Positions 1 through 64,000 of a stretch of 64,000 nt of DNA are shown one piece after another. The stretch is from IMG/VR virus record IMGVR_UViG_3300037471_000673, positions 32-64,031 of that record. One strand, written 5' to 3'. The translations under genes and the position numbers were made by a program. Under the pieces are notes generated by a model that saw only the letters and a list, made by a program, of their open reading frames with translations, was not told the DNA's origin and did no database searches. The stretch comes from a virus. Taxonomy: Duplodnaviria; Caudoviricetes. Within the stretch, counting starts at the first letter, position 1. Each line of letters starts with the position of its first letter.

Positions 1-147
1 TGCGAACAGACGCAGCGCAAGGTCGAAGAAATCGGCGAGCGCAGTGCGGCCGCGGCCGAGAAATTCGGCCTTGGCTCAGCAGGTACTCGTGGCGTGGATA
101 CGTCCCGCGCCCCCTCTGATCCCCAACGTAACGAAGGAGGCAAGTGA
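1..147 (+). CDS. 3' end of a small cassette gene (5'-truncated by the window)
   Basis: Frame 1 is open from base 1 (...KFGLGSAGTRGVDTSRAPSDPQRNEGGK*). Its stop overlaps the ATG at 147. Confidence 0.7.
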   Translation, partial: CEQTQRKVEEIGERSAAAAEKFGLGSAGTRGVDTSRAPSDPQRNEGGK

Positions 148-464
148 TGCCCCAACTCAAAGCAACCTGCCCCATCGACGGCGAGCCGAGCATCAGCGAA
201 ATCGTCGCCGAGTTGGCGGCGGGCGCTTTCATCGAACTGCACGACGACGGGCGCTACGAGCTGCGCCATCCCGGCAAGTTCATCGGCGATCACACGATGC
301 AGCACCACCTGATTCGCCACGGCTGGCTGGACAGCACCGCGAACTGCGGCGGCTACGTTCTGTCTACAGACGGACACCGCGCCTACATGCGCAGCACCGA
401 CGAACTCGGCAACGGCGAGTTGGTGCCGCCACTCCCCCGTGGCGTGCGGGAGAACGGCAAATGA
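147..464 (+). CDS. Hypothetical cassette protein
   Basis: GAAGGAGG RBS then ATG; ends PRGVRENGK*. Confidence 0.8.
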   Translation: MPQLKATCPIDGEPSISEIVAELAAGAFIELHDDGRYELRHPGKFIGDHTMQHHLIRHGWLDSTANCGGYVLSTDGHRAYMRSTDELGNGELVPPLPRGVRENGK

Positions 465-628
465 TCTACGGAACCTACGGCGAGGGGTGCGAACACTTCC
501 GCTTCCGCCGAGTACGCCCCGGCGTTTATCAGCGCGTGGTGCGCCTGTTCGGCTTCTTGTGGTTCGTGGACAAGGGACGACAACTTCGTGACCATGACGC
601 CATGTTTTTCCCGATGGAATCACCATGA
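461..628 (+). CDS. Hypothetical protein (55 aa)
   Basis: ATGA overlap with the upstream stop; GGAG RBS within the repeat arm. Confidence 0.7.
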   Translation: MIYGTYGEGCEHFRFRRVRPGVYQRVVRLFGFLWFVDKGRQLRDHDAMFFPMESP

Positions 629-861
629 CTCATCCACACATTGATGGCGTGTGTGCGCGTTGCGGCGGTGCTGGCACGGTTCCCGAAGTGCAGGCGCTGT
701 TGCGAAAGCTGTGGCTCGAAGGCGGCGGCAATCCCGACATCGCCGAGCCAACCGAACAGGAAGTAGCAGACCTGATGCATGGCCTCACTGTCCTTGTCGA
801 TGAATATGAGCGCGAGGAAGCGGAACGCATTGCTGGCGTGCAGGAGAACGGCAATGGCTGA
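625..861 (+). CDS. Hypothetical cassette protein with CxxCxG motif
   Basis: ATGA coupling; CARCGG near the N-terminus; ends IAGVQENGNG*. Confidence 0.75.
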   Translation: MTHPHIDGVCARCGGAGTVPEVQALLRKLWLEGGGNPDIAEPTEQEVADLMHGLTVLVDEYEREEAERIAGVQENGNG

Positions 862-1057
862 AATTAAGTTCACCGAGCAAGAGGCACGACAGGGCTATGC
901 GATGCGCAACGGCACGAAGCACTACTGCTGCTATGGCATGTACGCCGACGTAGGCCATTCAGAAGACTGTAAACACTTCTGGAAGGAAAAGAACGAAGCG
1001 CGCAAGGCTGGCTCAGCAGGTACTCGTGGCGTGCAGGAGAACGGCAATGGCCGGTAA
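854..1057 (+). CDS. Hypothetical cassette protein (Cys/His-containing)
   Basis: ATG and RBS supplied by the repeat right arm; ends GSAGTRGVQENGNGR*. Confidence 0.75.
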   Translation: MAEIKFTEQEARQGYAMRNGTKHYCCYGMYADVGHSEDCKHFWKEKNEARKAGSAGTRGVQENGNGR

Positions 1058-1349
1058 CGCTAGCGCCCGCTACTTCACCGAGTTCATGAAGAAGTGGTAT
1101 CCGATGTTCTCGCGTCGCGCTACGCAGCTTTGCATCCTGAGCAGCGCGATGGAAAAGATCGCACTTGGCGCGCCTGACGCGCGGGCCATCGCAATTCTGG
1201 CGCTTGAGCAATCTGACCCGTTCGGATGGAAGCAAAGGCGTGACCCGTTGATGGTTGTAGCCGGATTGCTGCCCGACTCATCAGGTACTCGTGGCGTGCC
1301 ATCCGTCTCACCGACTGCTGATCCCCAACGTAACGAAGGAGGCTCGTGA
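1047..1349 (+). CDS. Hypothetical cassette protein
   Basis: ATG in the repeat arm; ends SGTRGVPSVSPTADPQRNEGGS*. Confidence 0.75.
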   Translation: MAGNASARYFTEFMKKWYPMFSRRATQLCILSSAMEKIALGAPDARAIAILALEQSDPFGWKQRRDPLMVVAGLLPDSSGTRGVPSVSPTADPQRNEGGS

Positions 1350-1618
1350 TGCCCAACTACAAGCTATTCCATGTGGACGATTGCATGTACATCGCGGCCA
1401 TGACCGGCGAGGAAGCCGCCGCCCACGTCAAGGACGAATGCGGCGATGGTTGCGGCGAGTCGGTGAGCGAAGTCTCGCTCGACATGCGCGTGACGACTGC
1501 GAACGTCGATGACGGCGAGGAAGCCACGCCGGACACAATGACCACAGCAGGCGCGCTTATCGAGGATCACCTCAAGCACGGCGGCAAGCTGCCCTACACC
1601 CTCGGAGGGTCCGAATGA
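1349..1618 (+). CDS. Acidic hypothetical protein
   Basis: GAAGGAGG RBS within the duplicated 26-bp segment; translational coupling on both sides. Confidence 0.8.
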   Translation: MPNYKLFHVDDCMYIAAMTGEEAAAHVKDECGDGCGESVSEVSLDMRVTTANVDDGEEATPDTMTTAGALIEDHLKHGGKLPYTLGGSE

Positions 1619-2304
1619 GCAACAACGCACAACTGGCGCTTTTCATCGGCGCGATGTTCGCGGGCGGCATAGGCGTGCTGCTGTGGGGCGAGCGCCTGCG
1701 GCTGAAGGATCGGCTTGCCGAGACCGAGGACGAGCTGCAACGCTGGAAGCGCGCATGGCGCGACCACGACCGATGGCTCGCGCTCACGCATCCCGGCATC
1801 GAGTTGGTGCTGACGAACCTTCGCCAGCAGGCGGAGGGTAAGCATCCGCTCGACGTGTGCTGGCCGCCATCGAAAACCGGGCCGTGGGAAGTAAGCCGCT
1901 TGCGCGAAGTGCTCAAGACGCGCTACGGGCTCGGCTCAGCAGGTACTCGTGGCGTGCGGGCCATTGACGACACCGCGCGACTCGACTGGATCGCACAGCA
2001 AGGCGGCGACGAGTTCGGCTACGGCGTGATCGCGGACGCTCCCGGCGACGGCAACTACTGGGTCAGCGGCATGGACGGCGCACGCGGGCAAGGCAAGACC
2101 TTCCGCGAAGCACTCGACGCAGCCATTGCTGGCGTGGCTTCGGTTGAAGCGTCGAGCATCACGGCAATGCAGGCGCTTGAGGCGCTGGATGAACTGGAGG
2201 CGTCGGCACGCGGCGACGAGCCGTTCAACCACTTCGCCGCGCCGCTGATTCGCCAGTTCATCGAGCAGGACATTGATGGCGTGGGAGGAAGCGATGCAGC
2301 TTGA
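1615..2304 (+). CDS. Modular hypothetical protein (N-terminal TM/coiled coil; three internal repeat cores)
   Basis: 229-aa ORF with cores at 1950, 2130 and 2277, all in frame. It contains a DTARLDWI...TFREALDAAIA module that recurs in phage accessory proteins. Confidence 0.8.
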   Translation: MSNNAQLALFIGAMFAGGIGVLLWGERLRLKDRLAETEDELQRWKRAWRDHDRWLALTHPGIELVLTNLRQQAEGKHPLDVCWPPSKTGPWEVSRLREVLKTRYGLGSAGTRGVRAIDDTARLDWIAQQGGDEFGYGVIADAPGDGNYWVSGMDGARGQGKTFREALDAAIAGVASVEASSITAMQALEALDELEASARGDEPFNHFAAPLIRQFIEQDIDGVGGSDAA

Positions 2305-2542
2305 ACATTGCCCGTTCTGCGGCACGAAGCACAGCCTTTCGTCGTGCGTTGCTGGCCGCCACCAGCAAGTCATTTGCGGCGCCTGCGGTGCGCGAGGGCC
2401 GGAGGTCTATGCCTTCCTGCCCTACGCCGTCGCCGCTGAGTCGTGGAACGTTCGCAACCAGCCCGCCGAGGTCAACACCACGCACCGGCCTGACGGCGCA
2501 CGTATTGCTGGCGTGCAGGAGAACGGCAATGCCCATGACTAA
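2294..2542 (+). CDS. Lar-family restriction alleviation protein
   Basis: LEHCPFCG...VICGACGARGP...AAESWNVR matches the Lar-like Zn-ribbon pattern (CPFCG...CxxCGA.GP...A...WN.R). Confidence 0.75.
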   Translation: MQLEHCPFCGTKHSLSSCVAGRHQQVICGACGARGPEVYAFLPYAVAAESWNVRNQPAEVNTTHRPDGARIAGVQENGNAHD

Positions 2543-2693
2543 GCAAGAGGTCCGCAGCTTCCTAGCGCAGTTCGACCGTGCGCGCAAGGAAATCAAACGC
2601 TGGCCGAAGTGGATGCAGCGCGAAGCACGGTTCGCCGCTGCGACGTTTCCAAAGCCGCCCACTGTTGGCGTGCAGGAGAACGGTAATGGCTGA
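2535..2693 (+). CDS. Hypothetical cassette protein (52 aa)
   Basis: Coupled start; ends VGVQENGNG*. Confidence 0.7.
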   Translation: MTKQEVRSFLAQFDRARKEIKRWPKWMQREARFAAATFPKPPTVGVQENGNG

Positions 2694-2784
2694 CTTTCCG
2701 TGGTGGGGCTGGATATTCGTCGCCCTCGCCGTGATCGGCTTCGCGCTCGCCTGCTGCAAGGCGTGGGAGAACGGCAATGGCTGA
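2686..2784 (+). CDS. 32-aa single-pass membrane peptide
   Basis: MADFPWWGWIFVALAVIGFALACCKAWENGNG; RBS and ATG come from the repeat arm. Confidence 0.6.
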   Translation: MADFPWWGWIFVALAVIGFALACCKAWENGNG

Positions 2785-3073
2785 ACAACTTCCACAGCTT
2801 CCGCTGCCCCGAGTGCGTCGACACCGCACATCCTGCGCCGTATTCGGTCCGAGTCCCGGACCCTGCGACTGCGGCTCGCCGCCGAAGGTCTACGACGACG
2901 ACGAGATGCGGCGCTACGGCGAGCAATGCCGAAGAGCCACCGCTGGCGCGCAAGCATTCCCGGCCACCCCAAAACTCAGCACTGGCGCGGCTTCCAGCCC
3001 GATTAACGAATCCGAACCGGCCACCCCCAATGGCGTGCCGGGTGCGGGCAAAACGTCTTCCGAGAAGGAGTAA
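2777..3073 (+). CDS. Hypothetical cassette protein, Pro-rich
   Basis: ATG in the repeat arm; PCDCG motif; core at 3031 read as NGV. Confidence 0.7.
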   Translation: MAEQLPQLPLPRVRRHRTSCAVFGPSPGPCDCGSPPKVYDDDEMRRYGEQCRRATAGAQAFPATPKLSTGAASSPINESEPATPNGVPGAGKTSSEKE

Positions 3074-3078
3074 CAGCG

Positions 3079-3315
3079 ATGCCCGACTTCAAAGAGATCG
3101 CCGAGTTTTCGGTCCAGATTCCTGGCGGCGGTCACTTCCGCGCCTCCTGGCCCCGGTCAATCAGCACGACAGGCCTACGCATGGGCCGCGACATGCTGAA
3201 CCTCACGCTCGATTGGTGGATCGAGAAGGGCCGGGAAGCGAAGGACGCCGAGGCCGAATACGCGAGCTGGTCAATCGCCTGTGGCGTGACAACGCCCGAC
3301 CAGCAACCGAAATAA
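3079..3315 (+). CDS. Hypothetical cassette protein
   Basis: AAGGAG RBS; core at 3282 near the 3' end (CGV). Confidence 0.75.
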   Translation: MPDFKEIAEFSVQIPGGGHFRASWPRSISTTGLRMGRDMLNLTLDWWIEKGREAKDAEAEYASWSIACGVTTPDQQPK

Positions 3316-3327
3316 CGAAAGCCACCC

Positions 3328-3762
3328 ATGAAAAAACTCAAGCCTATGCGGGTGCTGGTAACTGGCGGCCGCACCAAGACACTGCAGCGTCTGGGCATCG
3401 ATGCCGGGGCTGTGCATGTGCAAGTCGTGCGCACGCTCAACGCCATCAGCGCCTGCGGCGATCGTGAGGTGACCATCATTCACGGCGGAGCGACGGGCGT
3501 CGATGCCATGGCTGACGCATGGGCCGATCGCACGCACACGATCAAGGAGGTCTACCCGATTTCCAAAGAGGAGTGGGACAGCCTTGGCAAAGCCGCAGGC
3601 CCGACGCGCAACGCGTTCATGCTCACCAAGAAGCCTGATGTTGTCGTCGCGTTCGTCGGGGGCAACGGCACGATCGACATGGTGGCGCGGGCAAGAGATG
3701 CGGGTGTACGTGTGTTTGAGGTGCCGCGCCCTGCAATCGTCGAGGTGCCTGCGACGTGCTAG
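3328..3762 (+). CDS. SLOG-family (DUF2493/YspA-like) protein
   Basis: RVLVTGGR...IIHGGATGVDAMADAWA...GKAAGPTRNAFML...VVAFVGGNGT pattern. Confidence 0.8.
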   Translation: MKKLKPMRVLVTGGRTKTLQRLGIDAGAVHVQVVRTLNAISACGDREVTIIHGGATGVDAMADAWADRTHTIKEVYPISKEEWDSLGKAAGPTRNAFMLTKKPDVVVAFVGGNGTIDMVARARDAGVRVFEVPRPAIVEVPATC

Positions 3763-5348
3763 TCCACACCCCCAGCAAGTCACTGGTCGTTCACGTGCGC
3801 CCCGACAAGGTGGCCACGCTCAAGGGTATATTTCCGGCGCACCACCGCGTGGTTCATCATGGAGGCGAGGAGCTGCTGGCACTGCCGCACACGATCCCCG
3901 TCACGCGTGTGCTGCGCAACATGGGCATTCGCGCGCCCAGCCCGATTCGCTACTACTACGACTGGCCGCGGCCAGCGCGCTTCACGGCGGTGTTCGATCA
4001 CCAGTACACGACGGCGGAGTTCCTCACGCTGCACAACAAGTGCTTCGTGCTCAACGAGATGGGCACATCCAAAACGGCCAGTGCGTTATGGGCTGCGGAC
4101 TACCTGATGCGGATCGGCCACGTCAAGAAGGTGCTGATCTGCGCGACGCTGTCCACGCTGGAATCTGTGTGGCTCAATGAAATCTTCGACGTGTGCATGC
4201 ACCGCAACGCGCTGGTACTGCACGCCGATGCCGAGAAGCGCCGCGAGATGCTCGCGCGCGATGTGGACTTCTACATCATCAACCACGCCGGGCTGAAGAT
4301 CATCGGCAACGAGATCATCCGCCGCAAGGACATCGACCTCGTGATCGTGGATGAAGCCTCGGTGTACCGCAACGCGCAGACCGAGCAGTACGAAATCCTC
4401 GAACGCGTGGTGCGCGAGAAAAAGCTGTGGCTGCTCACAGGCGCGCCGGCACCGAACGCTCCTACCGACGTGTGGGCCCTTGCGCGTCTTGTCAACAAGT
4501 CGCTGGTACCCGCGCACTTCACCGCGTTCAAGCGCAAGACGATGTCGCAGGTGTCCACCTACAAGTGGGTGCCGCGCCCGGGAAGCCACGAGACGGCGTT
4601 CGCAGCCCTGCAGCCAGCGATCCGTTTCAAGAAGTCGGACTGCCTGACGCTGCCGCCCGTGACATACACCACGCGCAAGTGTGAGCTGGAGCCCGAGCAG
4701 CTGCGCGCCTACGAGCAGATGAAGCTGCACCTCGTGGCCGAAGTGACTAACGGGGCATCACCCGTCACCGCTGTGAATGCCGCCGACAAGATCGCCAAGC
4801 TGCGGCAAATCCTGTGCGGTGCGATCAAGGGCGCAGACGGCAACTACGTCGTGCTGCCGCACGGCAAGCGCCTGAAAATTCTGCAGGAGTACATCGAGCA
4901 GGCCGCGGCCAAGGTGCTGGTGATCGTGCCCTTCAAGGGCATCGCCCGCGTGCTGGAAGACGAGCTGAACGCGTGGCATCAGTCCAAGGGCGACGGCCGG
5001 CGCGTGAAGCTGGTGAATGGCGACGTGTCGCTGACCGAGCGCAACCGCATCTTCCAAGACTTCCGCGACGATCCGGACCTCACGGAACTGGTGTGTCACC
5101 CGCAGGTGATGGCGCATGGCCTGAACATGACGCAGGCCGACATGCTGGTGTTCTACGCGCCGATCTACTCGAACGACCAGAGCGGGCAGGTGATGGACCG
5201 CATCAATCGCCCGGGGCAGACCATGCACATGACGGTGGGGCGCATCGTGGCCAACCCGCTGGAGCAAGGCATCTACGCGATGGTCGAAGGCCGCCAGCAA
5301 GGCCAGATGAACATGCTGGAGCTGTTCAGGAAAGAGGTGATGGGATGA
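3756..5348 (+). CDS. SNF2-like (SF2) DNA helicase
   Basis: EMGTSKT (Walker A variant), VIVDEAS, LLTGAP, GLNM motif V and DRINRPGQ motif VI. Confidence 0.9.
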   Translation: MLVHTPSKSLVVHVRPDKVATLKGIFPAHHRVVHHGGEELLALPHTIPVTRVLRNMGIRAPSPIRYYYDWPRPARFTAVFDHQYTTAEFLTLHNKCFVLNEMGTSKTASALWAADYLMRIGHVKKVLICATLSTLESVWLNEIFDVCMHRNALVLHADAEKRREMLARDVDFYIINHAGLKIIGNEIIRRKDIDLVIVDEASVYRNAQTEQYEILERVVREKKLWLLTGAPAPNAPTDVWALARLVNKSLVPAHFTAFKRKTMSQVSTYKWVPRPGSHETAFAALQPAIRFKKSDCLTLPPVTYTTRKCELEPEQLRAYEQMKLHLVAEVTNGASPVTAVNAADKIAKLRQILCGAIKGADGNYVVLPHGKRLKILQEYIEQAAAKVLVIVPFKGIARVLEDELNAWHQSKGDGRRVKLVNGDVSLTERNRIFQDFRDDPDLTELVCHPQVMAHGLNMTQADMLVFYAPIYSNDQSGQVMDRINRPGQTMHMTVGRIVANPLEQGIYAMVEGRQQGQMNMLELFRKEVMG

Positions 5349-5578
5349 ACAATCCTGTCGTGGTCGACGTCAGTAGCCCCGCCGTGAATCACGCGATTTT
5401 GCATAGCCCCGATGGCTTGCTCTGGGCGGATCGTGTCGACATAGATACCAAGAAGCAAGTGGCATCGCTCTATAGCGGAGACACGCTTCTCGGGACGATC
5501 ACGTGGGCACAGCCGATACAAGACGGCGAAATCCTGCGTATCTCAGTGAATGCAGGATTTCGTATCCGGTTTGATTAG
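5345..5578 (+). CDS. Hypothetical protein
   Basis: ATGA coupling to the helicase stop. Confidence 0.65.
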   Translation: MNNPVVVDVSSPAVNHAILHSPDGLLWADRVDIDTKKQVASLYSGDTLLGTITWAQPIQDGEILRISVNAGFRIRFD

Positions 5579-5584
5579 TTGCAC

Positions 5585-5613
5585 TTGACACTATCACCCA
5601 TTGCGAGCAGAAT
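5585..5613 (+). promoter_or_regulatory. Sigma70-like promoter
   Basis: TTGACA-17 bp-CAGAAT upstream of the RBS/ATG at 5639. Confidence 0.65.
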
Positions 5614-5638
5614 ACTTACATACCCCCAAGGAGTCCCC

Positions 5639-6103
5639 ATGGATATCAGACTGATGGAGCCCGAGCAGCTCAAAGCCTTCCTCGCCAAGATTCCCGAGCT
5701 GTCGATCGACAAGAAGATGGAGCTGTACCTGCGGCTGCGCAAAGCCAAGTCCGTTTGCAAGAAGCACATGGACGCGGTGGACGATCAGTACAAGGAGTGC
5801 ATGTCCACCATCGAGAACCACATGCTCGCTGACGCCGACAAGGCCAAGGTCACTGGCTTCACCATTACCGGTCTGGGCACGTCCTACACCGCCGAGACCA
5901 AGAAGATCAGCGTGGCCGACGACGCGGTGTTCGATGCGTTCGTGCTGCAGGCGCAAGACCTGTCGTTCTTCGAGCGGCGCGTGTCCAGCAAGCGCGTGGA
6001 TGCGTACATCAAAGAGACGAAGGTCAACCCCCCGGGGCTGAACATCTTCCGCGAGCGAGTCATGCGCGTGCGCAAGGCCGGCGAACAGATCGCGGAGGAT
6101 TGA
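5639..6103 (+). CDS. Conserved phage replication-module protein (coiled coil)
   Basis: AAGGAG RBS; KE-rich helical protein between the helicase and the exonuclease. Confidence 0.8.
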   Translation: MDIRLMEPEQLKAFLAKIPELSIDKKMELYLRLRKAKSVCKKHMDAVDDQYKECMSTIENHMLADADKAKVTGFTITGLGTSYTAETKKISVADDAVFDAFVLQAQDLSFFERRVSSKRVDAYIKETKVNPPGLNIFRERVMRVRKAGEQIAED

Positions 6104-6304
6104 ATGCAGAACCCCTTCGACGAAATCGAGCGGGCACTGGGCGAGGCGAGAGCCTTGAACAGTGCTATCGATGCGCAGGCGAACTCGATAGCCCGACTAC
6201 TTGTCGGCCATTTGCGCAAAGTTGGCGACTACACCCTCAAGCAGCTGAAAAACGAGCTGCGCCACTACAACATGCACACCGGAAGGTGGAAAGGACCGCG
6301 ATGA
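6104..6304 (+). CDS. Hypothetical protein
   Basis: GGAGG RBS; coupled to the next gene. Confidence 0.7.
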   Translation: MQNPFDEIERALGEARALNSAIDAQANSIARLLVGHLRKVGDYTLKQLKNELRHYNMHTGRWKGPR

Positions 6305-6900
6305 CCGAAGCCCTGATCTCACCCAGCGCCCCCGCGCAGACCACCGACAATTACAACCACGCGATGGTCGACCTCGAAACGCTGGGCACCAAGCCCTTTG
6401 TCCCGATCCTGTCAATCGGTGCTTGCGCGATGCGACTGGACACCGACGATGAGATCGTCGACCTGTTCTTCCAGCCGATCAACCTGCAGTCCTGTCTCGA
6501 CTTCGGGCTGCGCCCCGACGCGGCCACCATCGAGTGGTGGATGAACGATCCTTCGATCATGCCCGAGGCTCGCGCCGCGGCGTTCGGCAGCGAAGGCCGT
6601 GTGCCGCTGCCCACCGCGCTGGACAACTTCACGGACTGGTTGCAGTCACGCCCGCTGCAGCTGTGGGGCAACTCGGCGCGCTTCGATCTGGGCATCCTCG
6701 AAGCTGCCTATAAAGCGTGCAGCAAAGAGCCGCCGTGGTCTTTCCGCGACGAGCGTTGCTACCGTACCATCAAATGCTTACCCGACGCGCAGGGGATCGA
6801 GATGGTACGCAAGGGTACGTTCCACCACCCCACGGCCGACGCGGTCAACCAAGCGCTGCATCTGCGCGAGATCAATAAAAAACTCCAGTTGCATTTGTAG
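6301..6900 (+). CDS. DEDD 3'-5' exonuclease (DUF5051-like)
   Basis: MVDLETLGT...WGNSARFDLGIL...RCYRT...HHPTADAVNQA. Confidence 0.85.
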   Translation: MTEALISPSAPAQTTDNYNHAMVDLETLGTKPFVPILSIGACAMRLDTDDEIVDLFFQPINLQSCLDFGLRPDAATIEWWMNDPSIMPEARAAAFGSEGRVPLPTALDNFTDWLQSRPLQLWGNSARFDLGILEAAYKACSKEPPWSFRDERCYRTIKCLPDAQGIEMVRKGTFHHPTADAVNQALHLREINKKLQLHL

Positions 6901-6940
6901 TTTTTCGCTGTACCATCCCCTTCTCATCAACGAGGTAACA

Positions 6941-8275
6941 ATGTCTTCCAACGCCATTATCCCTTTCGACTCCACCCAGACGACGGGCGTCGCTGTGGTT
7001 CCCGACCACCTCGTGGCGCTGTTCGGCGAATCGGCCAACATCACGCCGCGCTTCTCGATCAACCAGCTGTCGTACCGTGGCAAGGTGTGGCGCCGCGTGG
7101 TCGATGGCGAGGAAACCGTGCTCACGCGCCCCAGCGCTGACAACCCGGGCGACACCGAGCCCGTGCCGGTCGTGAGCGTTGTCATTCTCGATCACAACAA
7201 GGCTCGCAGCCGCGCGTTCTACGAAGGCGCGTTCGAGGAAGGCAAGAACTCGGCGCCGCGCTGCTACTCCAGCGATGGCGTGGCCCCGGACGCTTCCGTG
7301 AAGGAGCCGTGCGCTGCCACCTGCGCCTCGTGCCCCAACGCCGTCAAGGGCAGCAAGATCACCGAAAGCGGCAAACAGACCACGCTGTGCGCACCATTCA
7401 AGCGCGTGGCCATCGTACCCTCGGCCAACATCGGCTCGCATGTGCCCATGCTGCTGCGCCTTGCGCAGACCAGCGTGTGGGACAAGGACAACGGCGAGAA
7501 CGAAGCCAAGGGCTGGTACGCGTGGGACCAGTACCTCGACATGTTGCGCGCCCGTGGTGCCAAGCACACGGCCACGGTGGAGACGCGTGTGAAGTTCGAC
7601 TCGCGCATGGCGTATCCCAAGCTGCTGTTCTCCGCCAGCCGCTGGCTCAATCCCGAAGAAGCAACGGCCGTGAAGTCGCTGCTGGCCGAACGCGAGAAGG
7701 AAGTCGCTGACATCCTGACCGGCAGTGCCGATCGCGATGGCTTGGCGGGCCAGCCCACAGCCGCGGCCCCCGCAGTGAACGCGGAAGCTGCTGCCTCCAT
7801 GGCCGCTGCCGCCGTGCAGAAAGCCGCTGCACCGGCTCCGGTTGCAACGCCCGCCCCGACGCAGGCGCCTGTTGCCGCTGCCCCGAAGCCGCCGAAGAAA
7901 CCTGCCGCAACGCCCGCGCCCGCGCCGCTGGTCAAGACCATGACGGAGAAGGCCGGCCAGTTCACCTACGACCAGCTGATCGCCGAGGGCTGGGACGACG
8001 AGACGCTGATCGCCGAGGGCATGATGGTGATGGCGCCGGCCGCGCCGCAACCGCCCGCGAAACCGAGCACGCCCAAGCCGCCGAAGAAAGCCGCAGCTGC
8101 TGCACCTGCTGCTGAAGCCCCGGCCGTGGACCCGTTCGCCGCCGCTGCGAGCGCCAAGGCCGCACCTGCGCCCGCTGCCACGAACACCGCGCCTCCGGCG
8201 GCCACCGTGGTCAGCGACACGCCGCAGGGCCTGCAGGACTTGCTCGCTGGCTGGGACGACGACGCTGCGACGTAA
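6941..8275 (+). CDS. Putative ssDNA-binding/recombination protein with Zn motif and Ala/Pro-rich tail
   Basis: CATCASCP...C motif, long PA/K linker, acidic tail (GWDDDAAT); located in the replication module. Confidence 0.6.
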   Translation: MSSNAIIPFDSTQTTGVAVVPDHLVALFGESANITPRFSINQLSYRGKVWRRVVDGEETVLTRPSADNPGDTEPVPVVSVVILDHNKARSRAFYEGAFEEGKNSAPRCYSSDGVAPDASVKEPCAATCASCPNAVKGSKITESGKQTTLCAPFKRVAIVPSANIGSHVPMLLRLAQTSVWDKDNGENEAKGWYAWDQYLDMLRARGAKHTATVETRVKFDSRMAYPKLLFSASRWLNPEEATAVKSLLAEREKEVADILTGSADRDGLAGQPTAAAPAVNAEAAASMAAAAVQKAAAPAPVATPAPTQAPVAAAPKPPKKPAATPAPAPLVKTMTEKAGQFTYDQLIAEGWDDETLIAEGMMVMAPAAPQPPAKPSTPKPPKKAAAAAPAAEAPAVDPFAAAASAKAAPAPAATNTAPPAATVVSDTPQGLQDLLAGWDDDAAT

Positions 8276-8293
8276 ACTGCGAGCGATGTAATC

Positions 8294-8318
8294 GGGTGCT
8301 ACCAATTCGGTAGCACCC
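8294..8318 (+). terminator. Perfect 10-bp hairpin without U-tract (terminator, pause or processing site)
   Basis: GGGTGCTACC-AATTC-GGTAGCACCC in the intergenic gap. Confidence 0.5.
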
Positions 8319-8347
8319 CACCCCCAACAACGAAAACGGAGCCCGTC

Positions 8348-8698
8348 ATGGGACGCATCATCACTTCGAGCCGCATGGAAGATATCGCCAAGGCGCATGC
8401 GGCCGACCCGGAAGCACTGGGCCCGATCATGGCGGGCCTGATCATCGACGGCAACGTGCCTGTGGAGGCGGTCGCTGCGATGCTGTCGGTGTCCGAGCCG
8501 ACGATCTATCGCTGGATGTATGGCTCGTCCAAGCCACGCGACGCTGACAAAATCCTCAAGATCAAGCGCCTGCTCACTGTGCTGCGCAAGGCCAAGCGTG
8601 CGCGCGATCTGCCCCTGAGCGGCACCACCAAGGAGCGTATCAAGGCGACAATCGGTCTGGTGAACAAACACCGCCCGCTCGTCTCCCGTACCGCGTAA
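8348..8698 (+). CDS. Helix-turn-helix DNA-binding protein
   Basis: VEAVAAMLSVSEPTIYRWMYG is a typical HTH signature. Confidence 0.75.
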   Translation: MGRIITSSRMEDIAKAHAADPEALGPIMAGLIIDGNVPVEAVAAMLSVSEPTIYRWMYGSSKPRDADKILKIKRLLTVLRKAKRARDLPLSGTTKERIKATIGLVNKHRPLVSRTA

Positions 8699-8749
8699 CC
8701 GGCCAGCACACCATGCTGGTCCTCGGGAACTGCCGGACGGGGGTGGGAA

Positions 8750-11677
8750 TTGAACGCGCGTGAGTTTCTCGAACTTCTGCTGCCCTCCACAGGGTACATC
8801 TTCACTGCTACGCCGCTGGGCCGTGGCTGGTCCAACACCAGCCACAGGTCGATCGAGTCTGCGGTTGCGCACGTCAATGCGCTGACCTTCGCGGGCCGCA
8901 ACGCGTACTTCGCGGTTTCCACCTACGAGCACGAGCGCGTGTGGGACGCGAACTGGCGCGATCCCGAAAGTGGCAACGTCGTGGGCAAGTGGGTGCAGCG
9001 CACCCAAGCCAACGCGCTGTCCATCAAGTCGTTCTTCCTTGACCTCGACGTCGATGCGAACGACGAGAACAAGTTCGACAGCAAGGAACAGGCGCTCGTC
9101 GAGCTGCGTGCGTTCGTGCAGAAAGTCGGCCTGCCGCGCCCCATGATCGTGGACTCGGGCGGTGGCATCCACGTCTACTGGCCCCTTGCCCACGAGGTGG
9201 CAACAGCGACATGGCGACGTGTTGCTGACATCTTCAAGTCGATCTGCCTGTCCGAGAAGTTTCGTGCGGATCGCTCGCTTACATCGGACCAAGCTCGTGT
9301 GCTGCGCGTGCTGGGGGGCTACAACTTCCGGCGCGGCGCCTACGTGCGGCTGCTGGCACCGGCCACGCCCATTGGCTTCGCGGACTTCGAGCAGCGCCTG
9401 CAGGCGTTCGTCGACCAGCATGGTGTGTCGGTACCCGGGCCTGCGCGCGCTGCGGCCGCACTGCCGGCGATTCAAGGCAAGCCTGCCGATCCCTTCGATG
9501 CGGGCAACCTCGGCGCGAGCAACGATCCGCTGCACCTTGATCGCATCATCTTCGCCTGCCCCCAGATGCAGCTGCAGGCGGCCAACCGCGGGGCCACAAC
9601 GGGTGAGCAGCTGTGGAGAGCGGCGCTGGGCCTCGCCAAGTTCAGCGAACCACTGGAGCCCTCGTATCGCTGCGTGAGCGATGGCCACCCGGAGTTCAGC
9701 GATGCGGCCACGCTGGTCAAGATGAACAACTGGCGCACAGGGCCTACCACCTGTGAGCACTTCCACCAGCTCAACCCCAAGGTGTGCGAGGCATGCCCGC
9801 ACTTCACCAAGATCACCTCGCCCGCGCAGCTGGGGCGCACGGTCATCGAGGCAGCCGCCCCCAAGATCACCGTGGCTACCGACGCTGGCCCGCCGGTCGT
9901 GCTGCAGCTGCCCGATCCACCCAAGGGCTACTCGCGCCGCAAGTCGGACAATGCGATCGTGATGGAGACCGAAGATGAAGACGGCAACCTCGAATACATC
10001 ACGATCTGCCCCTACGATCTGTACCCACTGGCGCTGCGCGCGCAGTCCGGCGAGGTCAACATCGACGAGCGCAGCCAGTGGCGCGTACACCTGCCGATTC
10101 ACAAGGGGCAAGGGCGCGAGGCGCGCGACATCGACGTGCCGCTGGGCCTGCTGTCCGACACCCGCGCCCTGTCCAAGCACCTGTTCTCAAAGGGGGTCAT
10201 CTTGAGCGGCGACCAACCGAAAGCCACCCAGCACTACATGTCAGCGTATTTGCAGAAACTTGCCGACGAGGCGGGGCGTGAAAAACTTTACGAGCGCCTT
10301 GGCTGGCACGACGAGCACCGCACCTTCGTGCTGGGCGACCGGGTGCTGCGCCGCGACGGCTCTATCCAGCCGCACGTTGCTGCAGCGTCGATCCGCAACA
10401 CCACGCGCAACGGGCTGCGCAGCGCCGGCACCATCGAAGGCTGGAAGAACGCGATGCAGTTTTACAACCGGCCCGGCTACGAAGGACATCGTTTCTTCCT
10501 TTACGCGGCGTTAGGTGCCCCCATTTTCCACATGAACGATACGGGCAATAAAGGCGTCCTCATGACAGCCAGCGGCCAATCCGGACGTGGGAAAACTACC
10601 TGTCTTAAAGCCTGCGGTTCGATCTGGGGACACCCCGAGGCGCTCATCATGAACGGCAACAAGGATGGCTCCACGGTCAACGCGCTGTACTCTGCCATCG
10701 GCACCACGCACTCGCTGCCCTTCATGTGGGACGACATCACCGAGCGCGACCCCGACGAGCTGCGCCGCTTCCTGTTAAATATCTCGCAGGGGCAGGGCAA
10801 GCGGCGCATGACCAGCGACTCGCGCCAGTCCGAGCACGCCGACGTGTGGGAGACCATCGTGCTGGCCACCGCCAACACCGACGACATCTCGCGCATCCTG
10901 TCAAGCGGGCGCGACGTGAACCCGCACCTGATGCGCATGGTGGGCGTGGAGTTCAGCGCGATCGACATGGGCGTGGAAGCCAAGATCAAGGCCGACGAGT
11001 TCCTGCGCGAGATGAACGCGAACTACGGTCATGCAGGCCCAGCGATGATGCGAGTGCTGGTGCCGAACTACGATCGTGTGCGCACCGGCTACATCAAGAA
11101 CGTGGCCATGGTCGATCGCATGCTGGGATCGAACAACGCGAGCGCTGAGCGCTACTGGTCAGCCACGGTGGCTGCGGCCTACACGGGCGCGCAGCTGGCC
11201 ACGACGATGGGGCTGATCGACTTTCCTGTGCAGGCCGATCTGCAGTGGATGATCGATCACCTGTCGCAGCAGCGCACGACCATCAAGGAGTCCAGCAGCA
11301 CGCCGCTGGAGCAGCTCACCGCGTTCCTGAACGGGGCGCTGCGCAGCACGCTGATCCTGTCGGCCAAGGCAGCGTCGAACCTTGACAACGTGATCCACAA
11401 GCCGATGGACGAACTGCTCGTGCGCAACGAGATGGACCACAACGTGCTGTTCGTCGCACGCGCCGCGATCATGAAATACTGCGCCGACAACCGCGTGGCG
11501 TTCAAGCCCTTCGAGGCGGCGCTGGAGCGAGAAGGCGTTGTGCTCATTCGCAATGCGCAGAAGGTGCTGGGCGCTGACACCGTGTACGCCAGCGGGCAGA
11601 CGCGCTGCTGGAAGGTCGATGCAAGCCGACTTGGTGGCCTGCAGATGCCGCCACCGAACAATGGAGCGAAACCTTGA
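8750..11677 (+). CDS. Primase-helicase fusion (RepB-like primase, Zn motif, DUF927, SF3-like ATPase)
   Basis: FFLDLDVD and SGGGIHVYW primase motifs, CEHF...CEACPH, GWHD (DUF927-like), GQSGRGKTT Walker A. Confidence 0.88.
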   Translation: MNAREFLELLLPSTGYIFTATPLGRGWSNTSHRSIESAVAHVNALTFAGRNAYFAVSTYEHERVWDANWRDPESGNVVGKWVQRTQANALSIKSFFLDLDVDANDENKFDSKEQALVELRAFVQKVGLPRPMIVDSGGGIHVYWPLAHEVATATWRRVADIFKSICLSEKFRADRSLTSDQARVLRVLGGYNFRRGAYVRLLAPATPIGFADFEQRLQAFVDQHGVSVPGPARAAAALPAIQGKPADPFDAGNLGASNDPLHLDRIIFACPQMQLQAANRGATTGEQLWRAALGLAKFSEPLEPSYRCVSDGHPEFSDAATLVKMNNWRTGPTTCEHFHQLNPKVCEACPHFTKITSPAQLGRTVIEAAAPKITVATDAGPPVVLQLPDPPKGYSRRKSDNAIVMETEDEDGNLEYITICPYDLYPLALRAQSGEVNIDERSQWRVHLPIHKGQGREARDIDVPLGLLSDTRALSKHLFSKGVILSGDQPKATQHYMSAYLQKLADEAGREKLYERLGWHDEHRTFVLGDRVLRRDGSIQPHVAAASIRNTTRNGLRSAGTIEGWKNAMQFYNRPGYEGHRFFLYAALGAPIFHMNDTGNKGVLMTASGQSGRGKTTCLKACGSIWGHPEALIMNGNKDGSTVNALYSAIGTTHSLPFMWDDITERDPDELRRFLLNISQGQGKRRMTSDSRQSEHADVWETIVLATANTDDISRILSSGRDVNPHLMRMVGVEFSAIDMGVEAKIKADEFLREMNANYGHAGPAMMRVLVPNYDRVRTGYIKNVAMVDRMLGSNNASAERYWSATVAAAYTGAQLATTMGLIDFPVQADLQWMIDHLSQQRTTIKESSSTPLEQLTAFLNGALRSTLILSAKAASNLDNVIHKPMDELLVRNEMDHNVLFVARAAIMKYCADNRVAFKPFEAALEREGVVLIRNAQKVLGADTVYASGQTRCWKVDASRLGGLQMPPPNNGAKP

Positions 11678-11895
11678 GCCAAGAAAAGACCGCTATGGAG
11701 CTGGCGTTCGAGCGCGCTACCCGAAAGCACCTCGTGAACAAACTGCTCCCGCCCGGCTACGAGTACAAGACCTATGGGGTTGCCATCACCGCCGAAACGG
11801 AAGGCGATCTGTACGAGAAGATCACAGGCCATCGCAGCGAGGTGCTCGACGCAGCCGAGGAACGCAGGAAAGGCCGGCGCCGTGCCCCCCGCTGA
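11674..11895 (+). CDS. Hypothetical protein
   Basis: TTGA overlap with the primase stop; GGAG RBS. Confidence 0.6.
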   Translation: MSQEKTAMELAFERATRKHLVNKLLPPGYEYKTYGVAITAETEGDLYEKITGHRSEVLDAAEERRKGRRRAPR

Positions 11896-12043
11896 TTTTT
11901 CCCTGTGGCAGCGTGCCACGCTGGAGCGGTTCGCCCGGCAGGCCGCGGACGAGAACCGTGAGCTGCGCGAGCGCGTGCGCCTGCTGGAAGCCGTGATGAA
12001 GCACGTAGTGGAACTGCTCGAAAAGGCTGCCACCAAAAAATGA
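11882..12043 (+). CDS. Short coiled-coil protein
   Basis: ENRELRERVRLLEAVMK heptads; coupled to the next gene. Confidence 0.6.
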   Translation: MPPADFSLWQRATLERFARQAADENRELRERVRLLEAVMKHVVELLEKAATKK

Positions 12044-12429
12044 GCCGCAAGTACACCACGCTGTACGAACGCCTTGTGGCCAACACCGTGCTGGCCGAAG
12101 AAGATAACCCGAATAGCTGCTGGGTGTGGACAGGCCCGCGGCGCGGGCGCTACGGCTGCCTGTGCGTACGCGTGCCGGGTGGAGGGCGCAGCACCAAGCC
12201 CAAGACGATCAGTGCGCACAGGGCGATGCTCGAAGAGTTCCACAACATCGTGTTTCCCTTCGACGAGGGTGGCCACACCTGCTACGAGAGGCTGTGCATC
12301 AACCCGATGCATCTGGAAGTGCAGACGAGGGTCCACAACTTAGGCGAGCGCCGCGGCTATAGCATGGTCGAAGGCTGCATGATCCCGGTGCTGTACCCGC
12401 GCGATGACGATGCGCTGATCCCGTTCTGA
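12040..12429 (+). CDS. HNH/His-Cys-type homing endonuclease-like protein
   Basis: CWVWTG...YG...AHR...HTCYERLCINPMHL. Confidence 0.85.
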   Translation: MSRKYTTLYERLVANTVLAEEDNPNSCWVWTGPRRGRYGCLCVRVPGGGRSTKPKTISAHRAMLEEFHNIVFPFDEGGHTCYERLCINPMHLEVQTRVHNLGERRGYSMVEGCMIPVLYPRDDDALIPF

Positions 12430-12466
12430 AAAAGAAAACCCCCAGCGCTCTCTACTTCGCTGGGGG
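12429..12466 (-). terminator. Rho-independent terminator ending the late operon
   Basis: CCCCCAGCG/CGCTGGGGG stem with an A-run on its left (U-tract on the minus strand), where the two operons converge. Confidence 0.75.
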
Positions 12467-12538
12467 CTGAGGACGGATGCTCGCTGTCAAAAGCACCCGG
12501 AGGAGACAAGTTCACTCTAGGCTGAGTTCACCGATCCG

Positions 12539-12880
12539 TCAAGGCTGAGTTGTGACAGCCGCGGCCGGCGCCTTCACGGTCAGGGCGAGCAGCGACGCGA
12601 TCGCCGGGCTCTTGGTGAAGATCGTCACGAGCACGGAGACCAGCGGCTCCAGCTTGGCCCACACGGCTTCAATGAGGGGGATGTCCATCTGCGCCTTGGC
12701 CAGCGTGTTGGAGACCCACGTTTTCACGAGATCGAGTTTGACGGTGCCGTTGCCGGGACCGATGGCTGCTTCAGCGGCTTGGATCATGTCGGGCAGCATC
12801 TTGGCCACGCCCACTGCGGCCTGAGCGGCAGGGGCCATGGCGGCGAGCTGGGCGGAGAGTTTTTCGGCGGAGATGGTCAT
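12539..12880 (-). CDS. Hypothetical protein at the end of the lysis cassette (amphipathic)
   Basis: AAGGAAG upstream; last gene of the late operon. Confidence 0.75.
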   Translation of the reverse strand: MTISAEKLSAQLAAMAPAAQAAVGVAKMLPDMIQAAEAAIGPGNGTVKLDLVKTWVSNTLAKAQMDIPLIEAVWAKLEPLVSVLVTIFTKSPAIASLLALTVKAPAAAVTTQP

Positions 12881-13012
12881 GGGTGGCTTCCTTGGTTAGG
12901 GAGTCTGGATTATTTACGTAGCTCAGCTGTTGCGCAACTAATTTTTGGCGCTTACTTGCAAGCGTAAGTGATGCCGATCGACAGGCACTCTACGCGCGGC
13001 GGTTGCCCGAGA

Positions 13013-13423
13013 TCATGCGCCTCCTCGCAACGTATCGCTGTCCTGACGACTGAGAGGTGCGGGCTCAGGCCGCACCCAGACCGTTGCTGGCTGGCTTTGA
13101 GGTGCTGCCACTGCGCCTGCAGCGGGGTCGGCAGCGGCGGCAGCAGCGGGCGTGGCTGCGGCGGCTTGGGTAAGGGCCCCACGGGCTGCCCAATGGCCAA
13201 ACCCGGCCACGCCGCCGGCAACAAGAAAGCCAAAAGCAGACAGCGTGTCAGGATCGAGAAAGACCACGAGCGAGGCATATTTCGTTCCTCCCAGAGCTTT
13301 CACTGCTACTGCAGCAATGGCCGTGATCGCGGCGGCGAGCGCGGTGCGGTCGTGGTGTGCGAGTGCTTCTTCGACAGAGCGTTCGTCACGCCACGCGGTC
13401 AAGGCGGTGGGGATCAGGTTCAC
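13013..13423 (-). CDS. Membrane protein (holin/antiholin or spanin-like)
   Basis: GTG start overlaps the upstream stop; two hydrophobic segments and an Ala/Pro-rich tail. Confidence 0.6.
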   Translation of the reverse strand: MNLIPTALTAWRDERSVEEALAHHDRTALAAAITAIAAVAVKALGGTKYASLVVFLDPDTLSAFGFLVAGGVAGFGHWAARGALTQAAAATPAAAAAADPAAGAVAAPQSQPATVWVRPEPAPLSRQDSDTLRGGA

Positions 13424-13695
13424 GAGCGTTCCTTTGCTTGCACCATCAGACGCACGATGGCTGACCACAGCGGCGAAAAACACGCTGCGATGATCTGGTT
13501 GGGTTTGCCCTCTTGCACCAGAATGATGTCGCCGTCGTGGCTGCGTGCGAGGTGGCCTTCCTTGGTGGGCTCCTGCTGCGCCAGCCGCGCGACATCGGCC
13601 AACCGCTTGAGTGCCTTGGTGTGAGCGGTGTAGTCGTGCGCCTCGTAGGCGTTGCGTACATCGAGACTTAGGTGGTCGACATTGACGATGGTCAT
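13420..13695 (-). CDS. Hypothetical protein
   Basis: GGAGG RBS; coupled to the endolysin stop. Confidence 0.65.
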   Translation of the reverse strand: MTIVNVDHLSLDVRNAYEAHDYTAHTKALKRLADVARLAQQEPTKEGHLARSHDGDIILVQEGKPNQIIAACFSPLWSAIVRLMVQAKERS

Positions 13696-14303
13696 GCGAG
13701 TGCCTCCTGCGCGCGCTGCGCGAGTTGGGTGATGTGCTCCATGCCCAGCGTGCCGCCATTGACTTTGCGCCGCAGCTTGACTTGGTCGCCGAGCATAGTG
13801 TCGGGGATGGTTCCTTCCCACCAGCCGATCGCAGCATCGAGGCCGTAATGCGGCTGCAAGATCAACTGGGGCAAGACAGTGAGGTCTTGCCCAATGAGGT
13901 CTCCGACGTGGTCGTAGGCCGCGCGCCCCGTGATCATGATCGGGCACTTGCCGGCGAAGTCCCAGCCGTCCTCGGGCTGCGTGTTGCCCATGCGCCCACC
14001 GTACACCTTGTTGGCCAGTGCGCGTGGGTTGTGTGCATAGGGCACGGCGTCATCCACGCGTGGAAAGCGCATCGGCCACACGGCAACGATGCGATCAGCG
14101 GAGTAGTTCAGGTTTTCCTGCAGGCATTCGAGCATCGAGCACTCCCACAGGATTTGCGGCAGCCACGACTTGATATCGTCCATGCCGGCGGAGAAGCGCT
14201 CGGGCTGTACTTCATCCTCGAAGGCTGAAGCCCACGCGACGGCCGTCGTTGCCTGCACACCCATCGCGCATAGAATACGGTCCCAGTCGCGTTCGGTGAT
14301 CAT
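13692..14303 (-). CDS. GH19 (chitinase-like) endolysin
   Basis: PQILWE...QENLNYSA...NPRALANKVYGGRMGN...DGW...ITGR..Y pattern of phage GH19 lysins. Confidence 0.85.
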   Translation of the reverse strand: MITERDWDRILCAMGVQATTAVAWASAFEDEVQPERFSAGMDDIKSWLPQILWECSMLECLQENLNYSADRIVAVWPMRFPRVDDAVPYAHNPRALANKVYGGRMGNTQPEDGWDFAGKCPIMITGRAAYDHVGDLIGQDLTVLPQLILQPHYGLDAAIGWWEGTIPDTMLGDQVKLRRKVNGGTLGMEHITQLAQRAQEALA

Positions 14304-14590
14304 GGTGCGAAGTCCTTGCGTGAGCTGTCGGGGGGTTTGGCTGACCAGCGCCGCCGCGTGGACTGGATAAGCAGGGCCATCGCGATTACGCCAAGCGCGT
14401 GGTGCAGCGTCACTTCGCGGCCGTGAAGCACGTCCAGCGCCACACCGAACGCGAAGGTCGCGGAGAACGTGTACGCCAGTATCACGACCTGCCGGTGCGT
14501 GTTGGCATGCAGCATGTCGAGTCGGCAGATGCTCGCGCCGACGACGAACAGGCACACAAGGAGGAAGGCCAACGTGAAGATAAAGGTCAT
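14300..14590 (-). CDS. Putative holin (3 TM)
   Basis: Three hydrophobic segments, a basic C-terminus, and position next to the endolysin. Confidence 0.65.
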   Translation of the reverse strand: MTFIFTLAFLLVCLFVVGASICRLDMLHANTHRQVVILAYTFSATFAFGVALDVLHGREVTLHHALGVIAMALLIQSTRRRWSAKPPDSSRKDFAP

Positions 14591-14949
14591 GTTTGCTTCC
14601 CACGCCAGCGTGAGATGAACGCTTCCAGAATCGCCCCGGCGTTCTTGAGTATGAACGCGGCGAGTGCCTGCGCGAGCAGCCCACCACCGAGGCACGCGAG
14701 GATCAGCATCGGCCGCGACGTCAAGTGCAGGTAGAGAACCGCGCAATTGCCGATCGCAGCGCCCGCAAGCACCGAGAGCATGACGTAGACGATCGCGCGC
14801 GTTCGCCCCATCTGCTCGGCATGTGGCAGGGCCAGCAGCGCGCCCACGAGGGCGTACAGCAGGCTGTAGTAGTCGACACCGAACAGCGCCAGCGACGCCG
14901 TCGAAAGAGCCGCGGCGACTGCAGCCGCGATGCCAGTTTCAGGAACCAT
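14587..14949 (-). CDS. Putative holin-like membrane protein
   Basis: Multiple TM segments (LLYALVGALLAL; VLAGAAIG); GGAGG RBS. Confidence 0.65.
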   Translation of the reverse strand: MVPETGIAAAVAAALSTASLALFGVDYYSLLYALVGALLALPHAEQMGRTRAIVYVMLSVLAGAAIGNCAVLYLHLTSRPMLILACLGGGLLAQALAAFILKNAGAILEAFISRWRGKQT

Positions 14950-15538
14950 CACCCTCCTCCATCGAGACGTAATGAATTGGGGCGGTGGCCAGCGCCGCCA
15001 AGGCCATGTCGGTCGGCACATACCGGCCGGGATCATCTGCATGACGCGGCGCGGCAAGCTCGATGCCGCTTTGCCGCCTGCGCAGTGCAACCGCCTTGGC
15101 GCACCAGCGGCGGGGGTGCTCGTCTTCATCAGGCGGCAGCATGTTGGCACCTGCTGCCACTGCGCCTTCCTTGCTGTAAAGAAAAGGCGATGTACCCAGC
15201 TCGCGCCACCAGCTCTCGCGTTCGGCCTTGGACATCGGCCGGGCCAGCGGTACCCAGAAGAATCCATTCTCGGCCGTGGCAGACACGAGCACGCACCGCT
15301 CGTGCGGCACGACGGACTCGTAGACAACCAGCCGAGGCTCCCCGCCGATGGCGATCCAGTCGAACACCGCCACATGTGCGAACGGCCCCGTGAAGCGCTG
15401 CACAGCCTCGATCTGGATGCCGTACCACGTTGCCACGAAATCGTGGTGCAGGAATAAAAGATCGCCCGATGCGATTTGCGAGCGGGCCTGCTTGTAAGGC
15501 AGGCCCGCTCGCATGAGGGCATCGATATCGATCTTCAC
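14939..15538 (-). CDS. Permuted papain-like NlpC/P60 (YiiX/YebB-like) enzyme
   Basis: SGDLLF...FAHVAV (His) precedes YSKEGA...WCAKAV (Cys), the circularly permuted order. Confidence 0.7.
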   Translation of the reverse strand: MKIDIDALMRAGLPYKQARSQIASGDLLFLHHDFVATWYGIQIEAVQRFTGPFAHVAVFDWIAIGGEPRLVVYESVVPHERCVLVSATAENGFFWVPLARPMSKAERESWWRELGTSPFLYSKEGAVAAGANMLPPDEDEHPRRWCAKAVALRRRQSGIELAAPRHADDPGRYVPTDMALAALATAPIHYVSMEEGDGS

Positions 15539-15540
15539 GT

Positions 15541-15963
15541 TCAGTCTCCGTGGGTGGGCGTGTAGTTGCAATGCATCGGGTGGCCGGCGAGTTCTTCGTG
15601 CACACGGCACAGGCGAGCGAACTCGCGTTTCTCGGCACCCGACTGCCATACGGCCGCGGCTGCGACAAGGCCGACAACCGGAGCCGCTGCGGCCGCACCA
15701 GCAAGCACCAGCAGGTTGCTCGCCGTCGCGCCCCACTTCACCGACGAAAGCGTGTGCAGGCACTGCGTCTTGTCAGGCTCGGGCAGCGTCTCGCAGTAGC
15801 CGGCAAACGCGAAGCCACCGATGCAAGCGGGCACGGCACCGATCGGATTGAGTTCGACGCCGAAAGCACTCGTGATGCAGTCCGACGCGCTGGCAGCCTG
15901 CACGGTATTGCCCATGGCAGCCCCAGCTGCGAGAAGAAGCAGCGAGGCGAGAAACTTTTTCAT
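15541..15963 (-). CDS. Secreted Cys-rich protein
   Basis: Signal-peptide-like N-terminus MKKFLASLLLLAAGAAMG; six Cys. Confidence 0.7.
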   Translation of the reverse strand: MKKFLASLLLLAAGAAMGNTVQAASASDCITSAFGVELNPIGAVPACIGGFAFAGYCETLPEPDKTQCLHTLSSVKWGATASNLLVLAGAAAAAPVVGLVAAAAVWQSGAEKREFARLCRVHEELAGHPMHCNYTPTHGD

Positions 15964-15977
15964 AGTGCCGGTCTCCT

Positions 15978-16775
15978 TTACTGTGTACCCACGCAGATGA
16001 ATTGATACTTGTCACTGGTTGAAGGGGCGGTGCCGTTCGTCGTCACCGTCATGGTTGTCGTGGTGGTGACGACTGCGATCGGCATCTTGCCGACGACCAT
16101 GGTGGAAAGCGCCGACTGCACCACGCATGCCGGCGCGCTGGCCCAAGTTCCGTTGAACGTAACGACCCAGCCGCTTGCCGGCGCCCCCGTGCCCCCCATG
16201 GTGACGATGCCGGCGGTATCTGTGCCGGCAACACTTGAGGAGGTACCGCAACTTGCAGTACACGTCGGGGCCGTCGTCTGTGTCGCCGCCAGCTGGGTGG
16301 CACCAGTTCCGGTACCCTGCACAAGAACCTTTGCGGTCGTGCCGCGCCACTTCGGGCTGCTTGCATCGGTCGTGAACAAAGGCGAGGTGTCGAAAACAAA
16401 CTTGCCGGTACCTGTAGCGCCCGTACTCGTCACACCCTCAACCGTCTGATGCCCTGTGAAGGAGTTGGCAGCATCCGTGCGCGCGATAGTCGCCGAGGTC
16501 GACGGGAAAGTCATCGTCGTGCCGTCAGTGCCTGCGAGCGTCAGCGAGTTGTTCACGGTCAGAGCCTTGCCGGCCACACCTGAATATCCCGCTGACGATG
16601 CGAGCCGTGTCCACGTGTTTGTCGCCGAACAGAAATACTCCCCGGGTCGAGAGCTTCCCTGCAGGTAGGTCGTATCGCCTGTCGTGCAAGTGGTAGGCAA
16701 CACAACGCTGACCGAGTCCGCGCCTGCGGCGCACACCGATGCAAAGAGAAGAAGGAGTGCGAGAGTTCGTTTCAT
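15978..16775 (-). CDS. Fibre-like protein with N-terminal signal peptide
   Basis: MKRTLALLLLFASVCAAGA; T/G/S-rich body; C-terminal VTFNGTWASAPACVV fibre-tip-like domain. Confidence 0.7.
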   Translation of the reverse strand: MKRTLALLLLFASVCAAGADSVSVVLPTTCTTGDTTYLQGSSRPGEYFCSATNTWTRLASSAGYSGVAGKALTVNNSLTLAGTDGTTMTFPSTSATIARTDAANSFTGHQTVEGVTSTGATGTGKFVFDTSPLFTTDASSPKWRGTTAKVLVQGTGTGATQLAATQTTAPTCTASCGTSSSVAGTDTAGIVTMGGTGAPASGWVVTFNGTWASAPACVVQSALSTMVVGKMPIAVVTTTTTMTVTTNGTAPSTSDKYQFICVGTQ

Positions 16776-16780
16776 GGTGT

Positions 16781-18802
16781 TCAGCTCGTCGGCGCGTTGA
16801 GTGTGCGATAGACCGTCGTCAAGCGCAGCGCACCTGCGCCGGGGTTGACGTTGGTCGTGACGGTCAGCGTCGTGGCGCTCGCCACATATTGATCCGCGTG
16901 GGCGCACGGAACCAGCACGTAAGTGGTCCCTGCCGTCAGCGTGGCATTACTCGTCACGGCCGTGCCGATCTGGCAGAACGCGTTGCCACCGGTAACCTTC
17001 ACCGTGAAGTTCGCAGCAGTCGTGATTGTCGTCGTGACACGAACCAGAATCGAATCGATAATTCCAGACGCTGCGGCAAGGTTACCGGCCGTGTTAGTCG
17101 TCGTCGCACCAGTTGCAAGGGTGAGTAACTCGGACGCGGAGTTCCGCGAAACGTAGGAGCCGTTCGCGTCAGCGATGACTTTGTACGCCCCTTTAGTCGT
17201 CCCTGCAGTAGCCCCAGAAAATCGAAACACTCCTGCTGCATCGCGGTCAAGTATGGTATCCAACGTCCCGTTGTAGGCGCCGCTAGTGAATCCAAGTGGG
17301 CTGGTGCTTGAGAACTGAATGTTGCCGGCAATGCGCAAATCGCTTTGCCCGTCGATACGGCCGGAGAAGGTGTTGTTCCCGGCAATACTGTTCGCTTGCC
17401 CACTCGCGCCGAGGGTCAGCCCGCCGAGAAAGTTGGCTGCGATAACCGACGTTCCGTTTTTCTGAATGTCGATGATGTTGCCGCCCGCTTGCGCGGTAGG
17501 AACGACATTCACCAACAGCCCACTGAACGTCACGGCGCCGTTATTCCACGTTTGCGTAATCGTGAAAGGATCGCTCGCAGTGATAGTGCCCGCACCGAAG
17601 GTCGGGATGCCGTTGGCGCTGACGGACGAGTGAAGCACCGCACCGAACGCCCCCGCGTTGCGGTACTGCAGCTCCGAACCCGTTCCCGCAGGAGTCGCAC
17701 TAATTGCGATGTCGCCCGAACCGATGATGCTCGTGCTGTTGATCGTCTTGAGGTCCGTGCCGCTGACGATGGCAGAAAATCCACCGGAGCCGTTGCCCTT
17801 CAGGATGCTCGTGCCACTCGTAGCTGGTGCGTAGTCCGTTCCACTCGTCGCCGCGCTCACGAGTCCCGCACCGTTGGCCTTCAGAATGCCGCTTGTCGTT
17901 CCTGCTCCGCCGCGAGCCGCCGCGAGCGTGCCCGACGAAATATTGCTCGCATTGGTCGTGTCGGTTGTGGCCGATGCCGCAAACGCTGATCCGTTTGTCT
18001 TGGTACAGGTGATGCCACCCGTGCTCGCGACTGCGCAGTCCCCACTCGCGCTAACCGGTGCGTACGCAGTACCACCTGCATTGCCTACAAGCAGCTGCCC
18101 CGCACTCGGGGCCGTGTTGGGGACAATCGCAGCTTTTGTTTGTGTATCGTTCGTGACGCTGCCTAAACCAACATCGGAGGCCGTCACCGTCACGTTCGCG
18201 CTCAGCGCATGGCCGTTAACGGTGGTCGAAGGTGCGACGTAATCGACAGCTGCCGTCGCGCTACTAAAACCACCTGTACCACTACCTTTGAGAATCGACG
18301 TGCCACTCGTGGCGGGCGCGTAATCGGTCCCGGACGTGGCATTCGCGAAACCCCCCGTGCCGCTGCCCTTGAGAATCGAGGCACCACTCGTGGCGGGCGC
18401 GTAATCGACCCCACTCGTGGCCGCGGTGATCGGGTTCACTCCGTTGCCCAGAAGTAGCCCGGTAATCGTGGAGAGCGTCGCCGTCGTCGCCGTGATGCTG
18501 CCGGTACTTACGCTCGTCGGCGTGATCGCACCAAGCCCGACAGAAAAAGCAGGGGTCGTCGTCGGGGTGCCAACAGTGCAAGTAACACCATTCGCCGGAG
18601 TACACGACGCGCTTGTGACGGTGCCACCACCCGTGAACGTCTTGATCTGGCCCGCCGTGATCTTGACACTCGCACCGGACTGCACACCGTAGACCAGCTC
18701 TGGCCCACTCAGCGCTGAAGCCGCCGGCAAGTTCGACAACGTGGAACTCTGGCCAAACGCCAGCCCCCACACGAGGGCCAATAGGCCAACAACGCGCTTC
18801 AT
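16781..18802 (-). CDS. Tail fibre-like protein with signal peptide and internal repeats
   Basis: MKRVVGLLALVWGLAFG, then LSNLPAASALSGPELVYGVQSG (fibre N-terminal motif); repeats of ATSGxDYAPATSGxSILKGxGxGGF. Confidence 0.8.
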   Translation of the reverse strand: MKRVVGLLALVWGLAFGQSSTLSNLPAASALSGPELVYGVQSGASVKITAGQIKTFTGGGTVTSASCTPANGVTCTVGTPTTTPAFSVGLGAITPTSVSTGSITATTATLSTITGLLLGNGVNPITAATSGVDYAPATSGASILKGSGTGGFANATSGTDYAPATSGTSILKGSGTGGFSSATAAVDYVAPSTTVNGHALSANVTVTASDVGLGSVTNDTQTKAAIVPNTAPSAGQLLVGNAGGTAYAPVSASGDCAVASTGGITCTKTNGSAFAASATTDTTNASNISSGTLAAARGGAGTTSGILKANGAGLVSAATSGTDYAPATSGTSILKGNGSGGFSAIVSGTDLKTINSTSIIGSGDIAISATPAGTGSELQYRNAGAFGAVLHSSVSANGIPTFGAGTITASDPFTITQTWNNGAVTFSGLLVNVVPTAQAGGNIIDIQKNGTSVIAANFLGGLTLGASGQANSIAGNNTFSGRIDGQSDLRIAGNIQFSSTSPLGFTSGAYNGTLDTILDRDAAGVFRFSGATAGTTKGAYKVIADANGSYVSRNSASELLTLATGATTTNTAGNLAAASGIIDSILVRVTTTITTAANFTVKVTGGNAFCQIGTAVTSNATLTAGTTYVLVPCAHADQYVASATTLTVTTNVNPGAGALRLTTVYRTLNAPTS

Positions 18803-19011
18803 GGTGAGTTCTCCAATTTCAAATCCCCGGAGTTGTCTTCAAGGATGACCCTGCTCGAACCATCCTCTTGAAGCAAATAAAAACTCGGGTCGACAAACGA
18901 CGAAGACGCGTCCGTCATGCGCAGAACCGAAAACTTCAGGGCCGGGCCAATCGCCACGACGGAGCGCGCGTTTGGCTGCGTGACCCTGACTTTGATCACG
19001 GCGCCACCCAC
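18799..19011 (-). CDS. Small virion-associated protein
   Basis: YLLQEDGSSRVILED motif typical of fibre-associated proteins; start uncertain. Confidence 0.55.
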   Translation of the reverse strand: MGGAVIKVRVTQPNARSVVAIGPALKFSVLRMTDASSSFVDPSFYLLQEDGSSRVILEDNSGDLKLENSP

Positions 19012-19595
19012 GCGTAGCCGTAGATGATCGGATCGATGCGCCCACTCGCATACTTGATCTCGGCGTCGAACGCGTAGCTGTCCCGAGTGAGCGCCGCAAT
19101 CTGGACATCCGTGATCGTGATCGTCACAGTCTTGGCGGTGTTGTCTAGCACGACGCCGCCCGCGGGGCTGGTGAGCGCCAGCAATACGTTGCCACCGGGC
19201 TCGTCGCGCAGGTTCATCGTCACCAGCGCACCTGTCAGGTCCACAGGGGTGTAATACTGCAGCGCACCGCCTGAGACATACGCGCCAAACCCCAGCGAGC
19301 TGATGTCGTTGAACTCAATGTGATCGACGTCGATCACCGTCACCGGTCGATAGTCACTTGCCCGCGGCGGCGAATGTGCCGCGTTGATCTCGGTCATGCC
19401 GACCACATCGGCAACTGCCGCAGCAAGTCCGGTAACCAGCCCGTGCCCCACCGCCGTGATACGCACGGGAGCCGCGTTGGTGATCCCTGTGATCGGCCTG
19501 TAGACAATCGGCGCATCGGCCAAATACAGCGTGCGCACGAAGGTCGTGCCGCGCACCAGCGTGAAGTCGCAGTTAAGGCCGCGGGGGTCCATCAT
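18996..19595 (-). CDS. Virion structural protein (FCCH-like ITGITNAAP..IT...HGL domain)
   Basis: ITGITNAAPVRITAVGHGL...ADVVGMTEIN motif found in phage tail proteins. Confidence 0.7.
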   Translation of the reverse strand: MMDPRGLNCDFTLVRGTTFVRTLYLADAPIVYRPITGITNAAPVRITAVGHGLVTGLAAAVADVVGMTEINAAHSPPRASDYRPVTVIDVDHIEFNDISSLGFGAYVSGGALQYYTPVDLTGALVTMNLRDEPGGNVLLALTSPAGGVVLDNTAKTVTITITDVQIAALTRDSYAFDAEIKYASGRIDPIIYGYAWVAP

Positions 19596-20047
19596 GCGAT
19601 CCGGATCAGGCCCGTGACGTTGTCGTCCGTGGGCATCGTCAGGCTGAAGTTGGCCGCCGACACGGTGGTGGCGCCGAACGTGAACACCGCCACTGCCCTG
19701 TTGCTCTGCGTGGAGTTGTAGAACAACACACAGTCGAACGAGGTCGACAGCGTCACCGTACTCCACGCGATAGACGCCGAAGGCGTCCAGTGCGTCACGT
19801 CCGATGTATTGGATGGTGCTATCGCGTTGGTAATCGCTACACCGCCCGCGGTGTAGTTGGTACCAGTCACTTCATTGGTCGCGCTGTACGCGGTCGTCGT
19901 CTTGTCGATGGTGGCGGTCGCAACATACAGCGCTGCCTTGAACGTGTCGGGCGTCGTAACTGCACGAGTGACCGAAGTGCCGAACGCGTGGATCGCGTTC
20001 ATCAGCTCTGTCTTGAAGCTGTTGCAAACGGCTTGGGTGTTGGCCAT
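19592..20047 (-). CDS. Virion structural protein
   Basis: FKAALY...NEVTGTNYTAGG motif common in tail-region proteins; AAAGGA RBS. Confidence 0.75.
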   Translation of the reverse strand: MANTQAVCNSFKTELMNAIHAFGTSVTRAVTTPDTFKAALYVATATIDKTTTAYSATNEVTGTNYTAGGVAITNAIAPSNTSDVTHWTPSASIAWSTVTLSTSFDCVLFYNSTQSNRAVAVFTFGATTVSAANFSLTMPTDDNVTGLIRIA

Positions 20048-20057
20048 GAGGTTCCTT

Positions 20058-20288
20058 TCAGACCGGCGCCGCCGGCAGCTCCGCGACCGCGCTCAGATCA
20101 ACGCCCTTGCGCTTGTAGATGTGCGTGGCGTCCCTCACGATTTCGCCGTCCGCAGTCTTGTGGACCTCGCGGAACTTCACGTAATCGTCCGTCAGCTCCC
20201 ACTGCACAAACTGCTGCAGCGACGCGATCGGCAAATTGCCCTTTGTCGTCCAGATCAGCGGAACTTCGGTGGTGGGGTCTGCGGACAC
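20058..20288 (-). CDS. Hypothetical protein
   Basis: AAGGA upstream; fits the operon spacing. Confidence 0.6.
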   Translation of the reverse strand: MSADPTTEVPLIWTTKGNLPIASLQQFVQWELTDDYVKFREVHKTADGEIVRDATHIYKRKGVDLSAVAELPAAPV

Positions 20289-20330
20289 GGGACGATCCTT
20301 AGTTAAATTTGCGAGGCAGTGTAGCTCATC

Positions 20331-23300
20331 CTATTGCGTCGGCATAGCGGCAAATCGCTCGCTGGCGGTGAGCGCCGGGTACTGGCGCTTGGATGCCGAG
20401 ACACCCGTGCCGGAAGCCAGCCCGAGCATGTACGCCATCGTGCGCCCACGAATCGCGCTACCAATCTCTTGCCCTGTGATCGGCTGCGTCGGGTTCTTGG
20501 CGTTGAACGCCTGCATGTCTTGACTTGCCTGCGCAATCTTCGACGGATCACTCACGCCCTTGTAGAAGTTGTCGACGATCACATCGCGACGATGCTTCAG
20601 CAGCTGCTGGTTTGTATAGAAGTCGCGTGCCGCTTCGCCTTGCTCCGCCTTATCGGCCGTCTGAAACCCCAGTGCGCGCCACGCCACATCGCCCGCACCG
20701 GGCTTGAGCGGAATCGGGTTGCCCTTGGAGTCCGTGTAGTGACCAAGGCGTGCGAGTTCTTCGGCCTTGAAGTAGGTGCGCAGGCCCACCGGCAGCGCCG
20801 CCTCGATGCCCTTGAGCCAGTAGCCATCGGACATCTTGCTGAACGCATCACCCAGATCGAGCCCGAGGCTCACGGCCGGCCCGAGCATCGAGCGCGCCTG
20901 CGCTTCGCTGCGGTCTTTCCACAGCATGCGGCTGGCAAGGAAATCGGAGCCCGGCAGGATGCCTTGCAGACCGAACGTGCTGCTGTCTACACCAGCGAGG
21001 TTGGGCAGCCCGTGCATCAGCAGCCCCGCCACGTCGTGTCCAAACACCGTGTCGGCCCAGTTGCGGATCGAGATGCGCACGTCTTCTGGCTTGTCCTCGT
21101 CGCGCATGAAGTTGTTGTAGATGCCAGCGAAGGCATTCGCGAACGGCAGCCCGAGCGCGCCGCTGACCATGGCGGTGGTAGCCATCAAGCCCGCGAACTC
21201 GCGCCGCGCCTCGGTGGCGCGCTGCAGGCCCTCGGGGCTCTTGTCCTGCCCGAAAAAGCCGTCGTGTGTCGTGCGCGCGATCTGCTGCATGGTCTGCAGC
21301 GCATATTTCATGAACTGCGTGAACAGCGGTGTCAGCGGTCCGGCCACGCCATGACGCCCAGTGGCGCGATCGGTGTTTGCAGGATCGAAGTTATCCATCG
21401 CGAGGTTGATCGCACGGATCGCGTAATCGGTGCTGGTCTCCTTACCAAGCAGCCCCGGGCGTTGCTCGGCGAGCCGGAATGCGGACAGGCCCATCACAAG
21501 CCGGTTGGACATCTCCGACAGCTGCGCCGTTACCGAGGCCATGCGCAGCAGGTCTTTGTACTTGCGCGTGCCGGCGGCTTCCGCGGCTTTCATCAGCTGC
21601 TGGCTCTCACCCAGATCGAGCACACCGCGCAGGTGCAACTCTTCGAGGAACGCCTGCTCGTTGGCCGGTAGGTCCAAGTCTTTCAGCTCGATGGGCGCTC
21701 CGATCAGACCGCGCGCGCCATCCTTGGCCACCGCCGCCCTGATGGAGTTGGCCACGATCTTCATTGCCACCGGCGTCGCTCCGGCCAGTTCGCGCACCGC
21801 CTGCGCATAGCCGAACTTACTGCCAGTGATCGGGATACCTCGGTGCCACGGCTGCGCCATCGTACGCAGGAAGAACGCGGGTGACAGGCCGAGGTAGAAG
21901 CTGTGCGAAAGCGACGTCGCCGCACTCACGATGGAATTGCCCGTGGGCTTCATCATGTCGGCAAAGCGCTTGCCAATTTCGCTGTCCACCTGCTGCGCAC
22001 GAACGCGGCCTTCGAGGCTGCCAGTCTTATTGAGCTGCTCGATTGCTTCGCTGCGCTGGCGGGCCGCGTCCATGTACGCGCGGTTGGTGTAAAGCCCTGC
22101 GGTCTCGTGTACCGCGGCGCCCGCGCGCCGCGCGAAGCTGTTGGCGAAATTGGCGTCGTAGCCCGGCACACCGCGGCGCTGCATGTTCGCGGATCGCGCG
22201 GCCGTCTCGGGCAGCATCGACATCACCTGCCGCGCGATCGACGCCTTCATCAGCGCCGCCTGATCGGCGCGCAGGCCGGGCGTATTGGCCACCGTGTCGT
22301 CGAGGCTGGAAAGCAGCGAGCGCAGCGCAGGGGCCACGCCGCTCGCCTCGTTGGGGTGCTCGGCCAGCAGGCCATACGACGAGCCGGACTCGATCTTGTC
22401 CTGCCCTGCAAGCAACAGCCTGTCGTGCAGCGCGCGAGCCTCGTCGATCGAATCGACCCGGAAGAACGCGTGGGAGTCACCTCGCGTCAGATCGCCCACC
22501 ACCTTGTTGGTGCCTTCAAGCGCCTTCTGGATGCGCGCGTTCGCTGCGGCATCGACCCCCTTGAAGTTCAACTTGACGAAATAGTCGCCGTCGCGTCCGA
22601 GGCTGAAGTACGGGTTTTTCACCTGCGCGAAATACAGATCGGCAAGCGCCTTCATGTGTTCGCGAAGGGGTGTGCCTACCGGCAGCTGCGCGGCAGCTTG
22701 AAACGCATTGGCCAGCCGCTGCCCCAGCACTGCAGACGCGCCGTCCGCAAAGCGCACCGGGTCCGGGTTCTTCGCCGTGCGCAGCGAGCGGTCCATGAAG
22801 TCCAGCAGGGGCGAGTGCTGCGCTGCGAACGTGCTCTCCAGTGTGGTGGCCTTCACCTGCGCCTGCAGCTGCGCGAGCCGCGCATCGGCCGGGTCCATGC
22901 GCTGCAGTTCCGCTGCAAGACGCCGTGCCACGCCAGCTCGCGCATCCATGATGTTGGCCGCGAGCGTGGAGACCTTGTTGATCAGGGCCGCACGGTTCAA
23001 CCGTTCGCCGTCTTCCAGCGCCTTGGCCAGCTCCGGATGCTGGCGCTGCAGCTGCGTGAAGCGGCGGTGAATCTCGTCCATGTACGGCTTGTCGGCCGCA
23101 TTGAGCGTCGGGTCCGCGGCGATGTTGTCGCGACCGTTCTTGCGGTAGTCGAAGCCCACGCGGCTTGCCTCGCCGCCGATGATGGCCATCTCGCGCTGCA
23201 GCTGCTGCGCCTTGGCAGCATCGCCCGTTTCGCGCAGCGAGCGCTCCAAGGCGCCGATGTATCGGGAGCCGGCGAGATTGAGATGCTCGGATGCCACCCG

Positions 23301-26300
23301 GTGCGACGTGTTGGCCGCCTGAAAGGCATCCACACCGCGCGAGAAGCCGCTGGCCACCATCTCGGGGATACCGCGAATCTGGTGCGCGATGAAGTCCACC
23401 GTCTTCAGCGGCAGCACCGCAGCGAACGCTTTCTCGGAGAGCTTCGCGAACGGCGTGCGCTCGTTGTCGGCGGCCATGATCACGCGATTCAGTGCGCCCG
23501 TGAACGCATCCGCCGCGTGTGCCGGCGTGCTGGAGAAATCGGCCGCAATACGGTTCTCGGAGAAGAACGGCTCCGATGCGTCGAGCGCGCGCTCCAGCAG
23601 GGGACTCTCGCGCTCACTCATCCCCAACAAGCGACGGATTGCGTTGACGACACGGCCCCAGAGCGTGGGGGCCTGCTTGAGAAATTCGCGGAACTGTGCG
23701 TTCGCGTGCAGTTCGGCGACGAACTCGCGCACATCGGTCATGCCGTATTGGCCGTCAGCCCCCGGAAGACGCGCCGCCTCGTGCATCGCCTGAGTGAGAT
23801 CGAGCGCCGCAGCCTTCAGCTGCGCGTCGCGCTGATCGATGACTTTTGCACCTCTCAGTAGCTGCGCCGCTCGATCGAGCTGCGAGACCGTCGCTGCGTG
23901 CGTCGCCTCGTGCAAGAGCGTCGATTCGGACGCGGCATTGATCCGGATCATGTTGTCGCGATGGTTGTACGTCGCGACCTGAAGCAGCGGAGCGCCGTCA
24001 TTCGAGGTGCCTACCGTTAGGACTTCCCGACCGGCGACGATGCCGGTTTCAGGCAGCAACTTCTCCAGCTTCGCTGCCAGCTCGCGCACCCACGGGTGCG
24101 AGCCATTTTCCGACAGGTGCGCGAGCACGTCGGCAACCTTGTGCGAATACGCAGCCGGCACCAGCAGCGCCGGATTCACCTGATCGGGGTGCTCCATCGT
24201 CGGGCCGCCGAGGCGCGAGAGGATTTCATCAGTGCCCGTCGTGCCGCGTTTTGTTCGCGTGTACGGCTTGCTGGCTTCGTACACGAAGTGCGAGATGAAG
24301 TTGACGTACGCCGCATCGGAAGGCGACGCCTTGCCTTCCGTGTACGCGCCGATGGAGTGCGCCGCGCCGGTCAGGTCGTTGAAGCGCTCCTGCTCCAGCG
24401 GCGAGAGCTTCTCACCAGCGCGCATGCGCGCCGTGAACTCGGCGCGCAGCGCTGCAATCCTGTCAGCGGTTTCATCCGCCAGCTCAGACAGGCTGCGCAC
24501 ACCGGAGTCGCCTTGGAACTCCTCGTTGCTCGGGGGTGGCGCCGCTTCTTTCTCGGCCTGTGCACGAGCGCGCGCGTCGCGCCGCTCGGACAACGTCATC
24601 TTGGCTTTCGAGACCTTCGGCGGCTTGGGCGGAATGTTATCGGGCATGCCCGACACGCCCGGCGGCCGCGGCGCGATGTTCTCGCCAAGAGCAGCCGCTT
24701 GCGCAGGCGGCTCGCCCAACGCGTCGGCAGCATCCAGCTCCTTGGCCTTGGGTTCCACTGCGGCGAGGTGATCGAGCTTGGTCTGCAGCTGCTCGGCCTT
24801 CGCCTCGTCAGGATGTGCCACCAGATCGGCGGCTTCGGCCTGTGCGCGATCGCGCAGCTGTCCCAGCACTTCCACACGCGTGGCCCCGGGCTGCTTGAGC
24901 CCTTCGAGTACCGCCTGCCGGCCTGTCTGGGTGCCGGGCTCCGCGGCCACCTGCGTGTCGGTCTTGGCCGCGGCCGCTTCCGTTTTTTCGACTGGAACCG
25001 GCTCGGGCTCCTTGGCGGGCATCTCGGCTTGCAACTTGTCCGCGAGCATCGACATGCGGTCGCGCATGCCTTGGCTGACTTTTTTGTCATCGGCCACAGA
25101 ACGGATCGCGTCGATCTGCTCCTGATGCGTAGCCATCTTGTCGATGCCCAGCGCGTCGAGGCGCTTCTCGAAAGGCACCCGGGCCTGCGCCTTGGTGTCC
25201 ATGTCGTTAGCGGCCATCGCCTCGTGCCAGTCGGCAACGAGCGCGTCTTTCGTCTTCGGGGCATTCACATCCGGCTTCAGTTCACCGCGCTCGGCCGCCT
25301 GAGCCAGTGCCTCGCCGTGCGCAATGTTCTGAATCGCGTCAAGCTGCGCCTTCTTGGTGGCCTCTTGCTGCGCGAACGCGGCGTCGACGTCGCGCTTTTT
25401 CAGCGCCTCGGTCATCGCTGCCGCCATGGCCGGAACGCCCGGTGTGGACTCTGCCTGCGTATCTACGGGCGGCGGGTTGCGCGGCGTCGTCGCGGCAGCC
25501 TCTTCGCTCGCGCGCTGTTGCGCGAGCGACTCTTGCAGCTTGTCGTACGCGTCCGCGTCCTGCCGCATCAGGTCACGCTGCGTGTCCGGACTGGCGAGAT
25601 AGTCCCGATACGCCTTGGCGCGTTCCTGCCCCTTCAGGTCTTTGGCCGCGTCGCTGGCATAGAAGTCCTTGCGAGACATCGGCGCAGCCGGCGCCACGCC
25701 ACCATCGGCCAGCGCCTGCTTCACCTGCGCGTGTAGATCGAGTGCGTCCTTCGGGATCGAGTTGTCGACTTCCTGCGCACCGTACCCAAGCAGCTTTGCG
25801 CGTGCAGCGACTTGCTGGTCTTCCGGCAAACCTGCAACGTAGTTTTCGACATCGGAGCGAAACCCCGTAGTGCCATCGGGGAACACCACCATCTGGCCAG
25901 CCTGTGGGTCGCGTCCGAGCAGCGGAGGGCCACTCGGTTGGGGTTGCACTGGCGCAGGCGCTTCTGGCTCCGGCATCGGAACCGTGACCGCCCCGGGCTG
26001 TAGCAAGCTGCTGTCCACGTCCATGTGCAGCCTGTGCTGGATTGCGATGTTGGCGTTCAGCCTGAACGCGCCTGCCGCTTGCGGATCGACCTTCTGCAGC
26101 GCCGCGGCGTACTCGCCCGCCAGCTGGGAGCGAATCTCGGGCGGGCTGTCGCCGTTGGCCAGAGTAAACGTGCGGGTCTGCGCGGAACGCACCGCGGCGG
26201 CCCGCGCAACAAGCCCGAGCGGTGTCATGAGCGCCGTCATGCCCAGCGACGCGCCGATCGTGTCTTTCGCCGCCTCTGCCGGCGATGTGTTGTCGATGCC

Positions 26301-27068
26301 GTAGTTGTTCTCGATGGCGGCACTTGTCGCCGCCTGCGCTGCGTTCAGGCCCACAGCCTCGCCGACCGAAAGCGGCAACTGCTTCAGGAACGGCATAAGC
26401 GTGCCGTTCGTGCCGGTAAGCGCGGCCATCGTCTCTTGCGCGAGCGGGGCGCCTTCCGACTGGAAGATCGACCCCATGGCCTGCCCGAAACGCCCGAGCA
26501 GCTTTCCGCCCACGAAGCCGAGGGCGGTCTGGGAAGCGAAGGTCTGCGCTGCGTTCAGGCGCGCCGCGGTCTGGGCCACATCGGGTGCCACGCCTGCCTT
26601 CTCGGCTTTCTCCAGCGTGGCTTGCCCCTGCTGCGCGCCGAACAGCGCACCGGCACCTGCAATCGCTGCACCACCTGCGAGGAGCGGAGAGGCCCCCAGC
26701 GCGCTGGCACCGGCACCGATAGCCAGCGGTACCCCAGCGGCCGGCGCCAACATCTCGGCACCAGATGCCAGTGCGTTGGTAACCATGCCGTGCTCGCCGG
26801 GCTGCAGCATCAACCCCGGCGCTTGCCCGCGCTCGGTCGCATTGTCGATGAGCGCACGAGCAAACTCGTGCACACCGCTGCCCGGTGTGGTGGCGTACTG
26901 AAGCGCCTGACCAGCGAGAGTGGGCAGCCCTACGAGCGCGCCGCGCGCGAGGCCCGTTGCGACTTCTGCGACAGGCCCGCGTGGTGGTGCGGGCGGCACC
27001 GGCACCGCTTGGCTTGGGTCGAACTGCCCGGGGGCTAGTGTCGCTTGGCTCGGATCGAACTCGGCCAT
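20331..27068 (-). CDS. Large internal virion/ejection (polyvalent-type) protein with zincin motif
   Basis: 2245 aa; N-terminal FDPSQA x2; TLLHEATHAAT...EFVAEL metallopeptidase motif. Confidence 0.8.
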   Translation of the reverse strand: MAEFDPSQATLAPGQFDPSQAVPVPPAPPRGPVAEVATGLARGALVGLPTLAGQALQYATTPGSGVHEFARALIDNATERGQAPGLMLQPGEHGMVTNALASGAEMLAPAAGVPLAIGAGASALGASPLLAGGAAIAGAGALFGAQQGQATLEKAEKAGVAPDVAQTAARLNAAQTFASQTALGFVGGKLLGRFGQAMGSIFQSEGAPLAQETMAALTGTNGTLMPFLKQLPLSVGEAVGLNAAQAATSAAIENNYGIDNTSPAEAAKDTIGASLGMTALMTPLGLVARAAAVRSAQTRTFTLANGDSPPEIRSQLAGEYAAALQKVDPQAAGAFRLNANIAIQHRLHMDVDSSLLQPGAVTVPMPEPEAPAPVQPQPSGPPLLGRDPQAGQMVVFPDGTTGFRSDVENYVAGLPEDQQVAARAKLLGYGAQEVDNSIPKDALDLHAQVKQALADGGVAPAAPMSRKDFYASDAAKDLKGQERAKAYRDYLASPDTQRDLMRQDADAYDKLQESLAQQRASEEAAATTPRNPPPVDTQAESTPGVPAMAAAMTEALKKRDVDAAFAQQEATKKAQLDAIQNIAHGEALAQAAERGELKPDVNAPKTKDALVADWHEAMAANDMDTKAQARVPFEKRLDALGIDKMATHQEQIDAIRSVADDKKVSQGMRDRMSMLADKLQAEMPAKEPEPVPVEKTEAAAAKTDTQVAAEPGTQTGRQAVLEGLKQPGATRVEVLGQLRDRAQAEAADLVAHPDEAKAEQLQTKLDHLAAVEPKAKELDAADALGEPPAQAAALGENIAPRPPGVSGMPDNIPPKPPKVSKAKMTLSERRDARARAQAEKEAAPPPSNEEFQGDSGVRSLSELADETADRIAALRAEFTARMRAGEKLSPLEQERFNDLTGAAHSIGAYTEGKASPSDAAYVNFISHFVYEASKPYTRTKRGTTGTDEILSRLGGPTMEHPDQVNPALLVPAAYSHKVADVLAHLSENGSHPWVRELAAKLEKLLPETGIVAGREVLTVGTSNDGAPLLQVATYNHRDNMIRINAASESTLLHEATHAATVSQLDRAAQLLRGAKVIDQRDAQLKAAALDLTQAMHEAARLPGADGQYGMTDVREFVAELHANAQFREFLKQAPTLWGRVVNAIRRLLGMSERESPLLERALDASEPFFSENRIAADFSSTPAHAADAFTGALNRVIMAADNERTPFAKLSEKAFAAVLPLKTVDFIAHQIRGIPEMVASGFSRGVDAFQAANTSHRVASEHLNLAGSRYIGALERSLRETGDAAKAQQLQREMAIIGGEASRVGFDYRKNGRDNIAADPTLNAADKPYMDEIHRRFTQLQRQHPELAKALEDGERLNRAALINKVSTLAANIMDARAGVARRLAAELQRMDPADARLAQLQAQVKATTLESTFAAQHSPLLDFMDRSLRTAKNPDPVRFADGASAVLGQRLANAFQAAAQLPVGTPLREHMKALADLYFAQVKNPYFSLGRDGDYFVKLNFKGVDAAANARIQKALEGTNKVVGDLTRGDSHAFFRVDSIDEARALHDRLLLAGQDKIESGSSYGLLAEHPNEASGVAPALRSLLSSLDDTVANTPGLRADQAALMKASIARQVMSMLPETAARSANMQRRGVPGYDANFANSFARRAGAAVHETAGLYTNRAYMDAARQRSEAIEQLNKTGSLEGRVRAQQVDSEIGKRFADMMKPTGNSIVSAATSLSHSFYLGLSPAFFLRTMAQPWHRGIPITGSKFGYAQAVRELAGATPVAMKIVANSIRAAVAKDGARGLIGAPIELKDLDLPANEQAFLEELHLRGVLDLGESQQLMKAAEAAGTRKYKDLLRMASVTAQLSEMSNRLVMGLSAFRLAEQRPGLLGKETSTDYAIRAINLAMDNFDPANTDRATGRHGVAGPLTPLFTQFMKYALQTMQQIARTTHDGFFGQDKSPEGLQRATEARREFAGLMATTAMVSGALGLPFANAFAGIYNNFMRDEDKPEDVRISIRNWADTVFGHDVAGLLMHGLPNLAGVDSSTFGLQGILPGSDFLASRMLWKDRSEAQARSMLGPAVSLGLDLGDAFSKMSDGYWLKGIEAALPVGLRTYFKAEELARLGHYTDSKGNPIPLKPGAGDVAWRALGFQTADKAEQGEAARDFYTNQQLLKHRRDVIVDNFYKGVSDPSKIAQASQDMQAFNAKNPTQPITGQEIGSAIRGRTMAYMLGLASGTGVSASKRQYPALTASERFAAMPTQ

Positions 27069-28163
27069 TTACTTCACCGGCAGCCAGATGTCGTTGCCGG
27101 CTGCATCCTTACCACCATACTTGCGCTGCTCGCCACCGGACTGGTAGATCATGTCTTTCACATAGGTTTTCGGCTTGCTCGCGCTGATGGGGGTAATCGG
27201 CGATGCCCCTACTCGTGCTCCGTATGTCGTGGTCGTCCCCATCGGCATGCCGCCGGGGCCGTACGTCGTCTCTGTTCCAATGGGCTGCGCAGTGTTGTCG
27301 AACTCGTGCTGTTTCTCGCCAAGTTCTGCGCTCCTCAAACTCATCTGCGTCGCAGCATTGAGGGCAGTTTGTCGAGTCCCGAAAGTACCCGTGTTGATCG
27401 CGTTAGCCCCACTCACGTTCTCGCGCGCCGGGTCCATGTTGCCGAACGCGTGCATGAGCGACTGCAGGTGACCACCCGCATTGCGCGGATCGCCGTAACT
27501 GGAAGCAGCTTGCATCAGGATCGGCAAAATCCTCTGCACGTACGCCACGTGCTGGTCGATCCCTGCCTGTGTTGCAAGTGTGGGATCGATGATGCCGCCC
27601 CCCGTCGCACCGGCAGCCTGCGCAGGCGTCGGCGGGGATGCCGGTGCTGGTGCAGGCGCCTGCATCGTCAGCGTCTTGCCCGCCGTGCCATCGGCGTTCA
27701 GCGTCGTCTTGGTGATGCTTCCAACCGGCGATACCGCCCCGCCGGTCAGTGGCGCCGGGGCCGCAGCTGCTGCAGGCGAGGCTACGTTCGTGCTCGGCGT
27801 CGCCGATAGTGCGGGCGCAGGCGCAGGCACGACCGGCGGCGGCGCAGTCTTGGGCATCGCCGCCGTGGCCGCATCGCCCCAGTTGCCGCCCACGGAGCCC
27901 GTGTTCTTCGCCAGCACATCGGAGAACGGCGTCATCGAGGTGCTGTCGCCCGTGGGGCCGAACGCCTGCTTGGGGATGTAGGGGATGTTGGTGCCCACCG
28001 GCAGCACCGTGTTCACCCCGCGGATTGCGGAATTGGCCGCGCCGAAAATCGCGCGCCACGGTAACGTGGTGACATCCTTGGCTGCCGCGATAGGGGTGGC
28101 CAACGCCGCCCGATCCGCGAGCTTTTGCGTGTCTTGGGGAGAAAGAACGTCGGCCATGGCCAT
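27069..28163 (-). CDS. Internal virion/ejection protein, Ala/Pro-rich
   Basis: Directly upstream of the large ejection protein; low complexity. Confidence 0.65.
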   Translation of the reverse strand: MAMADVLSPQDTQKLADRAALATPIAAAKDVTTLPWRAIFGAANSAIRGVNTVLPVGTNIPYIPKQAFGPTGDSTSMTPFSDVLAKNTGSVGGNWGDAATAAMPKTAPPPVVPAPAPALSATPSTNVASPAAAAAPAPLTGGAVSPVGSITKTTLNADGTAGKTLTMQAPAPAPASPPTPAQAAGATGGGIIDPTLATQAGIDQHVAYVQRILPILMQAASSYGDPRNAGGHLQSLMHAFGNMDPARENVSGANAINTGTFGTRQTALNAATQMSLRSAELGEKQHEFDNTAQPIGTETTYGPGGMPMGTTTTYGARVGASPITPISASKPKTYVKDMIYQSGGEQRKYGGKDAAGNDIWLPVK

Positions 28164-28167
28164 TCCT

Positions 28168-30147
28168 CTACGGGTTGTACTGCGTGATCGTTTCGGTAAT
28201 CGTCGACGAGCTGTCCTGCGCGGAGACTTGCGCCGACAGGTTGGTGGAGTTGTTCGCTTGGTAGCCCTCGGAGGCAGAGCCCTGCGCGTGCATGCCAGCG
28301 GAGAAGTTGAACCCCGCGAGCGCCGATCCGGCCACCTGCGCGGAGACCTGCCCGCCGGACTTGGCGGCTTCGACGAGCAGCGAAAGCTGCTGCATGAACT
28401 TTTGCAGGTTCGCCTTCAGCACCTCGACATCGGCATTGAGCTGCGCGATCGCAACATCTGCCTGCGCCTTGTACTGGGTCACCTCGGCGTTCACCCGCGT
28501 GCCTTCGCCGCGGGCTGCAACGTCGAACACATTGGCGCGCGTACTGTAGGTCTGGTTGCGTGCGCTAACCCGCGTTCCTTCAGCTTCGCTGAGCACGCGG
28601 AACACGTCGGCGCCTGTCTTGTAGACCTCCAGCGGCACGCGCTGTTTGATATCAAGTTCGATCTTCTTGGACTCGACCTGCGCGGTGACGCCTGCGCTGT
28701 AGCCTTGCACTTGCTGCCCGTACGCTTCGGCCAGCGTCTTGAAGATGTCCGACTTGATTTGCTCACCCTGCATCAGCGTGGCAAAGCCTTGGTACTCCGT
28801 GGCCTTGGCACGCACACGCGCCTCGTAGCCAGAAACCAGCGCAGCGAACGCTTCGATCTGGGTCTTGTTGACCGTCGCCTGCGCATTCGCTGCAGCGACT
28901 TCCGCCGTGAACAGATCGATGATCGTACGCAGCGCTCCAACGCGCTGCGTGTAGATGCTGATTGCCTGCTCGTTGATCGTGCCGATCAGGCGTTGCGCCT
29001 CGATCTCGGACTTGTAGACCTCCAGCTTAGCCAGCTCGGCCTGCAGTGTTTCACGGAATGCCTGCACCTGCGCGTTGTATGCCTCGACGTCGTGCCCGTA
29101 CCGCGCCACCACTTCGCGAAAGATGTCGATCGCGACTTGCTGTGCGAACTTTGCAGCTTCCAGCGCGCGTGCTGCGATCATCCCTTGGTACTGGATGAAT
29201 CCCTCTTCGAGCTTCCACGCCTGTTCCATCGCGAAGCGACGGTTCGTTTGCTCCAGATTGGCCTGCGCGATCATGATCTCACGCGACTTGCCAACCAGCG
29301 TGCTTTGCTGCTCCTGCAGCGCGTCACCAATCTCAATGGCCATCGCACCCGGGGGGCGCGTGAAGCCGGAACGTGCGAAGTCGCGCACCACCGACTCAAT
29401 CTTGCGATTGGTGATGACCGTCTCGCGCTGGCGCTCGCGCTCGAAAAGAGCCGCTTCAACAGTCGGGTCAAGCCCCGTATTCGTTCCGGATACCCACGTC
29501 TGCAAGATCGTGCGCAGGCTGGTCAGCAGCGTGGAGGTGTAGGCCGTCTCGTTGAAACCAAACACGTTGCCCGGCGCCGTGGGTGCCGTGGGCGCCACGG
29601 CCGTGAACGACGGTAGATCGAGCAGCGGCGCTGTCGGCACGTTGATCGGCAGCAGCGACGGCACATCGGGCAGCGTCAGCGTCGGCGAGGTGGGCAGCGA
29701 CACCGAGTCCAGTGTTGGTGCTGCCGGCGGCGACATGTCCAGCGGTGTAGGAACCGCGGGGGGCGTGAACGTCGGCGCGGCCGCCGTGAACGAAGGCACC
29801 GTGCCAACACTCAGGGGAGTCACGGCAGTACCGGTGAATCCTGCCGGTGCGCTGGGAGACACGAACGCAAGGTCCGTGGGCTCCACCGGAGCTGCCGGCA
29901 TCGTGAAGGGCGTGATCGTCGTGTTGATCGTGCCGATCGCGGGAACACTGGCGAACGACACCGCTGCAACTTGCACCGCGATCGCACGCATCTGGTCGAG
30001 AAACCCCGACGCTTGTGCCACCATCTCGCGTGCGAACGCCTGCGATGAATCGAGCCCTGCGTTGACGACAGACTGAACCGACGCGATCGTGGATGCTGCG
30101 GTGTTGTCGAACGGCTGCGGGGATACCGTGATATTGACGTTAGGCAC
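28168..30147 (-). CDS. Virion protein with long helical/coiled-coil C-half
   Basis: 659 aa; Pro/Thr-rich N-region followed by A/Q/E-rich helices. Confidence 0.7.
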   Translation of the reverse strand: MPNVNITVSPQPFDNTAASTIASVQSVVNAGLDSSQAFAREMVAQASGFLDQMRAIAVQVAAVSFASVPAIGTINTTITPFTMPAAPVEPTDLAFVSPSAPAGFTGTAVTPLSVGTVPSFTAAAPTFTPPAVPTPLDMSPPAAPTLDSVSLPTSPTLTLPDVPSLLPINVPTAPLLDLPSFTAVAPTAPTAPGNVFGFNETAYTSTLLTSLRTILQTWVSGTNTGLDPTVEAALFERERQRETVITNRKIESVVRDFARSGFTRPPGAMAIEIGDALQEQQSTLVGKSREIMIAQANLEQTNRRFAMEQAWKLEEGFIQYQGMIAARALEAAKFAQQVAIDIFREVVARYGHDVEAYNAQVQAFRETLQAELAKLEVYKSEIEAQRLIGTINEQAISIYTQRVGALRTIIDLFTAEVAAANAQATVNKTQIEAFAALVSGYEARVRAKATEYQGFATLMQGEQIKSDIFKTLAEAYGQQVQGYSAGVTAQVESKKIELDIKQRVPLEVYKTGADVFRVLSEAEGTRVSARNQTYSTRANVFDVAARGEGTRVNAEVTQYKAQADVAIAQLNADVEVLKANLQKFMQQLSLLVEAAKSGGQVSAQVAGSALAGFNFSAGMHAQGSASEGYQANNSTNLSAQVSAQDSSSTITETITQYNP

Positions 30148-30218
30148 GCGGGCCCTCCTGCAGAGCTACGGCATTGTATGGAACTTTTGGCCAACTGAAC
30201 AGTTCGGTCATCGAGGGC

Positions 30219-31934
30219 TCATCCCACAGTGGCAACATCGTTGAACCAGAGGTTGCTGCTATTCAGTTGCAGGACAACTTGGCCCTTGAACCACAGCACC
30301 ACCCACGAAGTCGATCCGTCGTTTACGTCCCCGATGGTCGTGCCGTCATCAGTGACGTGATTGCCCTCCCCGAAGGTGCAGCCCGCGGGGAGTGGAAGAA
30401 ACTTCACGCCACCGTTTTCCGTCCACGCCCACGGCCGGCCGGTGTCATTCGTGCCGCCACAAGTAGCCGTGCCACCATACGACACGCCATCGGTGTAAAG
30501 CTCGCCAACCGGGTGAATGGTGAATAGCGTCGGGGTCCAGCGCACTTGTGCCAAGGTTGTCCCACCTTGCGTGCCAACGTCATCGAGCACCGCTCCGTTG
30601 CTGCCGATCCACGGGCTGGCAGCATTCGGGTTTGGTATCCCGGCTGGCAGCTCCATCCACTGCACTCCAGTCGACACCGAGTACCGCATCGGCCTTTGGT
30701 CCGCGCCAAACGCGAAACCTGAGAAAAAGCCGCTGTTGTAGTAATACCCTTCAGGCTCCCATCCTGCGACCCACTTGCCGTCGATCGACACCCACGACAG
30801 AGCCACTGTGGACGAAATCGTCTGCAAAGGAACCGTGAGCTGTAGTGTGCTGCTCGGGGTGTTATACATCCCGTGAATAGCCACCGTCATTCGATCCGTC
30901 GAGCCGTCCCACGAAAACACAAGTTGCGTCTGATAGGCGAAAGCGCTCGAATAGCTCAAGTTGTATGTCGTGCCTGCGAGCCCGGTTGAAGCGCTGAAGG
31001 GTCCGTAGATAGTTGCATACGTTACTGTCGGTGGAGTCGGCGTCGGGTAGTTCGCAATGTCCGGGGACTGCGAGGCGATGAACGACATCCACTCATCGAG
31101 TGTCAGGTCGTCTCTGTAGTACACGTTATTTGGCGGGCCGCCCCACACACCTACTGTCGAAACAGTCGCACCGTCATTGATCTCAAATACAGCCATCGCA
31201 GGGATGGTGAGAGCGCCGTAGCCCGGCGAAGAAAATTGCTGCCACTCTTGAACAGCCACGCGCACCGTATGCGGGTAAGGGTTGCGAATCGGAATCGACG
31301 GCAAAGAGGGAATGACTGGTACGCCGGCGGCGAAGTCCCAGACAAGCGCCGAGCCGCTGAAGACTCGCCCCATCGGATCGAAGAAATTCCAAGTGATCCC
31401 GCTGCGGTGAAGCACCCACGCTCCACTGACCTGTTTCCACCACACGACCTCGTCGTAGCTGCCGTTGTGGAGCCACCCAACCACTGCTACCAGCACACCG
31501 CTTTTCGTAATGATCGAAGTTGCTTCCCCATCGGCACCAAACCCACCATCGGGCAAGAGCGTCGCGCCGGCACTCGTCCAGAGCGTCGGCTTCGAGAACG
31601 TCGCGATGACTTGGTATCCAGCAACGAACCAACGCGCCCCCGGTGATGTCGGCTGCGTCTCGGAAAGACCCTGCTGCGCAGCGCCCGCACTTTCCGTCGC
31701 GGTGACCGGCGGCGTGATTCTCACGATGTCGTTGCCTGCGATCGAGCTGCAGCGAATAGTCGCGCCGTCCGGCAGCACGACTACGCGGGTGTGCGCGACA
31801 CTGGCGCCCAACTGCATGAGATTTTTCAGGATGCCCAGCTGCGTGCGCGCAACACCGACATACTGCATCGACGCTGCGCGCTCCTCGGGGGACTCTCCAA
31901 AGAAGAAATGAATCCCGCTGAGATACTCACGCAT
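30219..31934 (-). CDS. Tail-associated/receptor-binding protein (beta-rich C-terminus)
   Basis: Conserved-looking N-terminus (VVVLPDGATIRC) followed by an aromatic, beta-strand-rich region. Confidence 0.65.
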   Translation of the reverse strand: MREYLSGIHFFFGESPEERAASMQYVGVARTQLGILKNLMQLGASVAHTRVVVLPDGATIRCSSIAGNDIVRITPPVTATESAGAAQQGLSETQPTSPGARWFVAGYQVIATFSKPTLWTSAGATLLPDGGFGADGEATSIITKSGVLVAVVGWLHNGSYDEVVWWKQVSGAWVLHRSGITWNFFDPMGRVFSGSALVWDFAAGVPVIPSLPSIPIRNPYPHTVRVAVQEWQQFSSPGYGALTIPAMAVFEINDGATVSTVGVWGGPPNNVYYRDDLTLDEWMSFIASQSPDIANYPTPTPPTVTYATIYGPFSASTGLAGTTYNLSYSSAFAYQTQLVFSWDGSTDRMTVAIHGMYNTPSSTLQLTVPLQTISSTVALSWVSIDGKWVAGWEPEGYYYNSGFFSGFAFGADQRPMRYSVSTGVQWMELPAGIPNPNAASPWIGSNGAVLDDVGTQGGTTLAQVRWTPTLFTIHPVGELYTDGVSYGGTATCGGTNDTGRPWAWTENGGVKFLPLPAGCTFGEGNHVTDDGTTIGDVNDGSTSWVVLWFKGQVVLQLNSSNLWFNDVATVG

Positions 31935-33087
31935 CGCCGCCACCGACACGGCGCGGCAACTTGATCAGCTTGGGCTCGACGATATCAAGACTGAAATCGC
32001 TGCCGTCGCGGTTGCGGATTTCAAACTGCCAGTAGCGCGCTTCCAGCCCGCGCCCGAGCTTCACATGCGCGCCATGCAGCCCCGGATCGCTTGGCGCTGC
32101 GATCGCATAGTCGCGCGTCCAGCGCTCGTCGGTAATCACGCGCAGCAGCATGCGCCCGCTGGCCCGCATGCCGATGTAGACGCGCTCGACGCGCTTCAAG
32201 TGCGAAGTGCCGAAGTCGGTAATACCGACACGGGCAGCAGACTGGATGGGCGCCCCGTTGTCCGTCGACCCGGACAGCGTGAACACGCCAGCATCACTCG
32301 CGCCCAAGAACACGCCGTTGAACGCCGCGAAGGAGTTGAAGGGGTAGTTCGTGTATTGCGTCAGCGCCTGCCGCTCGGTGTGCATGACAAGAGCCATCGA
32401 GCCGCCGATGCGCGTCGGCACCCCCACCATGTGCAGATACATCGCCGGCAGCGCCAGCGCAAACGACCCGCTCAAGGGCCCGTAGCCCGTCATCCCCAGC
32501 CGGAAGGGCGGCAGCTGCAGCGCCACGACCCCCGCCGTGCCGGTGGCGCCGGACAGGGACATCGCCGCACCGCGCAGCGCCAGCGCCAACCGACCGCTGG
32601 TGGCCGTGACACCCGCGAACGCGAAGGGCGCTGGCGGCAGCGCAATCGCGAGATCGCCGACACTGGGGACCGCCGATGCCAGCGCTACGCGCAGCGGTGG
32701 CAGCGCGAGCCTCAGATCGCCGACTTCGGCCGTGGCTCCTGTCAGCGCAAGGCTAAAGGCCGGGAGTGCCAGTGCGAACCGATCGGGGCCCTGCATCGAC
32801 AGCTGCAGGGGCGGGAACGTAAGATCGAACGTGCCGACGCTCGGCACCACGCCTGTCGCCGAAACCCGCGGCGCGGGCAGGCGCAGCTGCAGATCGCCCG
32901 CTTGCGCGGAGATGCCTGCCATCGATACGCGGAAGGCTGGCAGGCGCAGCCGCATCGACTGCGGTGTGGATGCGACCCCGAGTGTCCCCAGCCCGACCGA
33001 CAGGCTGACGCCGGTCAGCCTGATCGAGACATTGGCTTTGACAGTCCCAGTCGCACTGGTGACGGCTACGCCGGTCAGTGCGGGCAT
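31927..33087 (-). CDS. Virion structural protein with LxLxLP repeats
   Basis: Repeated GDLxLALPP motifs; C-terminal GRGLEARYWQFEI. Confidence 0.7.
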   Translation of the reverse strand: MPALTGVAVTSATGTVKANVSIRLTGVSLSVGLGTLGVASTPQSMRLRLPAFRVSMAGISAQAGDLQLRLPAPRVSATGVVPSVGTFDLTFPPLQLSMQGPDRFALALPAFSLALTGATAEVGDLRLALPPLRVALASAVPSVGDLAIALPPAPFAFAGVTATSGRLALALRGAAMSLSGATGTAGVVALQLPPFRLGMTGYGPLSGSFALALPAMYLHMVGVPTRIGGSMALVMHTERQALTQYTNYPFNSFAAFNGVFLGASDAGVFTLSGSTDNGAPIQSAARVGITDFGTSHLKRVERVYIGMRASGRMLLRVITDERWTRDYAIAAPSDPGLHGAHVKLGRGLEARYWQFEIRNRDGSDFSLDIVEPKLIKLPRRVGGGDA

Positions 33088-33097
33088 AGGCTAGTCC

Positions 33098-33874
33098 TTA
33101 CGCCGACGTCGGAACGGTCCCCGTCCCCGACTGGATGACGGTCGGCACGCTGACCGCGAAGTTGGTGTTGTTCAAGCTCAGCTCCGCGCCCGCGGTAGCG
33201 ACCGCGCCATCGACACGCAGCTTGGTGCCGGTAGTGTCGAGCGCCCCAGCATCAGCCACGCTGCCGTAGAAGCGGAACCAACCGGCCAGCCCGGCGGCGG
33301 CGTTGACACCCGACCACGTTTGGCCGGAGCGCTTGGAAATAACACCGGCCGCCGCGGCGCTGAACTTCAGCCCGTTGACCGCCGTGACGCCGCCTGAGAA
33401 GTTGACGTACGACGCGGTGATCGTGGTGAGCGTCGCCGACACCGCCGTTCCGTTAATGTTCGCGCCTTGCCCCGGCAGCGGAGTGAGCGTGATCACCGCA
33501 CCCACAGCGTTCGCGGTGAAACCCGGCTCGATGTTGTTGGCGTTGATCTGCGCTGCAACATCCGAGGCAGTCTGGGAGAGTGTGGAGTTGAAAGGCACCG
33601 CACCACCAAGGATGTCGTTGCCGCCAACCGTCACCGTGTTCACCGACCCGCTCGCGCCGCCCGTAAGCGTCACCGTCGCGGTGGCCAGCACTTCAGCGGT
33701 TCGCGCCTGCGAATTGTCGGTGATCGTGCACAGCAGCGTGCCGGTCTCGGCCGCGTCCGCGGAGGCGGGCTGCGTGCCGGTGAAAATCTTCATGCACCCA
33801 CCATTGAGTGCGTCGGCATACCCACCGTACTTCGCGATGAAGTTTGCCATCCCTGTGGAGATTCGCGTCGTCAT
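33098..33874 (-). CDS. Virion structural protein
   Basis: IFTGTQPASADAA...AGWFRF motif of tail-region proteins. Confidence 0.75.
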   Translation of the reverse strand: MTTRISTGMANFIAKYGGYADALNGGCMKIFTGTQPASADAAETGTLLCTITDNSQARTAEVLATATVTLTGGASGSVNTVTVGGNDILGGAVPFNSTLSQTASDVAAQINANNIEPGFTANAVGAVITLTPLPGQGANINGTAVSATLTTITASYVNFSGGVTAVNGLKFSAAAAGVISKRSGQTWSGVNAAAGLAGWFRFYGSVADAGALDTTGTKLRVDGAVATAGAELSLNNTNFAVSVPTVIQSGTGTVPTSA

Positions 33875-33884
33875 GGTGTGGCTC

Positions 33885-35126
33885 CTATAAGTTTGCCGTT
33901 GCGATAAACCTGTTCACGGTCGGCATGAACAACGCCGCGCCCTGCCCCGTCGCAGGAAAAGTAAACGTAGAACGCGTGAGATTATTAATCATCAAGTCCG
34001 GCATGCCAACACACACTCCCTGCGTGGAAAGCCACATTGGGAGTCGCTGCACACCAGCCTCGCCTTTATGAAAGAGCGCGCCGTCAACATAGTCCATGGC
34101 GCCGAACACCGCCCCGTATTCCGCCTTGGCCACGTACTGCCACGCGTCCGTGTCGGTGCCGGCGATGATGCCGGTGGAGCGATCCGTGCCAATGAAAATG
34201 CCGCTTTCGCGGCTCGGGCCGTCGTTGCGATCCTTCGCGTCGAACGGTGCAAGCAACGTGATGCGCCCATCGAGTTGAACGTAACGCCGCAAATTGAACC
34301 GCTCGTAGGCGTACGCGTCGGAGATGTAGAGCGTGTCTTCCGCGGCCACGAGCATCTGGCCGCGGAAGAAAGCAACCAGCTGCCCCGCGGGCGCCGGTTG
34401 GCGAAACTGGGTCTTTAGCGGATACGACAGCGCGCTCGGATCGCTCGTCCACGTGAGGCTGGTCTGGGCGTTGTTCATGGCCACAGCCTCGAACGGCACT
34501 TCCGCATTCGGCGGCGACAGGTACAAGACCTTGCCGACAACATCAGGATGTGCGGACACCGGAAGCGCGAACACGATCCCGCTGTTGTAGCCGAGCGTGA
34601 TCTGGCCACACAGCGCTGCGCCAGACTCCTGCCCATCACCGCGCAGCCACGTCATCGTGAACTGGTACGTGCCGGCAGGCATGGAGCCGGACGTCGCCGA
34701 CGCATCGGGCGCGGGCGCTTGCGGCAGACCCCAGCTGCGTGCGGCGCCGTTTTCGTACACGCCGACATCCTGCCCGTTGCTGTAGTAGACCCTGTTGCCG
34801 ACGCGTTCGTACGACATGCGCGCGTTGCTGGCAAGGCTCGTGACGAAGACCTCGCTCCAGTCAGGCATGATGCGGTACAGCGCCTGCGCGCGCACCCGAA
34901 AGCACATCTCCTGCAACTGATCCGACCACAACGAGTGCGACGCCTGTGCGAAAAGGGATGCGTAGCCCGCGCGCCGCGTGATGCGTCCGGACTTGTCGAT
35001 ATCGATGTTGTCCCCAACGGTCAGATCGCCAAGATCGAAGCGCTCTGGCGTCACGTCACTGCGCAGGCCGTTGAAGGCCGTGTACGCGACGACGTCTTGG
35101 TCACGCTGCAGCTGTTGTGTCGCCAT
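33885..35126 (-). CDS. Tail tubular/stabilisation protein (nozzle-like)
   Basis: FNGL...NIDID..GRI.RR.G N-terminus and beta-propeller-like body, next to the adaptor. Confidence 0.65.
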   Translation of the reverse strand: MATQQLQRDQDVVAYTAFNGLRSDVTPERFDLGDLTVGDNIDIDKSGRITRRAGYASLFAQASHSLWSDQLQEMCFRVRAQALYRIMPDWSEVFVTSLASNARMSYERVGNRVYYSNGQDVGVYENGAARSWGLPQAPAPDASATSGSMPAGTYQFTMTWLRGDGQESGAALCGQITLGYNSGIVFALPVSAHPDVVGKVLYLSPPNAEVPFEAVAMNNAQTSLTWTSDPSALSYPLKTQFRQPAPAGQLVAFFRGQMLVAAEDTLYISDAYAYERFNLRRYVQLDGRITLLAPFDAKDRNDGPSRESGIFIGTDRSTGIIAGTDTDAWQYVAKAEYGAVFGAMDYVDGALFHKGEAGVQRLPMWLSTQGVCVGMPDLMINNLTRSTFTFPATGQGAALFMPTVNRFIATANL

Positions 35127-35128
35127 GA

Positions 35129-35887
35129 TCAGCGCACCCAGCTAAAGCCGTTGGTACCGTAATTCAGGCCGGTGCCCACCAGCACCTTGCGCTTGGTCTC
35201 GCGAATGGCACGCGCCACTGCTTTCTCGAACGCTTCTTCGTGAGTGCCGGCACTGGTCGCAGAGCCTGCATCGCCGTCATGGTTGGCCTTGGCGCGGTAC
35301 GCCGCCCACTGCAGCACATCGAGCTGGTAGTCGCGCGGCAGCTCGGAGGGCCGTTCGAGATCGTCGAGGCTGTAGCAGTCGCGCGGCAGTCGCACGACCC
35401 GCATGTTCACCACGAGCCCGTCCGACGCGGTATCCGGTACCGGGTAGATCGACGCCGTCACCCGGTTCTGCGAGGCGTACACCAGCGTCTCGTCGGTGTA
35501 GATGGCGATCGGCGGCCCAGCCGTCGACGTGTCGTTGGAGATCGTCTCGAAGTTGATGACCTCTCGCACCTTCGGCGGCTGCACGAGGGCGTGGCCGCCA
35601 CGATACAGGTCCGTGGGTTGGGTCGCTGCGCGAGCGGAAACCAGTGCGATGACCTGTTCGTGCAGCGGGTAATCGCGCACGCCGACCTTGAGCGTGATCC
35701 GGCAAAACTCAGGAGTGTTGCCATCACGCAGGATCAGGGTCTCTCGTGTGAAACGCCGCTCCCCTTCGCCGATGTAGCGAAGCAGCGTTTCATCCGTCCA
35801 AAGGCGATCAGACTCCCCGGCGATGATGTCGCTGGTGTCGCGCAGGATATTGCCGCGCAATTCGTCCAGCTGCTCGCCGAGGTTCAT
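35129..35887 (-). CDS. Head-tail adaptor/tail tubular protein A-like
   Basis: RLWTDETLLRYI...ELPRDYQLDVLQWAAYRA pattern. Confidence 0.7.
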   Translation of the reverse strand: MNLGEQLDELRGNILRDTSDIIAGESDRLWTDETLLRYIGEGERRFTRETLILRDGNTPEFCRITLKVGVRDYPLHEQVIALVSARAATQPTDLYRGGHALVQPPKVREVINFETISNDTSTAGPPIAIYTDETLVYASQNRVTASIYPVPDTASDGLVVNMRVVRLPRDCYSLDDLERPSELPRDYQLDVLQWAAYRAKANHDGDAGSATSAGTHEEAFEKAVARAIRETKRKVLVGTGLNYGTNGFSWVR

Positions 35888-35890
35888 GCC

Positions 35891-36430
35891 TTACTCGTCG
35901 CTCGTGCGCACGACGCGATACGGGAAGCGCAGCCGGTCGCGGTACCCGATCACGTTGCGGTTTTCGTCACACACCGGAATCGACGTGATCGCGTGGTCGA
36001 GCACGTCGAGCAGCGAGATCGGTGCGTCCATTTCCATGCCCGACTGCAGCAGGAAGGGGCGCCCGTCGACCGAAGCGAACTGCCCGCCGGGCGGGATCGC
36101 GTCGTTGTCTTCGAGAATGATTTTCACGCGCCGCTCGTTGACCGGCGCTTGTGGCAGCGGCTGCGCAGCGGCAGCGGCTTGCAGCGCCTCGTCCCCGATC
36201 TTGGGAATGCTGGCGGCCGCGGCACCCGCGATCTGCACCACCCCGGGCATGAGCGCGAGAAGCGCTGCAACTTGCTGCTGCAGTGCCGCCAGCTGCGTGG
36301 GGATGTCCCCCGCCATGCCGGGCGGGGGAAGCGGAGGAAGTTCGTGTACTTCGTCATCTGCCCCGAGATTCGGCGCCAAGTCGGCGACGGAAGGAGCAGC
36401 ACTGGCGGTTGTGGTTTCGGCGTTCATCAA
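35891..36430 (-). CDS. Conserved head-module hypothetical protein
   Basis: C-terminal RVKIILEDND...VDGRPFLL...LLDVLDHA domain. Confidence 0.7.
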   Translation of the reverse strand: MMNAETTTASAAPSVADLAPNLGADDEVHELPPLPPPGMAGDIPTQLAALQQQVAALLALMPGVVQIAGAAAASIPKIGDEALQAAAAAQPLPQAPVNERRVKIILEDNDAIPPGGQFASVDGRPFLLQSGMEMDAPISLLDVLDHAITSIPVCDENRNVIGYRDRLRFPYRVVRTSDE

Positions 36431-36708
36431 TCGTCCTCGTCGTTGTCTGCGGATGTTGCAGCCTTGAAGGCCGCGGCGAACTCGTCCTCTTCGATGGGCG
36501 CGAGCTTGTCGAGGATGGAGGTCAAGAACGTCCCCACCTCCTCGGCATTCTTGAAGGCGTAGCTGCGCATCGGGTCTTGCCAGCTGGATCGCGGCTTCAC
36601 GTTTTCAGCCGCGATTTTTGGGTCGCGGATTTCCACCTCGTAGCCGTTGGCCATCTTCTCGATGCGCGCGATGCAGTCGCTCATGGGGATCGCCTCACTG
36701 TAGGCCAT
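36427..36708 (-). CDS. Hypothetical protein
   Basis: RIEKMANGYEVEI motif; acidic tail. Confidence 0.7.
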   Translation of the reverse strand: MAYSEAIPMSDCIARIEKMANGYEVEIRDPKIAAENVKPRSSWQDPMRSYAFKNAEEVGTFLTSILDKLAPIEEDEFAAAFKAATSADNDEDD

Positions 36709-36721
36709 AGGGGTCACCCCC

Positions 36722-36752
36722 AAAAAGGGGGACGGGTGCCACCCCCGTCCCC
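36722..36752 (-). terminator. Rho-independent terminator after the capsid/decoration genes
   Basis: GGGGACGGG/CCCGTCCCC stem with an A5 run on its left. Confidence 0.75.
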
Positions 36753-36763
36753 AACGCCGTTGA

Positions 36764-37405
36764 TCAGCCGATCGCTTCCCACGAGAAGCGCTTGGACGCC
36801 ACCATGGTCGTGGCGCTGAGCGTGAATGATCCGTCCGTGTTCACGAGGATGCCGTTCGTCTTCTCGAACGTGCGCGTGCCGGCCGCAACCGTGTGCAGCG
36901 ACGATGCGGTGTTGTTCCACAGCGCGCCGTAGTTCGTGTCGGTCACGCCTGCGTCCGCATCGAGCTTGGCGTCGATGCCAACGATCGCAGCACGCAGCGC
37001 GACGACCGTCGCCGCCGGGGCACCGTAAAGCGCCGTGTAGTTCGTGTCGGTCACGCCCGCGTCGGCATCGAGCTTGGCCGTCAGCACGCCGACAGCCGCG
37101 ACCAGATCGCTGAGCGCCGCCGAAGCCGGGGCGGTGAGCGTTCCGTAGTTCGTGTCGGTCACGCCTGCGTCGGCATCGAGCTTGGCAGCGATGCCGATGA
37201 GGGCTTCGTAGATGGACATCTCGTCCATCCCGTCGTACCACTCATCGCTGATGCGATCGGTCACGTTGTGGAAGCGCACGATACGCGGCATGAAGCCGGG
37301 CGTGATCGTGAGTGCGGCTGCCGTCGCCGAGGAGGTGACGATTTCGCCAACCGTGTGGTTGAACACGGTGGCTGCGTTGGACTTCACGTTGTTCAGAGTG
37401 GGCAT
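36764..37405 (-). CDS. Capsid decoration-like protein with three 36-aa repeats
   Basis: Immediately downstream of the capsid gene; AKLDADAGVTDTNY x3 at 108-bp spacing. Confidence 0.7.
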   Translation of the reverse strand: MPTLNNVKSNAATVFNHTVGEIVTSSATAAALTITPGFMPRIVRFHNVTDRISDEWYDGMDEMSIYEALIGIAAKLDADAGVTDTNYGTLTAPASAALSDLVAAVGVLTAKLDADAGVTDTNYTALYGAPAATVVALRAAIVGIDAKLDADAGVTDTNYGALWNNTASSLHTVAAGTRTFEKTNGILVNTDGSFTLSATTMVASKRFSWEAIG

Positions 37406-37447
37406 GGTGTTGCTCCGGAAGTTGCGGGATGTGGACCGTCACACCGC

Positions 37448-38497
37448 TTAGGCGGTGGCGGCAACCTCCAGACGCGCGATCCACGCGTCGTTGAGGATCA
37501 CGCAGGCCGTGTACGCCTTCCAGCCCACGGTGCCGCGTTGGCCGAGCGGGTCGCCCGGTGCCGGCTTCGGGTTCACCACCATCGGGGTGAGCGAGTCCTT
37601 GCCCTTCAGCGGCACGATGCCGTACGCATCGCGTGCGAGGTACAGGATCGGGTAGACGTCGGCGCTCGTGCCGCTCGTGGAGCGCATCGAGCCCTTGGCG
37701 CCGCCCGCATCCGCCCACGGTGCGAAGATCGTGCTGTTCAGGTAACGCACCATCTCCACTGAACCCGTCTCGTTCTCGAACGGGGTCACGGTGCCGTACT
37801 GCTTCGGGTTGATGTACCCGGTCATGTTGCGGATGTCCGAATCGAGATCAGGGTGATGCAGGCCGATGAAGGCCGCTTCCACCGGCTCCGTGCGGAAGTC
37901 CGGGGTCGACTTGACGACCGTGGTGATGCGCTTGGCGTTCTGACGCAGCAGCGACGTGGTCACGCTGCGCTGCATCGCCAGCGTGATGGCCGTGTTGACC
38001 GCGCTGCGTGCGCCACCGTTGGCGTAGAACACGTTCAGGCCGGCCTTCAGGACGTTGAAGCGGATCGTCTCGATCGTCTGCGCGGCCGACTCGCCCATGA
38101 CCTCGGTCATCTGGTTGAGGATCGGGTCTTCGTGCGTGTCGAGGATCACGTCGGTGATCGTGATGAAGTCACCGTACTGCTGCATCGTCACGCTGTAGTC
38201 TTGGTTCGCAAGACGACGGCCGGAAGGCGTGACGCCTTCGACCAGCGGCGTGATCGCCACGGGCGTGTTGAAGCTGTTGATCGCCGAGCCGGTGTTCACC
38301 TGACCCGCGGAGCCAGTGGCGCCTGCGAGGAAGTAGCGGCGGAACTTGGCCACCTGCGTGCGGTTGGTCGGCAGCACGTACGTCTGGCCGAACTTCTCCA
38401 GCACCATGTACGGCATGCCGCGCTTGAGGAACTGGGTGACGGCGTAGGCCGCGGTACGCGGGGAGATGTCGCCGTATTGGGTGACTTGTGCAGTCAT
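37448..38497 (-). CDS. Major capsid protein, N4-gp56 family
   Basis: QYGDISPRT...LEKFGQ...EGVTP...QQYGDF.TITD...DPLGQRGTVGWK...ILNDAWIARLE. Confidence 0.92.
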   Translation of the reverse strand: MTAQVTQYGDISPRTAAYAVTQFLKRGMPYMVLEKFGQTYVLPTNRTQVAKFRRYFLAGATGSAGQVNTGSAINSFNTPVAITPLVEGVTPSGRRLANQDYSVTMQQYGDFITITDVILDTHEDPILNQMTEVMGESAAQTIETIRFNVLKAGLNVFYANGGARSAVNTAITLAMQRSVTTSLLRQNAKRITTVVKSTPDFRTEPVEAAFIGLHHPDLDSDIRNMTGYINPKQYGTVTPFENETGSVEMVRYLNSTIFAPWADAGGAKGSMRSTSGTSADVYPILYLARDAYGIVPLKGKDSLTPMVVNPKPAPGDPLGQRGTVGWKAYTACVILNDAWIARLEVAATA

Positions 38498-38611
38498 GAA
38501 TCGACTCCTAGACGAAGGGTTGAGAACCGCGGGTCAAAAAGTTTCCGCTTTCTTTCCGCAGTGCCCATGTCCCGCTTGTCTAGGACTGGTGCAGTGCCAC
38601 TTGCAAGCGCG

Positions 38612-38640
38612 ACTATATCCAACGTATTGTCGAGCTGCAA
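38612..38640 (-). promoter_or_regulatory. Sigma70-like promoter for the capsid gene
   Basis: Minus strand TTGCAG-17 bp-TATAGT in the intergenic gap. Confidence 0.6.
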
Positions 38641-38647
38641 GTTTTAT

Positions 38648-38890
38648 TTACACACCGGCGATTTTTAGGCACACAGCCTTCAGCGGCAGGCTGATATCCC
38701 GGCTGTTGATCGACACGCGCGTGGCCGTCGAAGCGAGCACGTCTTTCAGGACGGCCTTGTCTTCAAGACTGATGTTCGACGCGTTGATGTCGGTCGCAGT
38801 CGCTGTACCGGCGTTCACACCGGAGACGGCCTTTTTGAGTTCCGGCCCTGAGAGCAGGGAGGAATTGATTTCGATTTGCGCGACGCTCAT
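38648..38890 (-). CDS. Hypothetical protein
   Basis: AAGGAAG RBS; lies between the scaffold and capsid genes. Confidence 0.7.
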   Translation of the reverse strand: MSVAQIEINSSLLSGPELKKAVSGVNAGTATATDINASNISLEDKAVLKDVLASTATRVSINSRDISLPLKAVCLKIAGV

Positions 38891-38901
38891 GGTGCTTCCT
38901 T

Positions 38902-39918
38902 TCAGGTGGATTTGGCAAATTCGGCGAACGCGGAATCGAAGTCGTTCTTGTCGACTCCTTGCGGAATTTCGGTGCGGCCCGTGGGCACAGGGCGCAGTGA
39001 TGCAACTGCCGCCGCCGCTTCCGCGGACAGCGCAGCGGGTGCCGGTGCAGCAGCTGGTGCCGCAGGCGCTGCAGGAGCTGCGGGCGCTGCAGGAGCCGGG
39101 GCCGACGCTGCAGGTGCCGCCGCAGCCGGGGCCACCCAACCCGTTTCCTTCTTGAAACGCGCGATCATGTCAGCGATGTCTTGCGGCGATCCCTTGGACG
39201 CGACATCCGTGTACGCGTTCTTCAGGTACTCGGGCTGCTTGTCGATCCACGCCAGCGTGGGCTCGCGAACAGCGTCGTAGTCGGACACCAGTTCCTTGAT
39301 CGCGGTGTACTGCGTGCGCGAGCCCACCGTTTGCGTGGAGGTCTCGATCGCTTCCAGTCGCGGCCCGATCTGGCCCCAGATGAACGACACCAGATCGCGA
39401 TACTCTTCGCGACGCGCAAGCGCCTCGCCCGCGGCAACGTCGGCCCACTCGGTACGGTACTTGGTGAGAACCGATTTTTCCTCGGGGGTGTATAGCGGCA
39501 CTTCGGCGGGTGCCGGGGCTGGTGCTGCTGGAGCCGGGGCAGACGCCGACGCAACTTGCTGCTGCAACTGTTCGATCTGTGCTCTCAGCGCCTCGACATC
39601 CGCGGCGGGTGCCGGTGCGGGTGCGGCCGGTGCAGGTGCGGCCGCTTCCGCCGCGGGTGCAGGAGCTGGTGCTGCCGGTGCAGGCGCTGGTGCTTCTGCT
39701 GCCGGTGCGGGAGCCGGTGTTGCCGGTGCAGGCGAGGCCGCCACAGGCGCGGGCGAAGGCGCAGGCGCAGCTGGCGTCGCCGTGAACTCGGCGAACGCCG
39801 AGCCGAAGGCATCATCGCTTTCGGATGCCGGGCTCGGCGCAGGGGTCGCGGCTGCGGGCGCAGCTGCCGGGGCTGCAGAAGTGGCGGCGGGGGCGGGAGC
39901 GTTTGTGGCGTCGGACAT
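38902..39918 (-). CDS. Capsid scaffolding protein (Ala/Pro-rich)
   Basis: Upstream of the capsid gene; PAAPA repeats; DDAFGSAFAEF / DFDSAFAEF at both ends. Confidence 0.8.
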   Translation of the reverse strand: MSDATNAPAPAATSAAPAAAPAAATPAPSPASESDDAFGSAFAEFTATPAAPAPSPAPVAASPAPATPAPAPAAEAPAPAPAAPAPAPAAEAAAPAPAAPAPAPAADVEALRAQIEQLQQQVASASAPAPAAPAPAPAEVPLYTPEEKSVLTKYRTEWADVAAGEALARREEYRDLVSFIWGQIGPRLEAIETSTQTVGSRTQYTAIKELVSDYDAVREPTLAWIDKQPEYLKNAYTDVASKGSPQDIADMIARFKKETGWVAPAAAAPAASAPAPAAPAAPAAPAAPAAAPAPAALSAEAAAAVASLRPVPTGRTEIPQGVDKNDFDSAFAEFAKST

Positions 39919-39926
39919 GGCTGAGC

Positions 39927-39955
39927 TTTGTAGTGGTTGGGGAAATTGGCGTCAA
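39927..39955 (-). promoter_or_regulatory. Sigma70-like promoter immediately upstream of the scaffold ATG
   Basis: Minus strand TTGACG-17 bp-TACAAA. Confidence 0.5.
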
Positions 39956-39971
39956 GCGTTATTTGCAAACG

Positions 39972-40163
39972 CTACTTGGAAGCGAAGACCTCTTTGAGTA
40001 AGTCTTCATAGACCTGTGCCTTGGATTGCGCCGCAGCGAAATCACCCGGCTGGCATCGCCGCAGCGAACGATCCGCTTCGAGAAGCCGCATCTCCAGTAG
40101 CCGCTTCAAGGCTACGAGTGCCGGTTCCAGCCGGCTGGCTCGCAGCTGGTCCACCAGCGCCAT
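39972..40163 (-). CDS. Small helical protein overlapping the portal 3' end
   Basis: GGAGGAA RBS before ATG 40163; helical content. Confidence 0.65.
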   Translation of the reverse strand: MALVDQLRASRLEPALVALKRLLEMRLLEADRSLRRCQPGDFAAAQSKAQVYEDLLKEVFASK

Positions 40164-42294
40164 TTCCTCCGTTCGCTGGTTCTGATGCTGCTGCAGTGGG
40201 ATTCCCATTGGTGGCTCCTTGGTTGGTGACGGCGAGCATGTCCGGGTTCAGGCCGCGTTCGAGCGCGTCCAGAATCACGTTGGCAGTCGTGGCTTCAGCC
40301 GAGGCGCTGTTCTTGCCCGCCTGCGCGATGTTTTTGAGCGTATCCGAGAGGATTTTGCGCACGTTGGCTTCGAGCAGCTGCTGTTGCTGCTGTTGCTGCT
40401 GCTCCTGTGCCTGTTGCGCGGCGGCGTCAGCGGCTTGCGCCTCTTCGTCGTTCATCACGATGTCCGACGAGGCCATATCGCGAACGCGAACCCGTGCGCG
40501 CAGCAGCTCCAGTGGCTTGAGATAGCGTTTTTCTTCGGGCGTGAGCGTCTGCGCAAGATTGTCGATCTGCTGGCCGAGCACTTCCTTGGCGATCAGGCTT
40601 GTTGCACCACGCGCAACGGCCGCGAACTCGCCCTTGAGCCTGTCATCGTATGCAAACTTGCGGTTGAACACGAGCAACGCACCAATAACCGACTCCGTGA
40701 ACACGTCGAAATTACGCACGACGTCCTTGAATGGAAGCGCCGCATCGCCCCGCAGCATCGATGCGCCGGCAGCCGTGCGAAACGGCTCCGAAGGAGCGTT
40801 TTGTACGTCTCCACCACTTGCAGCATTGACGAACGTCTCGCTGTCGGCGAAGTCTTGGAACTGCTTGATGATGGCCTGCATCTCCGCGATGCCCGTGTCG
40901 AACTTGATGACACGCACGGCGGGGTACTGCGCGGTTGCCGGGTTGTCGTCGTCGCGGAAGATGACCATGTCCGGGTCGATCGACTGGATATCCTGATCGA
41001 GACGCAGCAGCGCGTTATTGACCTCCACGACACGCTGCACGCTGGCTTGGTCCAGCGTCATGCGCGTGGCCGCGCACACGCCCATCTGGCTGTCGCGCAT
41101 AATGTTCGGCAGCGCATTACCCAGCAGGAACGTCTCATCTTCCTCGAAGATGAAGTGGTGATACTGCGGCATCTCGGCATCGGGCGTGAGCGTGACCCAC
41201 GGGTCGATGTCGGCCTTGACCACCATGCCATCCGCCACCCATACGGTGGCCCGCACGTCCTCGTTGATCTTGCTGGCCGGCACGCGCGCGCCACATGCCT
41301 GCAAATCGATGCCGGAGACGTAGCCTTCCCACACGACCAGCTCGTATTTGCGCGTTTCGCTCACCGACGAATTGATCTGCACGCCCATCGAGCGCAGGTC
41401 GCTCTCGAACGAGCGGCGCTTGTAGTTGCCGTTCGGGTGCGTCGCGAGGAACTTGTCGATCTGGTCTGCGAGAAAGTCCGGCCGCAGCTTGAGCTTGACC
41501 AGCTGGTGCTTGTTCATGACCACGCGCATGAACTGCCCTTCCATCTGCTCGAACGTCTTGGCGCCCATGTCCGGGTAGTAGTCCCAGATCGGCACGAACT
41601 CGAAGCGCGGGCGCATGCACGTGTACGGCACCGCCTCCAGCTTCTGGTTCACCAGCTTCCACTTGACCATCTTCTGCTCGACGACGAACGGCCCACGCAG
41701 CAGCCCCGCGCCGTACTGGATGCCGCTGGCCAGCACCTTGCGACACAGCGCCACGTAATTGAGCGCCTTGGTGCCGCCTAGCTCCTGCAGCTGGTCTTCG
41801 ATCTCGGTCTCCAGTCGCTGCGCGCGCTTTTGCGCGAAGCGCCGGATCGCCGCTTCGATCTCGTCGTCGTTAGGGACACGGTCTGGGGTCTTCTGCATCA
41901 GCGCATCAAGCACGGCCTGCAGGTCTTCCTGCGACAAGTCCGGCACCGCGGGCGCCGACACCGTCCAGTTCTTCTCTTCGACCTGAAACAGCAAGTTCAT
42001 CAGCCGCGAGAGCATCGAGACGCACTTCACGCGCGTGAGCTTCGGGTACGCACGTGAGCGGTTGCGCGGGATCATCGACTCGATGTCCGGGTCGTAGATG
42101 CCAAGCACCTGCCGCGCGTTGCGCAGCCACTTCTGCTCGGCGATCTTGCGCATGTTCTCGTACTCGGTGAACTTGGACATGAGCATGGCGCCAAGTTTTG
42201 CCAGCGCCTCGGGGTTGGCTGGCATGCGAGTCGAGGCTTCCAACTGCATCGTTGCGGACGGCTGGGTCGCGGTGGACGGAGCGCTTGTGGCCAT
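40042..42294 (-). CDS. Portal protein
   Basis: 750 aa between TerL and the scaffold; SRAYPKLTRVKC, IWDYYPD, EPFRTAAGASML patterns. Confidence 0.85.
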   Translation of the reverse strand: MATSAPSTATQPSATMQLEASTRMPANPEALAKLGAMLMSKFTEYENMRKIAEQKWLRNARQVLGIYDPDIESMIPRNRSRAYPKLTRVKCVSMLSRLMNLLFQVEEKNWTVSAPAVPDLSQEDLQAVLDALMQKTPDRVPNDDEIEAAIRRFAQKRAQRLETEIEDQLQELGGTKALNYVALCRKVLASGIQYGAGLLRGPFVVEQKMVKWKLVNQKLEAVPYTCMRPRFEFVPIWDYYPDMGAKTFEQMEGQFMRVVMNKHQLVKLKLRPDFLADQIDKFLATHPNGNYKRRSFESDLRSMGVQINSSVSETRKYELVVWEGYVSGIDLQACGARVPASKINEDVRATVWVADGMVVKADIDPWVTLTPDAEMPQYHHFIFEEDETFLLGNALPNIMRDSQMGVCAATRMTLDQASVQRVVEVNNALLRLDQDIQSIDPDMVIFRDDDNPATAQYPAVRVIKFDTGIAEMQAIIKQFQDFADSETFVNAASGGDVQNAPSEPFRTAAGASMLRGDAALPFKDVVRNFDVFTESVIGALLVFNRKFAYDDRLKGEFAAVARGATSLIAKEVLGQQIDNLAQTLTPEEKRYLKPLELLRARVRVRDMASSDIVMNDEEAQAADAAAQQAQEQQQQQQQQLLEANVRKILSDTLKNIAQAGKNSASAEATTANVILDALERGLNPDMLAVTNQGATNGNPTAAASEPANGGNGAGGPAASQPAGTGTRSLEAATGDAASRSGSFAAAMPAG

Positions 42295-42354
42295 GGTGGT
42301 CAGTCCTGATGAGTTGCTTGGCCGCGAGTGTAGCCGTTTCGCGCCCGCCTGTAA

Positions 42355-43788
42355 CTATCGGGCTGCATACGAATTTCGCGAGGTCGGAGCGCGCCGGGCG
42401 ACCGGCCTGCGTGTGGCGCGCTCCTCGCCTGCGCGAAAATACCGGACAAGGTACGTGAACGCATCGGCCACGTGGCTGTGCATGTTCTTGTCCGGCTTGT
42501 CGCTCTTGCCATCACCGTCCTTGTTGATCGCGTAGCGGTAGCCACTGACCAGCGCGCGGCGCAGCTTCACGATGTGCGGCGCCAGTTCGAGCGCCGGCCC
42601 ATCGTCGGTCAGGCGCGTCATGTAATACTGCGCCGGGTCAAGGCGCGAGGCGATCTGGTTGTTCGTGTCGAGGTGCACCTTGTAGTGCTTCTTCAGCTCC
42701 TTGACGACACTGGAGCCCTGCGTGGCCGATGACTGCTGCGCGCTGGCCGGGTCCGGCACGAACAGGATGTCGGTGATGTTCGGGTAGCGCGTGCGCAGCA
42801 GCGGCTTTAACTTCTCCGCGATCGCGCGGTCGGTCGCGTAGTCTTCCATCACCAGCTCGTCGAGGATCAGGATGCGCGCGAACGCGTCGTCGTACTGGCC
42901 CAGCACCATCGCACTGTGCTTGCCCGGGTCGTAGCCGATCACCAACGTGCGCGCGCGGTTCGCATACAGCGGCACCTTGGACACATGCAAATCTGGATTG
43001 AACATCGGGAAGACGGGCTTACCGCCCATCGAGTAGCCCCAGCACACCTCGATGTACTGCTTGACCCAGTGCTTGGTCTTGCCTTTGGCGAGGTTCGTGT
43101 AGTACGCCGCCTTGCCCGGCAGGTTGCCCACGTTCTCCGCTTCGGGTGAGAAGCCCGAGGGCTGCGTGAAGTACGTCCAGTTGGCCGGCTTTTCCTCATC
43201 GGGCGGGATCAGAGAGTGATCCTCCAGCAGCGGGTACCACCAGTCACTCTCCATGCCGGGGTTGGAGGCGCCCCACATGCCCCAGTTGGTCGCCCCGCCG
43301 TCGATCTCGGGTGGATAGCGGCCGCACCGCGCTGACAACGCCTCCACGATCGCGCGCGGAATCTGCACGAACTCGTCGATGATGGCGAACGTGACTTCCA
43401 GCGACAGCACACGATCGACGTCGTCCGGTGTGTCCAGCGGGCGGAACATGACTTCGCACTCCACGTCGCCGAAGCGCAAGATGAAGTCCTTGCTCGTGGC
43501 CTTCCACTTACCGGCCACGCCGTCCTTGAACCAGTAGTTGAAGCTCTTGATCGTCGTGTCCGCAAGCTGCGGCGCCGTGTTGCGCACGATCACGCAGCGC
43601 GAGCGGCGGATGCCGTCGATGGGGCTTTTGGCCTGCAGCTGCGCGAGATAAACGAGCTTGAAGAACACACCCGTGGTCTTGCCCGAACCCACCGGGCCCA
43701 CGATCCAGTCGAGAAACAGCTCGCCGGGCCGGTAGTGCTTGATGAACTCCTTGACCGTGGGCGGCGGGGTGTATTGGAGTGTGGTCAT
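42355..43788 (-). CDS. terL: Terminase large subunit
   Basis: GPVGSGKTT Walker A, FAIIDEF Walker B, GYDPG nuclease start, HSHVADAFTY. Confidence 0.93.
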   Translation of the reverse strand: MTTLQYTPPPTVKEFIKHYRPGELFLDWIVGPVGSGKTTGVFFKLVYLAQLQAKSPIDGIRRSRCVIVRNTAPQLADTTIKSFNYWFKDGVAGKWKATSKDFILRFGDVECEVMFRPLDTPDDVDRVLSLEVTFAIIDEFVQIPRAIVEALSARCGRYPPEIDGGATNWGMWGASNPGMESDWWYPLLEDHSLIPPDEEKPANWTYFTQPSGFSPEAENVGNLPGKAAYYTNLAKGKTKHWVKQYIEVCWGYSMGGKPVFPMFNPDLHVSKVPLYANRARTLVIGYDPGKHSAMVLGQYDDAFARILILDELVMEDYATDRAIAEKLKPLLRTRYPNITDILFVPDPASAQQSSATQGSSVVKELKKHYKVHLDTNNQIASRLDPAQYYMTRLTDDGPALELAPHIVKLRRALVSGYRYAINKDGDGKSDKPDKNMHSHVADAFTYLVRYFRAGEERATRRPVARRAPTSRNSYAAR

Positions 43789-43789
43789 C

Positions 43790-43993
43790 TCACCAGTAGT
43801 TTTTCTTCGGCGGCTCGGACACAGCCTGCGCCATCGTCAGGCCGCGGCGCAGTCGCCCGCGCAGCATCTCGACCGACAACCCTGCCTTGTATGCGATCTG
43901 GCGCAAGGTCAGTTTCTGGCCCTCGAACTCGTACAGCTTGGCGGGATTGCCCCCGCCGCGCCACGCCGCGATCGTGTCGACGGGCTGGCTCAC
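43790..43993 (-). CDS. Small HTH-like DNA-binding protein
   Basis: YEFEGQKLTLRQIA...LRGRLRRG.T..QA resembles the C-terminal domain of phage homing endonucleases. Confidence 0.65.
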   Translation of the reverse strand: MSQPVDTIAAWRGGGNPAKLYEFEGQKLTLRQIAYKAGLSVEMLRGRLRRGLTMAQAVSEPPKKNYW

Positions 43994-44160
43994 TTTTTCG
44001 CCGGCTTGACGTTTTTCAGCGCCGGGTTGGCCTTCTTGGCCGCGGGTGATGCCCTGCGCGTTGAAGCCGCGAGGATCGCCCCCGCGGCCTTCATGCCCAT
44101 GCCACCTTTCTTGGCGATCTGTTTCTGGACCATGCCGAAGCCGGGGTGTTTGGTGGCCAT
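43990..44160 (-). CDS. Small Lys/Ala-rich basic protein (56 aa)
   Basis: MATKHPGFGMVQKQIAKKGG...ASPAAKKANPALKNVK; GAGG RBS; not in the supplied ORF track. Confidence 0.65.
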   Translation of the reverse strand: MATKHPGFGMVQKQIAKKGGMGMKAAGAILAASTRRASPAAKKANPALKNVKPAKK

Positions 44161-44177
44161 GGGTGTGTCCTCGTCGG

Positions 44178-44390
44178 TCAGGGCTGCGCGGGCGGCGGGT
44201 CTTGCGGGCGTTCCTCGATGACGAGGCGCCGGCCGCTATGGATGGTCTGCGTCGCCATCGCCGTGGGGTAGTCGATCTGCGTGTAGCTGGACTCGTCGAC
44301 CCACTGGCCTTCGGCGTTTTTGAACTGGCCGGTGACGCGTACCGGATGGCTGCTGGTGTCGGCGTTTTCGATGCGAACGGACTTGGTCAT
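44178..44390 (-). CDS. Hypothetical protein
   Basis: AGGAG RBS; MTKSVRIENADTS. Confidence 0.7.
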   Translation of the reverse strand: MTKSVRIENADTSSHPVRVTGQFKNAEGQWVDESSYTQIDYPTAMATQTIHSGRRLVIEERPQDPPPAQP

Positions 44391-44404
44391 GAGCGCTCCT
44401 GTGG

Positions 44405-44863
44405 TTAACCGAGGTTGATCTGGATGTTGAAACTATTTCCACCCGCGCCCACTTCGGCGGCCTTGGCGTCGTAGCCTGCCCACCTGACGGTGTTCTTGAT
44501 CAGGTCCGCGCGCACCGCGTCCGAGGTGGCTGGGTTGGTGACCATGGCGAAAGACGTGGTGAGGAACGATTCGGCCTGCATGCGCGCCTTCATCTTGAAG
44601 GACATGCCATCGACCTTCAGTTGCTCCACCGCTTCCTGATAGGACTTGATGAAAACGGGGTGGTTGATGATCGCGGCGAACTGTTCTTTCGAGATGCCGT
44701 AGTGCGCACAGATGTCCTGCGGCGGGGCGATCTTCATGGCCAGTTCGACCGGCAGCATGGGCGGGAAGCCCAGCTCCGCGGGGTTGCGCAGTTCTGCAAG
44801 GGCGTGATCCCCCGGCATCAGTGCGGGGGCCTGCGGCAGTGTGGCAAGGGCGGTGTCGGACAT
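44405..44863 (-). CDS. Terminase small subunit-like protein
   Basis: First gene of the late operon, upstream of TerL; C-terminal GNSFNIQINLG. Confidence 0.7.
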   Translation of the reverse strand: MSDTALATLPQAPALMPGDHALAELRNPAELGFPPMLPVELAMKIAPPQDICAHYGISKEQFAAIINHPVFIKSYQEAVEQLKVDGMSFKMKARMQAESFLTTSFAMVTNPATSDAVRADLIKNTVRWAGYDAKAAEVGAGGNSFNIQINLG

Positions 44864-44886
44864 GTTACGCGGCGTAGATGAGCTAG

Positions 44887-44915
44887 AGAATACTGGAAAA
44901 AATTTTTTGCAGCAA
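44887..44915 (-). promoter_or_regulatory. Putative late-operon promoter
   Basis: Minus strand TTGCTG-17 bp (contains A6T6)-TATTCT. Confidence 0.5.
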
Positions 44916-45117
44916 GAAGTCTCTGGGGGGTGGCTTTTCAGGCGGCGGATGCAACTAATTGGCCCTGCGGGATAGTTTCAATTGCAACTAATAGGTTTTG
45001 CGAGGAATTTTAAGTGTGATGTGGGGAAAATTACCCCTACCCCCACCTCTGCAACCCCCTTGTACCCCTGCGCCGCCAGAAAAGGATTCTTGCCCGCGAG
45101 TGCCTGCATGGCCCATT

Positions 45118-45146
45118 GGACAATCCGTTGCACCAACACGTTGTCC
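45118..45146. promoter_or_regulatory. 29-bp dyad, copy 1
   Basis: GGACA ATCC GTTG CAC CAAC ACGT TGTCC. Confidence 0.8.
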
Positions 45147-45153
45147 TGATTAC

Positions 45154-45181
45154 TTGCAAATGTGTTTGGATGACCTATACT
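45154..45181 (+). promoter_or_regulatory. Putative sigma70 promoter
   Basis: TTGCAA-16 bp-TATACT upstream of ATG 45234. Confidence 0.55.
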
Positions 45182-45233
45182 CTCAATGCCCGGCGCGATC
45201 TTGCACCGGGCTAACTCACTCGGAGAAATTGTC

Positions 45234-45878
45234 ATGTTGATTCAAGTTACCACCAAGCCTGTCGCCAAGACAACCGCGATCGAAGTGTCGCAGTTCCACA
45301 TGGATGTCGCGAAGATCGCGCTTCATGGCGTGCGCCAAGCTGAGACAGTCAAGCAGAAGATGTTGACGCTCGTTCGCACGCAGTATGGCGAGACGGCGCC
45401 CACCTTCGCGCAGTACAAGGCCGATCTGAAGGCCCTGAAGGCGATTGCGGCGCAGCGTAAGCTGGCGGATGCGCAGTGGCTCCATCGGCCCTACGGCGCC
45501 GCGTTGAAGGAGGCTTATGGGGCGCTGCCGGTGTCGCAAGACCCGGCCGCCGTGCTGAAGCGCGCGCAGCGTGATGCGATGCAGGCCCAGTTGAAGGCGA
45601 TTCAGGAAGCGGCGAAGCAAGCGGGCACGGCGCCGAAGGCAGGCGCACCGGCCGGCGAGACGCAAGAGCGCACGCCTTCGCCCGACGAGCAGATCGAATC
45701 GGTTGTCGCGCGTCTGGGCGTCTTCGAGACGCTGGCCGCGTGCATCCGCATCCTCGAATCGGACGACGCGACGAAAGCGCAGGCCACGCACATGGCGAAG
45801 ATGCTCGGACAGGCGCGCAAAGCGCAAGAGAAGGCCGACAAGGAAGCGCGCGTGAAGGCGATCACCCCGCAAGCGTAA
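45234..45878 (+). CDS. First early-region protein, Ala/Lys-rich, unknown function
   Basis: GGAGA RBS; followed by a terminator. Confidence 0.8.
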   Translation: MLIQVTTKPVAKTTAIEVSQFHMDVAKIALHGVRQAETVKQKMLTLVRTQYGETAPTFAQYKADLKALKAIAAQRKLADAQWLHRPYGAALKEAYGALPVSQDPAAVLKRAQRDAMQAQLKAIQEAAKQAGTAPKAGAPAGETQERTPSPDEQIESVVARLGVFETLAACIRILESDDATKAQATHMAKMLGQARKAQEKADKEARVKAITPQA

Positions 45879-45898
45879 TCCGCAGTAGTTGTCAAGTG

Positions 45899-45928
45899 AA
45901 AGCCCCGGCTTCGGTCGGGGCTTTTTTT
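45899..45928 (+). terminator. Rho-independent terminator
   Basis: AAAGCCCCG/CGGGGCTTT stem plus a T7 run. Confidence 0.85.
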
Positions 45929-45957
45929 CGTCCGCGCGATCTGTGCGCCAACGCGTC

Positions 45958-45986
45958 GGACAGTCTGTTGTGGCAACAAGTTGTCC
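45958..45986. promoter_or_regulatory. 29-bp dyad, copy 2
   Basis: GGACA GTCT GTTG TGG CAAC AAGT TGTCC. Confidence 0.8.
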
Positions 45987-46639
45987 TGCGATCGCCTGCT
46001 CATAGTTGCAATGCGTGGCTATGAGCAGGCGATCGCGTGACCGTAGTATCAAAATGCGTCGTGGGCATCAAAATAGACACATGAAATCCGAAATAGAAAC
46101 ACGTATGCTGGAATAGCCTCACGGAAACATTTTGTACCACCTGTTTTTAAAGAACAAAATCAACAACTTACGTGCTGTTTTGGCACTGCCTGCTTTTTAA
46201 GCAATTTCCATGTTTTGCGCAGACCCAGTGTTTATGCGGGTTCCAAGGGGTCTTTCTTTCAATAAACTGATATTACTCATTAAAATGAATCTTCCAGAAG
46301 GGGTACTTATGCGAGGTTTTTCCCCGAGATTCAGATTCAATATAGGCCGCACTCCCCCTCCAACCTCTTTAATGCAACTATTAGCACCCTCATAATTGTG
46401 AATCCTCGGCGGGAAAATCCTCACGTGTTGCTCTCCCCTGCGCGAAAAGCTGCTTTTTTGCTTTTTCTGCTTATCACTAGCATCCATGCGGGTTCCCGCC
46501 CAAAATACTCTCACGTTACGTGGTGCAACTAAATACGGCTCAGCTTTTTCTGCCTAAATTTCGAGCAATTGAAGAGGCGAAGTTGACAAATCGCCTCTTC
46601 ACTACTACCCTAACCTCTTCACTATCCAAGGAGCCCGAT

Positions 46640-47281
46640 ATGGGTCGAAAGATGCGCGATCTGACAGGCCAACGCTTCGGTTCCCTCGTGGCCGAGCGCC
46701 CTGCGGGCAAGGAATCCAGTGGCCATATGGCGTGGCTTTGCTACTGCGATTGCGGTAACTCGCATGTCGCGCTATCTGGGAGCTTATTGCAAGGAAAGAC
46801 GAAGCGCTGCCGGGTATGCACCAAGACCAACCGTGATCCCAGCATGACCGTAGTTGTGCGCATCGATTGCTGGTACCACGGCACAGGTGTCCATGGAGGC
46901 TTCGCCGTGGCCAGCGACCCACACGGCGCTGCGCTGCTGCATACCGGGTGGACCACGACAGGGCAGCGGGTGCGCAACCCGCCATCCAGCCTCGTGCTCG
47001 CGCGCAAGGCCATGGACCTGCTGGCCGTGCAGCAGCACATTCGTCTCATGCGCGAGAAGGAAGGCTACTGCGCGTGGGCCAAGGCTGTCGGCGTGCATAT
47101 CGAGGCGCACATGCTTACCCCGCTTGATCGCATGCGCGAAGTGTGGCTCGCAGCTGGAGGTGATGCGGCTGTGTGCGAGGAGCGCATCGCGCGCACGATC
47201 GCAGGCGCACAGGGACAGCTGCCCCAGACGGGCGCGCGCAAAAAGACCCTCAAAAGCCGGTTCCTGCCGGTCGTGCATTAG
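46640..47281 (+). CDS. Protein with the Zn-ribbon N-terminus of phage HNH/AP2 endonucleases
   Basis: RDLTGQRFGSL...WLCYCDCGN...CRVC; AAGGAG RBS; C-terminal half not recognised. Confidence 0.7.
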   Translation: MGRKMRDLTGQRFGSLVAERPAGKESSGHMAWLCYCDCGNSHVALSGSLLQGKTKRCRVCTKTNRDPSMTVVVRIDCWYHGTGVHGGFAVASDPHGAALLHTGWTTTGQRVRNPPSSLVLARKAMDLLAVQQHIRLMREKEGYCAWAKAVGVHIEAHMLTPLDRMREVWLAAGGDAAVCEERIARTIAGAQGQLPQTGARKKTLKSRFLPVVH

Positions 47282-47292
47282 GTCACACCGAC

Positions 47293-47321
47293 TTGACACA
47301 ATAGCCCGAAAGTAGTACAAT
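47293..47321 (+). promoter_or_regulatory. Strong sigma70 early promoter
   Basis: TTGACA-17 bp-TACAAT. Confidence 0.85.
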
Positions 47322-47367
47322 GGGGGTTACTGGGTCGGAAAGCAGGTGTAGCGACTCAGGGTTGTCA

Positions 47368-47396
47368 CGACAACTTGTTGTAGCAACGAACTGTCC
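47368..47396. promoter_or_regulatory. 29-bp dyad, copy 3 (one mismatch)
   Basis: CGACA ACTT GTTG TAG CAAC GAAC TGTCC. Confidence 0.75.
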
Positions 47397-47459
47397 TCAA
47401 CTCATTTACTTGTAGGGTTCGCTTCGCTAGTCCTACCCAACTTGCTAGGAGATATCTCA

Positions 47460-47651
47460 ATGGACACCATCAAGACCAAACGAATCGTCGACGCGCGCAT
47501 GATGCGCGCCGTGTCGTCCGCGACTACGGTCACGCGCGGCGTGCAGGTCGATCCGCGCGCCGCCGCGGCCCGGTCGGCAGAAGTGCAGCTGCGGGCCGCG
47601 CTGCAGGAGAGCAACCGCACGCACATCGGGCGCATGGGGAGAGCAGCATGA
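47460..47651 (+). CDS. Hypothetical early protein
   Basis: TAGGAGA RBS. Confidence 0.7.
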   Translation: MDTIKTKRIVDARMMRAVSSATTVTRGVQVDPRAAAARSAEVQLRAALQESNRTHIGRMGRAA

Positions 47652-48025
47652 AGATCAAGACAGCAGAACTCGTTGGCCGCGCGCTCGACTGGGTAGTGGC
47701 CACGACCCTAAACCCGAAAGCGAAGGATGCATACACCGGTAGCATGGTGCGCAGGCCCATGTCATACACGGCGAGGCCATCCACCGACTGGGCCCAAGGC
47801 GGGCCGATTATCGAGCGGGAATGTATGACGATTTCGGCGCTATACGCGCAAAAGAACCCGCCCTCTCCTGAATACGCGCACGGGGAATGGGGTGCATACA
47901 TACCATGCGGCGTGAACTCCGAAGCCGCAGGCCGAGGCCCCACACCCCTCATCGCCGCCATGCGCTGTTTCGTGGCATCGAAACTCGGCGATGAAGTCGA
48001 TGTGCCCGAGGAGCTGTTGAAATGA
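47648..48025 (+). CDS. DUF2591/NinX-like phage protein
   Basis: ALDWVVA...PSTDWAQGGPIIER...GPTPLIAAMRCFVASKLGDEVDVPEEL. Confidence 0.85.
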   Translation: MKIKTAELVGRALDWVVATTLNPKAKDAYTGSMVRRPMSYTARPSTDWAQGGPIIERECMTISALYAQKNPPSPEYAHGEWGAYIPCGVNSEAAGRGPTPLIAAMRCFVASKLGDEVDVPEELLK

Positions 48026-48168
48026 AGTTCCCTCTCATCTGCGCGATGGCTGTCGCGCGCTCATGCTGGAACAACGGGCATACGGTTGCGGAAATAGCCG
48101 CGGCCGCGAAGCGCAGTCCTGCCACCATCAGGCGCTGGCTACGCACCACGGGGGCGGTACTGAAATGA
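48022..48168 (+). CDS. 48-aa HTH protein
   Basis: TVAEIAAAAKRSPATIRRWL; ATGA coupling on both sides; not in the supplied ORF track. Confidence 0.6.
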   Translation: MKFPLICAMAVARSCWNNGHTVAEIAAAAKRSPATIRRWLRTTGAVLK

Positions 48169-48677
48169 CCCACCCCATCGCCAAGCTGTTGCTCGACACC
48201 ATCGAGCTGCGCGCCGGCAGCGTGATCACCAAGCGCGAGATCGATGCGCTGAAAAGGCGCTGGTGCTGGCGCACGTTGTTCCGCATCAACCCCAACCAGA
48301 ACCCACTCGGGCAGGTGTACGACGAGATCGAGATGGTCTTCGGATCGGACAGAGATATCCGCTATCAGGTGGACGCCGAGCTGACAGCCAGCGGGCTGGC
48401 GTGGTGGCGCGCGGCCATGTTTCGCAAGGACGGGACACTACGCGAGACGCAGTTCGTGCGGGAGATTGACGACCACCCCTACCGCGACTACATCGTGCGC
48501 ATCCTGCATGACTTCAATCGCTTCGAGCTGGTCGACTGGTACGTGGACATGAACGCCTACGGCATGTTCAGCGCGTTCCCGGTCTATGCGATGCTCGGGC
48601 GCAGCAGCGTGAACGGCGTTCGCTACATCGCGCGGCCATGGCAGTCGGGCGGGCGCACCGAAGTGCTGGGGGTGTGA
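48165..48677 (+). CDS. Hypothetical early protein
   Basis: Coupled start. Confidence 0.75.
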   Translation: MTHPIAKLLLDTIELRAGSVITKREIDALKRRWCWRTLFRINPNQNPLGQVYDEIEMVFGSDRDIRYQVDAELTASGLAWWRAAMFRKDGTLRETQFVREIDDHPYRDYIVRILHDFNRFELVDWYVDMNAYGMFSAFPVYAMLGRSSVNGVRYIARPWQSGGRTEVLGV

Positions 48678-48678
48678 C

Positions 48679-49296
48679 GTGAAATACGAAGACCTTTCCC
48701 CCGACGCGCAGGAGTGCGCTCGTGACTGGTGGACCGAGTGCGAGCAGCAAGAGTGGGACGGCAGCGATTGCTACGACGAGCTGAAGGAAGTGCTCGAAGC
48801 GTTCGGCTTCGATCTGGCCACGCACAACGTGCGATTGACGAACGGCAAGAATAAGACCGAGCCTGACTTCGAGTGGCAGATATCGTACAGCCAAGGCGAT
48901 GGCTTCGCGTTCCATGGATGGTGGCGCGCTGAGGACATGACCAAGCTGCCCGAGCTGCTGGTCGACAGGCCAACGGACACTGTGCTGGCACGCGCTGCGG
49001 CTGACATCATGGTGGTGTTCCTGCGCTACCCCAACGCACGGGTGTGCTTCGACGAGCAGCGCCGCATCGGCGAGGCGTGGGCCGACAACGGCGGCGGCTT
49101 CAACGATGACGACGCGCTTCCCGATGCCGATGCGCGCGCCGTCATGGAAGTGGCGCATGACTTGGCACGCTGGTGCTATGAGTACCTGCGTGCCGATCTG
49201 GAGTGGCGGCTGGGGGAAGAAAACGTGGTCGAGGCCATCACCGCCAACGAGTACGAGTTCGACGAAGATGGATATCCACTGACGAGGCCCGCATGA
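48679..49296 (+). CDS. Acidic hypothetical early protein
   Basis: YEDLSPDAQECAR...YSQGDG...NEYEFDEDG, a pattern seen in phage early proteins. Confidence 0.75.
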   Translation: MKYEDLSPDAQECARDWWTECEQQEWDGSDCYDELKEVLEAFGFDLATHNVRLTNGKNKTEPDFEWQISYSQGDGFAFHGWWRAEDMTKLPELLVDRPTDTVLARAAADIMVVFLRYPNARVCFDEQRRIGEAWADNGGGFNDDDALPDADARAVMEVAHDLARWCYEYLRADLEWRLGEENVVEAITANEYEFDEDGYPLTRPA

Positions 49297-49442
49297 AAAT
49301 CCTCAACCTCATTCACGTCATGCTGGCGCAGGCGTTCTACAAGTGGGCGCTGGCCGAGATCAATCCGCTCCACCCGGACGTGCCGCGCATCATGCTGCGC
49401 AGGCGCGAGCTGGAAGACAAGGCGAGGAGGATGTTCTCGTGA
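49293..49442 (+). CDS. Hypothetical protein (49 aa)
   Basis: Coupled on both sides; contains HPDVPRI. Confidence 0.6.
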   Translation: MKILNLIHVMLAQAFYKWALAEINPLHPDVPRIMLRRRELEDKARRMFS

Positions 49443-49840
49443 GCAACTCCAAGTCCGATCGCTGGTTGCAGCTGCGACAGCTGCTGCCGTTCAATACACA
49501 CGAATACAAGCGCGACGAACAGCTGCGACTGTGGCGCTGGTGCATGTGGGAAAATGAACCCATCACCTACGAGATGGCACGGGTGCAGCTGCACAAGATG
49601 CCGCGTTCTGAGTGGGTGGTCATCGCCGTCAAGCGCGGGCCCAAGGGCGGCTGGACCGACGCGCGCTGGTGGCCAGCGGGCAGGGCACTCCCGAAGTACA
49701 AGGAGAAGCAGTATTACCTTGCCTACCTATTCGACGGCAACGTGCCATCGCACAGGAACGTGCCGACATCCGACCAGTGGCAGCTAGTTGAAAAGATGCT
49801 GGCACTACAACGCGCGCATCTCGCGCTGCACGCTATCTGA
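49439..49840 (+). CDS. Hypothetical protein
   Basis: GTG start after GAGGAGG. Confidence 0.7.
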   Translation: MSNSKSDRWLQLRQLLPFNTHEYKRDEQLRLWRWCMWENEPITYEMARVQLHKMPRSEWVVIAVKRGPKGGWTDARWWPAGRALPKYKEKQYYLAYLFDGNVPSHRNVPTSDQWQLVEKMLALQRAHLALHAI

Positions 49841-49847
49841 CAACGAC

Positions 49848-49876
49848 TTGACAGTATTTGCATTTGCAAGTATAAT
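49848..49876 (+). promoter_or_regulatory. Perfect-consensus sigma70 promoter
   Basis: TTGACA-17 bp-TATAAT. Confidence 0.9.
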
Positions 49877-49918
49877 GTAGTCTGTTGGTAGGAAACCGGA
49901 TTCCAGAGTTTCACCCCC

Positions 49919-49947
49919 GGACAGTTTGTTGTGGCAACGGATTGTCC
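49919..49947. promoter_or_regulatory. 29-bp dyad, copy 4
   Basis: GGACA GTTT GTTG TGG CAAC GGAT TGTCC. Confidence 0.8.
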
Positions 49948-49998
49948 ATAACTAGGAGCGAGCCGCAAGGCGAGTCCTTACTTGACAGGAGCAAAGCC

Positions 49999-51009
49999 AT
50001 GAGCAGATTCCGTAACGCAGTCCTGCTGTACCGTCCTTCCATTTCCATCTGGACGGCGCGCAAGAAAGATAAGGAAGAATCGGCCAAGGTGGTCGATGAC
50101 AATTCGGCCACCACGGGTGCAGCCAGCGTCTACAAGGCGTTGCTGCCCGACAACCCGATCCTCGAAAAAATCCGCAAGTCGGGCGACGCCTTCCGCGAGT
50201 TCATCTACCTGCGCACGGCGCCGTGGGAAGACGGCGGCTGGCGTGCGGGCCGTGTCGACTTGCACATGGACTTCATGGCCACGGCGGGCGACAAGATGCG
50301 CGAGCTGGAAGAACTGTTCGACGAGTTCTGCGTCAGCTACAGCGCAGCGCGTGAGAACGCGCGCTTCCAGCTCAACACGCTGTTCAAGGAAGGCGACTAC
50401 CCCAGCGTGACCGAGGTGCGCTCGAAGTTCGCCGTCTCGCTGGCCGTGCAGCCCGTACCCAATGCGGACGACTTTCGCATCTACGACGGCTTGCCGCAAG
50501 ACGAGGTCGACAAGCTGGTGGCCATGGCCAAAAAAGCCGAGATCGACAAGTTCGCTGCGGCCAGCGCCAAGGCATACGAGCGCCTGTACGCCGTGGTGGA
50601 GCACATGGCCACGCAGCTCGATGCGTTCGGCAAGGGCAAGATCAAGAAGTTCAACGACTCGCTGCTGGGCAACATCGCCGAGATTGTCGAGGCGATGCCG
50701 GCGCTCAATATCACGGGCGACCCCAAGCTCGATGACTTCGCCATCAAGGCGCGTGACCTCACGCACTACGCCATCGTGGACCTGCGCAAGAACGAAGGCA
50801 CACGTAAGGCGGCCGCGAAAGAAGCCGCAGTGCTGGCCAAGGCGATGGCGCCGCTGGCAGGTGCGGGGACTACGGTCACGGCGGCGCCCGCCGTGGACAA
50901 CCCGTTGCCCCAACAGGTTGTCCAGCCCGCAGTGCCCAAGCCGCCGGTCAAGGTCACGCCCAGCAGCGAGAACATCGCCAGCGTGTTCGCCGACTTCATG
51001 GGGAAGTGA
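49999..51009 (+). CDS. Helical protein, DUF3150-like
   Basis: AGGAG RBS; SIWTARKKD...YLRTAPW..GG.R...FKEGDYP...KF pattern; lies upstream of AAA/vWA genes. Confidence 0.55.
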   Translation: MSRFRNAVLLYRPSISIWTARKKDKEESAKVVDDNSATTGAASVYKALLPDNPILEKIRKSGDAFREFIYLRTAPWEDGGWRAGRVDLHMDFMATAGDKMRELEELFDEFCVSYSAARENARFQLNTLFKEGDYPSVTEVRSKFAVSLAVQPVPNADDFRIYDGLPQDEVDKLVAMAKKAEIDKFAAASAKAYERLYAVVEHMATQLDAFGKGKIKKFNDSLLGNIAEIVEAMPALNITGDPKLDDFAIKARDLTHYAIVDLRKNEGTRKAAAKEAAVLAKAMAPLAGAGTTVTAAPAVDNPLPQQVVQPAVPKPPVKVTPSSENIASVFADFMGK

Positions 51010-51011
51010 CC

Positions 51012-51290
51012 ATGAGCGAAGCTGCACGCCAAGCGCACATCACGCTGCATGACGGCATTCCGCCGGACCCCGAGGACATGAATGACAACCGTGCGGATTG
51101 GGCGGGCCTCGCCATCCACAAGTTCGCCCAGACCACCGGCATGGATGAGGCTAATGAGGACAACGACACGATCCTCAGTGACATGCTTACCGACATCCTG
51201 CACTGGTGTGATCGCAACAAGGTGGACTTCGACGAATGCCTTTCGGTCGCTCGAAGCAACTACGTCGATGAGACAACGTTGCCGACATGA
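51012..51290 (+). CDS. Acidic hypothetical protein
   Basis: DMLTDILHWCD...VDFDECL...Y.DE pattern. Confidence 0.7.
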   Translation: MSEAARQAHITLHDGIPPDPEDMNDNRADWAGLAIHKFAQTTGMDEANEDNDTILSDMLTDILHWCDRNKVDFDECLSVARSNYVDETTLPT

Positions 51291-51580
51291 CCAACGACCA
51301 GAAGCTCGCGACGCTGGTGCTGCATGGGGCGAAGCTGTATCTGTGCATCGTAAGCTACCGAATCGCTCCGAGCAACCCCGCCAACAGCCAAGTACCAATG
51401 CTGCGGCAGCTGCGCTTTGCCGACACACCGTGGGACTTAATACCTGCAAACAAAGGAAGCAGGGCGTCCGAACTAGAGTACCGCCTGCAACCTGATATCA
51501 CCGTCATTCCCAAGAGCGCGCTCGACTCTCTGGATGTTTCCCTCATCGAGCAATTCATCAACCTCTGTCAAACTTGTTAG
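51287..51580 (+). CDS. Small LxLHG-family protein
   Basis: QKLATLVLHGAKL. Confidence 0.65.
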   Translation: MTNDQKLATLVLHGAKLYLCIVSYRIAPSNPANSQVPMLRQLRFADTPWDLIPANKGSRASELEYRLQPDITVIPKSALDSLDVSLIEQFINLCQTC

Positions 51581-51589
51581 GAGATAGAC

Positions 51590-52684
51590 ATGGCTACGAA
51601 GCTGAAAGAACTTCCCTCGATCCTCGTGCGCAACTACCTCGCACGCACCCCGACGTTCATCCGCGGCAAGCCCGCGATCGGCAAGACCGAGACCATCGAC
51701 GAGTTCGTTGCCAAGATGGCCGAGCGTGTCGAAGGCTTCAAGGTGTGGCGCTTCTACGCGCCGACCATGAGCCCGATGGACATCCAAGCCTCGGCGCCGA
51801 ACTACGAGAGCAAGCGCCTCGACTTCTTCAACAATGCGGCGCTGCCCAACGCGTATGACACGCCCGATGCCGTGGGGGTGATCTTTTTCGGCGAGCTGCC
51901 CAACGCGGATCGCGCCACCACCAAGCTGCTGCAGAAGTACATCAACGGCGAGGACATGTCGGGCGTGCTGCGTAAGCCCGATGGCGTTGTCGTGATCGCG
52001 GACGGCAACCGCATCGAAGACAAGTCCGACACGCAGCAGCAAGGCCGCGCGTTCCTCTCGCGCTTCGAGCACATCGAGGCGTACACGGATGCCGAGGACA
52101 ACATGAAGTACGCGATGGAGCACGCGTGGCATCCGCTGGTGCAGACGTTCTTCAAGGACAACCCGCACCTGATCGACAACTACGACGAGGTGTTCGGCAT
52201 GGGCAGCGACAAGAAAGGCGGCGCGGCCGAGACTGCCGAAGAGGGCAAGCTGGGCATCTGGGCGAACATGCGCAGCTGGCAGCGCATCTCCAAGAAGGAG
52301 TACGTGGCCGACCAGCTGAAGTCCCCGCTGTCGCTGGCCGAAGCCACGGGCAACTTGGGCAGTGGCGTGGGCGCCGCCTACGAGGCGCACAAGAAGAACA
52401 TGCTCAAGCTCGCATCGTTCGAGGACGTGATCACCATGCCCGACAAGGTGAAGATTCCCGATGCGATGGACGAGAAGTACGCGCTGTGCATGGTGGTGGC
52501 GCTGCGCTGCGAAGAGACGCAGCTGCCGCAGGTGCATACGTTCGGCGCGCGCATGCCCTACGAGCTGCAGGCCGCACTCCTGCGCAACATGGCCGCGCGC
52601 AAGAACTTCAACCTCGCCGCATCGCCGGCATACGCGAAGTGGATCAGCAACCCGGAACTGACGGCGCTGCTGAACGGGAGATAA
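51590..52684 (+). CDS. MoxR/CbbQ-like AAA+ ATPase
   Basis: GKPAIGKT Walker A, IFFGEL (atypical Walker B), IADGNR sensor, FLSRF Arg finger, ANMRSW. Confidence 0.85.
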   Translation: MATKLKELPSILVRNYLARTPTFIRGKPAIGKTETIDEFVAKMAERVEGFKVWRFYAPTMSPMDIQASAPNYESKRLDFFNNAALPNAYDTPDAVGVIFFGELPNADRATTKLLQKYINGEDMSGVLRKPDGVVVIADGNRIEDKSDTQQQGRAFLSRFEHIEAYTDAEDNMKYAMEHAWHPLVQTFFKDNPHLIDNYDEVFGMGSDKKGGAAETAEEGKLGIWANMRSWQRISKKEYVADQLKSPLSLAEATGNLGSGVGAAYEAHKKNMLKLASFEDVITMPDKVKIPDAMDEKYALCMVVALRCEETQLPQVHTFGARMPYELQAALLRNMAARKNFNLAASPAYAKWISNPELTALLNGR

Positions 52685-52686
52685 GC

Positions 52687-52935
52687 ATGGCCACGATAAG
52701 CATCAAGGACGACAGCATGGAATCGGTGATGCAGCAGCTGGCCATTGCCGCTGCATCGGGCAACAACACTGTCGGCATCAGCGTGTGTACCGCTGTTGCG
52801 GTTCTGATCGTCGGCAGCGGCAGGCATGGCGGCTCCGAGCAGCAGGCCATGATGGACTTGGCCAGTCGCTACGGGTTCCGGCCAAGCTACTACGCGGACT
52901 CGGTCAGGGTCATGTTCGAGAAGGAGCCGTCATGA
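52687..52935 (+). CDS. Hypothetical protein
   Basis: GGAGA RBS. Confidence 0.65.
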   Translation: MATISIKDDSMESVMQQLAIAAASGNNTVGISVCTAVAVLIVGSGRHGGSEQQAMMDLASRYGFRPSYYADSVRVMFEKEPS

Positions 52936-53216
52936 GAGTCAACCGCAGCAACCCCGAGCGTCGGGAGTACGAGACGCACTACATGTACGACGCGCGCATC
53001 ACCGTGCCCAGTCCGATCCGCGGCTACGCCAAGACCGAAGAGGGCGCACGCGCTGCGTGCGTTGTCAAGGTCGAGGCCGAGCGGTTCAACAAGGCCGTGA
53101 TCGTGCGGCGCGAGACGTCGGAAATCCTGCACGTGTTTCGACGCAACCCGGCCACGGGCGGCATCGATCGCGAGGACCATCGGTACAAGAAACTGTTGGC
53201 AGGGAGGGCGAAGTGA
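52932..53216 (+). CDS. Hypothetical protein
   Basis: AAGGAG RBS; coupled. Confidence 0.65.
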   Translation: MRVNRSNPERREYETHYMYDARITVPSPIRGYAKTEEGARAACVVKVEAERFNKAVIVRRETSEILHVFRRNPATGGIDREDHRYKKLLAGRAK

Positions 53217-53557
53217 ACACCCCAGTGTTTCCTGCCGGGCCAGCGACAGCCGACGCGATCGCCGCGCATGAGGTCCTGCATGGGATACGGCGGTGCCCGA
53301 ACTGCGACGACAAGGTGCAGCGCGATCAGGGTATACACGCCGATTTGATTGCTGGAGGCGGCGGGGTAACGTACTTCGGCCACGCTATGAACGGGTGTCT
53401 GCTAGTCACGCTCATCGCGGTCCTTAACGATAGGGGCCAGCTGTCCGAGGCCGAGATGTTCGACCGCATGGTGAGCGCCGACGAATGTTCACTGTGGAAC
53501 GATCTCGGGCCGGTAATCGACGCACTGGAAGTGGGTAAGTACGGCGTTGCACGCTAG
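53213..53557 (+). CDS. Hypothetical protein with CPNC motif
   Basis: GGAGG RBS; GTG start. Confidence 0.65.
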   Translation: MNTPVFPAGPATADAIAAHEVLHGIRRCPNCDDKVQRDQGIHADLIAGGGGVTYFGHAMNGCLLVTLIAVLNDRGQLSEAEMFDRMVSADECSLWNDLGPVIDALEVGKYGVAR

Positions 53558-53609
53558 ACACAACGGCCGATACGTGCGATAGTTTCATTCAACTTGCTAG
53601 GAGAAAACG

Positions 53610-54767
53610 ATGGCGACATCAAACCTTTGCGCACCCGCTGCGGTGCGACTCACGCTCCGGTTCCCGTTCTGGACCGAGGTCTTCTACAGCATGCAGGTGC
53701 ATGCGCTCAGTGAAGACGACCCACTGGCTGCTGAAATCCAAACACAGGGGACAGACGGGCGCAACCTGTGGATCAACTCGAAGTTCTTCAAGTCGATCCC
53801 GCTGGACCAGCAGGTCGCCGAGCTGGTGCACGAGCTGGGGCACAAGATTTTCCTGCACCCCTCTCGCCGGGGCACGCGTGACCCCAAGCTGTGGAACATC
53901 GCGTGCGACTATGCCATCAACGCGATGATGAAGAAAAACGGCTTCCCCATCGAGCAGTATGGCGACTGGCTGCTGGACATGAAGTACGAAGGGTGGCTCG
54001 CCGAGCGCATCTACGCCGACCTGCTCAAGCAGCAGAAGGAGCAAGGTGGCGGCAGCGGCAAGGGCATGCCGCAACTGGCACCCGGGCGCGCAGACCTGAA
54101 GGACACGCAGGGCACGGCCGAAGAGGTCGAGCGCTTCGAGTCCGAGACCAAGGCGATGGTCGACCGTGCGATGGCTGCGGCCAAGGCGATGGGCAAACTC
54201 CCCGCGGGCATCGAGCAAGGCGTCATCAAGACGTTCGAGCCGGCGCGCGAGCCTTGGTACAACCACCTGCAGCGGTACATGCAGTCCCTCGCCTCGTCGG
54301 CCTACGACTGGGCCCGGCCCAACCGGCGCACGCTGATGACGCATGGCATGTTCTCGCCGATGCATCTGAGCGATGCGCTGGGGGACGTGGCCATCTTCAT
54401 CGACACCTCGGGCTCGTGCTACGCGAAGGCGCAGCAGGCGAACTTCTCGGCGCACCTGAACGCGATCCTCTCCGAAGCCAAGCCGCGCAAGGTGTACCTG
54501 TACGACTTCGATGCGCGGGTCTATCCGGCCGGCGAGATCGAAGCGGGCGAGATCGAGATGACGCGCAAGCCCCGGGGCGGGGGCGGCACATCGTTCGTGC
54601 CGATCTTCGAGCAGCTGGAAAAAGACGGCATCACGCCGGATGTGTGCATCATCCTGACGGACCTGATGGGCACGTTCCCCCATCGCGAGCCCGAGTACCC
54701 GGTCGTGTGGGCATCGATCATCGACGAGACCGCGCCGTTCGGAGACACGATCCATGTTGCAGACTGA
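53610..54767 (+). CDS. DUF2201-type metallopeptidase-vWA protein
   Basis: TDGRNL...HELGH...WNIACDYAIN (zincin) and FIDTSGS...LTD (MIDAS). Confidence 0.88.
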   Translation: MATSNLCAPAAVRLTLRFPFWTEVFYSMQVHALSEDDPLAAEIQTQGTDGRNLWINSKFFKSIPLDQQVAELVHELGHKIFLHPSRRGTRDPKLWNIACDYAINAMMKKNGFPIEQYGDWLLDMKYEGWLAERIYADLLKQQKEQGGGSGKGMPQLAPGRADLKDTQGTAEEVERFESETKAMVDRAMAAAKAMGKLPAGIEQGVIKTFEPAREPWYNHLQRYMQSLASSAYDWARPNRRTLMTHGMFSPMHLSDALGDVAIFIDTSGSCYAKAQQANFSAHLNAILSEAKPRKVYLYDFDARVYPAGEIEAGEIEMTRKPRGGGGTSFVPIFEQLEKDGITPDVCIILTDLMGTFPHREPEYPVVWASIIDETAPFGDTIHVAD

Positions 54768-55083
54768 ATCGGCTACTGCGTGGACAGTGGAAGACGAGGC
54801 CGACTGGCTGCGTCGCTTGGAACGCGAGGAAGTGGTCAAGAACATGCCGATCGACACCCTGCGTGCACACCTCGCGGTGCAGGGCTGGGTGCCGGTGGAA
54901 GCTACGAGGCAGGCGCTGCAGCGCGGGTGCGAGCGGGTCATGATCATCGAGCATCAACGCGGATTGTCATGCGGCTACTACACGCATCCACACGAGTTGC
55001 CTCGGGTCGAAGTGCCGTGGGATTCGATCCCTACGCCTCGCCTGCGAATGATGGCGGTCAAGATTGCGGGGGTGTTCTCATGA
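54754..55083 (+). CDS. Small LxLHGW-family protein
   Basis: LRAHLAVQGWVP. Confidence 0.7.
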   Translation: MLQTESATAWTVEDEADWLRRLEREEVVKNMPIDTLRAHLAVQGWVPVEATRQALQRGCERVMIIEHQRGLSCGYYTHPHELPRVEVPWDSIPTPRLRMMAVKIAGVFS

Positions 55084-55451
55084 CACCGACACGAGCCGAA
55101 CGCCGGGCGCAGCTGATCGCGTCGTTCGCCTTGCATGGGTGGGCACCGTACAGCGCGATGTTTCGTGGCCAGCCTGTCTTGCACGAAGTGGTGCTGTGCG
55201 ACGAGGACGGCGCTGTTCTGCGGTACCTGCGCGGGAAAGGGGCGATCTACGGCAAGTTCAAGGGGAAGCCGGAGCAGCTGGCGCGCCGACAGCCGCGCGA
55301 ATGGAACGACAAAGACCTCACGCTGCCGAAGCTGGAAGCCCTGTACGAACGGCTTGTCATGAAACTGACCGACGACGCCGCGAAGGAACGCGCCAAGCAG
55401 GCATTCGCATCATGCGAGCATGAGACGTTCGATGCGGGGGCACGGCGATGA
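55080..55451 (+). CDS. Small LxLHGW-family protein
   Basis: IASFALHGWAP. Confidence 0.7.
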   Translation: MTPTRAERRAQLIASFALHGWAPYSAMFRGQPVLHEVVLCDEDGAVLRYLRGKGAIYGKFKGKPEQLARRQPREWNDKDLTLPKLEALYERLVMKLTDDAAKERAKQAFASCEHETFDAGARR

Positions 55452-55813
55452 AGCACACTCGGCGCAAGGCGAGGCAGGCGCAGCGCCGTGCCAAACGCGA
55501 TGTGATGCAGAACACCATGGTGCTGCATGGATGGGTGCCGGTGCAACTTAATACGCAGTACGGCATCTACAACGCGGACAGCAAAAGGCTGGTGCTGCGT
55601 AAGTGGGTGACCAAAGCGATGTCGGCATTTCCCTACCCTGCTCACCCCCGGCGTTACTTCGCACCGAAGTCGAGCGCCGGCACATGGGTGTACGAGTGTA
55701 CGACGCTGTGGTCTGTAACACCATTCAACGGCACCGAGGTGACGTGGGGCGCACTGCAAGCTGCGTGGGTGCGCGCGCTGCGGTCTCGTGCCATGCAGGA
55801 GGGCTGGCTGTGA
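55448..55813 (+). CDS. Small LxLHGW-family protein
   Basis: NTMVLHGWVP. Confidence 0.7.
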   Translation: MKHTRRKARQAQRRAKRDVMQNTMVLHGWVPVQLNTQYGIYNADSKRLVLRKWVTKAMSAFPYPAHPRRYFAPKSSAGTWVYECTTLWSVTPFNGTEVTWGALQAAWVRALRSRAMQEGWL

Positions 55814-56157
55814 TCATCGTCTCACCCGAGCGCGGTATCAACGTCACGCGCGAGCAGATGGAAGCGCACCTCGCACTGCATGGGTGGAGCCCGGCGGCAG
55901 TCGGGCAAGGCGCTGCGGTCAAGGACGAAGAGATTGTGTACGCTTTCGACTTTCTCGATAACGGCGCCAACACGGGGCGCGTATTAATTGGTCACTGCAC
56001 GATCTCTGGACTGAACCTGAACCTTCCGGCAAAATGGGGAGTTGCAGGTGCAACTAAGCTCGATACCAAACGTCTCGACGACTGGCTTTTCAGCGACAAA
56101 TACTTCTGGCCGATCGCACACAAGTGCGTCGCACTCGATAGCAAAGGACTGACATGA
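55810..56157 (+). CDS. Small LxLHGW-family protein
   Basis: MEAHLALHGWSP. Confidence 0.7.
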   Translation: MIIVSPERGINVTREQMEAHLALHGWSPAAVGQGAAVKDEEIVYAFDFLDNGANTGRVLIGHCTISGLNLNLPAKWGVAGATKLDTKRLDDWLFSDKYFWPIAHKCVALDSKGLT

Positions 56158-56429
56158 GCACTCTCGAACAACGAACCGCCGAAACTCTGGAGCGTGTCAT
56201 ACGCATGGAGTCCCGGCTCGTGCAGCTGGGCGACCATGTCGGCGCCAACCTGCGAACCAAACAGCGAATCGTGATCACGCGTGACATCGACGGCGTGCAC
56301 GTGGGCATCGACTCGCTGGACGTATCCATCTCGCGCATCCTCTCGGAGCTGCAGCGCGATGGTGTTCCCGCGCGCGGAGAAGTTGACGTGTGGCACGACA
56401 ACCGACGCGTAATCACCCTGTACCTCTGA
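56154..56429 (+). CDS. Hypothetical protein
   Basis: AAAGGA RBS; coupled. Confidence 0.7.
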   Translation: MSTLEQRTAETLERVIRMESRLVQLGDHVGANLRTKQRIVITRDIDGVHVGIDSLDVSISRILSELQRDGVPARGEVDVWHDNRRVITLYL

Positions 56430-56439
56430 AAGACCAACC

Positions 56440-56892
56440 ATGAGCGATTCGCCCAGCAACCCCGCCGATACCCCCACCGAACAAGCCCCCATGCCCGAAG
56501 GCGAAGCCAAGGAGGAACTGCGTAAGCTCGCCCCTGTGCTCGGGGCGGTGGGCGGCAACGCCGCGTCGGCCATCATGACCAACCCGCGCCTCGCACAATA
56601 CAACGCGCTGGAGCAGCCCGAGCGCATCAAGCATGTGGTCGACCAGCTGCCCGGTCTCGTGGGCGCGATCGACCACGCGCTGCACGATCAGGTCGGGCGC
56701 AGCTTCCCGTTCGTGCTGCTGATCTTCGCTGAAGACGTGGCGCTGCACTCGGCGAACTTCCAGCCGGACGTGGCGCGCAACGCCGTGATCGAGCTGGCCC
56801 AGCGCTGGGACTCGGGCGACGAGGCTGTGCTCGAAGAAGGTGGCGCAGGTGATGCGGCCAATGATAACGGCCCGACCGAAACGACGCACTGA
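56440..56892 (+). CDS. Hypothetical protein
   Basis: Operon-consistent ORF. Confidence 0.7.
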   Translation: MSDSPSNPADTPTEQAPMPEGEAKEELRKLAPVLGAVGGNAASAIMTNPRLAQYNALEQPERIKHVVDQLPGLVGAIDHALHDQVGRSFPFVLLIFAEDVALHSANFQPDVARNAVIELAQRWDSGDEAVLEEGGAGDAANDNGPTETTH

Positions 56893-56903
56893 AGGCAGCG
56901 CAC

Positions 56904-57353
56904 ATGCTCCTGATGGAGTGGCATCAGAAGGTGACTGGGGTCGAGCCGCGCAAGGTCGAGCCCAGTCTGCCTGACATCCTGCGGTTCTCGTTCGGGGAAA
57001 ACTACGTCGTGCACATGCGAGACGGACGCAGCTTCGAGGACAAGAGCCTTGAGCCCGTCCTGTCCGTGATGCTCGACGAGTTCCACGTCTACAACACCAC
57101 CAAGGTGTTGCGGGGCGGCGCCGCGTCGCTGTTCCCGCTGGTGGAGCTGTTCGATGTCGGCCGGCCAACGCGCAGCGATCCACTCGGCCAGCGGGGGCGC
57201 CGCTCCATGGTGGTGTCGGTGGTGACAAAGAAAGAACTTCGCGAGGGCCTGCCCCCACCGGACATCGAGTGCGTGGTGCAGCAGGTGCGCGAAGCCGTGA
57301 CAATGTTCAGCCTGACCGGCGAGTGGGACACGCTCGCCAAGAGTAACTTGTAA
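56904..57353 (+). CDS. Hypothetical protein
   Basis: Operon-consistent ORF. Confidence 0.65.
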   Translation: MLLMEWHQKVTGVEPRKVEPSLPDILRFSFGENYVVHMRDGRSFEDKSLEPVLSVMLDEFHVYNTTKVLRGGAASLFPLVELFDVGRPTRSDPLGQRGRRSMVVSVVTKKELREGLPPPDIECVVQQVREAVTMFSLTGEWDTLAKSNL

Positions 57354-57364
57354 GGAGAAACGAA

Positions 57365-57823
57365 ATGACAGAAGCAGTCAAACCCACATTCCTGCACAAC
57401 GGCGTGACCATCACGCTTGAAGCCAGCGGCAGGTTTAGCGCCATGGCACCGGACGGGCGCATCACCTCGGGATCGCTGGAAGGGATCAAGAAGGCGTTGG
57501 ACAAGAAGGGCACGTTCGCGACCTTCAAGGCGTTCACGATCTTCCACAGCTACCGCAGCTTGGAGCTGCAGGAGCTGACGGTCATCGGCGTCGTCGAGCC
57601 CAAGCGCCACTTCGGGCACCGCTCGTGGAAAGTGCAGGATAGCTCCGGGCGGCTGCGCGACATCTCCGAGGTGTTCGAGGATACCGCCGCGAATCGCGCC
57701 GCAGCGCAGGCGTACATAGACATGGTCAAGGAGCACCGCAAGGTGCGCGACGAACAGGAGCAGGCCGAAGCGGAGGCTCGGACGAAGATCAAGTCGCGTG
57801 AGCCGGAGAAGAAAGCGGCGTAA
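57365..57823 (+). CDS. Hypothetical protein
   Basis: AAGGAGA RBS. Confidence 0.75.
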   Translation: MTEAVKPTFLHNGVTITLEASGRFSAMAPDGRITSGSLEGIKKALDKKGTFATFKAFTIFHSYRSLELQELTVIGVVEPKRHFGHRSWKVQDSSGRLRDISEVFEDTAANRAAAQAYIDMVKEHRKVRDEQEQAEAEARTKIKSREPEKKAA

Positions 57824-58065
57824 TGGCCATCGTTCTTGCCAAGACGCTGCGCGAGGAGCTGTGCGAGATGGCGCAGCGCACGCGCGCAGCGTGCCGACGC
57901 AATGGTGTCGGTGCGTCCGAGACTGTGCGGATTAATGCGCACGAAGTGACGACCAACGCGCTGTGGAAAAACGGCCGGGGGCAATCCCAGTGCGTGGTCT
58001 GCACGTTCGAGTTGGATGGCAGGCGCCTTGGGTTCAACGCGCTGCTTGGTAAGCTCGAAAAATAA
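57823..58065 (+). CDS. Hypothetical protein
   Basis: TAATG coupling. Confidence 0.6.
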   Translation: MAIVLAKTLREELCEMAQRTRAACRRNGVGASETVRINAHEVTTNALWKNGRGQSQCVVCTFELDGRRLGFNALLGKLEK

Positions 58066-58087
58066 GACACTTCGTTGGAGCAACAGA

Positions 58088-60025
58088 TTGTCCAGTGCCC
58101 CTGACATCCTGACCCTCGACTTCGAGACGTTCTACGGTGACGGCTACACGTTGTCGTCGATGACGACCGAAGAGTACGTGCGTGATTCTCGCTTCGAGAC
58201 GATCCTGTGCGGCTTCAAGATCAACAACACGCAGGGGTACTACGCGGTCGGACATGACAATGTGGCCTACGCCCTGCGCGACCTGAACATATCCAAGCGC
58301 GCCGTGCTCGCGCACCACGCTCACTTCGATGGGCTGATCCTGTCGCATCACTACGGTCACAAGCCCAAGATGTGGCTAGACACGCTGGGCATGGCGCGCC
58401 ACGTGCATGGCGCCAACGCGGGCCTGTCGCTCGCCAAGCTGGCAACGCGTTATGGTATCGGCACCAAGGGTGAGGAAGTGATCAACGCGCGCAACCTGCG
58501 GCTTGCGGACTTCGGGCCCGTGCAACTATCGCGCTACGGGCGATACTGCGTCAACGACTGCGATCTCGAATACGAGCTGTTCCTGCGCCTTGCGCCGCAT
58601 TTCACTCGCAGCGAGCTGATGATCAACGATCAGGTGATCCGCATGTTCACCGAGCCGTGCATGGAGCTGGACGTTGCGATGCTCCACGCCTACGAGATGC
58701 GGCTGAACGCGGAGAAGACCACGCTGATGTTGCAGGCGGGTGTGCAGCGCGCAGACCTGATGTCCAACGACAAGTTCGCGCAGTGCCTGATCGAGCTGGG
58801 CGTGGAGCCGCCCAAGAAAGTCTCGACTGCGTGGCTGAAGAAGACCGAAGCCGAGCGCACGGCAGCGGCAGCGCAGGGCGAGACCGGCATCATCTACGCC
58901 TTCGCCAAGACGGACACCGGCATGCAGTTCCTGCAGGAGCACCCGGACGAGCGCGTGCAGATACTGGTCGAAGCGCGCCTGAAGAACAAGACGACGATCG
59001 CCGAGAAGGGCGCGCAGCGACTGCAGTCCATGGCATCGCGTGGGCGTGCGACGGTCTACCTGAAATACTCCGGCGCGTCGGGCACGCACCGCCTTTCTGG
59101 CGGGGACATGTTCAACTGGCAGTCGATGAAGCGTGGCAGCGATCTGCGCAAGGCCACGATGGCACCGGAAGGCGAGGTGTGCATCGTGGCCGACTCCTCC
59201 ACCATCGAGGCACGCTGGCTCGATTGGCTCTCGGGGCAGGACGACATGGTGGAGGTGTACCGCAAGGCCGATCGCAAGGAAGGCCCCGACGTGTACTGCA
59301 CGCTGGCCGAGCGTATCTACAAGCGGCCGGTCATCAAGAGCGAGCACCCGCAGGAGCGCCAGATGGGCAAGGTCTCCAAGCTGGGGCTGGGCTTTGGCAT
59401 GGGCCCCAACAAGTTCGTGTTCGCCGTGCGTGCGCAGGCCAAGGACACCGATGGCAAGCCGCTGATCATCTCGCCCAGCTTCGCCAAGGAAGTGGTGGGC
59501 ATCTATCGCGAGGCGCACCCACAGGTCAAGAAGTTGTGGAAGCGCGGTGAAGAAGCTCTGGGCATGATTGCCGAGGGCGTGGTCGGTGTGAATGTCGACT
59601 ACCGCGGGCTCGTGCGTACCTGCGAAGATGGGCTCGTGCTGCCCGGTGGCATCCGCATCCACTACCCGGACTTGAAGCGCGTCAAGACAACGGGCGGCGT
59701 GTTCGAGTTCGAGTGGGAGTTCTGGAACGGCAAGATGCGCGAGCGCATCTACGGCGCCAAGGTGATTGAGAACATCATCCAGTGCCTCGCACGCACCACC
59801 GTGTTCTACCAATGCCTGAAGACGGCCGGCGAAGTGCGTCATACAGGAACGCGTTGGGCACACAGCATGCACGACGAGGGCATCTTCGTCGGGCCCGAGT
59901 TCACCGCGCCGTGGGTGCAGGAGCGCCTGATGGCGAACTTCCGCACCTCGCCGGAGTACGCACAGACCCTGCCTCTGAATTGCGAGGCGGGATTCCACCG
60001 CAGATATGGATTGGCGAAGTCATGA
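58088..60025 (+). CDS. polA: Family A DNA polymerase with 3'-5' exonuclease
   Basis: LDFETFY (ExoI), AHHAHFDG (ExoII), DSSTIEAR (motif A), RQMGKVSKLGLGFG (motif B), MHDE (motif C); TTG start after GGAG. Confidence 0.92.
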   Translation: MSSAPDILTLDFETFYGDGYTLSSMTTEEYVRDSRFETILCGFKINNTQGYYAVGHDNVAYALRDLNISKRAVLAHHAHFDGLILSHHYGHKPKMWLDTLGMARHVHGANAGLSLAKLATRYGIGTKGEEVINARNLRLADFGPVQLSRYGRYCVNDCDLEYELFLRLAPHFTRSELMINDQVIRMFTEPCMELDVAMLHAYEMRLNAEKTTLMLQAGVQRADLMSNDKFAQCLIELGVEPPKKVSTAWLKKTEAERTAAAAQGETGIIYAFAKTDTGMQFLQEHPDERVQILVEARLKNKTTIAEKGAQRLQSMASRGRATVYLKYSGASGTHRLSGGDMFNWQSMKRGSDLRKATMAPEGEVCIVADSSTIEARWLDWLSGQDDMVEVYRKADRKEGPDVYCTLAERIYKRPVIKSEHPQERQMGKVSKLGLGFGMGPNKFVFAVRAQAKDTDGKPLIISPSFAKEVVGIYREAHPQVKKLWKRGEEALGMIAEGVVGVNVDYRGLVRTCEDGLVLPGGIRIHYPDLKRVKTTGGVFEFEWEFWNGKMRERIYGAKVIENIIQCLARTTVFYQCLKTAGEVRHTGTRWAHSMHDEGIFVGPEFTAPWVQERLMANFRTSPEYAQTLPLNCEAGFHRRYGLAKS

Positions 60026-60051
60026 CCTCGTACAACTACTAGGAGAAATAA

Positions 60052-60234
60052 TTGCACACGCCTCACGAAAACGCCTTGCGTAAACTACCTCAGCCGACGA
60101 TACTTGCACTTGCAGAAAGCCTGCGCACGGTAGCCAGTGCGAAGATCGCTGCAGGCTATGTGCCCACTGCGCGCGAAGCGCAGATCATGGAGCAATCGAA
60201 GAAATTTTTTGCAACCAACCGGAGCCAGAAATGA
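60052..60234 (+). CDS. Hypothetical protein
   Basis: TAGGAGA RBS; TTG start. Confidence 0.55.
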   Translation: MHTPHENALRKLPQPTILALAESLRTVASAKIAAGYVPTAREAQIMEQSKKFFATNRSQK

Positions 60235-60548
60235 TCCCTGAAGATATGTCCCCAACGCCGTCCCCCGCGCCAACAACTACCACACCGGAAGTCCAAGCCA
60301 TCGAGACCACCGTGACGCAGACCTTCGCGAATGACGCGGTCGCCCCGATCGCCACAGCCGATGCCGTCATGACCGATCCCGATGCCGCTCCGCAGTTCAC
60401 GGCTGCGCCAGCTCCCACGATCAACATCTCCGCGGCCGCTGCCAAGCTGAATGTGATGGAGCAGCATGCGCTGTTCTGGGGTGGTGAAGTCGGCACGGCG
60501 ATGCGCAACCACATCAACGAGCTGCGCGCGCTGCTCGGGCTGGTGTAA
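60231..60548 (+). CDS. Hypothetical protein, T/A/P-rich
   Basis: Coupled start. Confidence 0.7.
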   Translation: MIPEDMSPTPSPAPTTTTPEVQAIETTVTQTFANDAVAPIATADAVMTDPDAAPQFTAAPAPTINISAAAAKLNVMEQHALFWGGEVGTAMRNHINELRALLGLV

Positions 60549-60559
60549 GGAGTCCCGGC

Positions 60560-60763
60560 ATGGCATGGTTCTTGGAGTCGACCAAGGCGCCGGGCCTTGC
60601 GTTCGAGATCGTCAAGCTGGATCGGACCACCATGCGCGCCACGCTCAAGGGGCAAACCGGCGTGCCCTTCGAGCGCAGCATCGCGCAGGAAGAACTGGAC
60701 AAGTACGGCTACAAGATCGTCAAGCGCGAGCCAGCGCCTGCAACACAAGGCGCCAACCTGTGA
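60560..60763 (+). CDS. Hypothetical protein
   Basis: AAGGAG RBS. Confidence 0.75.
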   Translation: MAWFLESTKAPGLAFEIVKLDRTTMRATLKGQTGVPFERSIAQEELDKYGYKIVKREPAPATQGANL

Positions 60764-60960
60764 CCGGGCAGCGGCTGTATCTGGTACATCCCAAGGTGCC
60801 GCCGCTGTTGGTCATCTCGTTCGATAAGGCGTCTCACCATTTCGTTGGTGAGAGAAAAGACGGAAGCCGGTTCGTCGACCCGAACTTTCACATCGACATC
60901 GTCAAGCGCTGCGGCTACAGTTTGACTGTTGAGATACCCAAGGAGTTCGAGCATGCCTAG
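60760..60960 (+). CDS. Hypothetical protein, possible paralogue of the preceding gene
   Basis: GTGA coupling; similar length and motif pattern. Confidence 0.65.
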   Translation: MTGQRLYLVHPKVPPLLVISFDKASHHFVGERKDGSRFVDPNFHIDIVKRCGYSLTVEIPKEFEHA

Positions 60961-61243
60961 CCCCCCCGGATACAAGCGTGACTATGCCCAAGAAAAACGC
61001 ACGAGCGATGCACGCGGCGAGAAGCCCAAGCGCGCGGCGCGCAACCGCGCCCGGCGTGAGCTGATGCATCTGGGCATGGTCCACAAGGGCGACGGCAAGG
61101 ACGTGGATCACAAGACACCGCTGGGAAAAGGCGGCGCCCCCACGAAGCTGTCGAACCTGCGCGTGGAGTCGGCGCACACGAACCGATCGTTCCCGCGCAA
61201 CTCCAGCGGCGGCATGATAGCCAACCACCCGAAGAAAAAATAG
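60953..61243 (+). CDS. HNH endonuclease-like basic protein
   Basis: DGKDVDHKTPL..GG...SNLRV..AH.NRS. Confidence 0.8.
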   Translation: MPSPPGYKRDYAQEKRTSDARGEKPKRAARNRARRELMHLGMVHKGDGKDVDHKTPLGKGGAPTKLSNLRVESAHTNRSFPRNSSGGMIANHPKKK

Positions 61244-61250
61244 TTCCACC

Positions 61251-61517
61251 ATGGACGCCGAAGCGTTCGAGGCGCACCTCGCGCTACATGGGCTTGTGCG
61301 ATATGAGCACGCCAAGCGCAAGAGGCCTCCCGGGGTGATCCAGACGTATGTAGGTGACGACCAGCTACTCGAAATATTCCGCGACCCGCAGTTTGTTCGC
61401 ATTGACCAGTACGGCTCAGAAGCCCTCGCACTTTCTGCGACCCGACGCATTCAGGGGTTCGAGGAGTTCGGCGCTATCGGCAAGTGCATTCTTTACACAC
61501 TAGAAAACAAACGATGA
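61251..61517 (+). CDS. Small LxLHG-family protein
   Basis: FEAHLALHGLV. Confidence 0.65.
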   Translation: MDAEAFEAHLALHGLVRYEHAKRKRPPGVIQTYVGDDQLLEIFRDPQFVRIDQYGSEALALSATRRIQGFEEFGAIGKCILYTLENKR

Positions 61518-62224
61518 CCCGCCCCCTCCCATGGTCGCACAGCTCCTTGGCGAACTTCGACACGTGCCCGCGCCAGTACGAAGAGATCAAGGTGCTGCGC
61601 AACTTCCAAGACCAGAAGAACCCAGCGTCCCTGTGGGGCGACGAGTTCCACCAAGCAGCCGAGGCGTACATCCGTAACTGCATTCTGGGCAAGACCGGCC
61701 AGTGCCCGCTTGGAGGTAGTCACCTTCCTGCCAACATGGTGCAGTACAAGGGATATCTTGACAAGTTCGTCCAGCGTCCCGGCACCACGCTGGTGGAGCA
61801 GGAGTATGCGCTGGACATCAACCTGCGCCCTTGCGCATTCCTTGGCGACGAGGTGTGGGCTCGCGGCATCATCGACGTGCTCAATCTGCAGGGCGTCGTG
61901 GCCAACGTCGATGACCACAAGACGGGCAAGAACCGTAAGAAGGATATGCAGCAGCTGATCATCTTCGCGCTGCTCACGTTCTACCACCATCCGCAGATCG
62001 AGGTGTGTCACGTCGCCTACCACTGGCTGCAGCTGGGTGCGGTGGATATCGAGACGTTCTATCGCCACCAGATCAACGAGCTGTGGGCCACGCTGATCCC
62101 GAAGCTGCAGGACTTCAAGCGTGCGTTCGATCGCGGCGTGTTCCCGCCCAAGCCCAGCGGCCTGTGCAAGAAACACTGCGCCGTCGAAACGTGTGAGTAT
62201 TTCGGCCGCGGGCCGAGGGGGTGA
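61514..62224 (+). CDS. PD-(D/E)XK (Cas4/RecB-like) nuclease
   Basis: WSHSSL..F.TCP, RGIIDVL...DDHKTG...QL, and C-terminal LCKKHC...C forming a split Cys cluster. Confidence 0.88.
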   Translation: MTRPLPWSHSSLANFDTCPRQYEEIKVLRNFQDQKNPASLWGDEFHQAAEAYIRNCILGKTGQCPLGGSHLPANMVQYKGYLDKFVQRPGTTLVEQEYALDINLRPCAFLGDEVWARGIIDVLNLQGVVANVDDHKTGKNRKKDMQQLIIFALLTFYHHPQIEVCHVAYHWLQLGAVDIETFYRHQINELWATLIPKLQDFKRAFDRGVFPPKPSGLCKKHCAVETCEYFGRGPRG

Positions 62225-62502
62225 TCATGCTGGCCGAGTACGTCTCGCGTGAGCAGCGCATTGCCGATCTGGAAATACACGGCTGGAGCCCAGTGCGCGA
62301 CGGGCCGCAGGATGCACGCCGATATCACGGGATATGGAACGACGCACTCCAAGTTGGGTTCGGGTTGTCGCGATCCATGGCGGGGGCGCGGGTCATCAGG
62401 CTAGACCCCGAGTGGGGGCGCGGCGGCCACATTCCATGCACATGGGATGAACTCACTGACAGGCTGCTTGACGCGATTGACGCGAGACTGGCGGAAACAT
62501 GA
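62221..62502 (+). CDS. Small LxIHGW-family protein
   Basis: RIADLEIHGWSP. Confidence 0.7.
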   Translation: MIMLAEYVSREQRIADLEIHGWSPVRDGPQDARRYHGIWNDALQVGFGLSRSMAGARVIRLDPEWGRGGHIPCTWDELTDRLLDAIDARLAET

Positions 62503-62810
62503 ACCGCGACGAGATGATCGCCCATCTGGAGATACACGGGTATAGGCCATTCATCAACCCGTTCGACTGGGCACTGATCTGGAGTGACGTCGAGGAGCGG
62601 GGGCGCATGGCGAAGCATTTCAGTGACGGCGTTAACGGGGCTGGCTGGGACGTGCGGGATGTATCCAGTGACATGGCCCTTATTAGATTTGACGAAACGT
62701 CGTGGGATAAGTTTTCGCAGGCGGTGCTGGAGATGCTGACCACAAAAAATCCCCCGCCCCGATTCGTCCATAACCCCCCATCGACACACGTCGAATATCG
62801 TGACGCCTGA
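62499..62810 (+). CDS. Small LxIHG-family protein
   Basis: MIAHLEIHGYRP. Confidence 0.7.
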   Translation: MNRDEMIAHLEIHGYRPFINPFDWALIWSDVEERGRMAKHFSDGVNGAGWDVRDVSSDMALIRFDETSWDKFSQAVLEMLTTKNPPPRFVHNPPSTHVEYRDA

Positions 62811-63090
62811 GGGTAAAGTTAAGGAGCAGGTTAAAAGACTGCTTCGCAAATTCAAGGTTTACTACCACATGCCGGTAATGAACGGTATGGGGTCTCCGAC
62901 ACTCGATTTCGTTTGCTGCTTCAACGGAAGATATATTACAATTGAAACTAAAGCCCCGGGTGGCAAGCCGACCAAGCGCCAGCAGCAAACGATGCAGGAG
63001 GTCAGTGATGCCGGCGGGTTCGTGTTCGTGGTGTCCGATGAGGCATCACTGAACATACTGGAAGCGTACTTACAGGTCTTATCGCCATGA
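62800..63090 (+). CDS. VRR-NUC domain nuclease (Holliday junction resolvase-like)
   Basis: TPEGKVK...G.PTLDFV...IETKAPGGKPTKRQ...GGFVFVV. Confidence 0.9.
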   Translation: MTPEGKVKEQVKRLLRKFKVYYHMPVMNGMGSPTLDFVCCFNGRYITIETKAPGGKPTKRQQQTMQEVSDAGGFVFVVSDEASLNILEAYLQVLSP

Positions 63091-63287
63091 CACCAACACA
63101 AGCCGCAGCCATCAGCATGGTCCTGTTCCTCGCGCTCGGCGTAGCGTTTTTCAACATCGCGCTGCACGAGTGGCGCGAGGCGCTGTGCCCGCTCGCGCGG
63201 GTTGGTGCCGGCATCTTCGCGGTGTGGGGTGCGTTCCTCGTTCTTATCGCGGCTGTATTTGCCTTCTGCGCCGTGGGGCTGTGGTAA
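63087..63287 (+). CDS. Small two-TM membrane protein
   Basis: Two hydrophobic segments. Confidence 0.65.
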   Translation: MTPTQAAAISMVLFLALGVAFFNIALHEWREALCPLARVGAGIFAVWGAFLVLIAAVFAFCAVGLW

Positions 63288-63532
63288 TGACCTGCATGCC
63301 CCGCGAGCGCCCATTGCGCGTGCTGATGTTCATCATGGCCCGGCACCAGCACGTGTTCAGCGCCGACATCGTCAAGGAGTTCGGCGTCAGCAAGCGCACG
63401 GTCTACCGCGACATGGCGATGCTGCAGAACCTTGGATTTCCGATCGTCGGCAAACCCGGCACGAAGTACCAAGATGGCGGCTACCAGTGGGTGCCGGATG
63501 CAAGCTGGGAAATGCGCAACAGGGCTAGATAG
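63287..63532 (+). CDS. Stand-alone winged HTH (HTH_11/YafY-type, lacking a WYL domain)
   Basis: SADIVKEFGVSKRTVYRDMAMLQNLGFPI...G..GGY. Confidence 0.8.
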   Translation: MTCMPRERPLRVLMFIMARHQHVFSADIVKEFGVSKRTVYRDMAMLQNLGFPIVGKPGTKYQDGGYQWVPDASWEMRNRAR

Positions 63533-63541
63533 GAGACTGCG

Positions 63542-63721
63542 ATGACCTTTGAACGATGCACCGGCTCCGGCCGCACTGTCGAACGCGGCACGGCAACGTG
63601 CCCAACCTGCGGTAAGCCTGTGAAGCTGCTTCGCCGCATGGATTATCCCTATAGCGGAGCGCGCGTGAAGGTGCCGTCGCATGCACCCGCCGTTGGCGTG
63701 AAAGGACCGGAACATGGTTGA
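63542..63721 (+). CDS. Small Zn-ribbon cassette protein (59 aa)
   Basis: AGGAG RBS; CTGSG...CPTCGK; ends PAVGVKGPEHG*; not in the supplied ORF track. Confidence 0.7.
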   Translation: MTFERCTGSGRTVERGTATCPTCGKPVKLLRRMDYPYSGARVKVPSHAPAVGVKGPEHG

Positions 63722-63912
63722 ACCGAAATCGTTTCAAGACGCGCTCCTCGCATACCACGCCCGTCCGTGCGACGAGGAAGCAGAGGCCGTCCGCGCGGCC
63801 ATATTGGACGACGAGAAGCTGCAGGACTTGGCGCTCGATCTTCTACGCGGTGCGATCGATGTGCCTGACTTTCCGGTCGCTGTTAGAGCCGCTCTTGGCG
63901 TGCCATCCGTCT
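63694..63912 (+). repeat. Gene-junction repeat array with TGGCGTG core (window-end part)
   Basis: Cores at 63694 and 63896. The 17 bp TGGCGTGCCATCCGTCT at 63896-63912 is identical to 1292-1308. Confidence 0.9.
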
Positions 63913-63950
63913 TACTGGATGCACAGAAGGGAGGTAACAGCGATGGCTGA
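63714..63950 (+). CDS. Hypothetical cassette protein
   Basis: Ends ALGVPSVLLDAQKGGNSDG*, with the core at 63896. Confidence 0.7.
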   Translation: MVEPKSFQDALLAYHARPCDEEAEAVRAAILDDEKLQDLALDLLRGAIDVPDFPVAVRAALGVPSVLLDAQKGGNSDG

Positions 63951-64000
63951 TAAGCCGGGATGGAGAGAAGGCATCCCCTGCCCTGAATGCGGCTCGTTTC
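63943..64000 (+). CDS. 5' end of a cassette gene (truncated by the window)
   Basis: GGAGG RBS; MADKPGWREGIPCPECGSF... Confidence 0.65.
   Translation, partial: MADKPGWREGIPCPECGSF

Follow-up and report, generated by a model that had tools for sequence, protein, structure and literature searches.

In a soil phage about 16 tiny genes stand in a row, linked by one exact 7-bp word, TGGCGTG. Near-identical pieces appear in unrelated phages of the same soils, cut and rejoined exactly at this word, and sequence comparison thus marks it as a genuine site of cassette exchange. The array is very probably a single translationally coupled operon of promoterless gene or module cassettes, separated by a portable junction site and exchanged at its core. 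The alignments show that cassettes, at 96–100% nucleotide identity, have been swapped at the core between the lytic-type phage studied here and temperate phages from the same soils that are unrelated to it. The window, by which we mean the whole stretch of 64,000 nucleotides that was analysed, belongs to a nearly complete 64-kb record of the lytic-type phage (G0), both ends of which lie inside the array. It was compared with the arrays of two other soil-phage records, G1 (temperate) and G2, one of the two being a complete 42-kb temperate phage; the data are metagenome assemblies throughout, and such arrays are known from one group of soil and rhizosphere samples only.

A first-pass annotation of the window had reported 13 plus two exact copies of TGGCGTG, all on the + strand, and had guessed at well under one expected copy per 3.3 kb. 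A recount bore out every coordinate and found no copy on the - strand inside the array, and dinucleotide shuffles placed the expectation at approximately 0.5 copies per 3.2 kb of one strand. Over the whole window and both strands the word occurs 33 times, compared with 20.2 ± 4.2 after dinucleotide shuffling; the 18 copies that lie elsewhere than in the array represent the background level, which disposes of the possibility, raised in the same annotation, that the core is equally dense elsewhere in the genome. When the 15 array coding sequences were put through 1000 synonymous-codon shuffles, a null that the annotation had proposed, the mean was 1.48 copies and the maximum six, as against 15 observed; 15 of the 18 Gly-Val dipeptides in these sequences are spelled T-GGC-GTG. 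One-mismatch variants of the core are at background level, and the 7-mer is thus sharply conserved. All 15 cores in the window are read as x-Gly-Val in our gene calls, as had been noticed at first pass, and across the three arrays 44 of 45 read xxT-GGC-GTG. This frame bias alone is weak evidence, because 10 of 15 coding background copies share the frame; the annotation's own caveat concerning the favoured GGC-GTG codon pair was well placed.

Each cassette extends from core to core and usually comprises the tail of the preceding gene (its last 5–18 codons with the stop), an overlapping RBS and start, and its own gene body, an anatomy that matches the unit envisaged in the annotation (upstream tail, RBS, start and body of the next gene). 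In a typical cassette the gene body lacks a stop of its own, and some cassettes are pure in-frame protein modules. The 7-bp core, fixed in orientation, is the sole invariant part of the junction site; neither promoter-like nor terminator-like sites were found on the + strand of the array, nor attC-like hairpins within it. The frame is the same at both borders of every cassette, and cassettes can therefore follow one another in any order with frame and coupling intact. The first-pass observation that most cores lie shortly before a stop and just upstream of the next gene holds for 12 of the 15 in the window, each 7–18 codons from a stop that shares bases with the following start codon; the core at 645 lies at an N-terminus, and those at 1950 and 2130 are internal module joints of a 229-aa ORF.

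In the window the array is divided into a left piece (63542–64000), which runs off the record end, and a right piece (1–3315) of translationally coupled small genes with 13 cores, where the array resumes after a 363-bp gap outside the window; both pieces, with all their genes and cores, are on the + strand. A gene for an 81-aa HTH_11 protein (63287–63532, + strand; PF08279, E 2.6e-11) directly precedes the first core-bearing gene, which encodes a Cys-rich protein of 59 aa (63542–63721) and contains core 1 (63694–63700), read A-V-G-V eight codons before the stop. A 78-aa gene (63714–63950) with core 2 (63896–63902) follows, neither product having a match in family searches, and then the start of a cargo gene (MADKPGWREGIPCPECG..., 63944–64000) that is cut by the record end. 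Core 3 falls in the gap, as does the start of a 126-aa cargo gene whose C-terminal part occupies 1–147 and includes core 4 (90–96). In the 105-aa gene at 147–464, again without a family match, core 5 (440–446) precedes the tail RENGK-stop, and an ATGA overlap leads to the start of a 55-aa gene (461–628), which has its own stop and is wholly contained in one cassette. The next gene (78 aa, 625–861) is assembled from the end of that upstream cassette, contributing the start and five codons before core 6 (645–651; MTHPHID-GV), and from a whole start-less and stop-less cassette; core 7 (834–840) then leads into the tail QENGNG-stop.

Further along are genes of 67 aa (854–1057, core 8 at 1027–1033), 100 aa (1047–1349, core 9 at 1292–1298) and 89 aa (1349–1618), the last without a core of its own. 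The 229-aa ORF (1615–2304) consists of three modules and a tail with in-frame joints at cores 10 (1950–1956), 11 (2130–2136, with near-ideal dyad arms) and 12 (2277–2283), of which the last lies eight codons before the stop. An 82-aa Lar-like restriction-alleviation protein (phrog_599, E 1e-7; Lar_restr_allev, weak) is encoded at 2294–2542, with core 13 (2509–2515) in the tail of its gene. It is followed by a 54-aa gene (2529–2693) in which core 14 (2666–2672) again precedes QENGNG-stop, a gene for a hydrophobic protein of 32 aa (2686–2784), a 98-aa gene (2777–3073) whose core 15 (3031–3037) precedes the tail PGAGKTSSEKE-stop, the same right arm being present in G1 and G2, and the last cargo gene (78 aa, 3079–3315) with core 16 (3282–3288). 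At 2759–2765 (+ strand) a degenerate core, AGGCGTG, stands before the usual GGAGAACGGCAATGGCTGA junction; its reading frame differs (K-A-W), and it probably represents a junction that has decayed. On the far side of the array are a gene for a SLOG/YAcAr-type protein (3328–3762, + strand) and, after it, an SNF2 helicase gene (3756–5348). The cargo consists mostly of ORFan early genes and includes the Lar-like anti-restriction protein, and the array is therefore probably a toolbox for host takeover or counter-defence.

The case for exchange is made by the comparison of arrays. In whole-genome blastn the array cassettes are the sole matches between G0 and G1, at 99–100% identity, and in blastp tail-fibre-like ORFs are the sole matches besides the array. 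It counts against the reading that the closest helicase relatives (64–67% amino-acid identity) have no such array. G1 and G2, neither of which has DNA in common with G0 beyond the array, possess 15 same-strand cores each, the same number as was counted in the window. Identity blocks between arrays (96–100%) have both boundaries exactly at a core: window positions 1027–1299 correspond core to core to G1 13910–14182 at 98.9%, from core 8 to core 9, and G1 14175–14296 corresponds in the same manner to G2 16804–16925 at 95.9%. The body of the 100-aa gene is common to G0 and G1, with different C-terminal tails in each. The blocks at the start and end of the window likewise stop or start at a core. 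Core 2 is the exact start of a block of 100% identity with G1 (11585 onward), its cassette being 97–100% identical to G1 11585–11870, and core 4 is the exact end of such a block with G1 12656–12782 and with the G1-like phage L026. The latter has a flank 98.6% identical and different terminal cassettes, the break falling at the last core. Three extra cassettes of G1 are inserted precisely where, in the G0 type, two cassettes adjoin, and the two junctions concerned have only the 7-mer in common. The flanks assort freely, one left arm being found with nine right-arm families and one right arm with seven left-arm families. The prediction made at first pass that gene gain, loss and order breakpoints would map to the core thus proved correct to the base in the alignment of array-bearing phages. 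Its narrower wording, that whole small genes are swapped, captures part of the picture only: exchange does map to the core, but in G1 and G2 approximately 40% of the cores are joints between protein modules within long ORFs, at a distance from any start.

The same arrangements recur in independent assemblies. Contigs L144 and L137 are 100% identical to both ends of the G0 record and bridge them; L144 supplies the 363 bp of gap sequence, which hold one further core and complete the G0 array at 16 cores in 4.0 kb. The G1 arrangement is re-found in assembly L147, and in both G0 and G1 the backbone is consistent on either side of the shared cassettes. Logan contig pieces from other studies begin or end at cores and carry other neighbouring cassettes: pieces from other soil runs start at core 7, one from another run starts at core 11 and one ends at core 16, and in run X4 a different cassette follows the 67-aa gene. 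The tail of L137 and the head of L145 could be chimeras formed via shared cassettes.

A new element, beyond those described at first pass, is an imperfect dyad centred on the core, AGCCG-N4-TGGCGTG-N4-CGGCT, in whose flanks, on both sides, conservation is found mainly at silent codon positions (column-permutation p 0.001–0.002 for the silent-position conservation and the dyad about the core centre). A good half-site is present in only about a quarter of sites, and the dyad is hence a consensus property. By analogy, this layout corresponds to that of a tyrosine-recombinase core site, at which identity of the overlap is required. Exchange may proceed by sequence-directed recombination at the site during co-infection or the infection of lysogens, either through excision of a core-to-core circle and its re-insertion at another core or through a double crossover.

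What might catalyse such exchange can be named only tentatively. An imperfect dyad at mostly silent positions slightly favours a dimeric, sequence-specific enzyme acting in trans and encoded by the host or a helper prophage over short-homology annealing. In a dedicated site-specific system, which we rate at a little under an even chance, this recombinase would bind the inverted arms and exchange strands within the asymmetric 7-bp overlap, and cassettes would excise as circles and insert at any core, in integron- or shufflon-like fashion, at double-stranded sites of about 25–31 bp. The invariant 7 bp between degenerate inverted arms, the strictly single orientation, the sharp fall to background of one-mismatch variants, the at least one cassette indel bounded by junctions that have only the 7-mer in common, and the integrases encoded by temperate array carriers all speak for it. 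Against it, no tyrosine or serine recombinase, TnpB or Y1 transposase was found in G0, and no recombinase, nor indeed any protein, common to all array-bearing phages; the G1 integrase is neither integron-like nor Rci-like by NCBIfam and is not adjoined by a core; most sites match the half-site poorly; and in 401 genomes sampled from the GTDB class to which a Burkholderiales MAG, chosen as centre, belongs, the ideal site shows no enrichment (one match versus three for the control). General short-homology recombination, a real if less favoured possibility, would instead use the phages' own exonuclease and annealase, or replication template switching, acting through core and arm identity (7–26 bp), with silent positions converging by drift on a common sequence, since exchange rises with identity. 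It accounts for the participation of unrelated phages without a common enzyme and for silent-position conservation on both sides, common arm families provide 22–26 bp of identity at many junctions, and recombination genes adjoin the array in each carrier (a PD-(D/E)XK exonuclease and a gp2.5-like gene in G0, a RecE-like exonuclease in G1, Mu Gam in G2). However, annealing-based exchange usually requires far more than 7 bp, and neither the dyad nor the sharp cut-off between the exact 7-mer and its one-mismatch variants is predicted.

The remaining readings carry far less weight. The core could be a regulatory or binding site in the first instance (a dimeric HTH operator, a stoperator-like element or an RNA or translation signal) with recombination incidental, which would suit the dyad, the HTH_11 gene heading the G0 array, the HTH_3 gene after that of G1 and the many cores 14–60 nt upstream of the next start; it is improbable given that so many G1 and G2 cores lie within long ORFs, that the neighbouring HTH proteins are of different families in different phages, that no structure is supported and that binding alone does not account for base-exact breakpoints. 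More improbable still is a Chi-like hotspot of the host, clustered and co-oriented in the early region. The core is indeed a short, polar, strand-specific word that partially resembles the Lactococcus Chi (GCGCGTG), but Chi promotes exchange where the flanks are homologous and does not join unrelated ones, the core is not enriched elsewhere in array phages, and both frame-locking and arms are left without explanation. An artefact, whether of a codon pair or peptide motif that is simply favoured or of metagenome assembly into chimeras, is all but refuted: the favoured GGC-GTG pair and its frame in the background, the contig ends inside arrays and the shared cassettes of 270–310 bp that could mislead assemblers are outweighed by the codon-shuffle result, by the inability of a 7-bp overlap to join contigs, by the identical arrangements in independent samples and by the consistent backbones.

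Several known systems invite comparison. The sfx sites of R64-type shufflons have a 7-bp central core with degenerate arms, in frame within coding sequence, and swap C-terminal protein parts, features that the array site resembles; shufflon sites are, however, inverted and give rise to inversions within one gene (pilV) beside rci, which encodes the tyrosine recombinase Rci, whereas the array sites are all direct, without an rci-like gene, and the outcome is cassette insertion, deletion and inter-genome transfer. The annotation had called the array integron-like without attC hairpins, and the absence of hairpins stands; as no integrase, attI or attC is present, the likeness is one of function only. 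Promoterless cassettes in one orientation, a recognisable site at the 3' end of each, a 7-bp core as exact cassette border and cassettes common to unrelated replicons are shared with integrons, whose cassettes and attC/attI sites have also been reported in phage genomes (PMC9892861). The array differs in the lack of IntI, attI and folded attC (R''/L''/L'/R' boxes), in a core that is not GTTRRRY, and in cassettes that lack their own stop and give a C-terminal tail to the upstream protein or serve as internal modules. Start-associated sequences of Cluster K mycobacteriophages are short words in one orientation just upstream of many starts (PMC3203893), but they belong to translation starts and have not been described as breakpoints of mosaicism, whereas array cores are breakpoints and many are far from starts. 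The closest published ideas are boundary sequences and PeSL cassettes. Short conserved boundary or linker sequences have been proposed for phage mosaicism but are reportedly lacking at the majority of mosaic joints, and in Island3 the inserted gene gp68 has about 50 bp of duplicated C-terminal coding sequence on either side (PMC3029335). There too the idea is of module exchange at a short conserved sequence at gene borders, yet the known cases are single events, whereas the array site recurs in frame 15–16 times in each of several genomes and has a dyad. In T4-type phages the PeSL (promoter-early stem-loop), an intergenic sigma-70 promoter with a stem-loop terminator, is repeated between small ORFan early genes of a region of high plasticity; the motif is where genes are gained, lost and replaced between phages, as seen among close relatives, and neighbouring copies can recombine to give mini-circles (Arbiol et al. 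2010, PMC2839356; Comeau et al. 2014, PMC4122927). The array has in common with PeSL a short repeated motif as breakpoint among small ORFan early genes; its site, by contrast, lies within coding sequence, frame-locked and without promoter, terminator or hairpin, is invariant over 7 bp, and its cassettes pass between phages that have no other DNA similarity.

All 15 copies of TGGCGTG that the first-pass annotation had placed in the two pieces of the array (window 1-3315 and 63542-64000) are present on the + strand, and the - strand of the region carries none. Dinucleotide shuffles predict approximately 0.5 copies per 3.2 kb of one strand, and for both strands of the whole window they give 20.2 ± 4.2 copies against 33 observed; the 18 copies outside the array amount to background density, in keeping with the clustering that had been claimed. 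The array genes were delimited manually, with the ORF list, sequence and GC3 pattern as guides, and at 15/15 window cores the reading is xxT-GGC-GTG, as the proposed x-Gly-Val frame requires. Across the three arrays now known this frame is used by 44 of 45 cores, compared to 10 of 15 coding background copies, and in every array the cores occupy one strand only. The codon-shuffled control that had been suggested, in which synonymous codons are shuffled among the 15 array coding sequences while the proteins remain unchanged, yielded a mean of 1.48 and a maximum of six cores in 1000 shuffles against the 15 observed. The spelling T|GGC|GTG accounts for 15 of the 18 Gly-Val dipeptides in these coding sequences. 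The codon preceding the core is variable (CGT, GCT, GAT, GTT, CTT, AAT, TGT) with a constant final T, and one-mismatch variants of TGGCGTG show no excess over the opposite strand. Taken together, the codon null, the constant T and the lack of excess near-matches demonstrate that conservation of the core operates at the nucleotide level and is sharp.

A cassette, the DNA from one core to the next, typically comprises the core, 5-18 codons and a stop overlapped by a ribosome-binding site (RBS) and start, the gene body and the left arm (5' flank) of the following core. Because the core is embedded in the upstream gene and its frame is fixed, each cassette supplies its own stop/RBS/start unit, and protein modules are freely fusible. 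Modules devoid of both start and stop do occur, three of them within a 229-aa ORF (window 1615-2304) and six within a 342-aa ORF of G2, the second temperate-type phage record. Among the variant cassettes some carry a complete extra gene, and others end with a new start five codons ahead of the core (window 625, and 14686 in the complete temperate phage G1). One right arm (3' flank) of G2 has lost a single nucleotide, which alters the tail peptide and indicates that the tails matter as DNA, providing stop and RBS, rather than as peptide. Every gene junction of the array includes an overlap of the ATGA or ATGGCTGA type, and no promoter-like or terminator-like site was found on the + strand across the whole array. 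A probable decayed junction at window 2759-2784, between a 32-aa hydrophobic gene and the following gene, consists of AGGCGTG and then the standard RBS/start/stop unit in another frame (K-A-W-E-N-G-N-G-stop). In G2, the cassette ORF at 18739-19140 matches the C-terminal domain of nine PHROG families (E down to 4e-39); no function is assigned to these families, and the domain is widely shuffled. The array cargo is ORFan apart from a Lar-like restriction-alleviation protein, and probably represents a pool of counter-defence genes circulating among the phages of one host community.

The window phage (G0) encodes a DNA polymerase, SNF2 helicase, primase, exonucleases and a gp2.5-like protein on the + strand and its structural module on the - strand; judged by TerL, the isolate closest to it is Pseudomonas phage Rollin (46%). 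Neither a tyrosine or serine recombinase nor TnpB or a Y1 transposase was found in it. Both ends of the 64,031-bp IMG/VR virus record lie inside the array, within cassettes that are 100% identical to those of a co-occurring temperate phage. Two contigs from other JGI samples, L144 and L137, match both record ends at 100% identity and join them by 363 bp (L144 2280-2642) containing one further core, so that the genome of G0 is circular or permuted. These joins show the 'linear' record to be a nearly complete genome in permuted form, interrupted during assembly within shared cassettes. With the bridge the full array comprises 16 cores in 3,989 bp, flanked by an HTH_11 gene on one side and by a SLOG/YAcAr gene and then the helicase on the other.

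The closest helicase relatives (64-67% amino-acid identity) possess neither an array nor an alternative core or other repeated word. The 10-16-mers repeated in one of them, L006 (112-8912), and in the window (51287-62810) are explained by a paralogous, multi-copy small-protein family whose N-terminus is conserved (MNREQMIAWLTLEGW-like in L006); they encode these N-termini, are not related to the cassette core and were dropped as an alternative to it. Searching for the core together with one common right arm identified two further viral records, both of which carry 15 cores on a single strand within 3-4 kb. One, G1, is a temperate phage of 41,990 bp, complete and circular, with the gene order RecE-like exonuclease, array, HTH, integrase; the other, G2, is a 19.6-kb fragment of another temperate-type phage. 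Between its array-end HTH gene and its integrase, G1 carries a 139-aa ORF (L146 5597-6016) that faintly matches a GIY-YIG nuclease. The array cassettes, at 99-100% identity, are the only DNA that G0 and G1 have in common. Outside them, protein similarity is confined to tail-fibre-like ORFs (37-63% identity; window 15541-18802, - strand, and G1 34820-36690), a resemblance that suggests a common host.

Alignment of the array-bearing phages, the comparison by which the first-pass annotation had wished its idea to be judged, reveals identity blocks that begin and end on the core. Window 1027-1299 matches G1 13910-14182 from core to core at 98.9%, and G1 14175-14296 matches G2 16804-16925 likewise at 95.9%, while 100% identity to G1 extends over the initial 96 nt of the window, up to a core, and over the final 105 nt, from a core onward. 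Two cassettes that adjoin in the G0 type are separated in G1 by three more, and the junctions of this difference have only the 7-mer in common. The G1 order was recovered again in a contig from another sample (L147). In the G1-like L026 the right flank is 98.6% identical and the terminal cassettes differ, the break falling on the last core. Logan contigs from four further soil or rhizosphere studies also begin or end at cores and continue into other neighbour cassettes; being unitig-like, they report alternative neighbours and not circles or frequencies. The holders listed among the sequencing runs included no RNA run. Several Logan 'joints' with sides of only 20-25 nt were set aside, as were the L137 tail and the L145 head, possible chimeras via shared cassettes of 270-310 bp. 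The 11-kb contig L145 (1-1926) is identical to the window phage from one core on and carries G1-like pre-array genes upstream; it represents a genuine recombinant between lytic and temperate phages at a core, or else a chimeric assembly via a shared cassette. The positions and identities of these blocks show that the cassettes are bounded by cores and have moved recently between unrelated phages.

The 17-mer CAGGTACTCGTGGCGTG gave no more than chance single matches in genome_contigs (39) and metagenome_contigs (70), other arm-plus-core words recovered just one additional G1-like fragment from viral_contigs, and the isolate phage collection contained no match to the G0 or G1 array. One G1 array ORF had no identical product on look-up, probably owing to a different called start. 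Among 401 genomes sampled from the GTDB class to which a Burkholderiales MAG belongs, the ideal form of the site was no commoner than chance, and no att-like core adjoins the G1 integrase. Antisense or guide copies of the core sought in G0, G1 and G2 proved to be background copies only, without the arm pattern.

The flanks on the two sides of the core combine independently of each other: nine right-arm families follow the left arm CAGGTACTCG, and seven left-arm families precede the right arm CAGGAGAACG. Once related arms are removed, most of the conserved flank positions prove to be silent codon positions (left G-12, A-9, C-6, Y-3 and T0; right G+12, T+15 and C+18), with further conservation at C-10, G-8, G-5, C-4, G+10, C+11, C+14 and G+16. 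Left and right positions mirror each other as complements around the middle base of the core, giving an ideal site AGCCG-N4-TGGCGTG-N4-CGGCT that is perfect at L138 6096 and near-perfect at several module-module joints. When columns were permuted within codon-position classes, the observed complementarity was reached in 0.1-0.2% of permutations (p 0.001-0.002), and the result holds with only 12-13 unrelated arms. Individual arms lie within one mismatch of the half-site in 13/49 cases on the left and 10/49 on the right; gene-end junctions, which must encode stop, RBS and start as well, fit the right half-site poorly. Compensatory changes are not expected because the two arms belong to different cassettes. 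L138 itself is a temperate phage contig of 42 kb, taken from a Logan run. In its region 5897-7225, the only two cores of the contig lie on either side of one 80-aa gene; the second has perfect dyad arms and is 47 nt upstream of a gene for TnpB, an RNA-guided nuclease, that is translationally coupled into the gene chain. Good dyad arms (GGCCG-N4-core-N4-CGGCT) also surround a background core at window 25695-25701 (- strand) within a 2245-aa virion gene, where they are probably due to chance.

Folding of the site was considered and rejected. The hairpin CGCC-nnT-GGCG is paired in just 14/50 minimum-free-energy folds, local folding energies at the junctions equal those of shuffles, no recurrent inverted repeats were found there and Rfam has no match for the site; this hairpin and an AGCCG/CGGCT stem represent potential pairing only. 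Readings as a sigma-54 promoter, RfaH ops element, tRNA 3'-end (primer-binding-site-like) or Kozak-like element were dropped, as each resembles the site only partially and by eye.

We infer that recombination is directed by the site. Two observations favour a putative trans-acting site-specific enzyme that would exchange cassettes at the core: an asymmetric 7-mer stays invariant between inverted arms that are degenerate, and the junctions of a cassette indel share only 7 bp. Such an enzyme is our first choice as predicted catalyst, at a little short of an even chance, and no candidate recombinase for the site was found. The main rival, short-homology annealing or template switching by the exonuclease and annealase of each phage, needs no shared enzyme and accounts for the convergence of silent positions, but leaves both the dyad and the sharp 7-mer unexplained, and we regard it as possible yet somewhat less likely. 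Readings of the core as a regulatory or a Chi-like site are less likely, and so is an artefact, given that an assembly join cannot arise from a 7-bp overlap. Building on the site-specific enzyme, the arrays may tentatively be described as a hitherto undescribed cassette system of soil phages, a fuller proposal that we hold possible and somewhat short of probable: a double-stranded site of ~25-31 bp with inverted AGCCG arms and an in-frame TGGCGTG overlap, on which a putative trans recombinase would move stop-less, promoterless gene and module cassettes between unrelated lytic and temperate phages.

Whether phage mosaicism at gene borders reflects targeted exchange at conserved linkers or random illegitimate joining followed by selection has been debated for decades. 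The array offers a clean natural case of targeted exchange, with one site, 15-16 copies per genome, base-exact breakpoints and very recent transfer (96-100% identity) between phages with nothing else in common, and makes the question experimentally testable. Were a dedicated enzyme to exist, it would represent a novel recombination system with potential use as a tool; if the cassette-system reading is true, the array would be an integron for phage early genes combined with an exon-shuffling-like fusion of protein modules.

The array does not qualify as an integron, a PeSL region, a shufflon, an IS200/IS605 element or a set of start-associated sequences, as it lacks features that define them. 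It had been called integron-like without attC hairpins, and it does work functionally like an integron array, with exact mobile cassettes bounded by a 7-bp core in different arrays (G0, G1 and G2) and no hairpins, but the defining integron features are absent. Integrons carry an IntI-type tyrosine recombinase beside the array, whereas PF00589 has no match in G0; its sole match is the ordinary integrase of the temperate G1, 1.3 kb from the array and not an integron integrase by NCBIfam. The imperfect attC hairpins (57-141 nt long, RYYYAAC being the inverse core and GTTRRRY the core) are likewise lacking, the core here being TGGCGTG. Shufflons (sfx/Rci) share the in-frame 7-bp core and degenerate arms in coding DNA, but possess an Rci-type recombinase gene, not found here, and inverted sites that give inversions, unlike the single-strand cores of all arrays. 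IS200/IS605 elements combine subterminal hairpins with a Y1 HUH transposase; G0-G2 gave no match to PF01797 or PF07282, hairpins are absent, and TnpB beside two cores was seen in L138 only. Start-associated sequences sit immediately upstream of starts, whereas no start follows 3/15 cores in the window and ~40% of those in G1 and G2.

The core sites of tyrosine recombinases (the loxP, FRT and attB layout) consist of inverted arms around an asymmetric overlap of 6-8 bp, and the overlaps of partner sites must be identical. The junction site may be of this type: its 7-mer is invariant and its consensus arms are complementary, but only 13 of 49 left arms and 10 of 49 right arms come within one mismatch of the half-site. 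A functional parallel is provided by the PeSL regions of T4-type phages, where, as here, the repeat marks the places at which phages differ by indels and replacements (PMC2839356, PMC4122927); that repeat, however, is an intergenic sigma-70 promoter with a stem-loop terminator, whereas ours lies within ORFs and neither signal was found. The array also fits the boundary-sequence idea for modular phage exchange (PMC3029335), in that a short conserved sequence at module borders is common to the exchanging genomes. The boundary or linker model invokes general homologous recombination as the agent, and recombination genes adjoin the arrays described here.

Follow-up and report, generated by a model that had tools for sequence, protein, structure and literature searches.

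Does the mosaicism of phage genomes arise from homologous exchange at conserved linkers, or from random illegitimate joins that are filtered by selection? This debated question is raised by a locus in the window, which here denotes the whole 64,000-nt stretch of tailed-phage DNA that was analysed (IMG/VR record IMGVR_UViG_3300037471_000673). About 18 small early phage genes lie there in one run and are joined through an invariant, frame-locked 7-base word, TGGCGTG, referred to below as the core. The array is an unusually clean natural case, with one phase-locked word at approximately 55 joints and flanking sequences (the left and right arms) that reassort freely, and through its core the source of mosaicism becomes testable. 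On balance we lean, if not strongly, towards the reading that the short in-frame junction sequences serve as portable homology or microhomology for the shuffling of cassettes among co-infecting phages, with selection keeping the reading frame and the relay of stop codon, ribosome-binding site (RBS) and start codon.

The window contains 33 copies of the core, compared with 20.2 ± 4.2 in shuffled sequences, and 15 of these lie on the + strand within approximately 3.7 kb (63694-64000 plus 1-3288), where 0.4-0.6 would be expected (Poisson P about 1e-17 to 1e-19). In an unbiased scan TGGCGTG is the top locally clustered 7-mer of the window genome, as it is in three more IMG/VR contigs, denoted G1, G2 and L149 (15, 15 and 9 copies, respectively); a fragment of an array with two copies is found on L7, a G1-like phage contig. 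The window array runs across both contig ends, which do not join in frame, indicating that the contig is broken inside the array. Its features are collected in Table 1. The open reading frames (ORFs) at 63542..64000 are chained by the stop/start overlaps ATGGTTGA and ATGGCTGA, and a SLOG gene at 3328 lies directly beyond the end of the array.

Table 1. Features of the gene array in the window (coordinates of the window unless another contig is named).
Feature	Position	Strand	Remarks
Array, first part	63542..64000	+	Genes 63542-63721 and 63714-63950; gene starting at 63943 cut by the contig end
Array, main part	1..3315	+	ORF chain; opens with the 5'-truncated gene 1-147
Complete array genes, first half	147-464, 461-628, 625-861, 854-1057, 1047-1349, 1349-1618	+	
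Complete array genes, second half	1615-2304, 2294-2542, 2535-2693, 2686-2784, 2777-3073, 3079-3315	+	
Core	63694..63700	+	Followed by tail KGPEHG* and next start; same right arm at L149 12355
Core	63896..63902	+	Followed by R2-type arm CCATCCGTCTTACTGGATGC; homology to G1 begins exactly at this core
L1 + core (GSAGTRGV)	73..96	+	Followed by unique tail ending in DPQRNEGG block
DPQRNEGG block: tail, RBS, GTGATG start	116..152	+	Second copy 1318-1354; repeat family D7, 95% identity
Core + R1 variant CGGGAGAACGGCAAATG	440..463	+	Arm matches G1 13305 over 18 nt
Start codon + short leader MTHPHID + core	625..651	+	N-terminus of gene 625-861
L2 (ATTGC) + core + R1	829..861	+	QENGNG*, ATGGCTGA overlap
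L1 + core + R1	1010..1057	+	Base 1027 is the left end of a 273-nt block shared with G1 (98.9%)
Partial L1 + core + R2 + DPQRNEGG block	1282..1354	+	Block shared with G1 ends at base 1299
229-aa ORF	1615..2304	+	Three modules fused in frame at cores 1950, 2130 and 2277
L2 + core + R1	2504..2542	+	End of Lar-like gene
Unique left arm + core + R1	2666..2693	+	
Decayed core AGGCGTG (2759-2765) + R1	2759..2784	+	Other frame (KAWENGNG*)
Core + PGAGKT-type arm	3031..3073	+	
Last core	3282..3288	+	Both arms unique

All 15 copies in the window array are read in the phase tGGC GTG (Gly-Val) of the coding frame; the phase was assigned by codon-usage scoring in place of a longest-open-frame test, which was dropped because it is uninformative in this GC-rich DNA. 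The codon preceding the core ends in T in all 15 copies, yet across the copies it specifies seven different residues (V, L, R, D, A, N and C), which places the conservation at the nucleotide level. Within the arrays, NGGCGTG words carry T in 55 cases, C in 4, A in 3 and G in none. The cores are direct repeats on a single strand throughout, and the inverse core CACGCCA is absent from the + strand of the arrays. We rejected a peptide-level signal at Gly-Val (for instance a protease site or a tag) on three grounds: neither the silent positions nor the T before the core varies, the residues on either side of Gly-Val do vary, and at window 2759 and G2 18686 the DNA is kept while the frame is changed.

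The core is exact even where the adjoining arms have diverged to approximately 58% identity, which points to direct selection on the core or to a sequence-specific mechanism rather than to passive microhomology. The junctions show no consensus beyond the 7 nt and no conserved flanks. The core might be a functional signal in DNA or mRNA, for instance the site of a regulator or that of an RNA-processing nuclease acting on the early polycistronic transcript, needed at every unit boundary, so that mosaic boundaries coincide with it as the sole conserved piece. An analogue of such processing is the cleavage at GGAG by T4 RegB. In keeping with this, every copy is found on the transcribed strand, the next start follows most of them at a distance of 10-50 nt, the core is more strongly conserved than the arms, and the start-associated sequences of Cluster K phages show that short conserved words near starts can function (PMC3203893). 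However, the spacing from the core to the next ATG varies between 10 and 50 nt, several cores are followed by no start, and about a quarter of the cores lie within fused ORFs or directly after a start, with no start downstream. The junctions fold at the level of shuffled sequences and without a common structure (z -1.5 to +1.3), and an Rfam search of the array gave no match. A functional signal alone would also leave unexplained the base-exact ends of homology described below and the transfer between phages that have no common regulator, and we regard it as improbable.

The earlier note on this DNA had described three left arms, L1 (GGCTCAGCAGGTACTCG, at 73, 1010 and 1933, with a partial copy at 1282), L2 (ATTGC, at 829, 2125 and 2504) and L3 (ACATTGA, at 638 and 2270), and two right arms, R1 (841, 1034, 2516 and 2673, with variants at 447 and 2766) and R2 (CCATCCGTCT, at 1299 and 63903), and had concluded from their mixed pairings that left and right arms assort independently. 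The positions and the pairings are all correct, and the independence holds in a linkage test of 55 junctions from five arrays, which was also run in a 47-junction version. Around the exact core, the 55 junctions carry 25 unique classes of left arm and 17 of right arm. The same left arm is found in 106 pairs of junctions and the same right arm in 68, and five pairs share both, compared with a permutation mean of 4.85 (P = 0.51) and with approximately 68 if the arms were linked. Many left/right combinations have only the core in common. The PGAGKT-type arm is also found at G1 13658, G1 14290 and G2 17957, each time behind a different left arm.

Tandem duplication of genes, as in paralogous families whose 3' ends are conserved, would make the junctions diverged copies of one long repeat, and a 45-nt unit of L1, core and R1 does occur both at window 1010-1057 and at G1 14175. 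The unlinked arms argue against such an origin, as do the gene bodies, which are unrelated (nothing in common in Pfam, and scattered weak matches in tblastx), and the flanks, which are either near-identical or unrelated, with no gradation between. Descent by tandem duplication is therefore scarcely credible.

The exchange at the core that the earlier note proposed is supported: of the two outcomes that it named as refuting, neither linkage of the arms nor scatter of the breakpoints was found. Where arrays share blocks of 96-100% identity, these start with the first core base or stop with the last one. A further class of breakpoints, however, maps to the outer limits of the arms (the left end of L1 and the stop/start end of right arms). 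Among the free ends of blocks that are 40 nt or longer, 5 of 8 on the left and 4 of 10 on the right fall within 3 nt of a core edge and the rest at arm ends; the chance rate for core-edge ends is approximately 3%, a rough estimate based on 7 allowed positions per core spacing of about 230 nt. Breakpoints of insertions, deletions and replacements are located at cores in the window/G1, G1/G2 and G1/L7 comparisons. A whole gene bounded by two cores, window 1027-1299, corresponds to G1 13910-14182, and the G1 copy has the tail R1 where the window has R2. In L7, which is otherwise 96-99% identical to G1, a 437-bp segment stands in place of 1.9 kb of G1, and the two breakpoints of this replacement both lie at cores. 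A block that is 100% identical in the window, G1 and L7 ends at window base 96, and from 63896 up to the contig end the window matches G1 11585-11689 at 100% identity. We infer that crossover takes place within the 7-bp core; since the core is identical everywhere, the position inside it is not resolvable. Many events could have used the homology of arm plus core, 24-27 bp, rather than the bare core (L1 plus core is 24 nt long, and core plus R1 24-27 nt).

All the data are metagenome assemblies, and chimeric contigs formed across the short repeats of co-occurring phages would also appear as a mosaic. The break of the window contig inside the array would fit this explanation, as would the origin of several contigs from neighbouring IMG samples and the identity of the first 127 nt of the contig to the start of L7 and to a block of G1, which a branch vertex in a k=127 graph would presumably also produce. 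However, arms of 5-27 nt and a core of 7 nt are shorter than assembly k-mers, and every junction is either a working stop/RBS/start or an open in-frame fusion. Moreover, L012 reproduces G1 from another sample, and L149, from an unrelated sample series, has an array of its own with the same core and two arms in common. We consider an assembly artefact very improbable.

The exchange crosses between unrelated phages. G1 is a 42-kb temperate lambdoid phage that has three array blocks in common with the 64-kb window phage, at 99-100% identity; outside the array the two show weak tail-fibre similarity only and no detectable common genes. The nearest relatives of the window phage by helicase (64-67% amino acid identity) carry no array; the array was hence imported. 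No relatives of the array were found among 50,697 GenBank phages by megablast, blastn or tblastn, and the nearest isolate overall, Pseudomonas phage Rollin (portal 39% amino acid identity), has no clustered 7-mer. Scans of genome and metagenome contigs for L1 plus core gave single chance matches only, with no arrays or prophages; the matches in viral contigs L002, L003, L005, L006, L008, L009, L010 and L011 are chance occurrences inside ordinary genes. Clustered 7-mers at other lambdoid loci proved to be tandem coding repeats and were hence rejected as junction arrays.

Base-exact breakpoints, and units that are exchanged whole from core to core, could be the work of dedicated sequence-specific machinery acting at TGGCGTG (a nickase of phage or host, a nuclease of the HNH or homing type, or a recombinase as yet unrecognised), which would make the array a phase-locked, integron-like system with excised circles as intermediates. 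The exactness and universality of the 7-mer, silent positions and preceding T included, and its persistence beside diverged arms are consistent with such an enzyme. On the other hand, the window phage and G1 have no protein in common outside the array and the tail fibres. No integrase and no tyrosine or serine recombinase is present among the window genes flanking the array, and the one integrase of G1, 1.3 kb downstream of its array and accompanied by an Xis-like gene, is of the ordinary phage kind. There is no inverted repeat and no conserved flanking binding site at the junctions. Outside the array the window genome contains 18 copies of the word where approximately 19 are expected; co-oriented cores are not avoided there, and an enzyme that acted efficiently on every bare copy would be hard to reconcile with this lack of depletion. 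We judge dedicated machinery to be unlikely. It is similarly doubtful that TGGCGTG is the recognition or crossover site of an unrecognised phage- or host-borne activity that excises and inserts coding units in fixed phase, in the manner of integrons or exon shuffling, and so assembles accessory proteins, probably for anti-defence, and passes them between unrelated phages of the same host. A Chi-like role as the cause of the base-exact joints was rejected, the word being only one to two times as frequent as its reversed control in five GC-rich genomes; this is a weak test, since the host may not be among them.

In the reading that we favour, shuffling by portable homology, the region would be a hypervariable operon of small accessory early genes, in which the phase-locked T-GGC-GTG bounds units of three kinds: bodies of genes, short leaders at starts, and tails with stop, RBS and start. 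The core and the limited set of arms that usually accompany it would provide the short homology at which DNA of co-infecting phages or resident prophages is joined. Regarding the enzymology, we infer that the phages most likely join the DNA through exonuclease/annealing recombination of their own or through template switching. The general recombination genes of the two phages belong to different families: G1 has a YqaJ exonuclease, and the window encodes a PD-(D/E)XK exonuclease, a VRR-NUC nuclease and a gp2.5-like annealing protein. Events at the bare core would be rare, microhomology-type joints. It speaks against this reading that 7 bp is much less than the homology with which phage annealases are known to work efficiently, given the many combinations noted above that share only the core. 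TGGCGTG occurs about once per 3.5-4 kb in GC-rich genomes, so sites for capture would be plentiful. Selection would retain only the joints that preserve the frame, in which the upstream ORF stops in the tail and ribosomes are handed to the next start.

Because every unit is in the same phase, recombination between cores could have four outcomes: the swap of a whole gene, a change of a gene's tail, deletion of a body to leave a leader-core-tail mini-ORF, and fusion of bodies into multi-module proteins. Mini-ORFs, as predicted from core-to-core deletion, are observed, since leader-core units like that at 625..651 occur in this form in G1, G2 and L149. Fusion may be exemplified by ORF 1615-2304, single modules of which have weak homologues between G2 cores (window 2105-2245 resembles G2 17255-17395). 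The array would thus offer phages a route both to the shuffling of whole small genes and to the in-frame fusion of protein modules. The core itself would persist because units whose core is damaged would cease to spread.

Several known systems resemble the array in part. The promoter-early stem-loop (PeSL) cassettes in the hyperplastic regions of T4-type phages are intergenic regulatory units with a sigma-70 promoter and a terminator stem-loop, and excised circles have been modelled as their vectors between phages (Arbiol et al. 2010, PMC2839356; PMC4122927). In both systems short conserved sequences lie between small non-essential early genes, and recombination between copies shuffles, deletes and replaces genes. 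The array, however, has no promoter, hairpin or intergenic space; on the + strand of 1-3800 and 61000-64000 no promoter-like or terminator-like sites were found, whether sigma-70-like early promoters or terminator stem-loops of the PeSL type. Its invariant part is 7 nt of coding sequence in fixed phase, so that protein modules can be fused too, and its exchange crosses from a lambdoid temperate phage to an unrelated 64-kb phage. Integrons are likewise made of promoterless single-gene units in one orientation, bounded by 7-bp cores and varied in order and context. In contrast to the integron, with IntI, attI and attC (which carries a 7-bp core site), the array has neither IntI nor an attC-type imperfect inverted repeat or hairpin; its junctions lie within coding sequence with the frame kept, and its units may be parts of genes. 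With no common recombinase, hairpin or promoter found, the array is neither an integron nor a PeSL system. It also differs from the R64 shufflon (sfx/Rci), where the Rci recombinase and inverted sfx repeats give rise to inversions, in that its repeats are direct only, with no inverted copies, and no recombinase was found.

Polymorphic toxins carry in-frame demarcation motifs (VENN in CdiA, PxxxxDPxGL in Rhs) and orphan C-terminal cassettes. These motifs, which like the core are short conserved coding sequences marking a point of in-frame module exchange, join one large constant gene to toxin/immunity pairs, whereas the array chains many small unrelated genes with no toxin/immunity logic. The start-associated sequence of Cluster K mycobacteriophages is a 13-bp word that contains the Shine-Dalgarno sequence and has a fixed place just upstream of the start (PMC3203893). 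It shares with the core its shortness, single orientation and association with the translation starts of many unrelated genes; the core, in contrast, is 10-50 nt upstream of the next start or has none, and the RBS-bearing arms are variable. In lambdoid phages, Botstein-type linker or boundary sequences are conserved at gene boundaries and were proposed to target homologous recombination (as summarised in PMC3974807). Linkers and array alike combine a short conserved sequence with mosaic joints at module boundaries, and the array differs in having one universal heptamer at about 55 junctions of five arrays, phase-locked inside ORFs and flanked by arms that reassort independently. What the linker model expects is found here, namely a short conserved sequence between unrelated flanks and joints that coincide with it.

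Among the array genes in 1..3315 the sole Pfam match, a weak one, is the Lar-like gene 2294-2542. Distant homologues of cassette 1047-1349 have neither the GV core nor the tail; the core was hence joined onto the domain. With a Lar-like anti-restriction candidate and many ORFans as its cargo, the array is a good place to search for new counter-defence genes.

TGGCGTG is the top locally clustered 7-mer of the window genome in an unbiased scan. The window, a 64,031-bp viral contig minus 31 bases (G+C 62.7%), contains 33 copies against 20.2 +/- 4.2 in shuffles, and 15 of these lie inside a ~3.7-kb chain of small ORFs, all on the plus strand, where about 0.5 would be expected (P ~1e-17). The 18 copies beyond the chain are ordinary (~19 expected). 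The chained ORFs overlap at their stops and starts (ATGGCTGA, GTGATG or ATGA). Exact-word scans of IMG/VR, together with a protein-anchored scan, found related arrays on four other viral contigs, denoted G1, G2, L7 (L007) and L149. The cores are co-oriented in all of them, and TGGCGTG is likewise the top clustered 7-mer in G1 and G2. G1 is a temperate lambdoid phage, with a YqaJ exonuclease gene on one side of its array and HTH, Xis-like and tyrosine integrase genes on the other. Directly upstream of this exonuclease (L122:8920-9450, in the coordinates of the G1 array contig), a 176-aa protein with no assigned function (phrog_21613) occupies the usual site of a single-strand annealing protein gene.

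Arrays and associated features in the window and related contigs
Feature	Location	Strand	Description
Chain of ~18 small ORFs	window 63542 over contig ends to 3315	plus	ORF chain
G1 array	G1 11585-14705		15 cores; contig of 41,990 bp, complete per CheckV
G2 array	reaching contig end		15 cores; 19.6-kb fragment
L7 array			2 cores; fragment
L149 array	immediately after its exonuclease gene		9 cores; 56.8-kb contig, unrelated sample series
Tail-fibre-like genes	window 15572-18869 vs L123 (G1 34820-36720)	minus (window)	36% aa; sole window/G1 similarity outside arrays
Leader/core/tail mini-ORF	L122:11850-11894		MTQQHTNGVEGTKR, stop
Leader/core/tail mini-ORF	L122:14685-14732		MRHVDGVVGRDGETK, stop
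Leader/core/tail mini-ORF	L149 ~11735-11805		MKHDSGVRELDGEQKNGR, stop

The ends of the window contig fail to join in frame; it does not form a closed circle and is broken inside the array (63943-64000 and 1-147). The G1 blocks matching these two ends are separated by 965 bp. The first 127 nt of the contig are identical to the start of L7, ending exactly at a core. This identity may mark a vertex where a k=127 assembly graph branches, in which case variants in the sample would diverge immediately past that core. Chimeric assembly cannot create mosaics of 7-27 nt that are all functional junctions, and the arrays of L012 (which reproduces G1) and L149, from other samples, also support the arrays as real.

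From the sequence alone, an earlier note had proposed that the arms to the left (L1, L2, L3) and right (R1, R2) of the core assort independently, with strand exchange within its 7 bp. Each arm is found at the coordinate assigned to it, and the pairings were given correctly. In a linkage test of 55 junctions from five arrays, with arm classes defined on each side by 8 nt with at most one mismatch, 106 junction pairs have a common left class, 68 a common right class and 5 both. The permutation mean for the last is 4.85 (P=0.51), whereas ~68 would be expected were the arms to travel together, so independent assortment is borne out. A 47-junction version gave 61, 59 and 2 pairs, respectively (3.3 expected for both). 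A 90-aa homologue (P0001), encoded on a 64,988-bp contig, joins a window-type body of cassette 1047-1349 to a G1-type tail (DSAGTRGVQENGNG) and appears to be an additional left/right recombinant.

Where a core has a long stretch of identity on one flank, the opposite flank has none. Window 1027-1299 corresponds to G1 13910-14182 (98.9%), a single gene between two cores, the tail of which is PSVSPTADPQRNEGGS and stop in the window and QENGNG and stop in G1; G1 14175-14296 corresponds to G2 16804-16925, a single core-to-core unit. The block at the right end of the window begins at core 63896, and that at the left end finishes at base 96. L7 and G1 are 96-99% identical across 5.8 kb downstream, and 437 bp of L7, with a core at either breakpoint, stand in place of 1.9 kb of G1 (eight cassettes). 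When blocks of 40 nt or longer are considered, five of eight free left ends and four of ten free right ends are within 3 nt of a core edge, compared with a chance rate that we estimate at ~3% (7 allowed positions per ~230-nt core spacing), and no breakpoints are scattered within the arms. The other ends coincide with the left boundary of L1 or with the stop/start end of a right arm, so a second class of joints exists at the outer arm ends. G1 and G2 feature the same upstream gene and an MRHVDGV leader, after which G1 has a single tail and G2 a 14-unit array ending in that same tail; this resembles an empty and a filled site, and is suggestive only, with 8 nt of the tail visible before the G2 contig ends.

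In the coding frame, every one of the 15 window copies of the core reads t-GGC-GTG (Gly-Val), and codon-usage scoring chose this frame at 37 of 47 junctions in four arrays; four cores among the exceptions lie ~20 nt past a new start codon, and a fifth exception is a chance copy. The preceding codon encodes V, L, R, D, A, S, N, C, Y, H or P, always with T as its third base (NGGCGTG words in the arrays: T 55, C 4, A 3, G 0). At two junctions (window 2759-2784 and G2 18686) the frame is shifted but the DNA is kept. Since the T is fixed across varied codons and the DNA persists out of frame, the core is conserved at the nucleotide rather than the peptide level. Comparison of the junction flanks found no general conservation outside the 7 nt. 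The core leads either into a short hydrophilic tail, such as the QENGNG of R1, in which the upstream ORF terminates and the RBS and start codon of the following gene are located, or directly into another protein module, as in ORF 1615-2304 with its three in-frame cores. It may also come after a start and a leader of 4-7 codons (window 625-651). Mini-ORFs of 13-25 codons in related contigs consist of a start, leader, core and tail alone; they resemble either cassettes emptied by deletion between cores or docking sites.

In blastn, tblastx and blastp comparisons, only three array blocks (99-100% nt identity) and the weak tail-fibre similarity connect the window phage with G1; the similarity in tail fibres suggests a common host. 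The replication and recombination genes of the window phage (DNA polymerase, PD-(D/E)XK exonuclease, VRR-NUC nuclease, SNF2 helicase, gp2.5-like annealing protein and primase-polymerase) differ from those of G1. Six relatives of the window phage (helicase 64-67% aa) have neither such an array nor the junction repeats, and among the best 80 G1-like exonuclease loci kept, only G1/L012 and L149 have an array. Because the two phages are otherwise unrelated, the window-phage relatives lack the array and it is rare at G1-like loci, the array (or, at a minimum, its junction standard) has moved horizontally between unrelated phages; those exchanging it probably share a host.

The window phage and G1 have no protein in common outside the arrays and tail fibres, the arrays show neither an inverse core nor a hairpin nor a conserved flank for recombinase binding, and co-oriented cores elsewhere in the window genome are not avoided; a dedicated integron-like enzyme is therefore not supported, though one supplied by the host might act on the core. 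General exonuclease/annealing functions, of different families, are present in both phages, and homologies of 24 nt (L1 plus core) and 24-27 nt (core plus R1) are near the minimum for such systems. Since many left/right combinations have only the core in common, some joints would have to arise at 7 bp of identity, as microhomology-type events. The frame would then be locked by selection, as in-phase joints alone would let the upstream ORF terminate within the tail and preserve the hand-over to the next start. New bodies could be captured at pre-existing GGC-GTG sites, because distant homologues of cassette 1047-1349 are without core and tail and TGGCGTG occurs about once per 3.5-4 kb in GC-rich genomes. 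The finding that fits least well with this selection and microhomology model is the exact core beside arms diverged to ~58% identity, which calls for selection acting directly on the core, a step with sequence specificity, or strong survivorship among still-mobile units.

Among described systems, the PeSL cassette of T4-type phages comes closest: there, small early genes are shuffled by recombination between conserved promoter/stem-loop units, which also yields mini-circles (PMC2839356, PMC4122927). The array shows the same behaviour but has neither the promoter nor the stem-loop that define PeSLs. Nor is it a start-associated sequence of the Cluster K type (PMC3203893). Linkers, or boundary sequences, are an older idea for lambdoid phages (summarized in PMC3974807). 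The array is not a shufflon, nor, being without IntI and attC, an integron. To our knowledge, it fits the linker idea better than any other known example.

No promoter-like or terminator-like sites were found on the strand of the array, an Rfam search of the array gave no match, and RNA folds at the junctions were neither significant nor common to them. The cassettes are mostly ORFans; cassette 2294-2542 is weakly Lar-like (24.7 bits, under the Pfam cut-off of 28.6). Decayed 'fossil' junctions are located at window 2759, G2 15375, G1 12641 and L149 11118. The one upstream of the G2 array (L125:15357-15430, in G2 coordinates) combines L1 with a mutated core, TGTCGTG, and an R2-like arm that ends in DPQRN; its similarity to window 72-132 (contig bases 103-163) is 80%. 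Window 2686-2784 is a 32-codon ORF for a hydrophobic peptide (MADFPWWGWIFVALAVIGFALACC...), flanked by two R1 arms, with a decayed core at the 3' junction. Small paralogous genes at window 62221-62810 and L128:3633-8925 feature a conserved N-terminal stretch (M-x-REQMIAWL-x-LEGW in L128, ADLEIHGW and AHLEIHGY in the window). This family occurs in relatives without the TGGCGTG array, and the first 50 nt of the five copies in L128 are 66-100% identical.

Follow-up and report, generated by a model that had tools for sequence, protein, structure and literature searches.

Setting of the gene trio

The particle parts of tailed phages are held to assemble in the cytoplasm, and three consecutive genes that begin with Sec-type leaders, two of them fibre-like, therefore raise the question of where their products fold and act. 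The genes lie in the complete 64-kb genome of an uncultivated tailed soil phage; the window, that is, the whole stretch of DNA analysed, comprises 64,000 nucleotides. The first-pass annotation had described the trio as consecutive tail-region genes, and all three ORFs were recovered again at the same coordinates, on the minus strand. The trio and its nearest neighbours are as follows.

18799-19011, minus strand: gene of 70 aa, upstream of P0001, with its stop overlapping the P0001 start codon (ATGA)
16781-18802, minus strand: P0001, 673 aa, predicted leader-bearing tail-fibre-type protein
15978-16775, minus strand: P0002, 265 aa, predicted leader-bearing fibre-tip protein
15541-15963, minus strand: P0003, 140 aa, predicted type I membrane protein
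14939-15538, minus strand: gene of 199 aa, function unknown, downstream of the trio
14587-14949, minus strand: holin-like gene, 120 aa (phrog_198 holin, E 0.0012)
14300-14590, minus strand: membrane protein of 96 aa, a downstream neighbour
13692-14303, minus strand: GH19-type endolysin (phrog_181 endolysin, E 2e-38)

The possibility that the true starts lie downstream of the hydrophobic stretch was examined, and the annotated starts are well supported. The ATG of P0001 overlaps the stop of the upstream gene and has a GGAG 8 nt on its 5' side; the ATG of P0002 is located 5 nt past the P0001 stop, and its homologue P0185 (77% identity) has the same start site and a diverged leader of its own; the P0003 start has an AGGAG 9 nt 5'. 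Translation of the trio is coupled within the structural operon, and a simple sigma-70 scan found no promoter or terminator within the cluster. The GC3 of the trio is 0.69-0.70, that of most core genes 0.78-0.90, and that of a variable 576-aa gene 0.70.

Predicted signal peptides

Leaders were sought with a rule-based scan requiring a net positive n-region, an uncharged h-region of 8-16 residues with a mean Kyte-Doolittle hydropathy of at least 1.7, and agreement with the -3/-1 rule; the Sec/signal peptidase I definition also includes a total length of about 15-30 residues. All three proteins have leaders of this type, and the basic n-region, hydrophobic h-region and small-residue site originally read on each N-terminus were thus borne out by the scan. 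Cleavage is predicted at AFG↓QS (17/18) in P0001, at AGA↓DS (19/20) in P0002, and at ASA↓SD (26/27) or, alternatively, AMG↓N (18/19) in P0003.

18752-18802, minus strand: predicted signal peptide of P0001, residues 1-17, MKRVVGLLALVWGLAFG↓QS (rule-based scan)
16719-16775, minus strand: predicted signal peptide of P0002, residues 1-19, ending in CAAGA↓DS (rule-based scan)

In the AF2 models, residues 7-13 of P0001 form a free helix and residues 5-15 of P0002 are helical. Across the genome, 17 of the 411 ORFs that reach 60 aa passed the scan, and the only plausible genes among them are P0001, P0003 and a lysis-region ORF (12952-13278); P0002 passes if it is read from its own ATG, while the other passes are antisense to real genes or inside them. 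With four leader genes among about 85, the probability that three of them stand in a row is about 0.003. The Tat route was rejected because no n-region contains RR, and the lipoprotein route because the lipobox [LVI][ASTVI][GAS]C is missing: P0002 has FASVC with Val at -1, and P0003 has ASDC with Asp at -1.

Leaders are also widespread among homologues, being present in 113 of 139 P0002-family representatives, 39 of 66 homologues of the P0001 C-domain, 33 of 116 whole-length homologues, and 13 of the 14 IMG/VR (viral-contig) copies of the P0002 family. Between P0185 and P0002 the leader has diverged and the mature start ADS..VLPTTC is conserved. Small-x-small sites are retained across hundreds of diverged leaders, and Gln occupies position +1 in 53-74% of the leader-bearing homologues. 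Gln after the cleavage site is described for real signal peptidase I substrates of Bacteroidota in the available text of that study (PMC10653852). Judged from these sequences, the leaders appear to be under family-wide selection, and those of the trio look genuine Sec/signal peptidase I leaders. Export of the three proteins is likely, and P0001, P0002 and P0003 very probably fold outside the cytoplasm, away from the site of particle assembly.

P0001, a predicted tail-fibre-type protein

Three regions are distinguished in P0001 beyond the leader.

18635-18739, minus strand: N-terminal fibre motif, residues 22-56, aligning with the extreme N-termini of leaderless fibres
17768-18424, minus strand: shaft, with TSGTDYAPATSG..ILKG.G.GGF repeats and the Cys-pair loops C67/C75 and C256/C266
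16784-17179, minus strand: C-terminal jelly-roll 'foot', residues 542-673, with C610/C633 (AF2 pLDDT about 90)

The fibre-attachment-like motif proposed to follow the leader directly is indeed there (LSNLPAASALSGPELVYGVQSG); fibre homologues that lack a leader have it at their N-terminus. It aligns with the leaderless proteins P0158, P0171 and P0146 and with the viral loci L022 and L023, at about 48-60% identity in tblastn against viral loci; a database search gave 83% identity to P0171 over a short stretch. The leaderless proteins (P0158, P0171, P0146, L022 and L023) begin 4-8 residues ahead of the LPAA motif. The leader-plus-motif arrangement recurs in P0130, P0010, L021 and L024, which like P0001 have a 17-24-residue leader with a small-x-small end, and P0206/P0207 is another leader-bearing/leaderless pair of the same kind. 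The P0001 leader ends where the first residues of the leaderless homologues lie, and it appears to be an add-on placed exactly at their start point.

The shaft repeats are common to hundreds of fibre-like proteins, some with PF19264, PF13884 or PF12708, and most of the 1309 homologues of P0001 at E<=0.001 were matched via these repeats; the exact protein is present on 4 contigs. The leaderless P0019 and P0004 contain no Cys at the GDCxxxSxGxxTC position. Only residues 545-673 of the AF2 monomer were used, the shaft having an unreliable pLDDT below 50. Among solved structures the foot is best matched by residues 116-230 of 8gtc_S (113 aligned residues, Z 11.7, rmsd 2.8 A), a range that corresponds to the lectin-like foot of the R4C siphophage tail fibre (PMC10276861), and its top match in BFVD is the tail fibre protein of Achromobacter phage phiAxp-2 (E 1.9e-8). 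XepA and YomS (6i56_D, 6i5o_A) matched the foot at Z 7.3, well under the top match, and have no sequence similarity to it. With an N-terminal module, a repetitive shaft and a C-terminal tip, P0001 has the structural-class features of tailed-phage tail fibres and is predicted to be a complete protein of this type.

P0002 and P0003

15981-16328, minus strand: beta-sandwich tip of P0002, C-terminal, residues 150-265, with invariant C172, C176, C217 and C261 (alignment A1)

A HMMER search of 1.84 billion representatives returned 1848 matches to P0002, in which the conserved domain is always at the extreme C-terminus. The family, known from metagenomes and viral contigs, is large and mostly leader-bearing. 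Its tip is modelled with pLDDT >90 and loosely resembles tailspike C-domains, R-pyocin fibre tips, AP22 gp53 and an H-type lectin in the PDB (Z 5-6.5); its matches to proteins of uncultured phages in BFVD are significant (E 4e-7); in the Atlas the nearest clusters are all viral, with scores below 0.9, which serve as a lead only. Both homology and fold agree with the earlier view that two of the three proteins, P0001 and P0002, are fibre-like, P0002 through its tip only. No common anchor or post-leader domain was found in the N-terminal regions of the P0002 family (alignment A1). The tip domain also ends a leaderless 887-aa protein at locus L009, whose N-terminus, by reading only, looks like that of a pectate-lyase-type tailspike. 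All four invariant Cys are present there, which suggests that these residues need no periplasm.

P0003 is an orphan with no family match and nothing informative in the Atlas. It is predicted to consist of a leader, a periplasmic part with 4 Cys, a TM helix (residues 83-106, nt 15646-15717) and a Cys/His-rich tail, and appears to be a small type I inner-membrane protein. A unimolecular spanin was considered and rejected: the C-terminal TM is present and the lipobox is absent. One unrelated gene separates P0003 from the holin gene.

None of the three proteins matched a Pfam, PHROG or NCBIfam family, and a sequence search of solved structures (PDB chains) gave compositional noise only. No match was found among 50,697 GenBank phage records by megablast of the region or tblastn of P0001 and P0002. 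Patterns that had found 14 viral loci turned up no P0002-family copy in 185,579 species genomes, and profile scans of genome contigs with the P0002-family alignment or the major capsid protein returned nothing, giving neither prophage relatives nor a host assignment.

Cysteine content

Each mature protein of the trio contains six Cys. Leader-bearing homologues are 2-3 times richer in Cys than leaderless ones, the pooled contents being 1.3 vs 0.44%, 1.7 vs 0.70% and 0.67 vs 0.29% outside the invariant tip. Even Cys counts are found in about 90% of leader-bearing homologues in the P0002 and P0001 C-domain sets and in 67-69% in the other two. The suggestion that the Cys are paired thus gained ground, given six per mature protein and leader-bearing homologues that are Cys-enriched with mostly even counts.

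Relatives and accessory status

30219-31949, minus strand: leaderless protein of 576 aa, with a conserved N-terminal region of ~80 aa and a variable remainder

In five relatives the trio is absent, and the same slot contains unrelated, leaderless genes. The 576-aa protein matches the relatives L002-L004 and L006 in residues 1-81 only (tblastn) and is a candidate for the genuine fibre or spike of this phage family. With these slot genes and this separate candidate fibre, the trio appears to be an accessory cassette. Gene contexts in other phages were taken from IMG/VR loci only; there, P0002-family members (L014, L016 and L020) form cassettes at varying places of the structural module, not beside lysis genes, and leader-bearing copies are often in tandem within structural modules. 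A tblastn search found no partner gene that this phage has in common with other phages in which the N-terminal motif or the tip recurs. The slot in the relatives, the 576-aa gene and the varying places of the cassette argue against an essential role of the trio in the virion.

No integrase, resolvase, or tyrosine or serine recombinase was found in the complete genome, and the phage is apparently virulent. A role in the lysogen is unlikely since no integrase or resolvase is present, and a lambda-type moron or lysogenic-conversion reading was rejected for want of a promoter or terminator in the cluster and of an integrase.

Possible roles of the exported proteins

The explanation we favour, as a tentative first choice, is that the trio acts at the envelope without being incorporated into the virion. 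As a late-expressed accessory cassette of an apparently virulent 64-kb tailed phage, the trio would be exported to the periplasm late in infection, where its products may be cleaved and become disulfide-bonded as they fold, probably into glycan-binding trimers of the fibre type. They would then act on the envelope side rather than be built into cytoplasmic particles, most likely by binding a host surface glycan that serves as receptor. This glycan could be sequestered in the periplasm; alternatively, proteins freed at lysis might coat debris and neighbouring cells. Either action would mean less superinfection or fewer progeny lost to debris. PBSX XepA and the Bdellovibrio MAT fibres, compared below, are precedents for such a role. 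Some observations stand against action at the envelope: P0001 keeps the motif that heads leaderless fibres, which would argue for a virion role if it is a virion-docking element; the cassette is coupled into a structural operon with no internal promoter or terminator; and the leaderless L009 protein has the invariant tip Cys of P0002 as well.

The strongest competitor, which we consider unlikely, is that P0001, perhaps with P0002, matures in the periplasm after export, through cleavage and disulfide bonding, and docks on completed particles only once the compartments have been mixed by holin, endolysin and disruption of the outer membrane, with the membrane-anchored P0003 possibly being an assembly factor. 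It is consistent with the mature N-terminus of P0001 being the N-terminus of canonical leaderless fibres, with the tight coupling of the trio to the late operon, with its slot between conserved tail-region and lysis genes, which in relatives holds variable leaderless genes, and with the frequent tandem occurrence of leader-bearing copies in structural modules elsewhere; P0003 is placed, by position only, where fibre chaperone genes often sit. However, literature searches found no published description of a Sec-exported tailed-phage fibre or of Sec leaders on tail fibres, five relatives do without the cassette, a leaderless candidate fibre is present, the N-terminal regions of the P0002 family have no common anchor domain, and phages with the same N-terminal motif have no partner gene in common. 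Action at the envelope or surface of the infected cell, the alternative raised in the first-pass annotation, is at least as likely as joining the virion, and we prefer it to docking at lysis. The broader proposition that some tailed phages send host-recognition fibres through Sec for docking at lysis, the trio being one instance of a widespread route, seems slightly less likely still.

More doubtful is that the proteins are not exported at all, their N-termini being uncleaved anchors or assembly tags at the inner membrane face, or that downstream in-frame starts yield cytoplasmic leaderless fibres assembled conventionally; even jointly, these have little probability. Codons 22 and 25 of P0001, shortly ahead of the fibre motif, are in-frame TTGs, but these lack a clear Shine-Dalgarno sequence, whereas the ATG has the ATGA overlap and GGAG. 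The leader calls come from a rule-based predictor only, and the leaderless 887-aa protein of L009 implies that the P0002 tip can fold without export; against this, the leader sequence drifts with its physicochemical character kept (P0185 vs P0002), diverged leaders retain small-x-small, then Gln in 53-74%, and Cys enrichment and even counts track the leader.

Similarly improbable is that the whole cassette, or P0003 at the least, works as part of the neighbouring lysis cassette. The forms that this might take, all three taken together, are an exported, XepA-like factor that attacks the envelope, an antiholin-like regulator, and a replacement for a spanin. The cassette is directly upstream of the holin and endolysin genes, the leader and C-terminal TM of P0003 loosely resemble a unimolecular spanin, the embedded lipobox o-spanin of the relatives is missing from this phage, and the P0001 foot matches XepA and YomS. 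However, P0003 has no lipobox, the jelly-roll arrangement is common and a Z of 7.3 is within its range, the fibre-type character and lectin-like tips of P0001 and P0002 are plain, and the family is not beside lysis genes in other phages.

Comparison with known systems

T5 Llp, phi80/N15 Cor, and lambda Lom and Bor are proteins with leaders that are not part of the virion and whose genes adjoin those for receptor binding or lysis; several of them block the phage's own receptor. All are either small lipoproteins or barrels of the outer membrane, with no relation to fibres. The trio differs in having no lipobox and in consisting of fibre-type proteins themselves. With leaderless tail fibres P0001 shares a homologous N-terminal motif and the repeat shaft, and with the R4C/RcGTA-type fibre (8gtc; PMC10276861) the lectin-like jelly-roll foot; unlike R4C-type fibres, it has a Sec-type leader, paired Cys and no sequence-level family.

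The MAT fibres of Bdellovibrio bacteriovorus are signal peptide-bearing, phage-fibre-like trimers with swappable tips that work on the Gram-negative surface (PMC10769870). As in the trio, a leader is followed by a phage-fibre-like protein (Caulton et al. 2024, PMC10769870), but MAT proteins form a chromosomal multigene family of the predator with a conserved ~130-aa beta-rich post-leader domain, whereas the trio is in a phage late operon. Identity with MAT fibres was rejected, as alignment A1 contains no conserved post-leader domain and the genes are phage-borne.

In the available text on PBSX XepA, this late protein is encoded between the tail and lysis genes, exported and absent from particles (PMC6834076). 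XepA and SPbeta YomS thus resemble the trio in being late genes between tail and lysis genes; XepA, however, is a dumbbell-shaped pentamer of a defective Gram-positive prophage, and that text describes no signal peptide (PMC6834076).

Genes of Porphyromonas phages with signal peptides obey the Bacteroidetes Q-rule (Matrishin et al. 2023, PMC10367356). P0001, predicted to expose Q18, is alike in this respect; the Porphyromonas leaders belong to capsid genes, spanins and genes without a known function, and tail fibres are not among them (PMC10367356).

If periplasmic fibre maturation is true, it would be a new assembly route, and if receptor-binding modules are exported to the envelope, this would be a new means of receptor masking or progeny protection. 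Receptor-binding proteins are the main handle for host-range prediction and engineering. Either outcome would alter the annotation of fibre-like genes in viromes, and the leader-bearing, Cys-paired fibre-type family may offer disulfide-stabilised glycan binders.

Genomic setting of the leader-bearing cassette

The window covers nearly all of the source virus record (64,031 bp; CheckV completeness 100%). The late operon is encoded on the minus strand and proceeds from the large terminase through a portal-like protein to the major head protein, and then through a head-closure protein, several tail-region proteins and a giant protein to two small conserved genes, the P0001-P0003 cassette and the lysis genes. 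The cassette is followed by a 199-aa gene, a holin-like gene, a gene for a small membrane protein and the endolysin gene.

Main features of the late region
42355-43788, minus strand: large terminase
37448-38497, minus strand: major head protein
30219-31949, minus strand: 576-aa leaderless protein, no family match
20331-27068, minus strand: giant protein, 2245 aa
19592-20047, minus strand: small conserved gene, phrog_644, after the giant protein
18996-19595, minus strand: small conserved gene, phrog_1084, after the giant protein
Between the phrog_1084 gene and P0001, minus strand: 70-aa gene
16781-18802, minus strand: P0001, 673 aa
15978-16775, minus strand: P0002, 265 aa
15541-15963, minus strand: P0003, 140 aa
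13692-14303, minus strand: GH19-type endolysin

Searches of the window for tRNA genes, tyrosine integrases and serine recombinases came back empty, so the phage is probably virulent. The lysis cassettes of related viral contigs contain an embedded lipobox o-spanin (L003, 18966-19181; L004, 19919-20173; L006, 17676-17918), which points to a diderm host. In the window, a proline-rich ORF of 108 aa whose N-terminus is leader-like (12952-13278, minus strand) follows the endolysin gene and overlaps a longer ORF (13013-13837); it is o-spanin-like, but lacks the lipobox of the canonical o-spanins of the relatives. The 199-aa protein encoded between P0003 and the holin (14939-15538, minus strand) was matched by nothing in Pfam, PHROGs or NCBIfam, and the five relatives lack a homologue.

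These five relatives have conserved tail genes in common with the window phage and retain the last ~650 residues of the giant protein, its C-terminal third, at 44-60% identity; this segment matches phrog_30335 and phrog_22591, both of unknown function. All five are hypervariable in the slot that separates phrog_644/phrog_1084 from the lysis genes, where they carry unrelated, leaderless genes that show no similarity to P0001-P0003. Only the first ~80 residues of the 576-aa protein are common to the relatives. A conserved N-terminus joined to a unique remainder is typical of fibres and spikes whose anchor is conserved, and this protein is probably the true fibre or spike of the family, with a swappable receptor-binding part. 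GC3 is 0.69-0.70 in P0001 and P0002 and 0.70 in the variable 576-aa gene, against 0.78-0.90 in most core genes. No promoter- or terminator-like site was found inside the cluster. In other viral contigs, P0002-type genes belong to the structural module, at a place that differs between contigs and frequently in tandem with further leader genes: in L016 three are flanked by the major head protein gene and phrog_12985, in L020 two lie between phrog_12985 and the head-closure gene, in L014 they come after the portal, and L021 has two in tandem. The trio is thus an accessory cassette.

Predicted signal peptides and translation starts

The first-pass annotation had read three adjacent tail-region genes as starting with Sec-type signal peptides, and the ORFs and N-termini are as given there; a heuristic, rule-based scan predicted cleavage at AFG|QS (P0001), AGA|DS (P0002) and ASA|SD (P0003). 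Neither a twin arginine nor a lipobox is present in any of the three. The scan covered 411 ORFs (60 aa or longer), of which just one further plausible gene, the proline-rich ORF, had a leader; the chance of three in a row among four leader genes in ~85 genes is ~0.003. The P0001 ATG overlaps the stop codon of the preceding gene (ATGA) and is preceded by GGAG at 8 nt. The ATG of P0002 follows the P0001 stop by 5 nt, and P0003 has AGGAG 9 nt upstream of its start. The exact P0001 sequence is present on four contigs, and P0185, a homologue 77% identical to P0002 and of equal length, carries its own diverged leader. In AF2 models the N-termini are free helices. Export of the three products is likely; that they are not exported, through uncleaved anchors or internal starts, appears improbable.

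P0001 is a fibre-type protein

P0001 belongs to no named family in any profile library searched, and is matched by 1309 proteins, mostly through TSGTDYAPATSG..ILKGNGSGGF shaft repeats; some of these contain PF19264, an S74 chaperone domain or pectate-lyase domains. The fibre-type motif noticed earlier directly after the leader is indeed the one that opens leaderless fibre homologues: the post-leader segment (LSNLPAASALSGPELVYGVQSG...) forms the extreme N-terminus of P0158, P0171, P0146 and the viral loci L022 and L023, which start 4-8 residues ahead of the LPAA motif, while in P0001, P0130, P0010, L021 and L024 it is preceded by a leader of 17-24 residues. The small-x-small site coincides with the start point of the leaderless homologues; therefore, cleavage would recreate the canonical fibre N-terminus. 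P0001 consists of a fibre-type protein to which a leader has been added.

The P0001 shaft was unmodelled (pLDDT <50), and structure comparison used residues 545-673 (pLDDT ~90). Of the solved structures, the R4C siphophage baseplate matched best, leading the runner-up by three Z units: residues 116-230 of its chain S aligned over 113 residues at Z 11.7 and rmsd 2.8 A. The structure paper describes this stretch as a carbohydrate-binding, lectin-like tail-fibre foot (PMC10276861). The highest-ranking predicted viral structure (E 1.9e-8) was a tail fibre protein from an Achromobacter phage.

The P0002 family

P0002 is a member of a family that occurs in metagenomes and on viral contigs and mostly bears leaders. 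An exhaustive HMMER search yielded 1848 representatives at E<=0.001, and 113 of the best 139 Met-starting ones had leader-like N-termini. The conserved domain (~110 residues, four invariant Cys) always forms the very end of the protein, whose length ranges from 135 to 2329 residues. Family patterns occurred in 14 IMG/VR loci, with a leader on 13 of the 14 ORFs, and matched nothing in 185,579 species genomes; the family had no match in 50,697 GenBank phage records. The single leaderless viral copy ends an 887-aa protein (locus L009) whose N-terminus looks, in our reading, like a pectate-lyase-type tailspike.

The P0002 tip model (pLDDT >90) gave Z scores of 5-6.5, within the common beta-sandwich range, against tailspike C-domains, R-pyocin and AP22 fibre tips and H-type lectins, a likeness that is suggestive; matches to uncultured-phage models reached E 4e-7. 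Homologue P0369 joins the P0002 middle module (TMTFPSTxATIARTDAANxFTGHQT...) to the P0001 C-domain, which shows that modules shuffle between P0001-type and P0002-type genes.

Cysteine content and residues at the predicted cleavage site

The idea of paired cysteines was borne out: each mature protein contains six, arranged in P0001 as three local pairs and in P0003 as four on the predicted periplasmic side and two in the tail, and Cys enrichment tracks the leader. In all four homologue sets, leader-bearing proteins hold 2-3 times the Cys of leaderless ones.

Cys content, leader-bearing versus leaderless proteins
P0001 whole-length set, pooled: 1.32% versus 0.44%
P0001 C-domain set: 1.68% versus 0.70%
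P0001 N-terminal set: 0.72% versus 0.38%
P0002 family, invariant tip excluded: 0.67% versus 0.29% (p = 0.008)

Even counts make up ~90% in the P0002 family and the C-domain set of P0001, and 67-69% in the whole-length and N-terminal sets. A matched shaft module reads GDCAVASTGGITCTK in P0001, GDCTxTSxGVxTC in leader-bearing P0010 and GDATLSSAGALTVTK in leaderless P0019. Cys content is a trait separate from the leader, and such enrichment would be expected of proteins folding in an oxidising compartment.

Gln follows the predicted cleavage site in 53-74% of leaders in the homologue sets (P0004-P0406), as in P0001 (Q18). This 'Q-rule' is a pattern described for Bacteroidota signal peptidase I substrates (PMC10653852); the phage has 62% G+C. 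Leaders occur on capsid-module proteins of Porphyromonas phages (PMC10367356), and a 388-aa head-module protein of L014 (9799-10965) has a leader-like N-terminus (MKTLRVLTGFLMCTLVAAAFTVDAHA).

Proposed role of the cassette

The literature searches turned up no account of a tailed-phage fibre with a Sec leader. The rival taken most seriously holds that the proteins belong to the virion as fibres, maturing in the periplasm and docking at lysis; the fibre N-terminus retained in P0001 and the place of the trio in the operon speak for it, although we consider it rather unlikely. A role of the cassette in lysis is less likely still. We tentatively favour action at the envelope without incorporation into the virion, because relatives do without the cassette and a further candidate for the fibre is present, because the family moves about like a mobile cassette and its members have no anchor domain in common, and because both halves of this idea have precedents. 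XepA of PBSX is late, exported and encoded between tail and lysis genes, and is not in particles (PMC6834076); the MAT fibres of Bdellovibrio are leader-bearing, phage-fibre-like trimers working on the cell surface (PMC10769870). Acting at the envelope, a lectin-like tip could bind nascent surface glycan in the periplasm and, after lysis, could coat debris.
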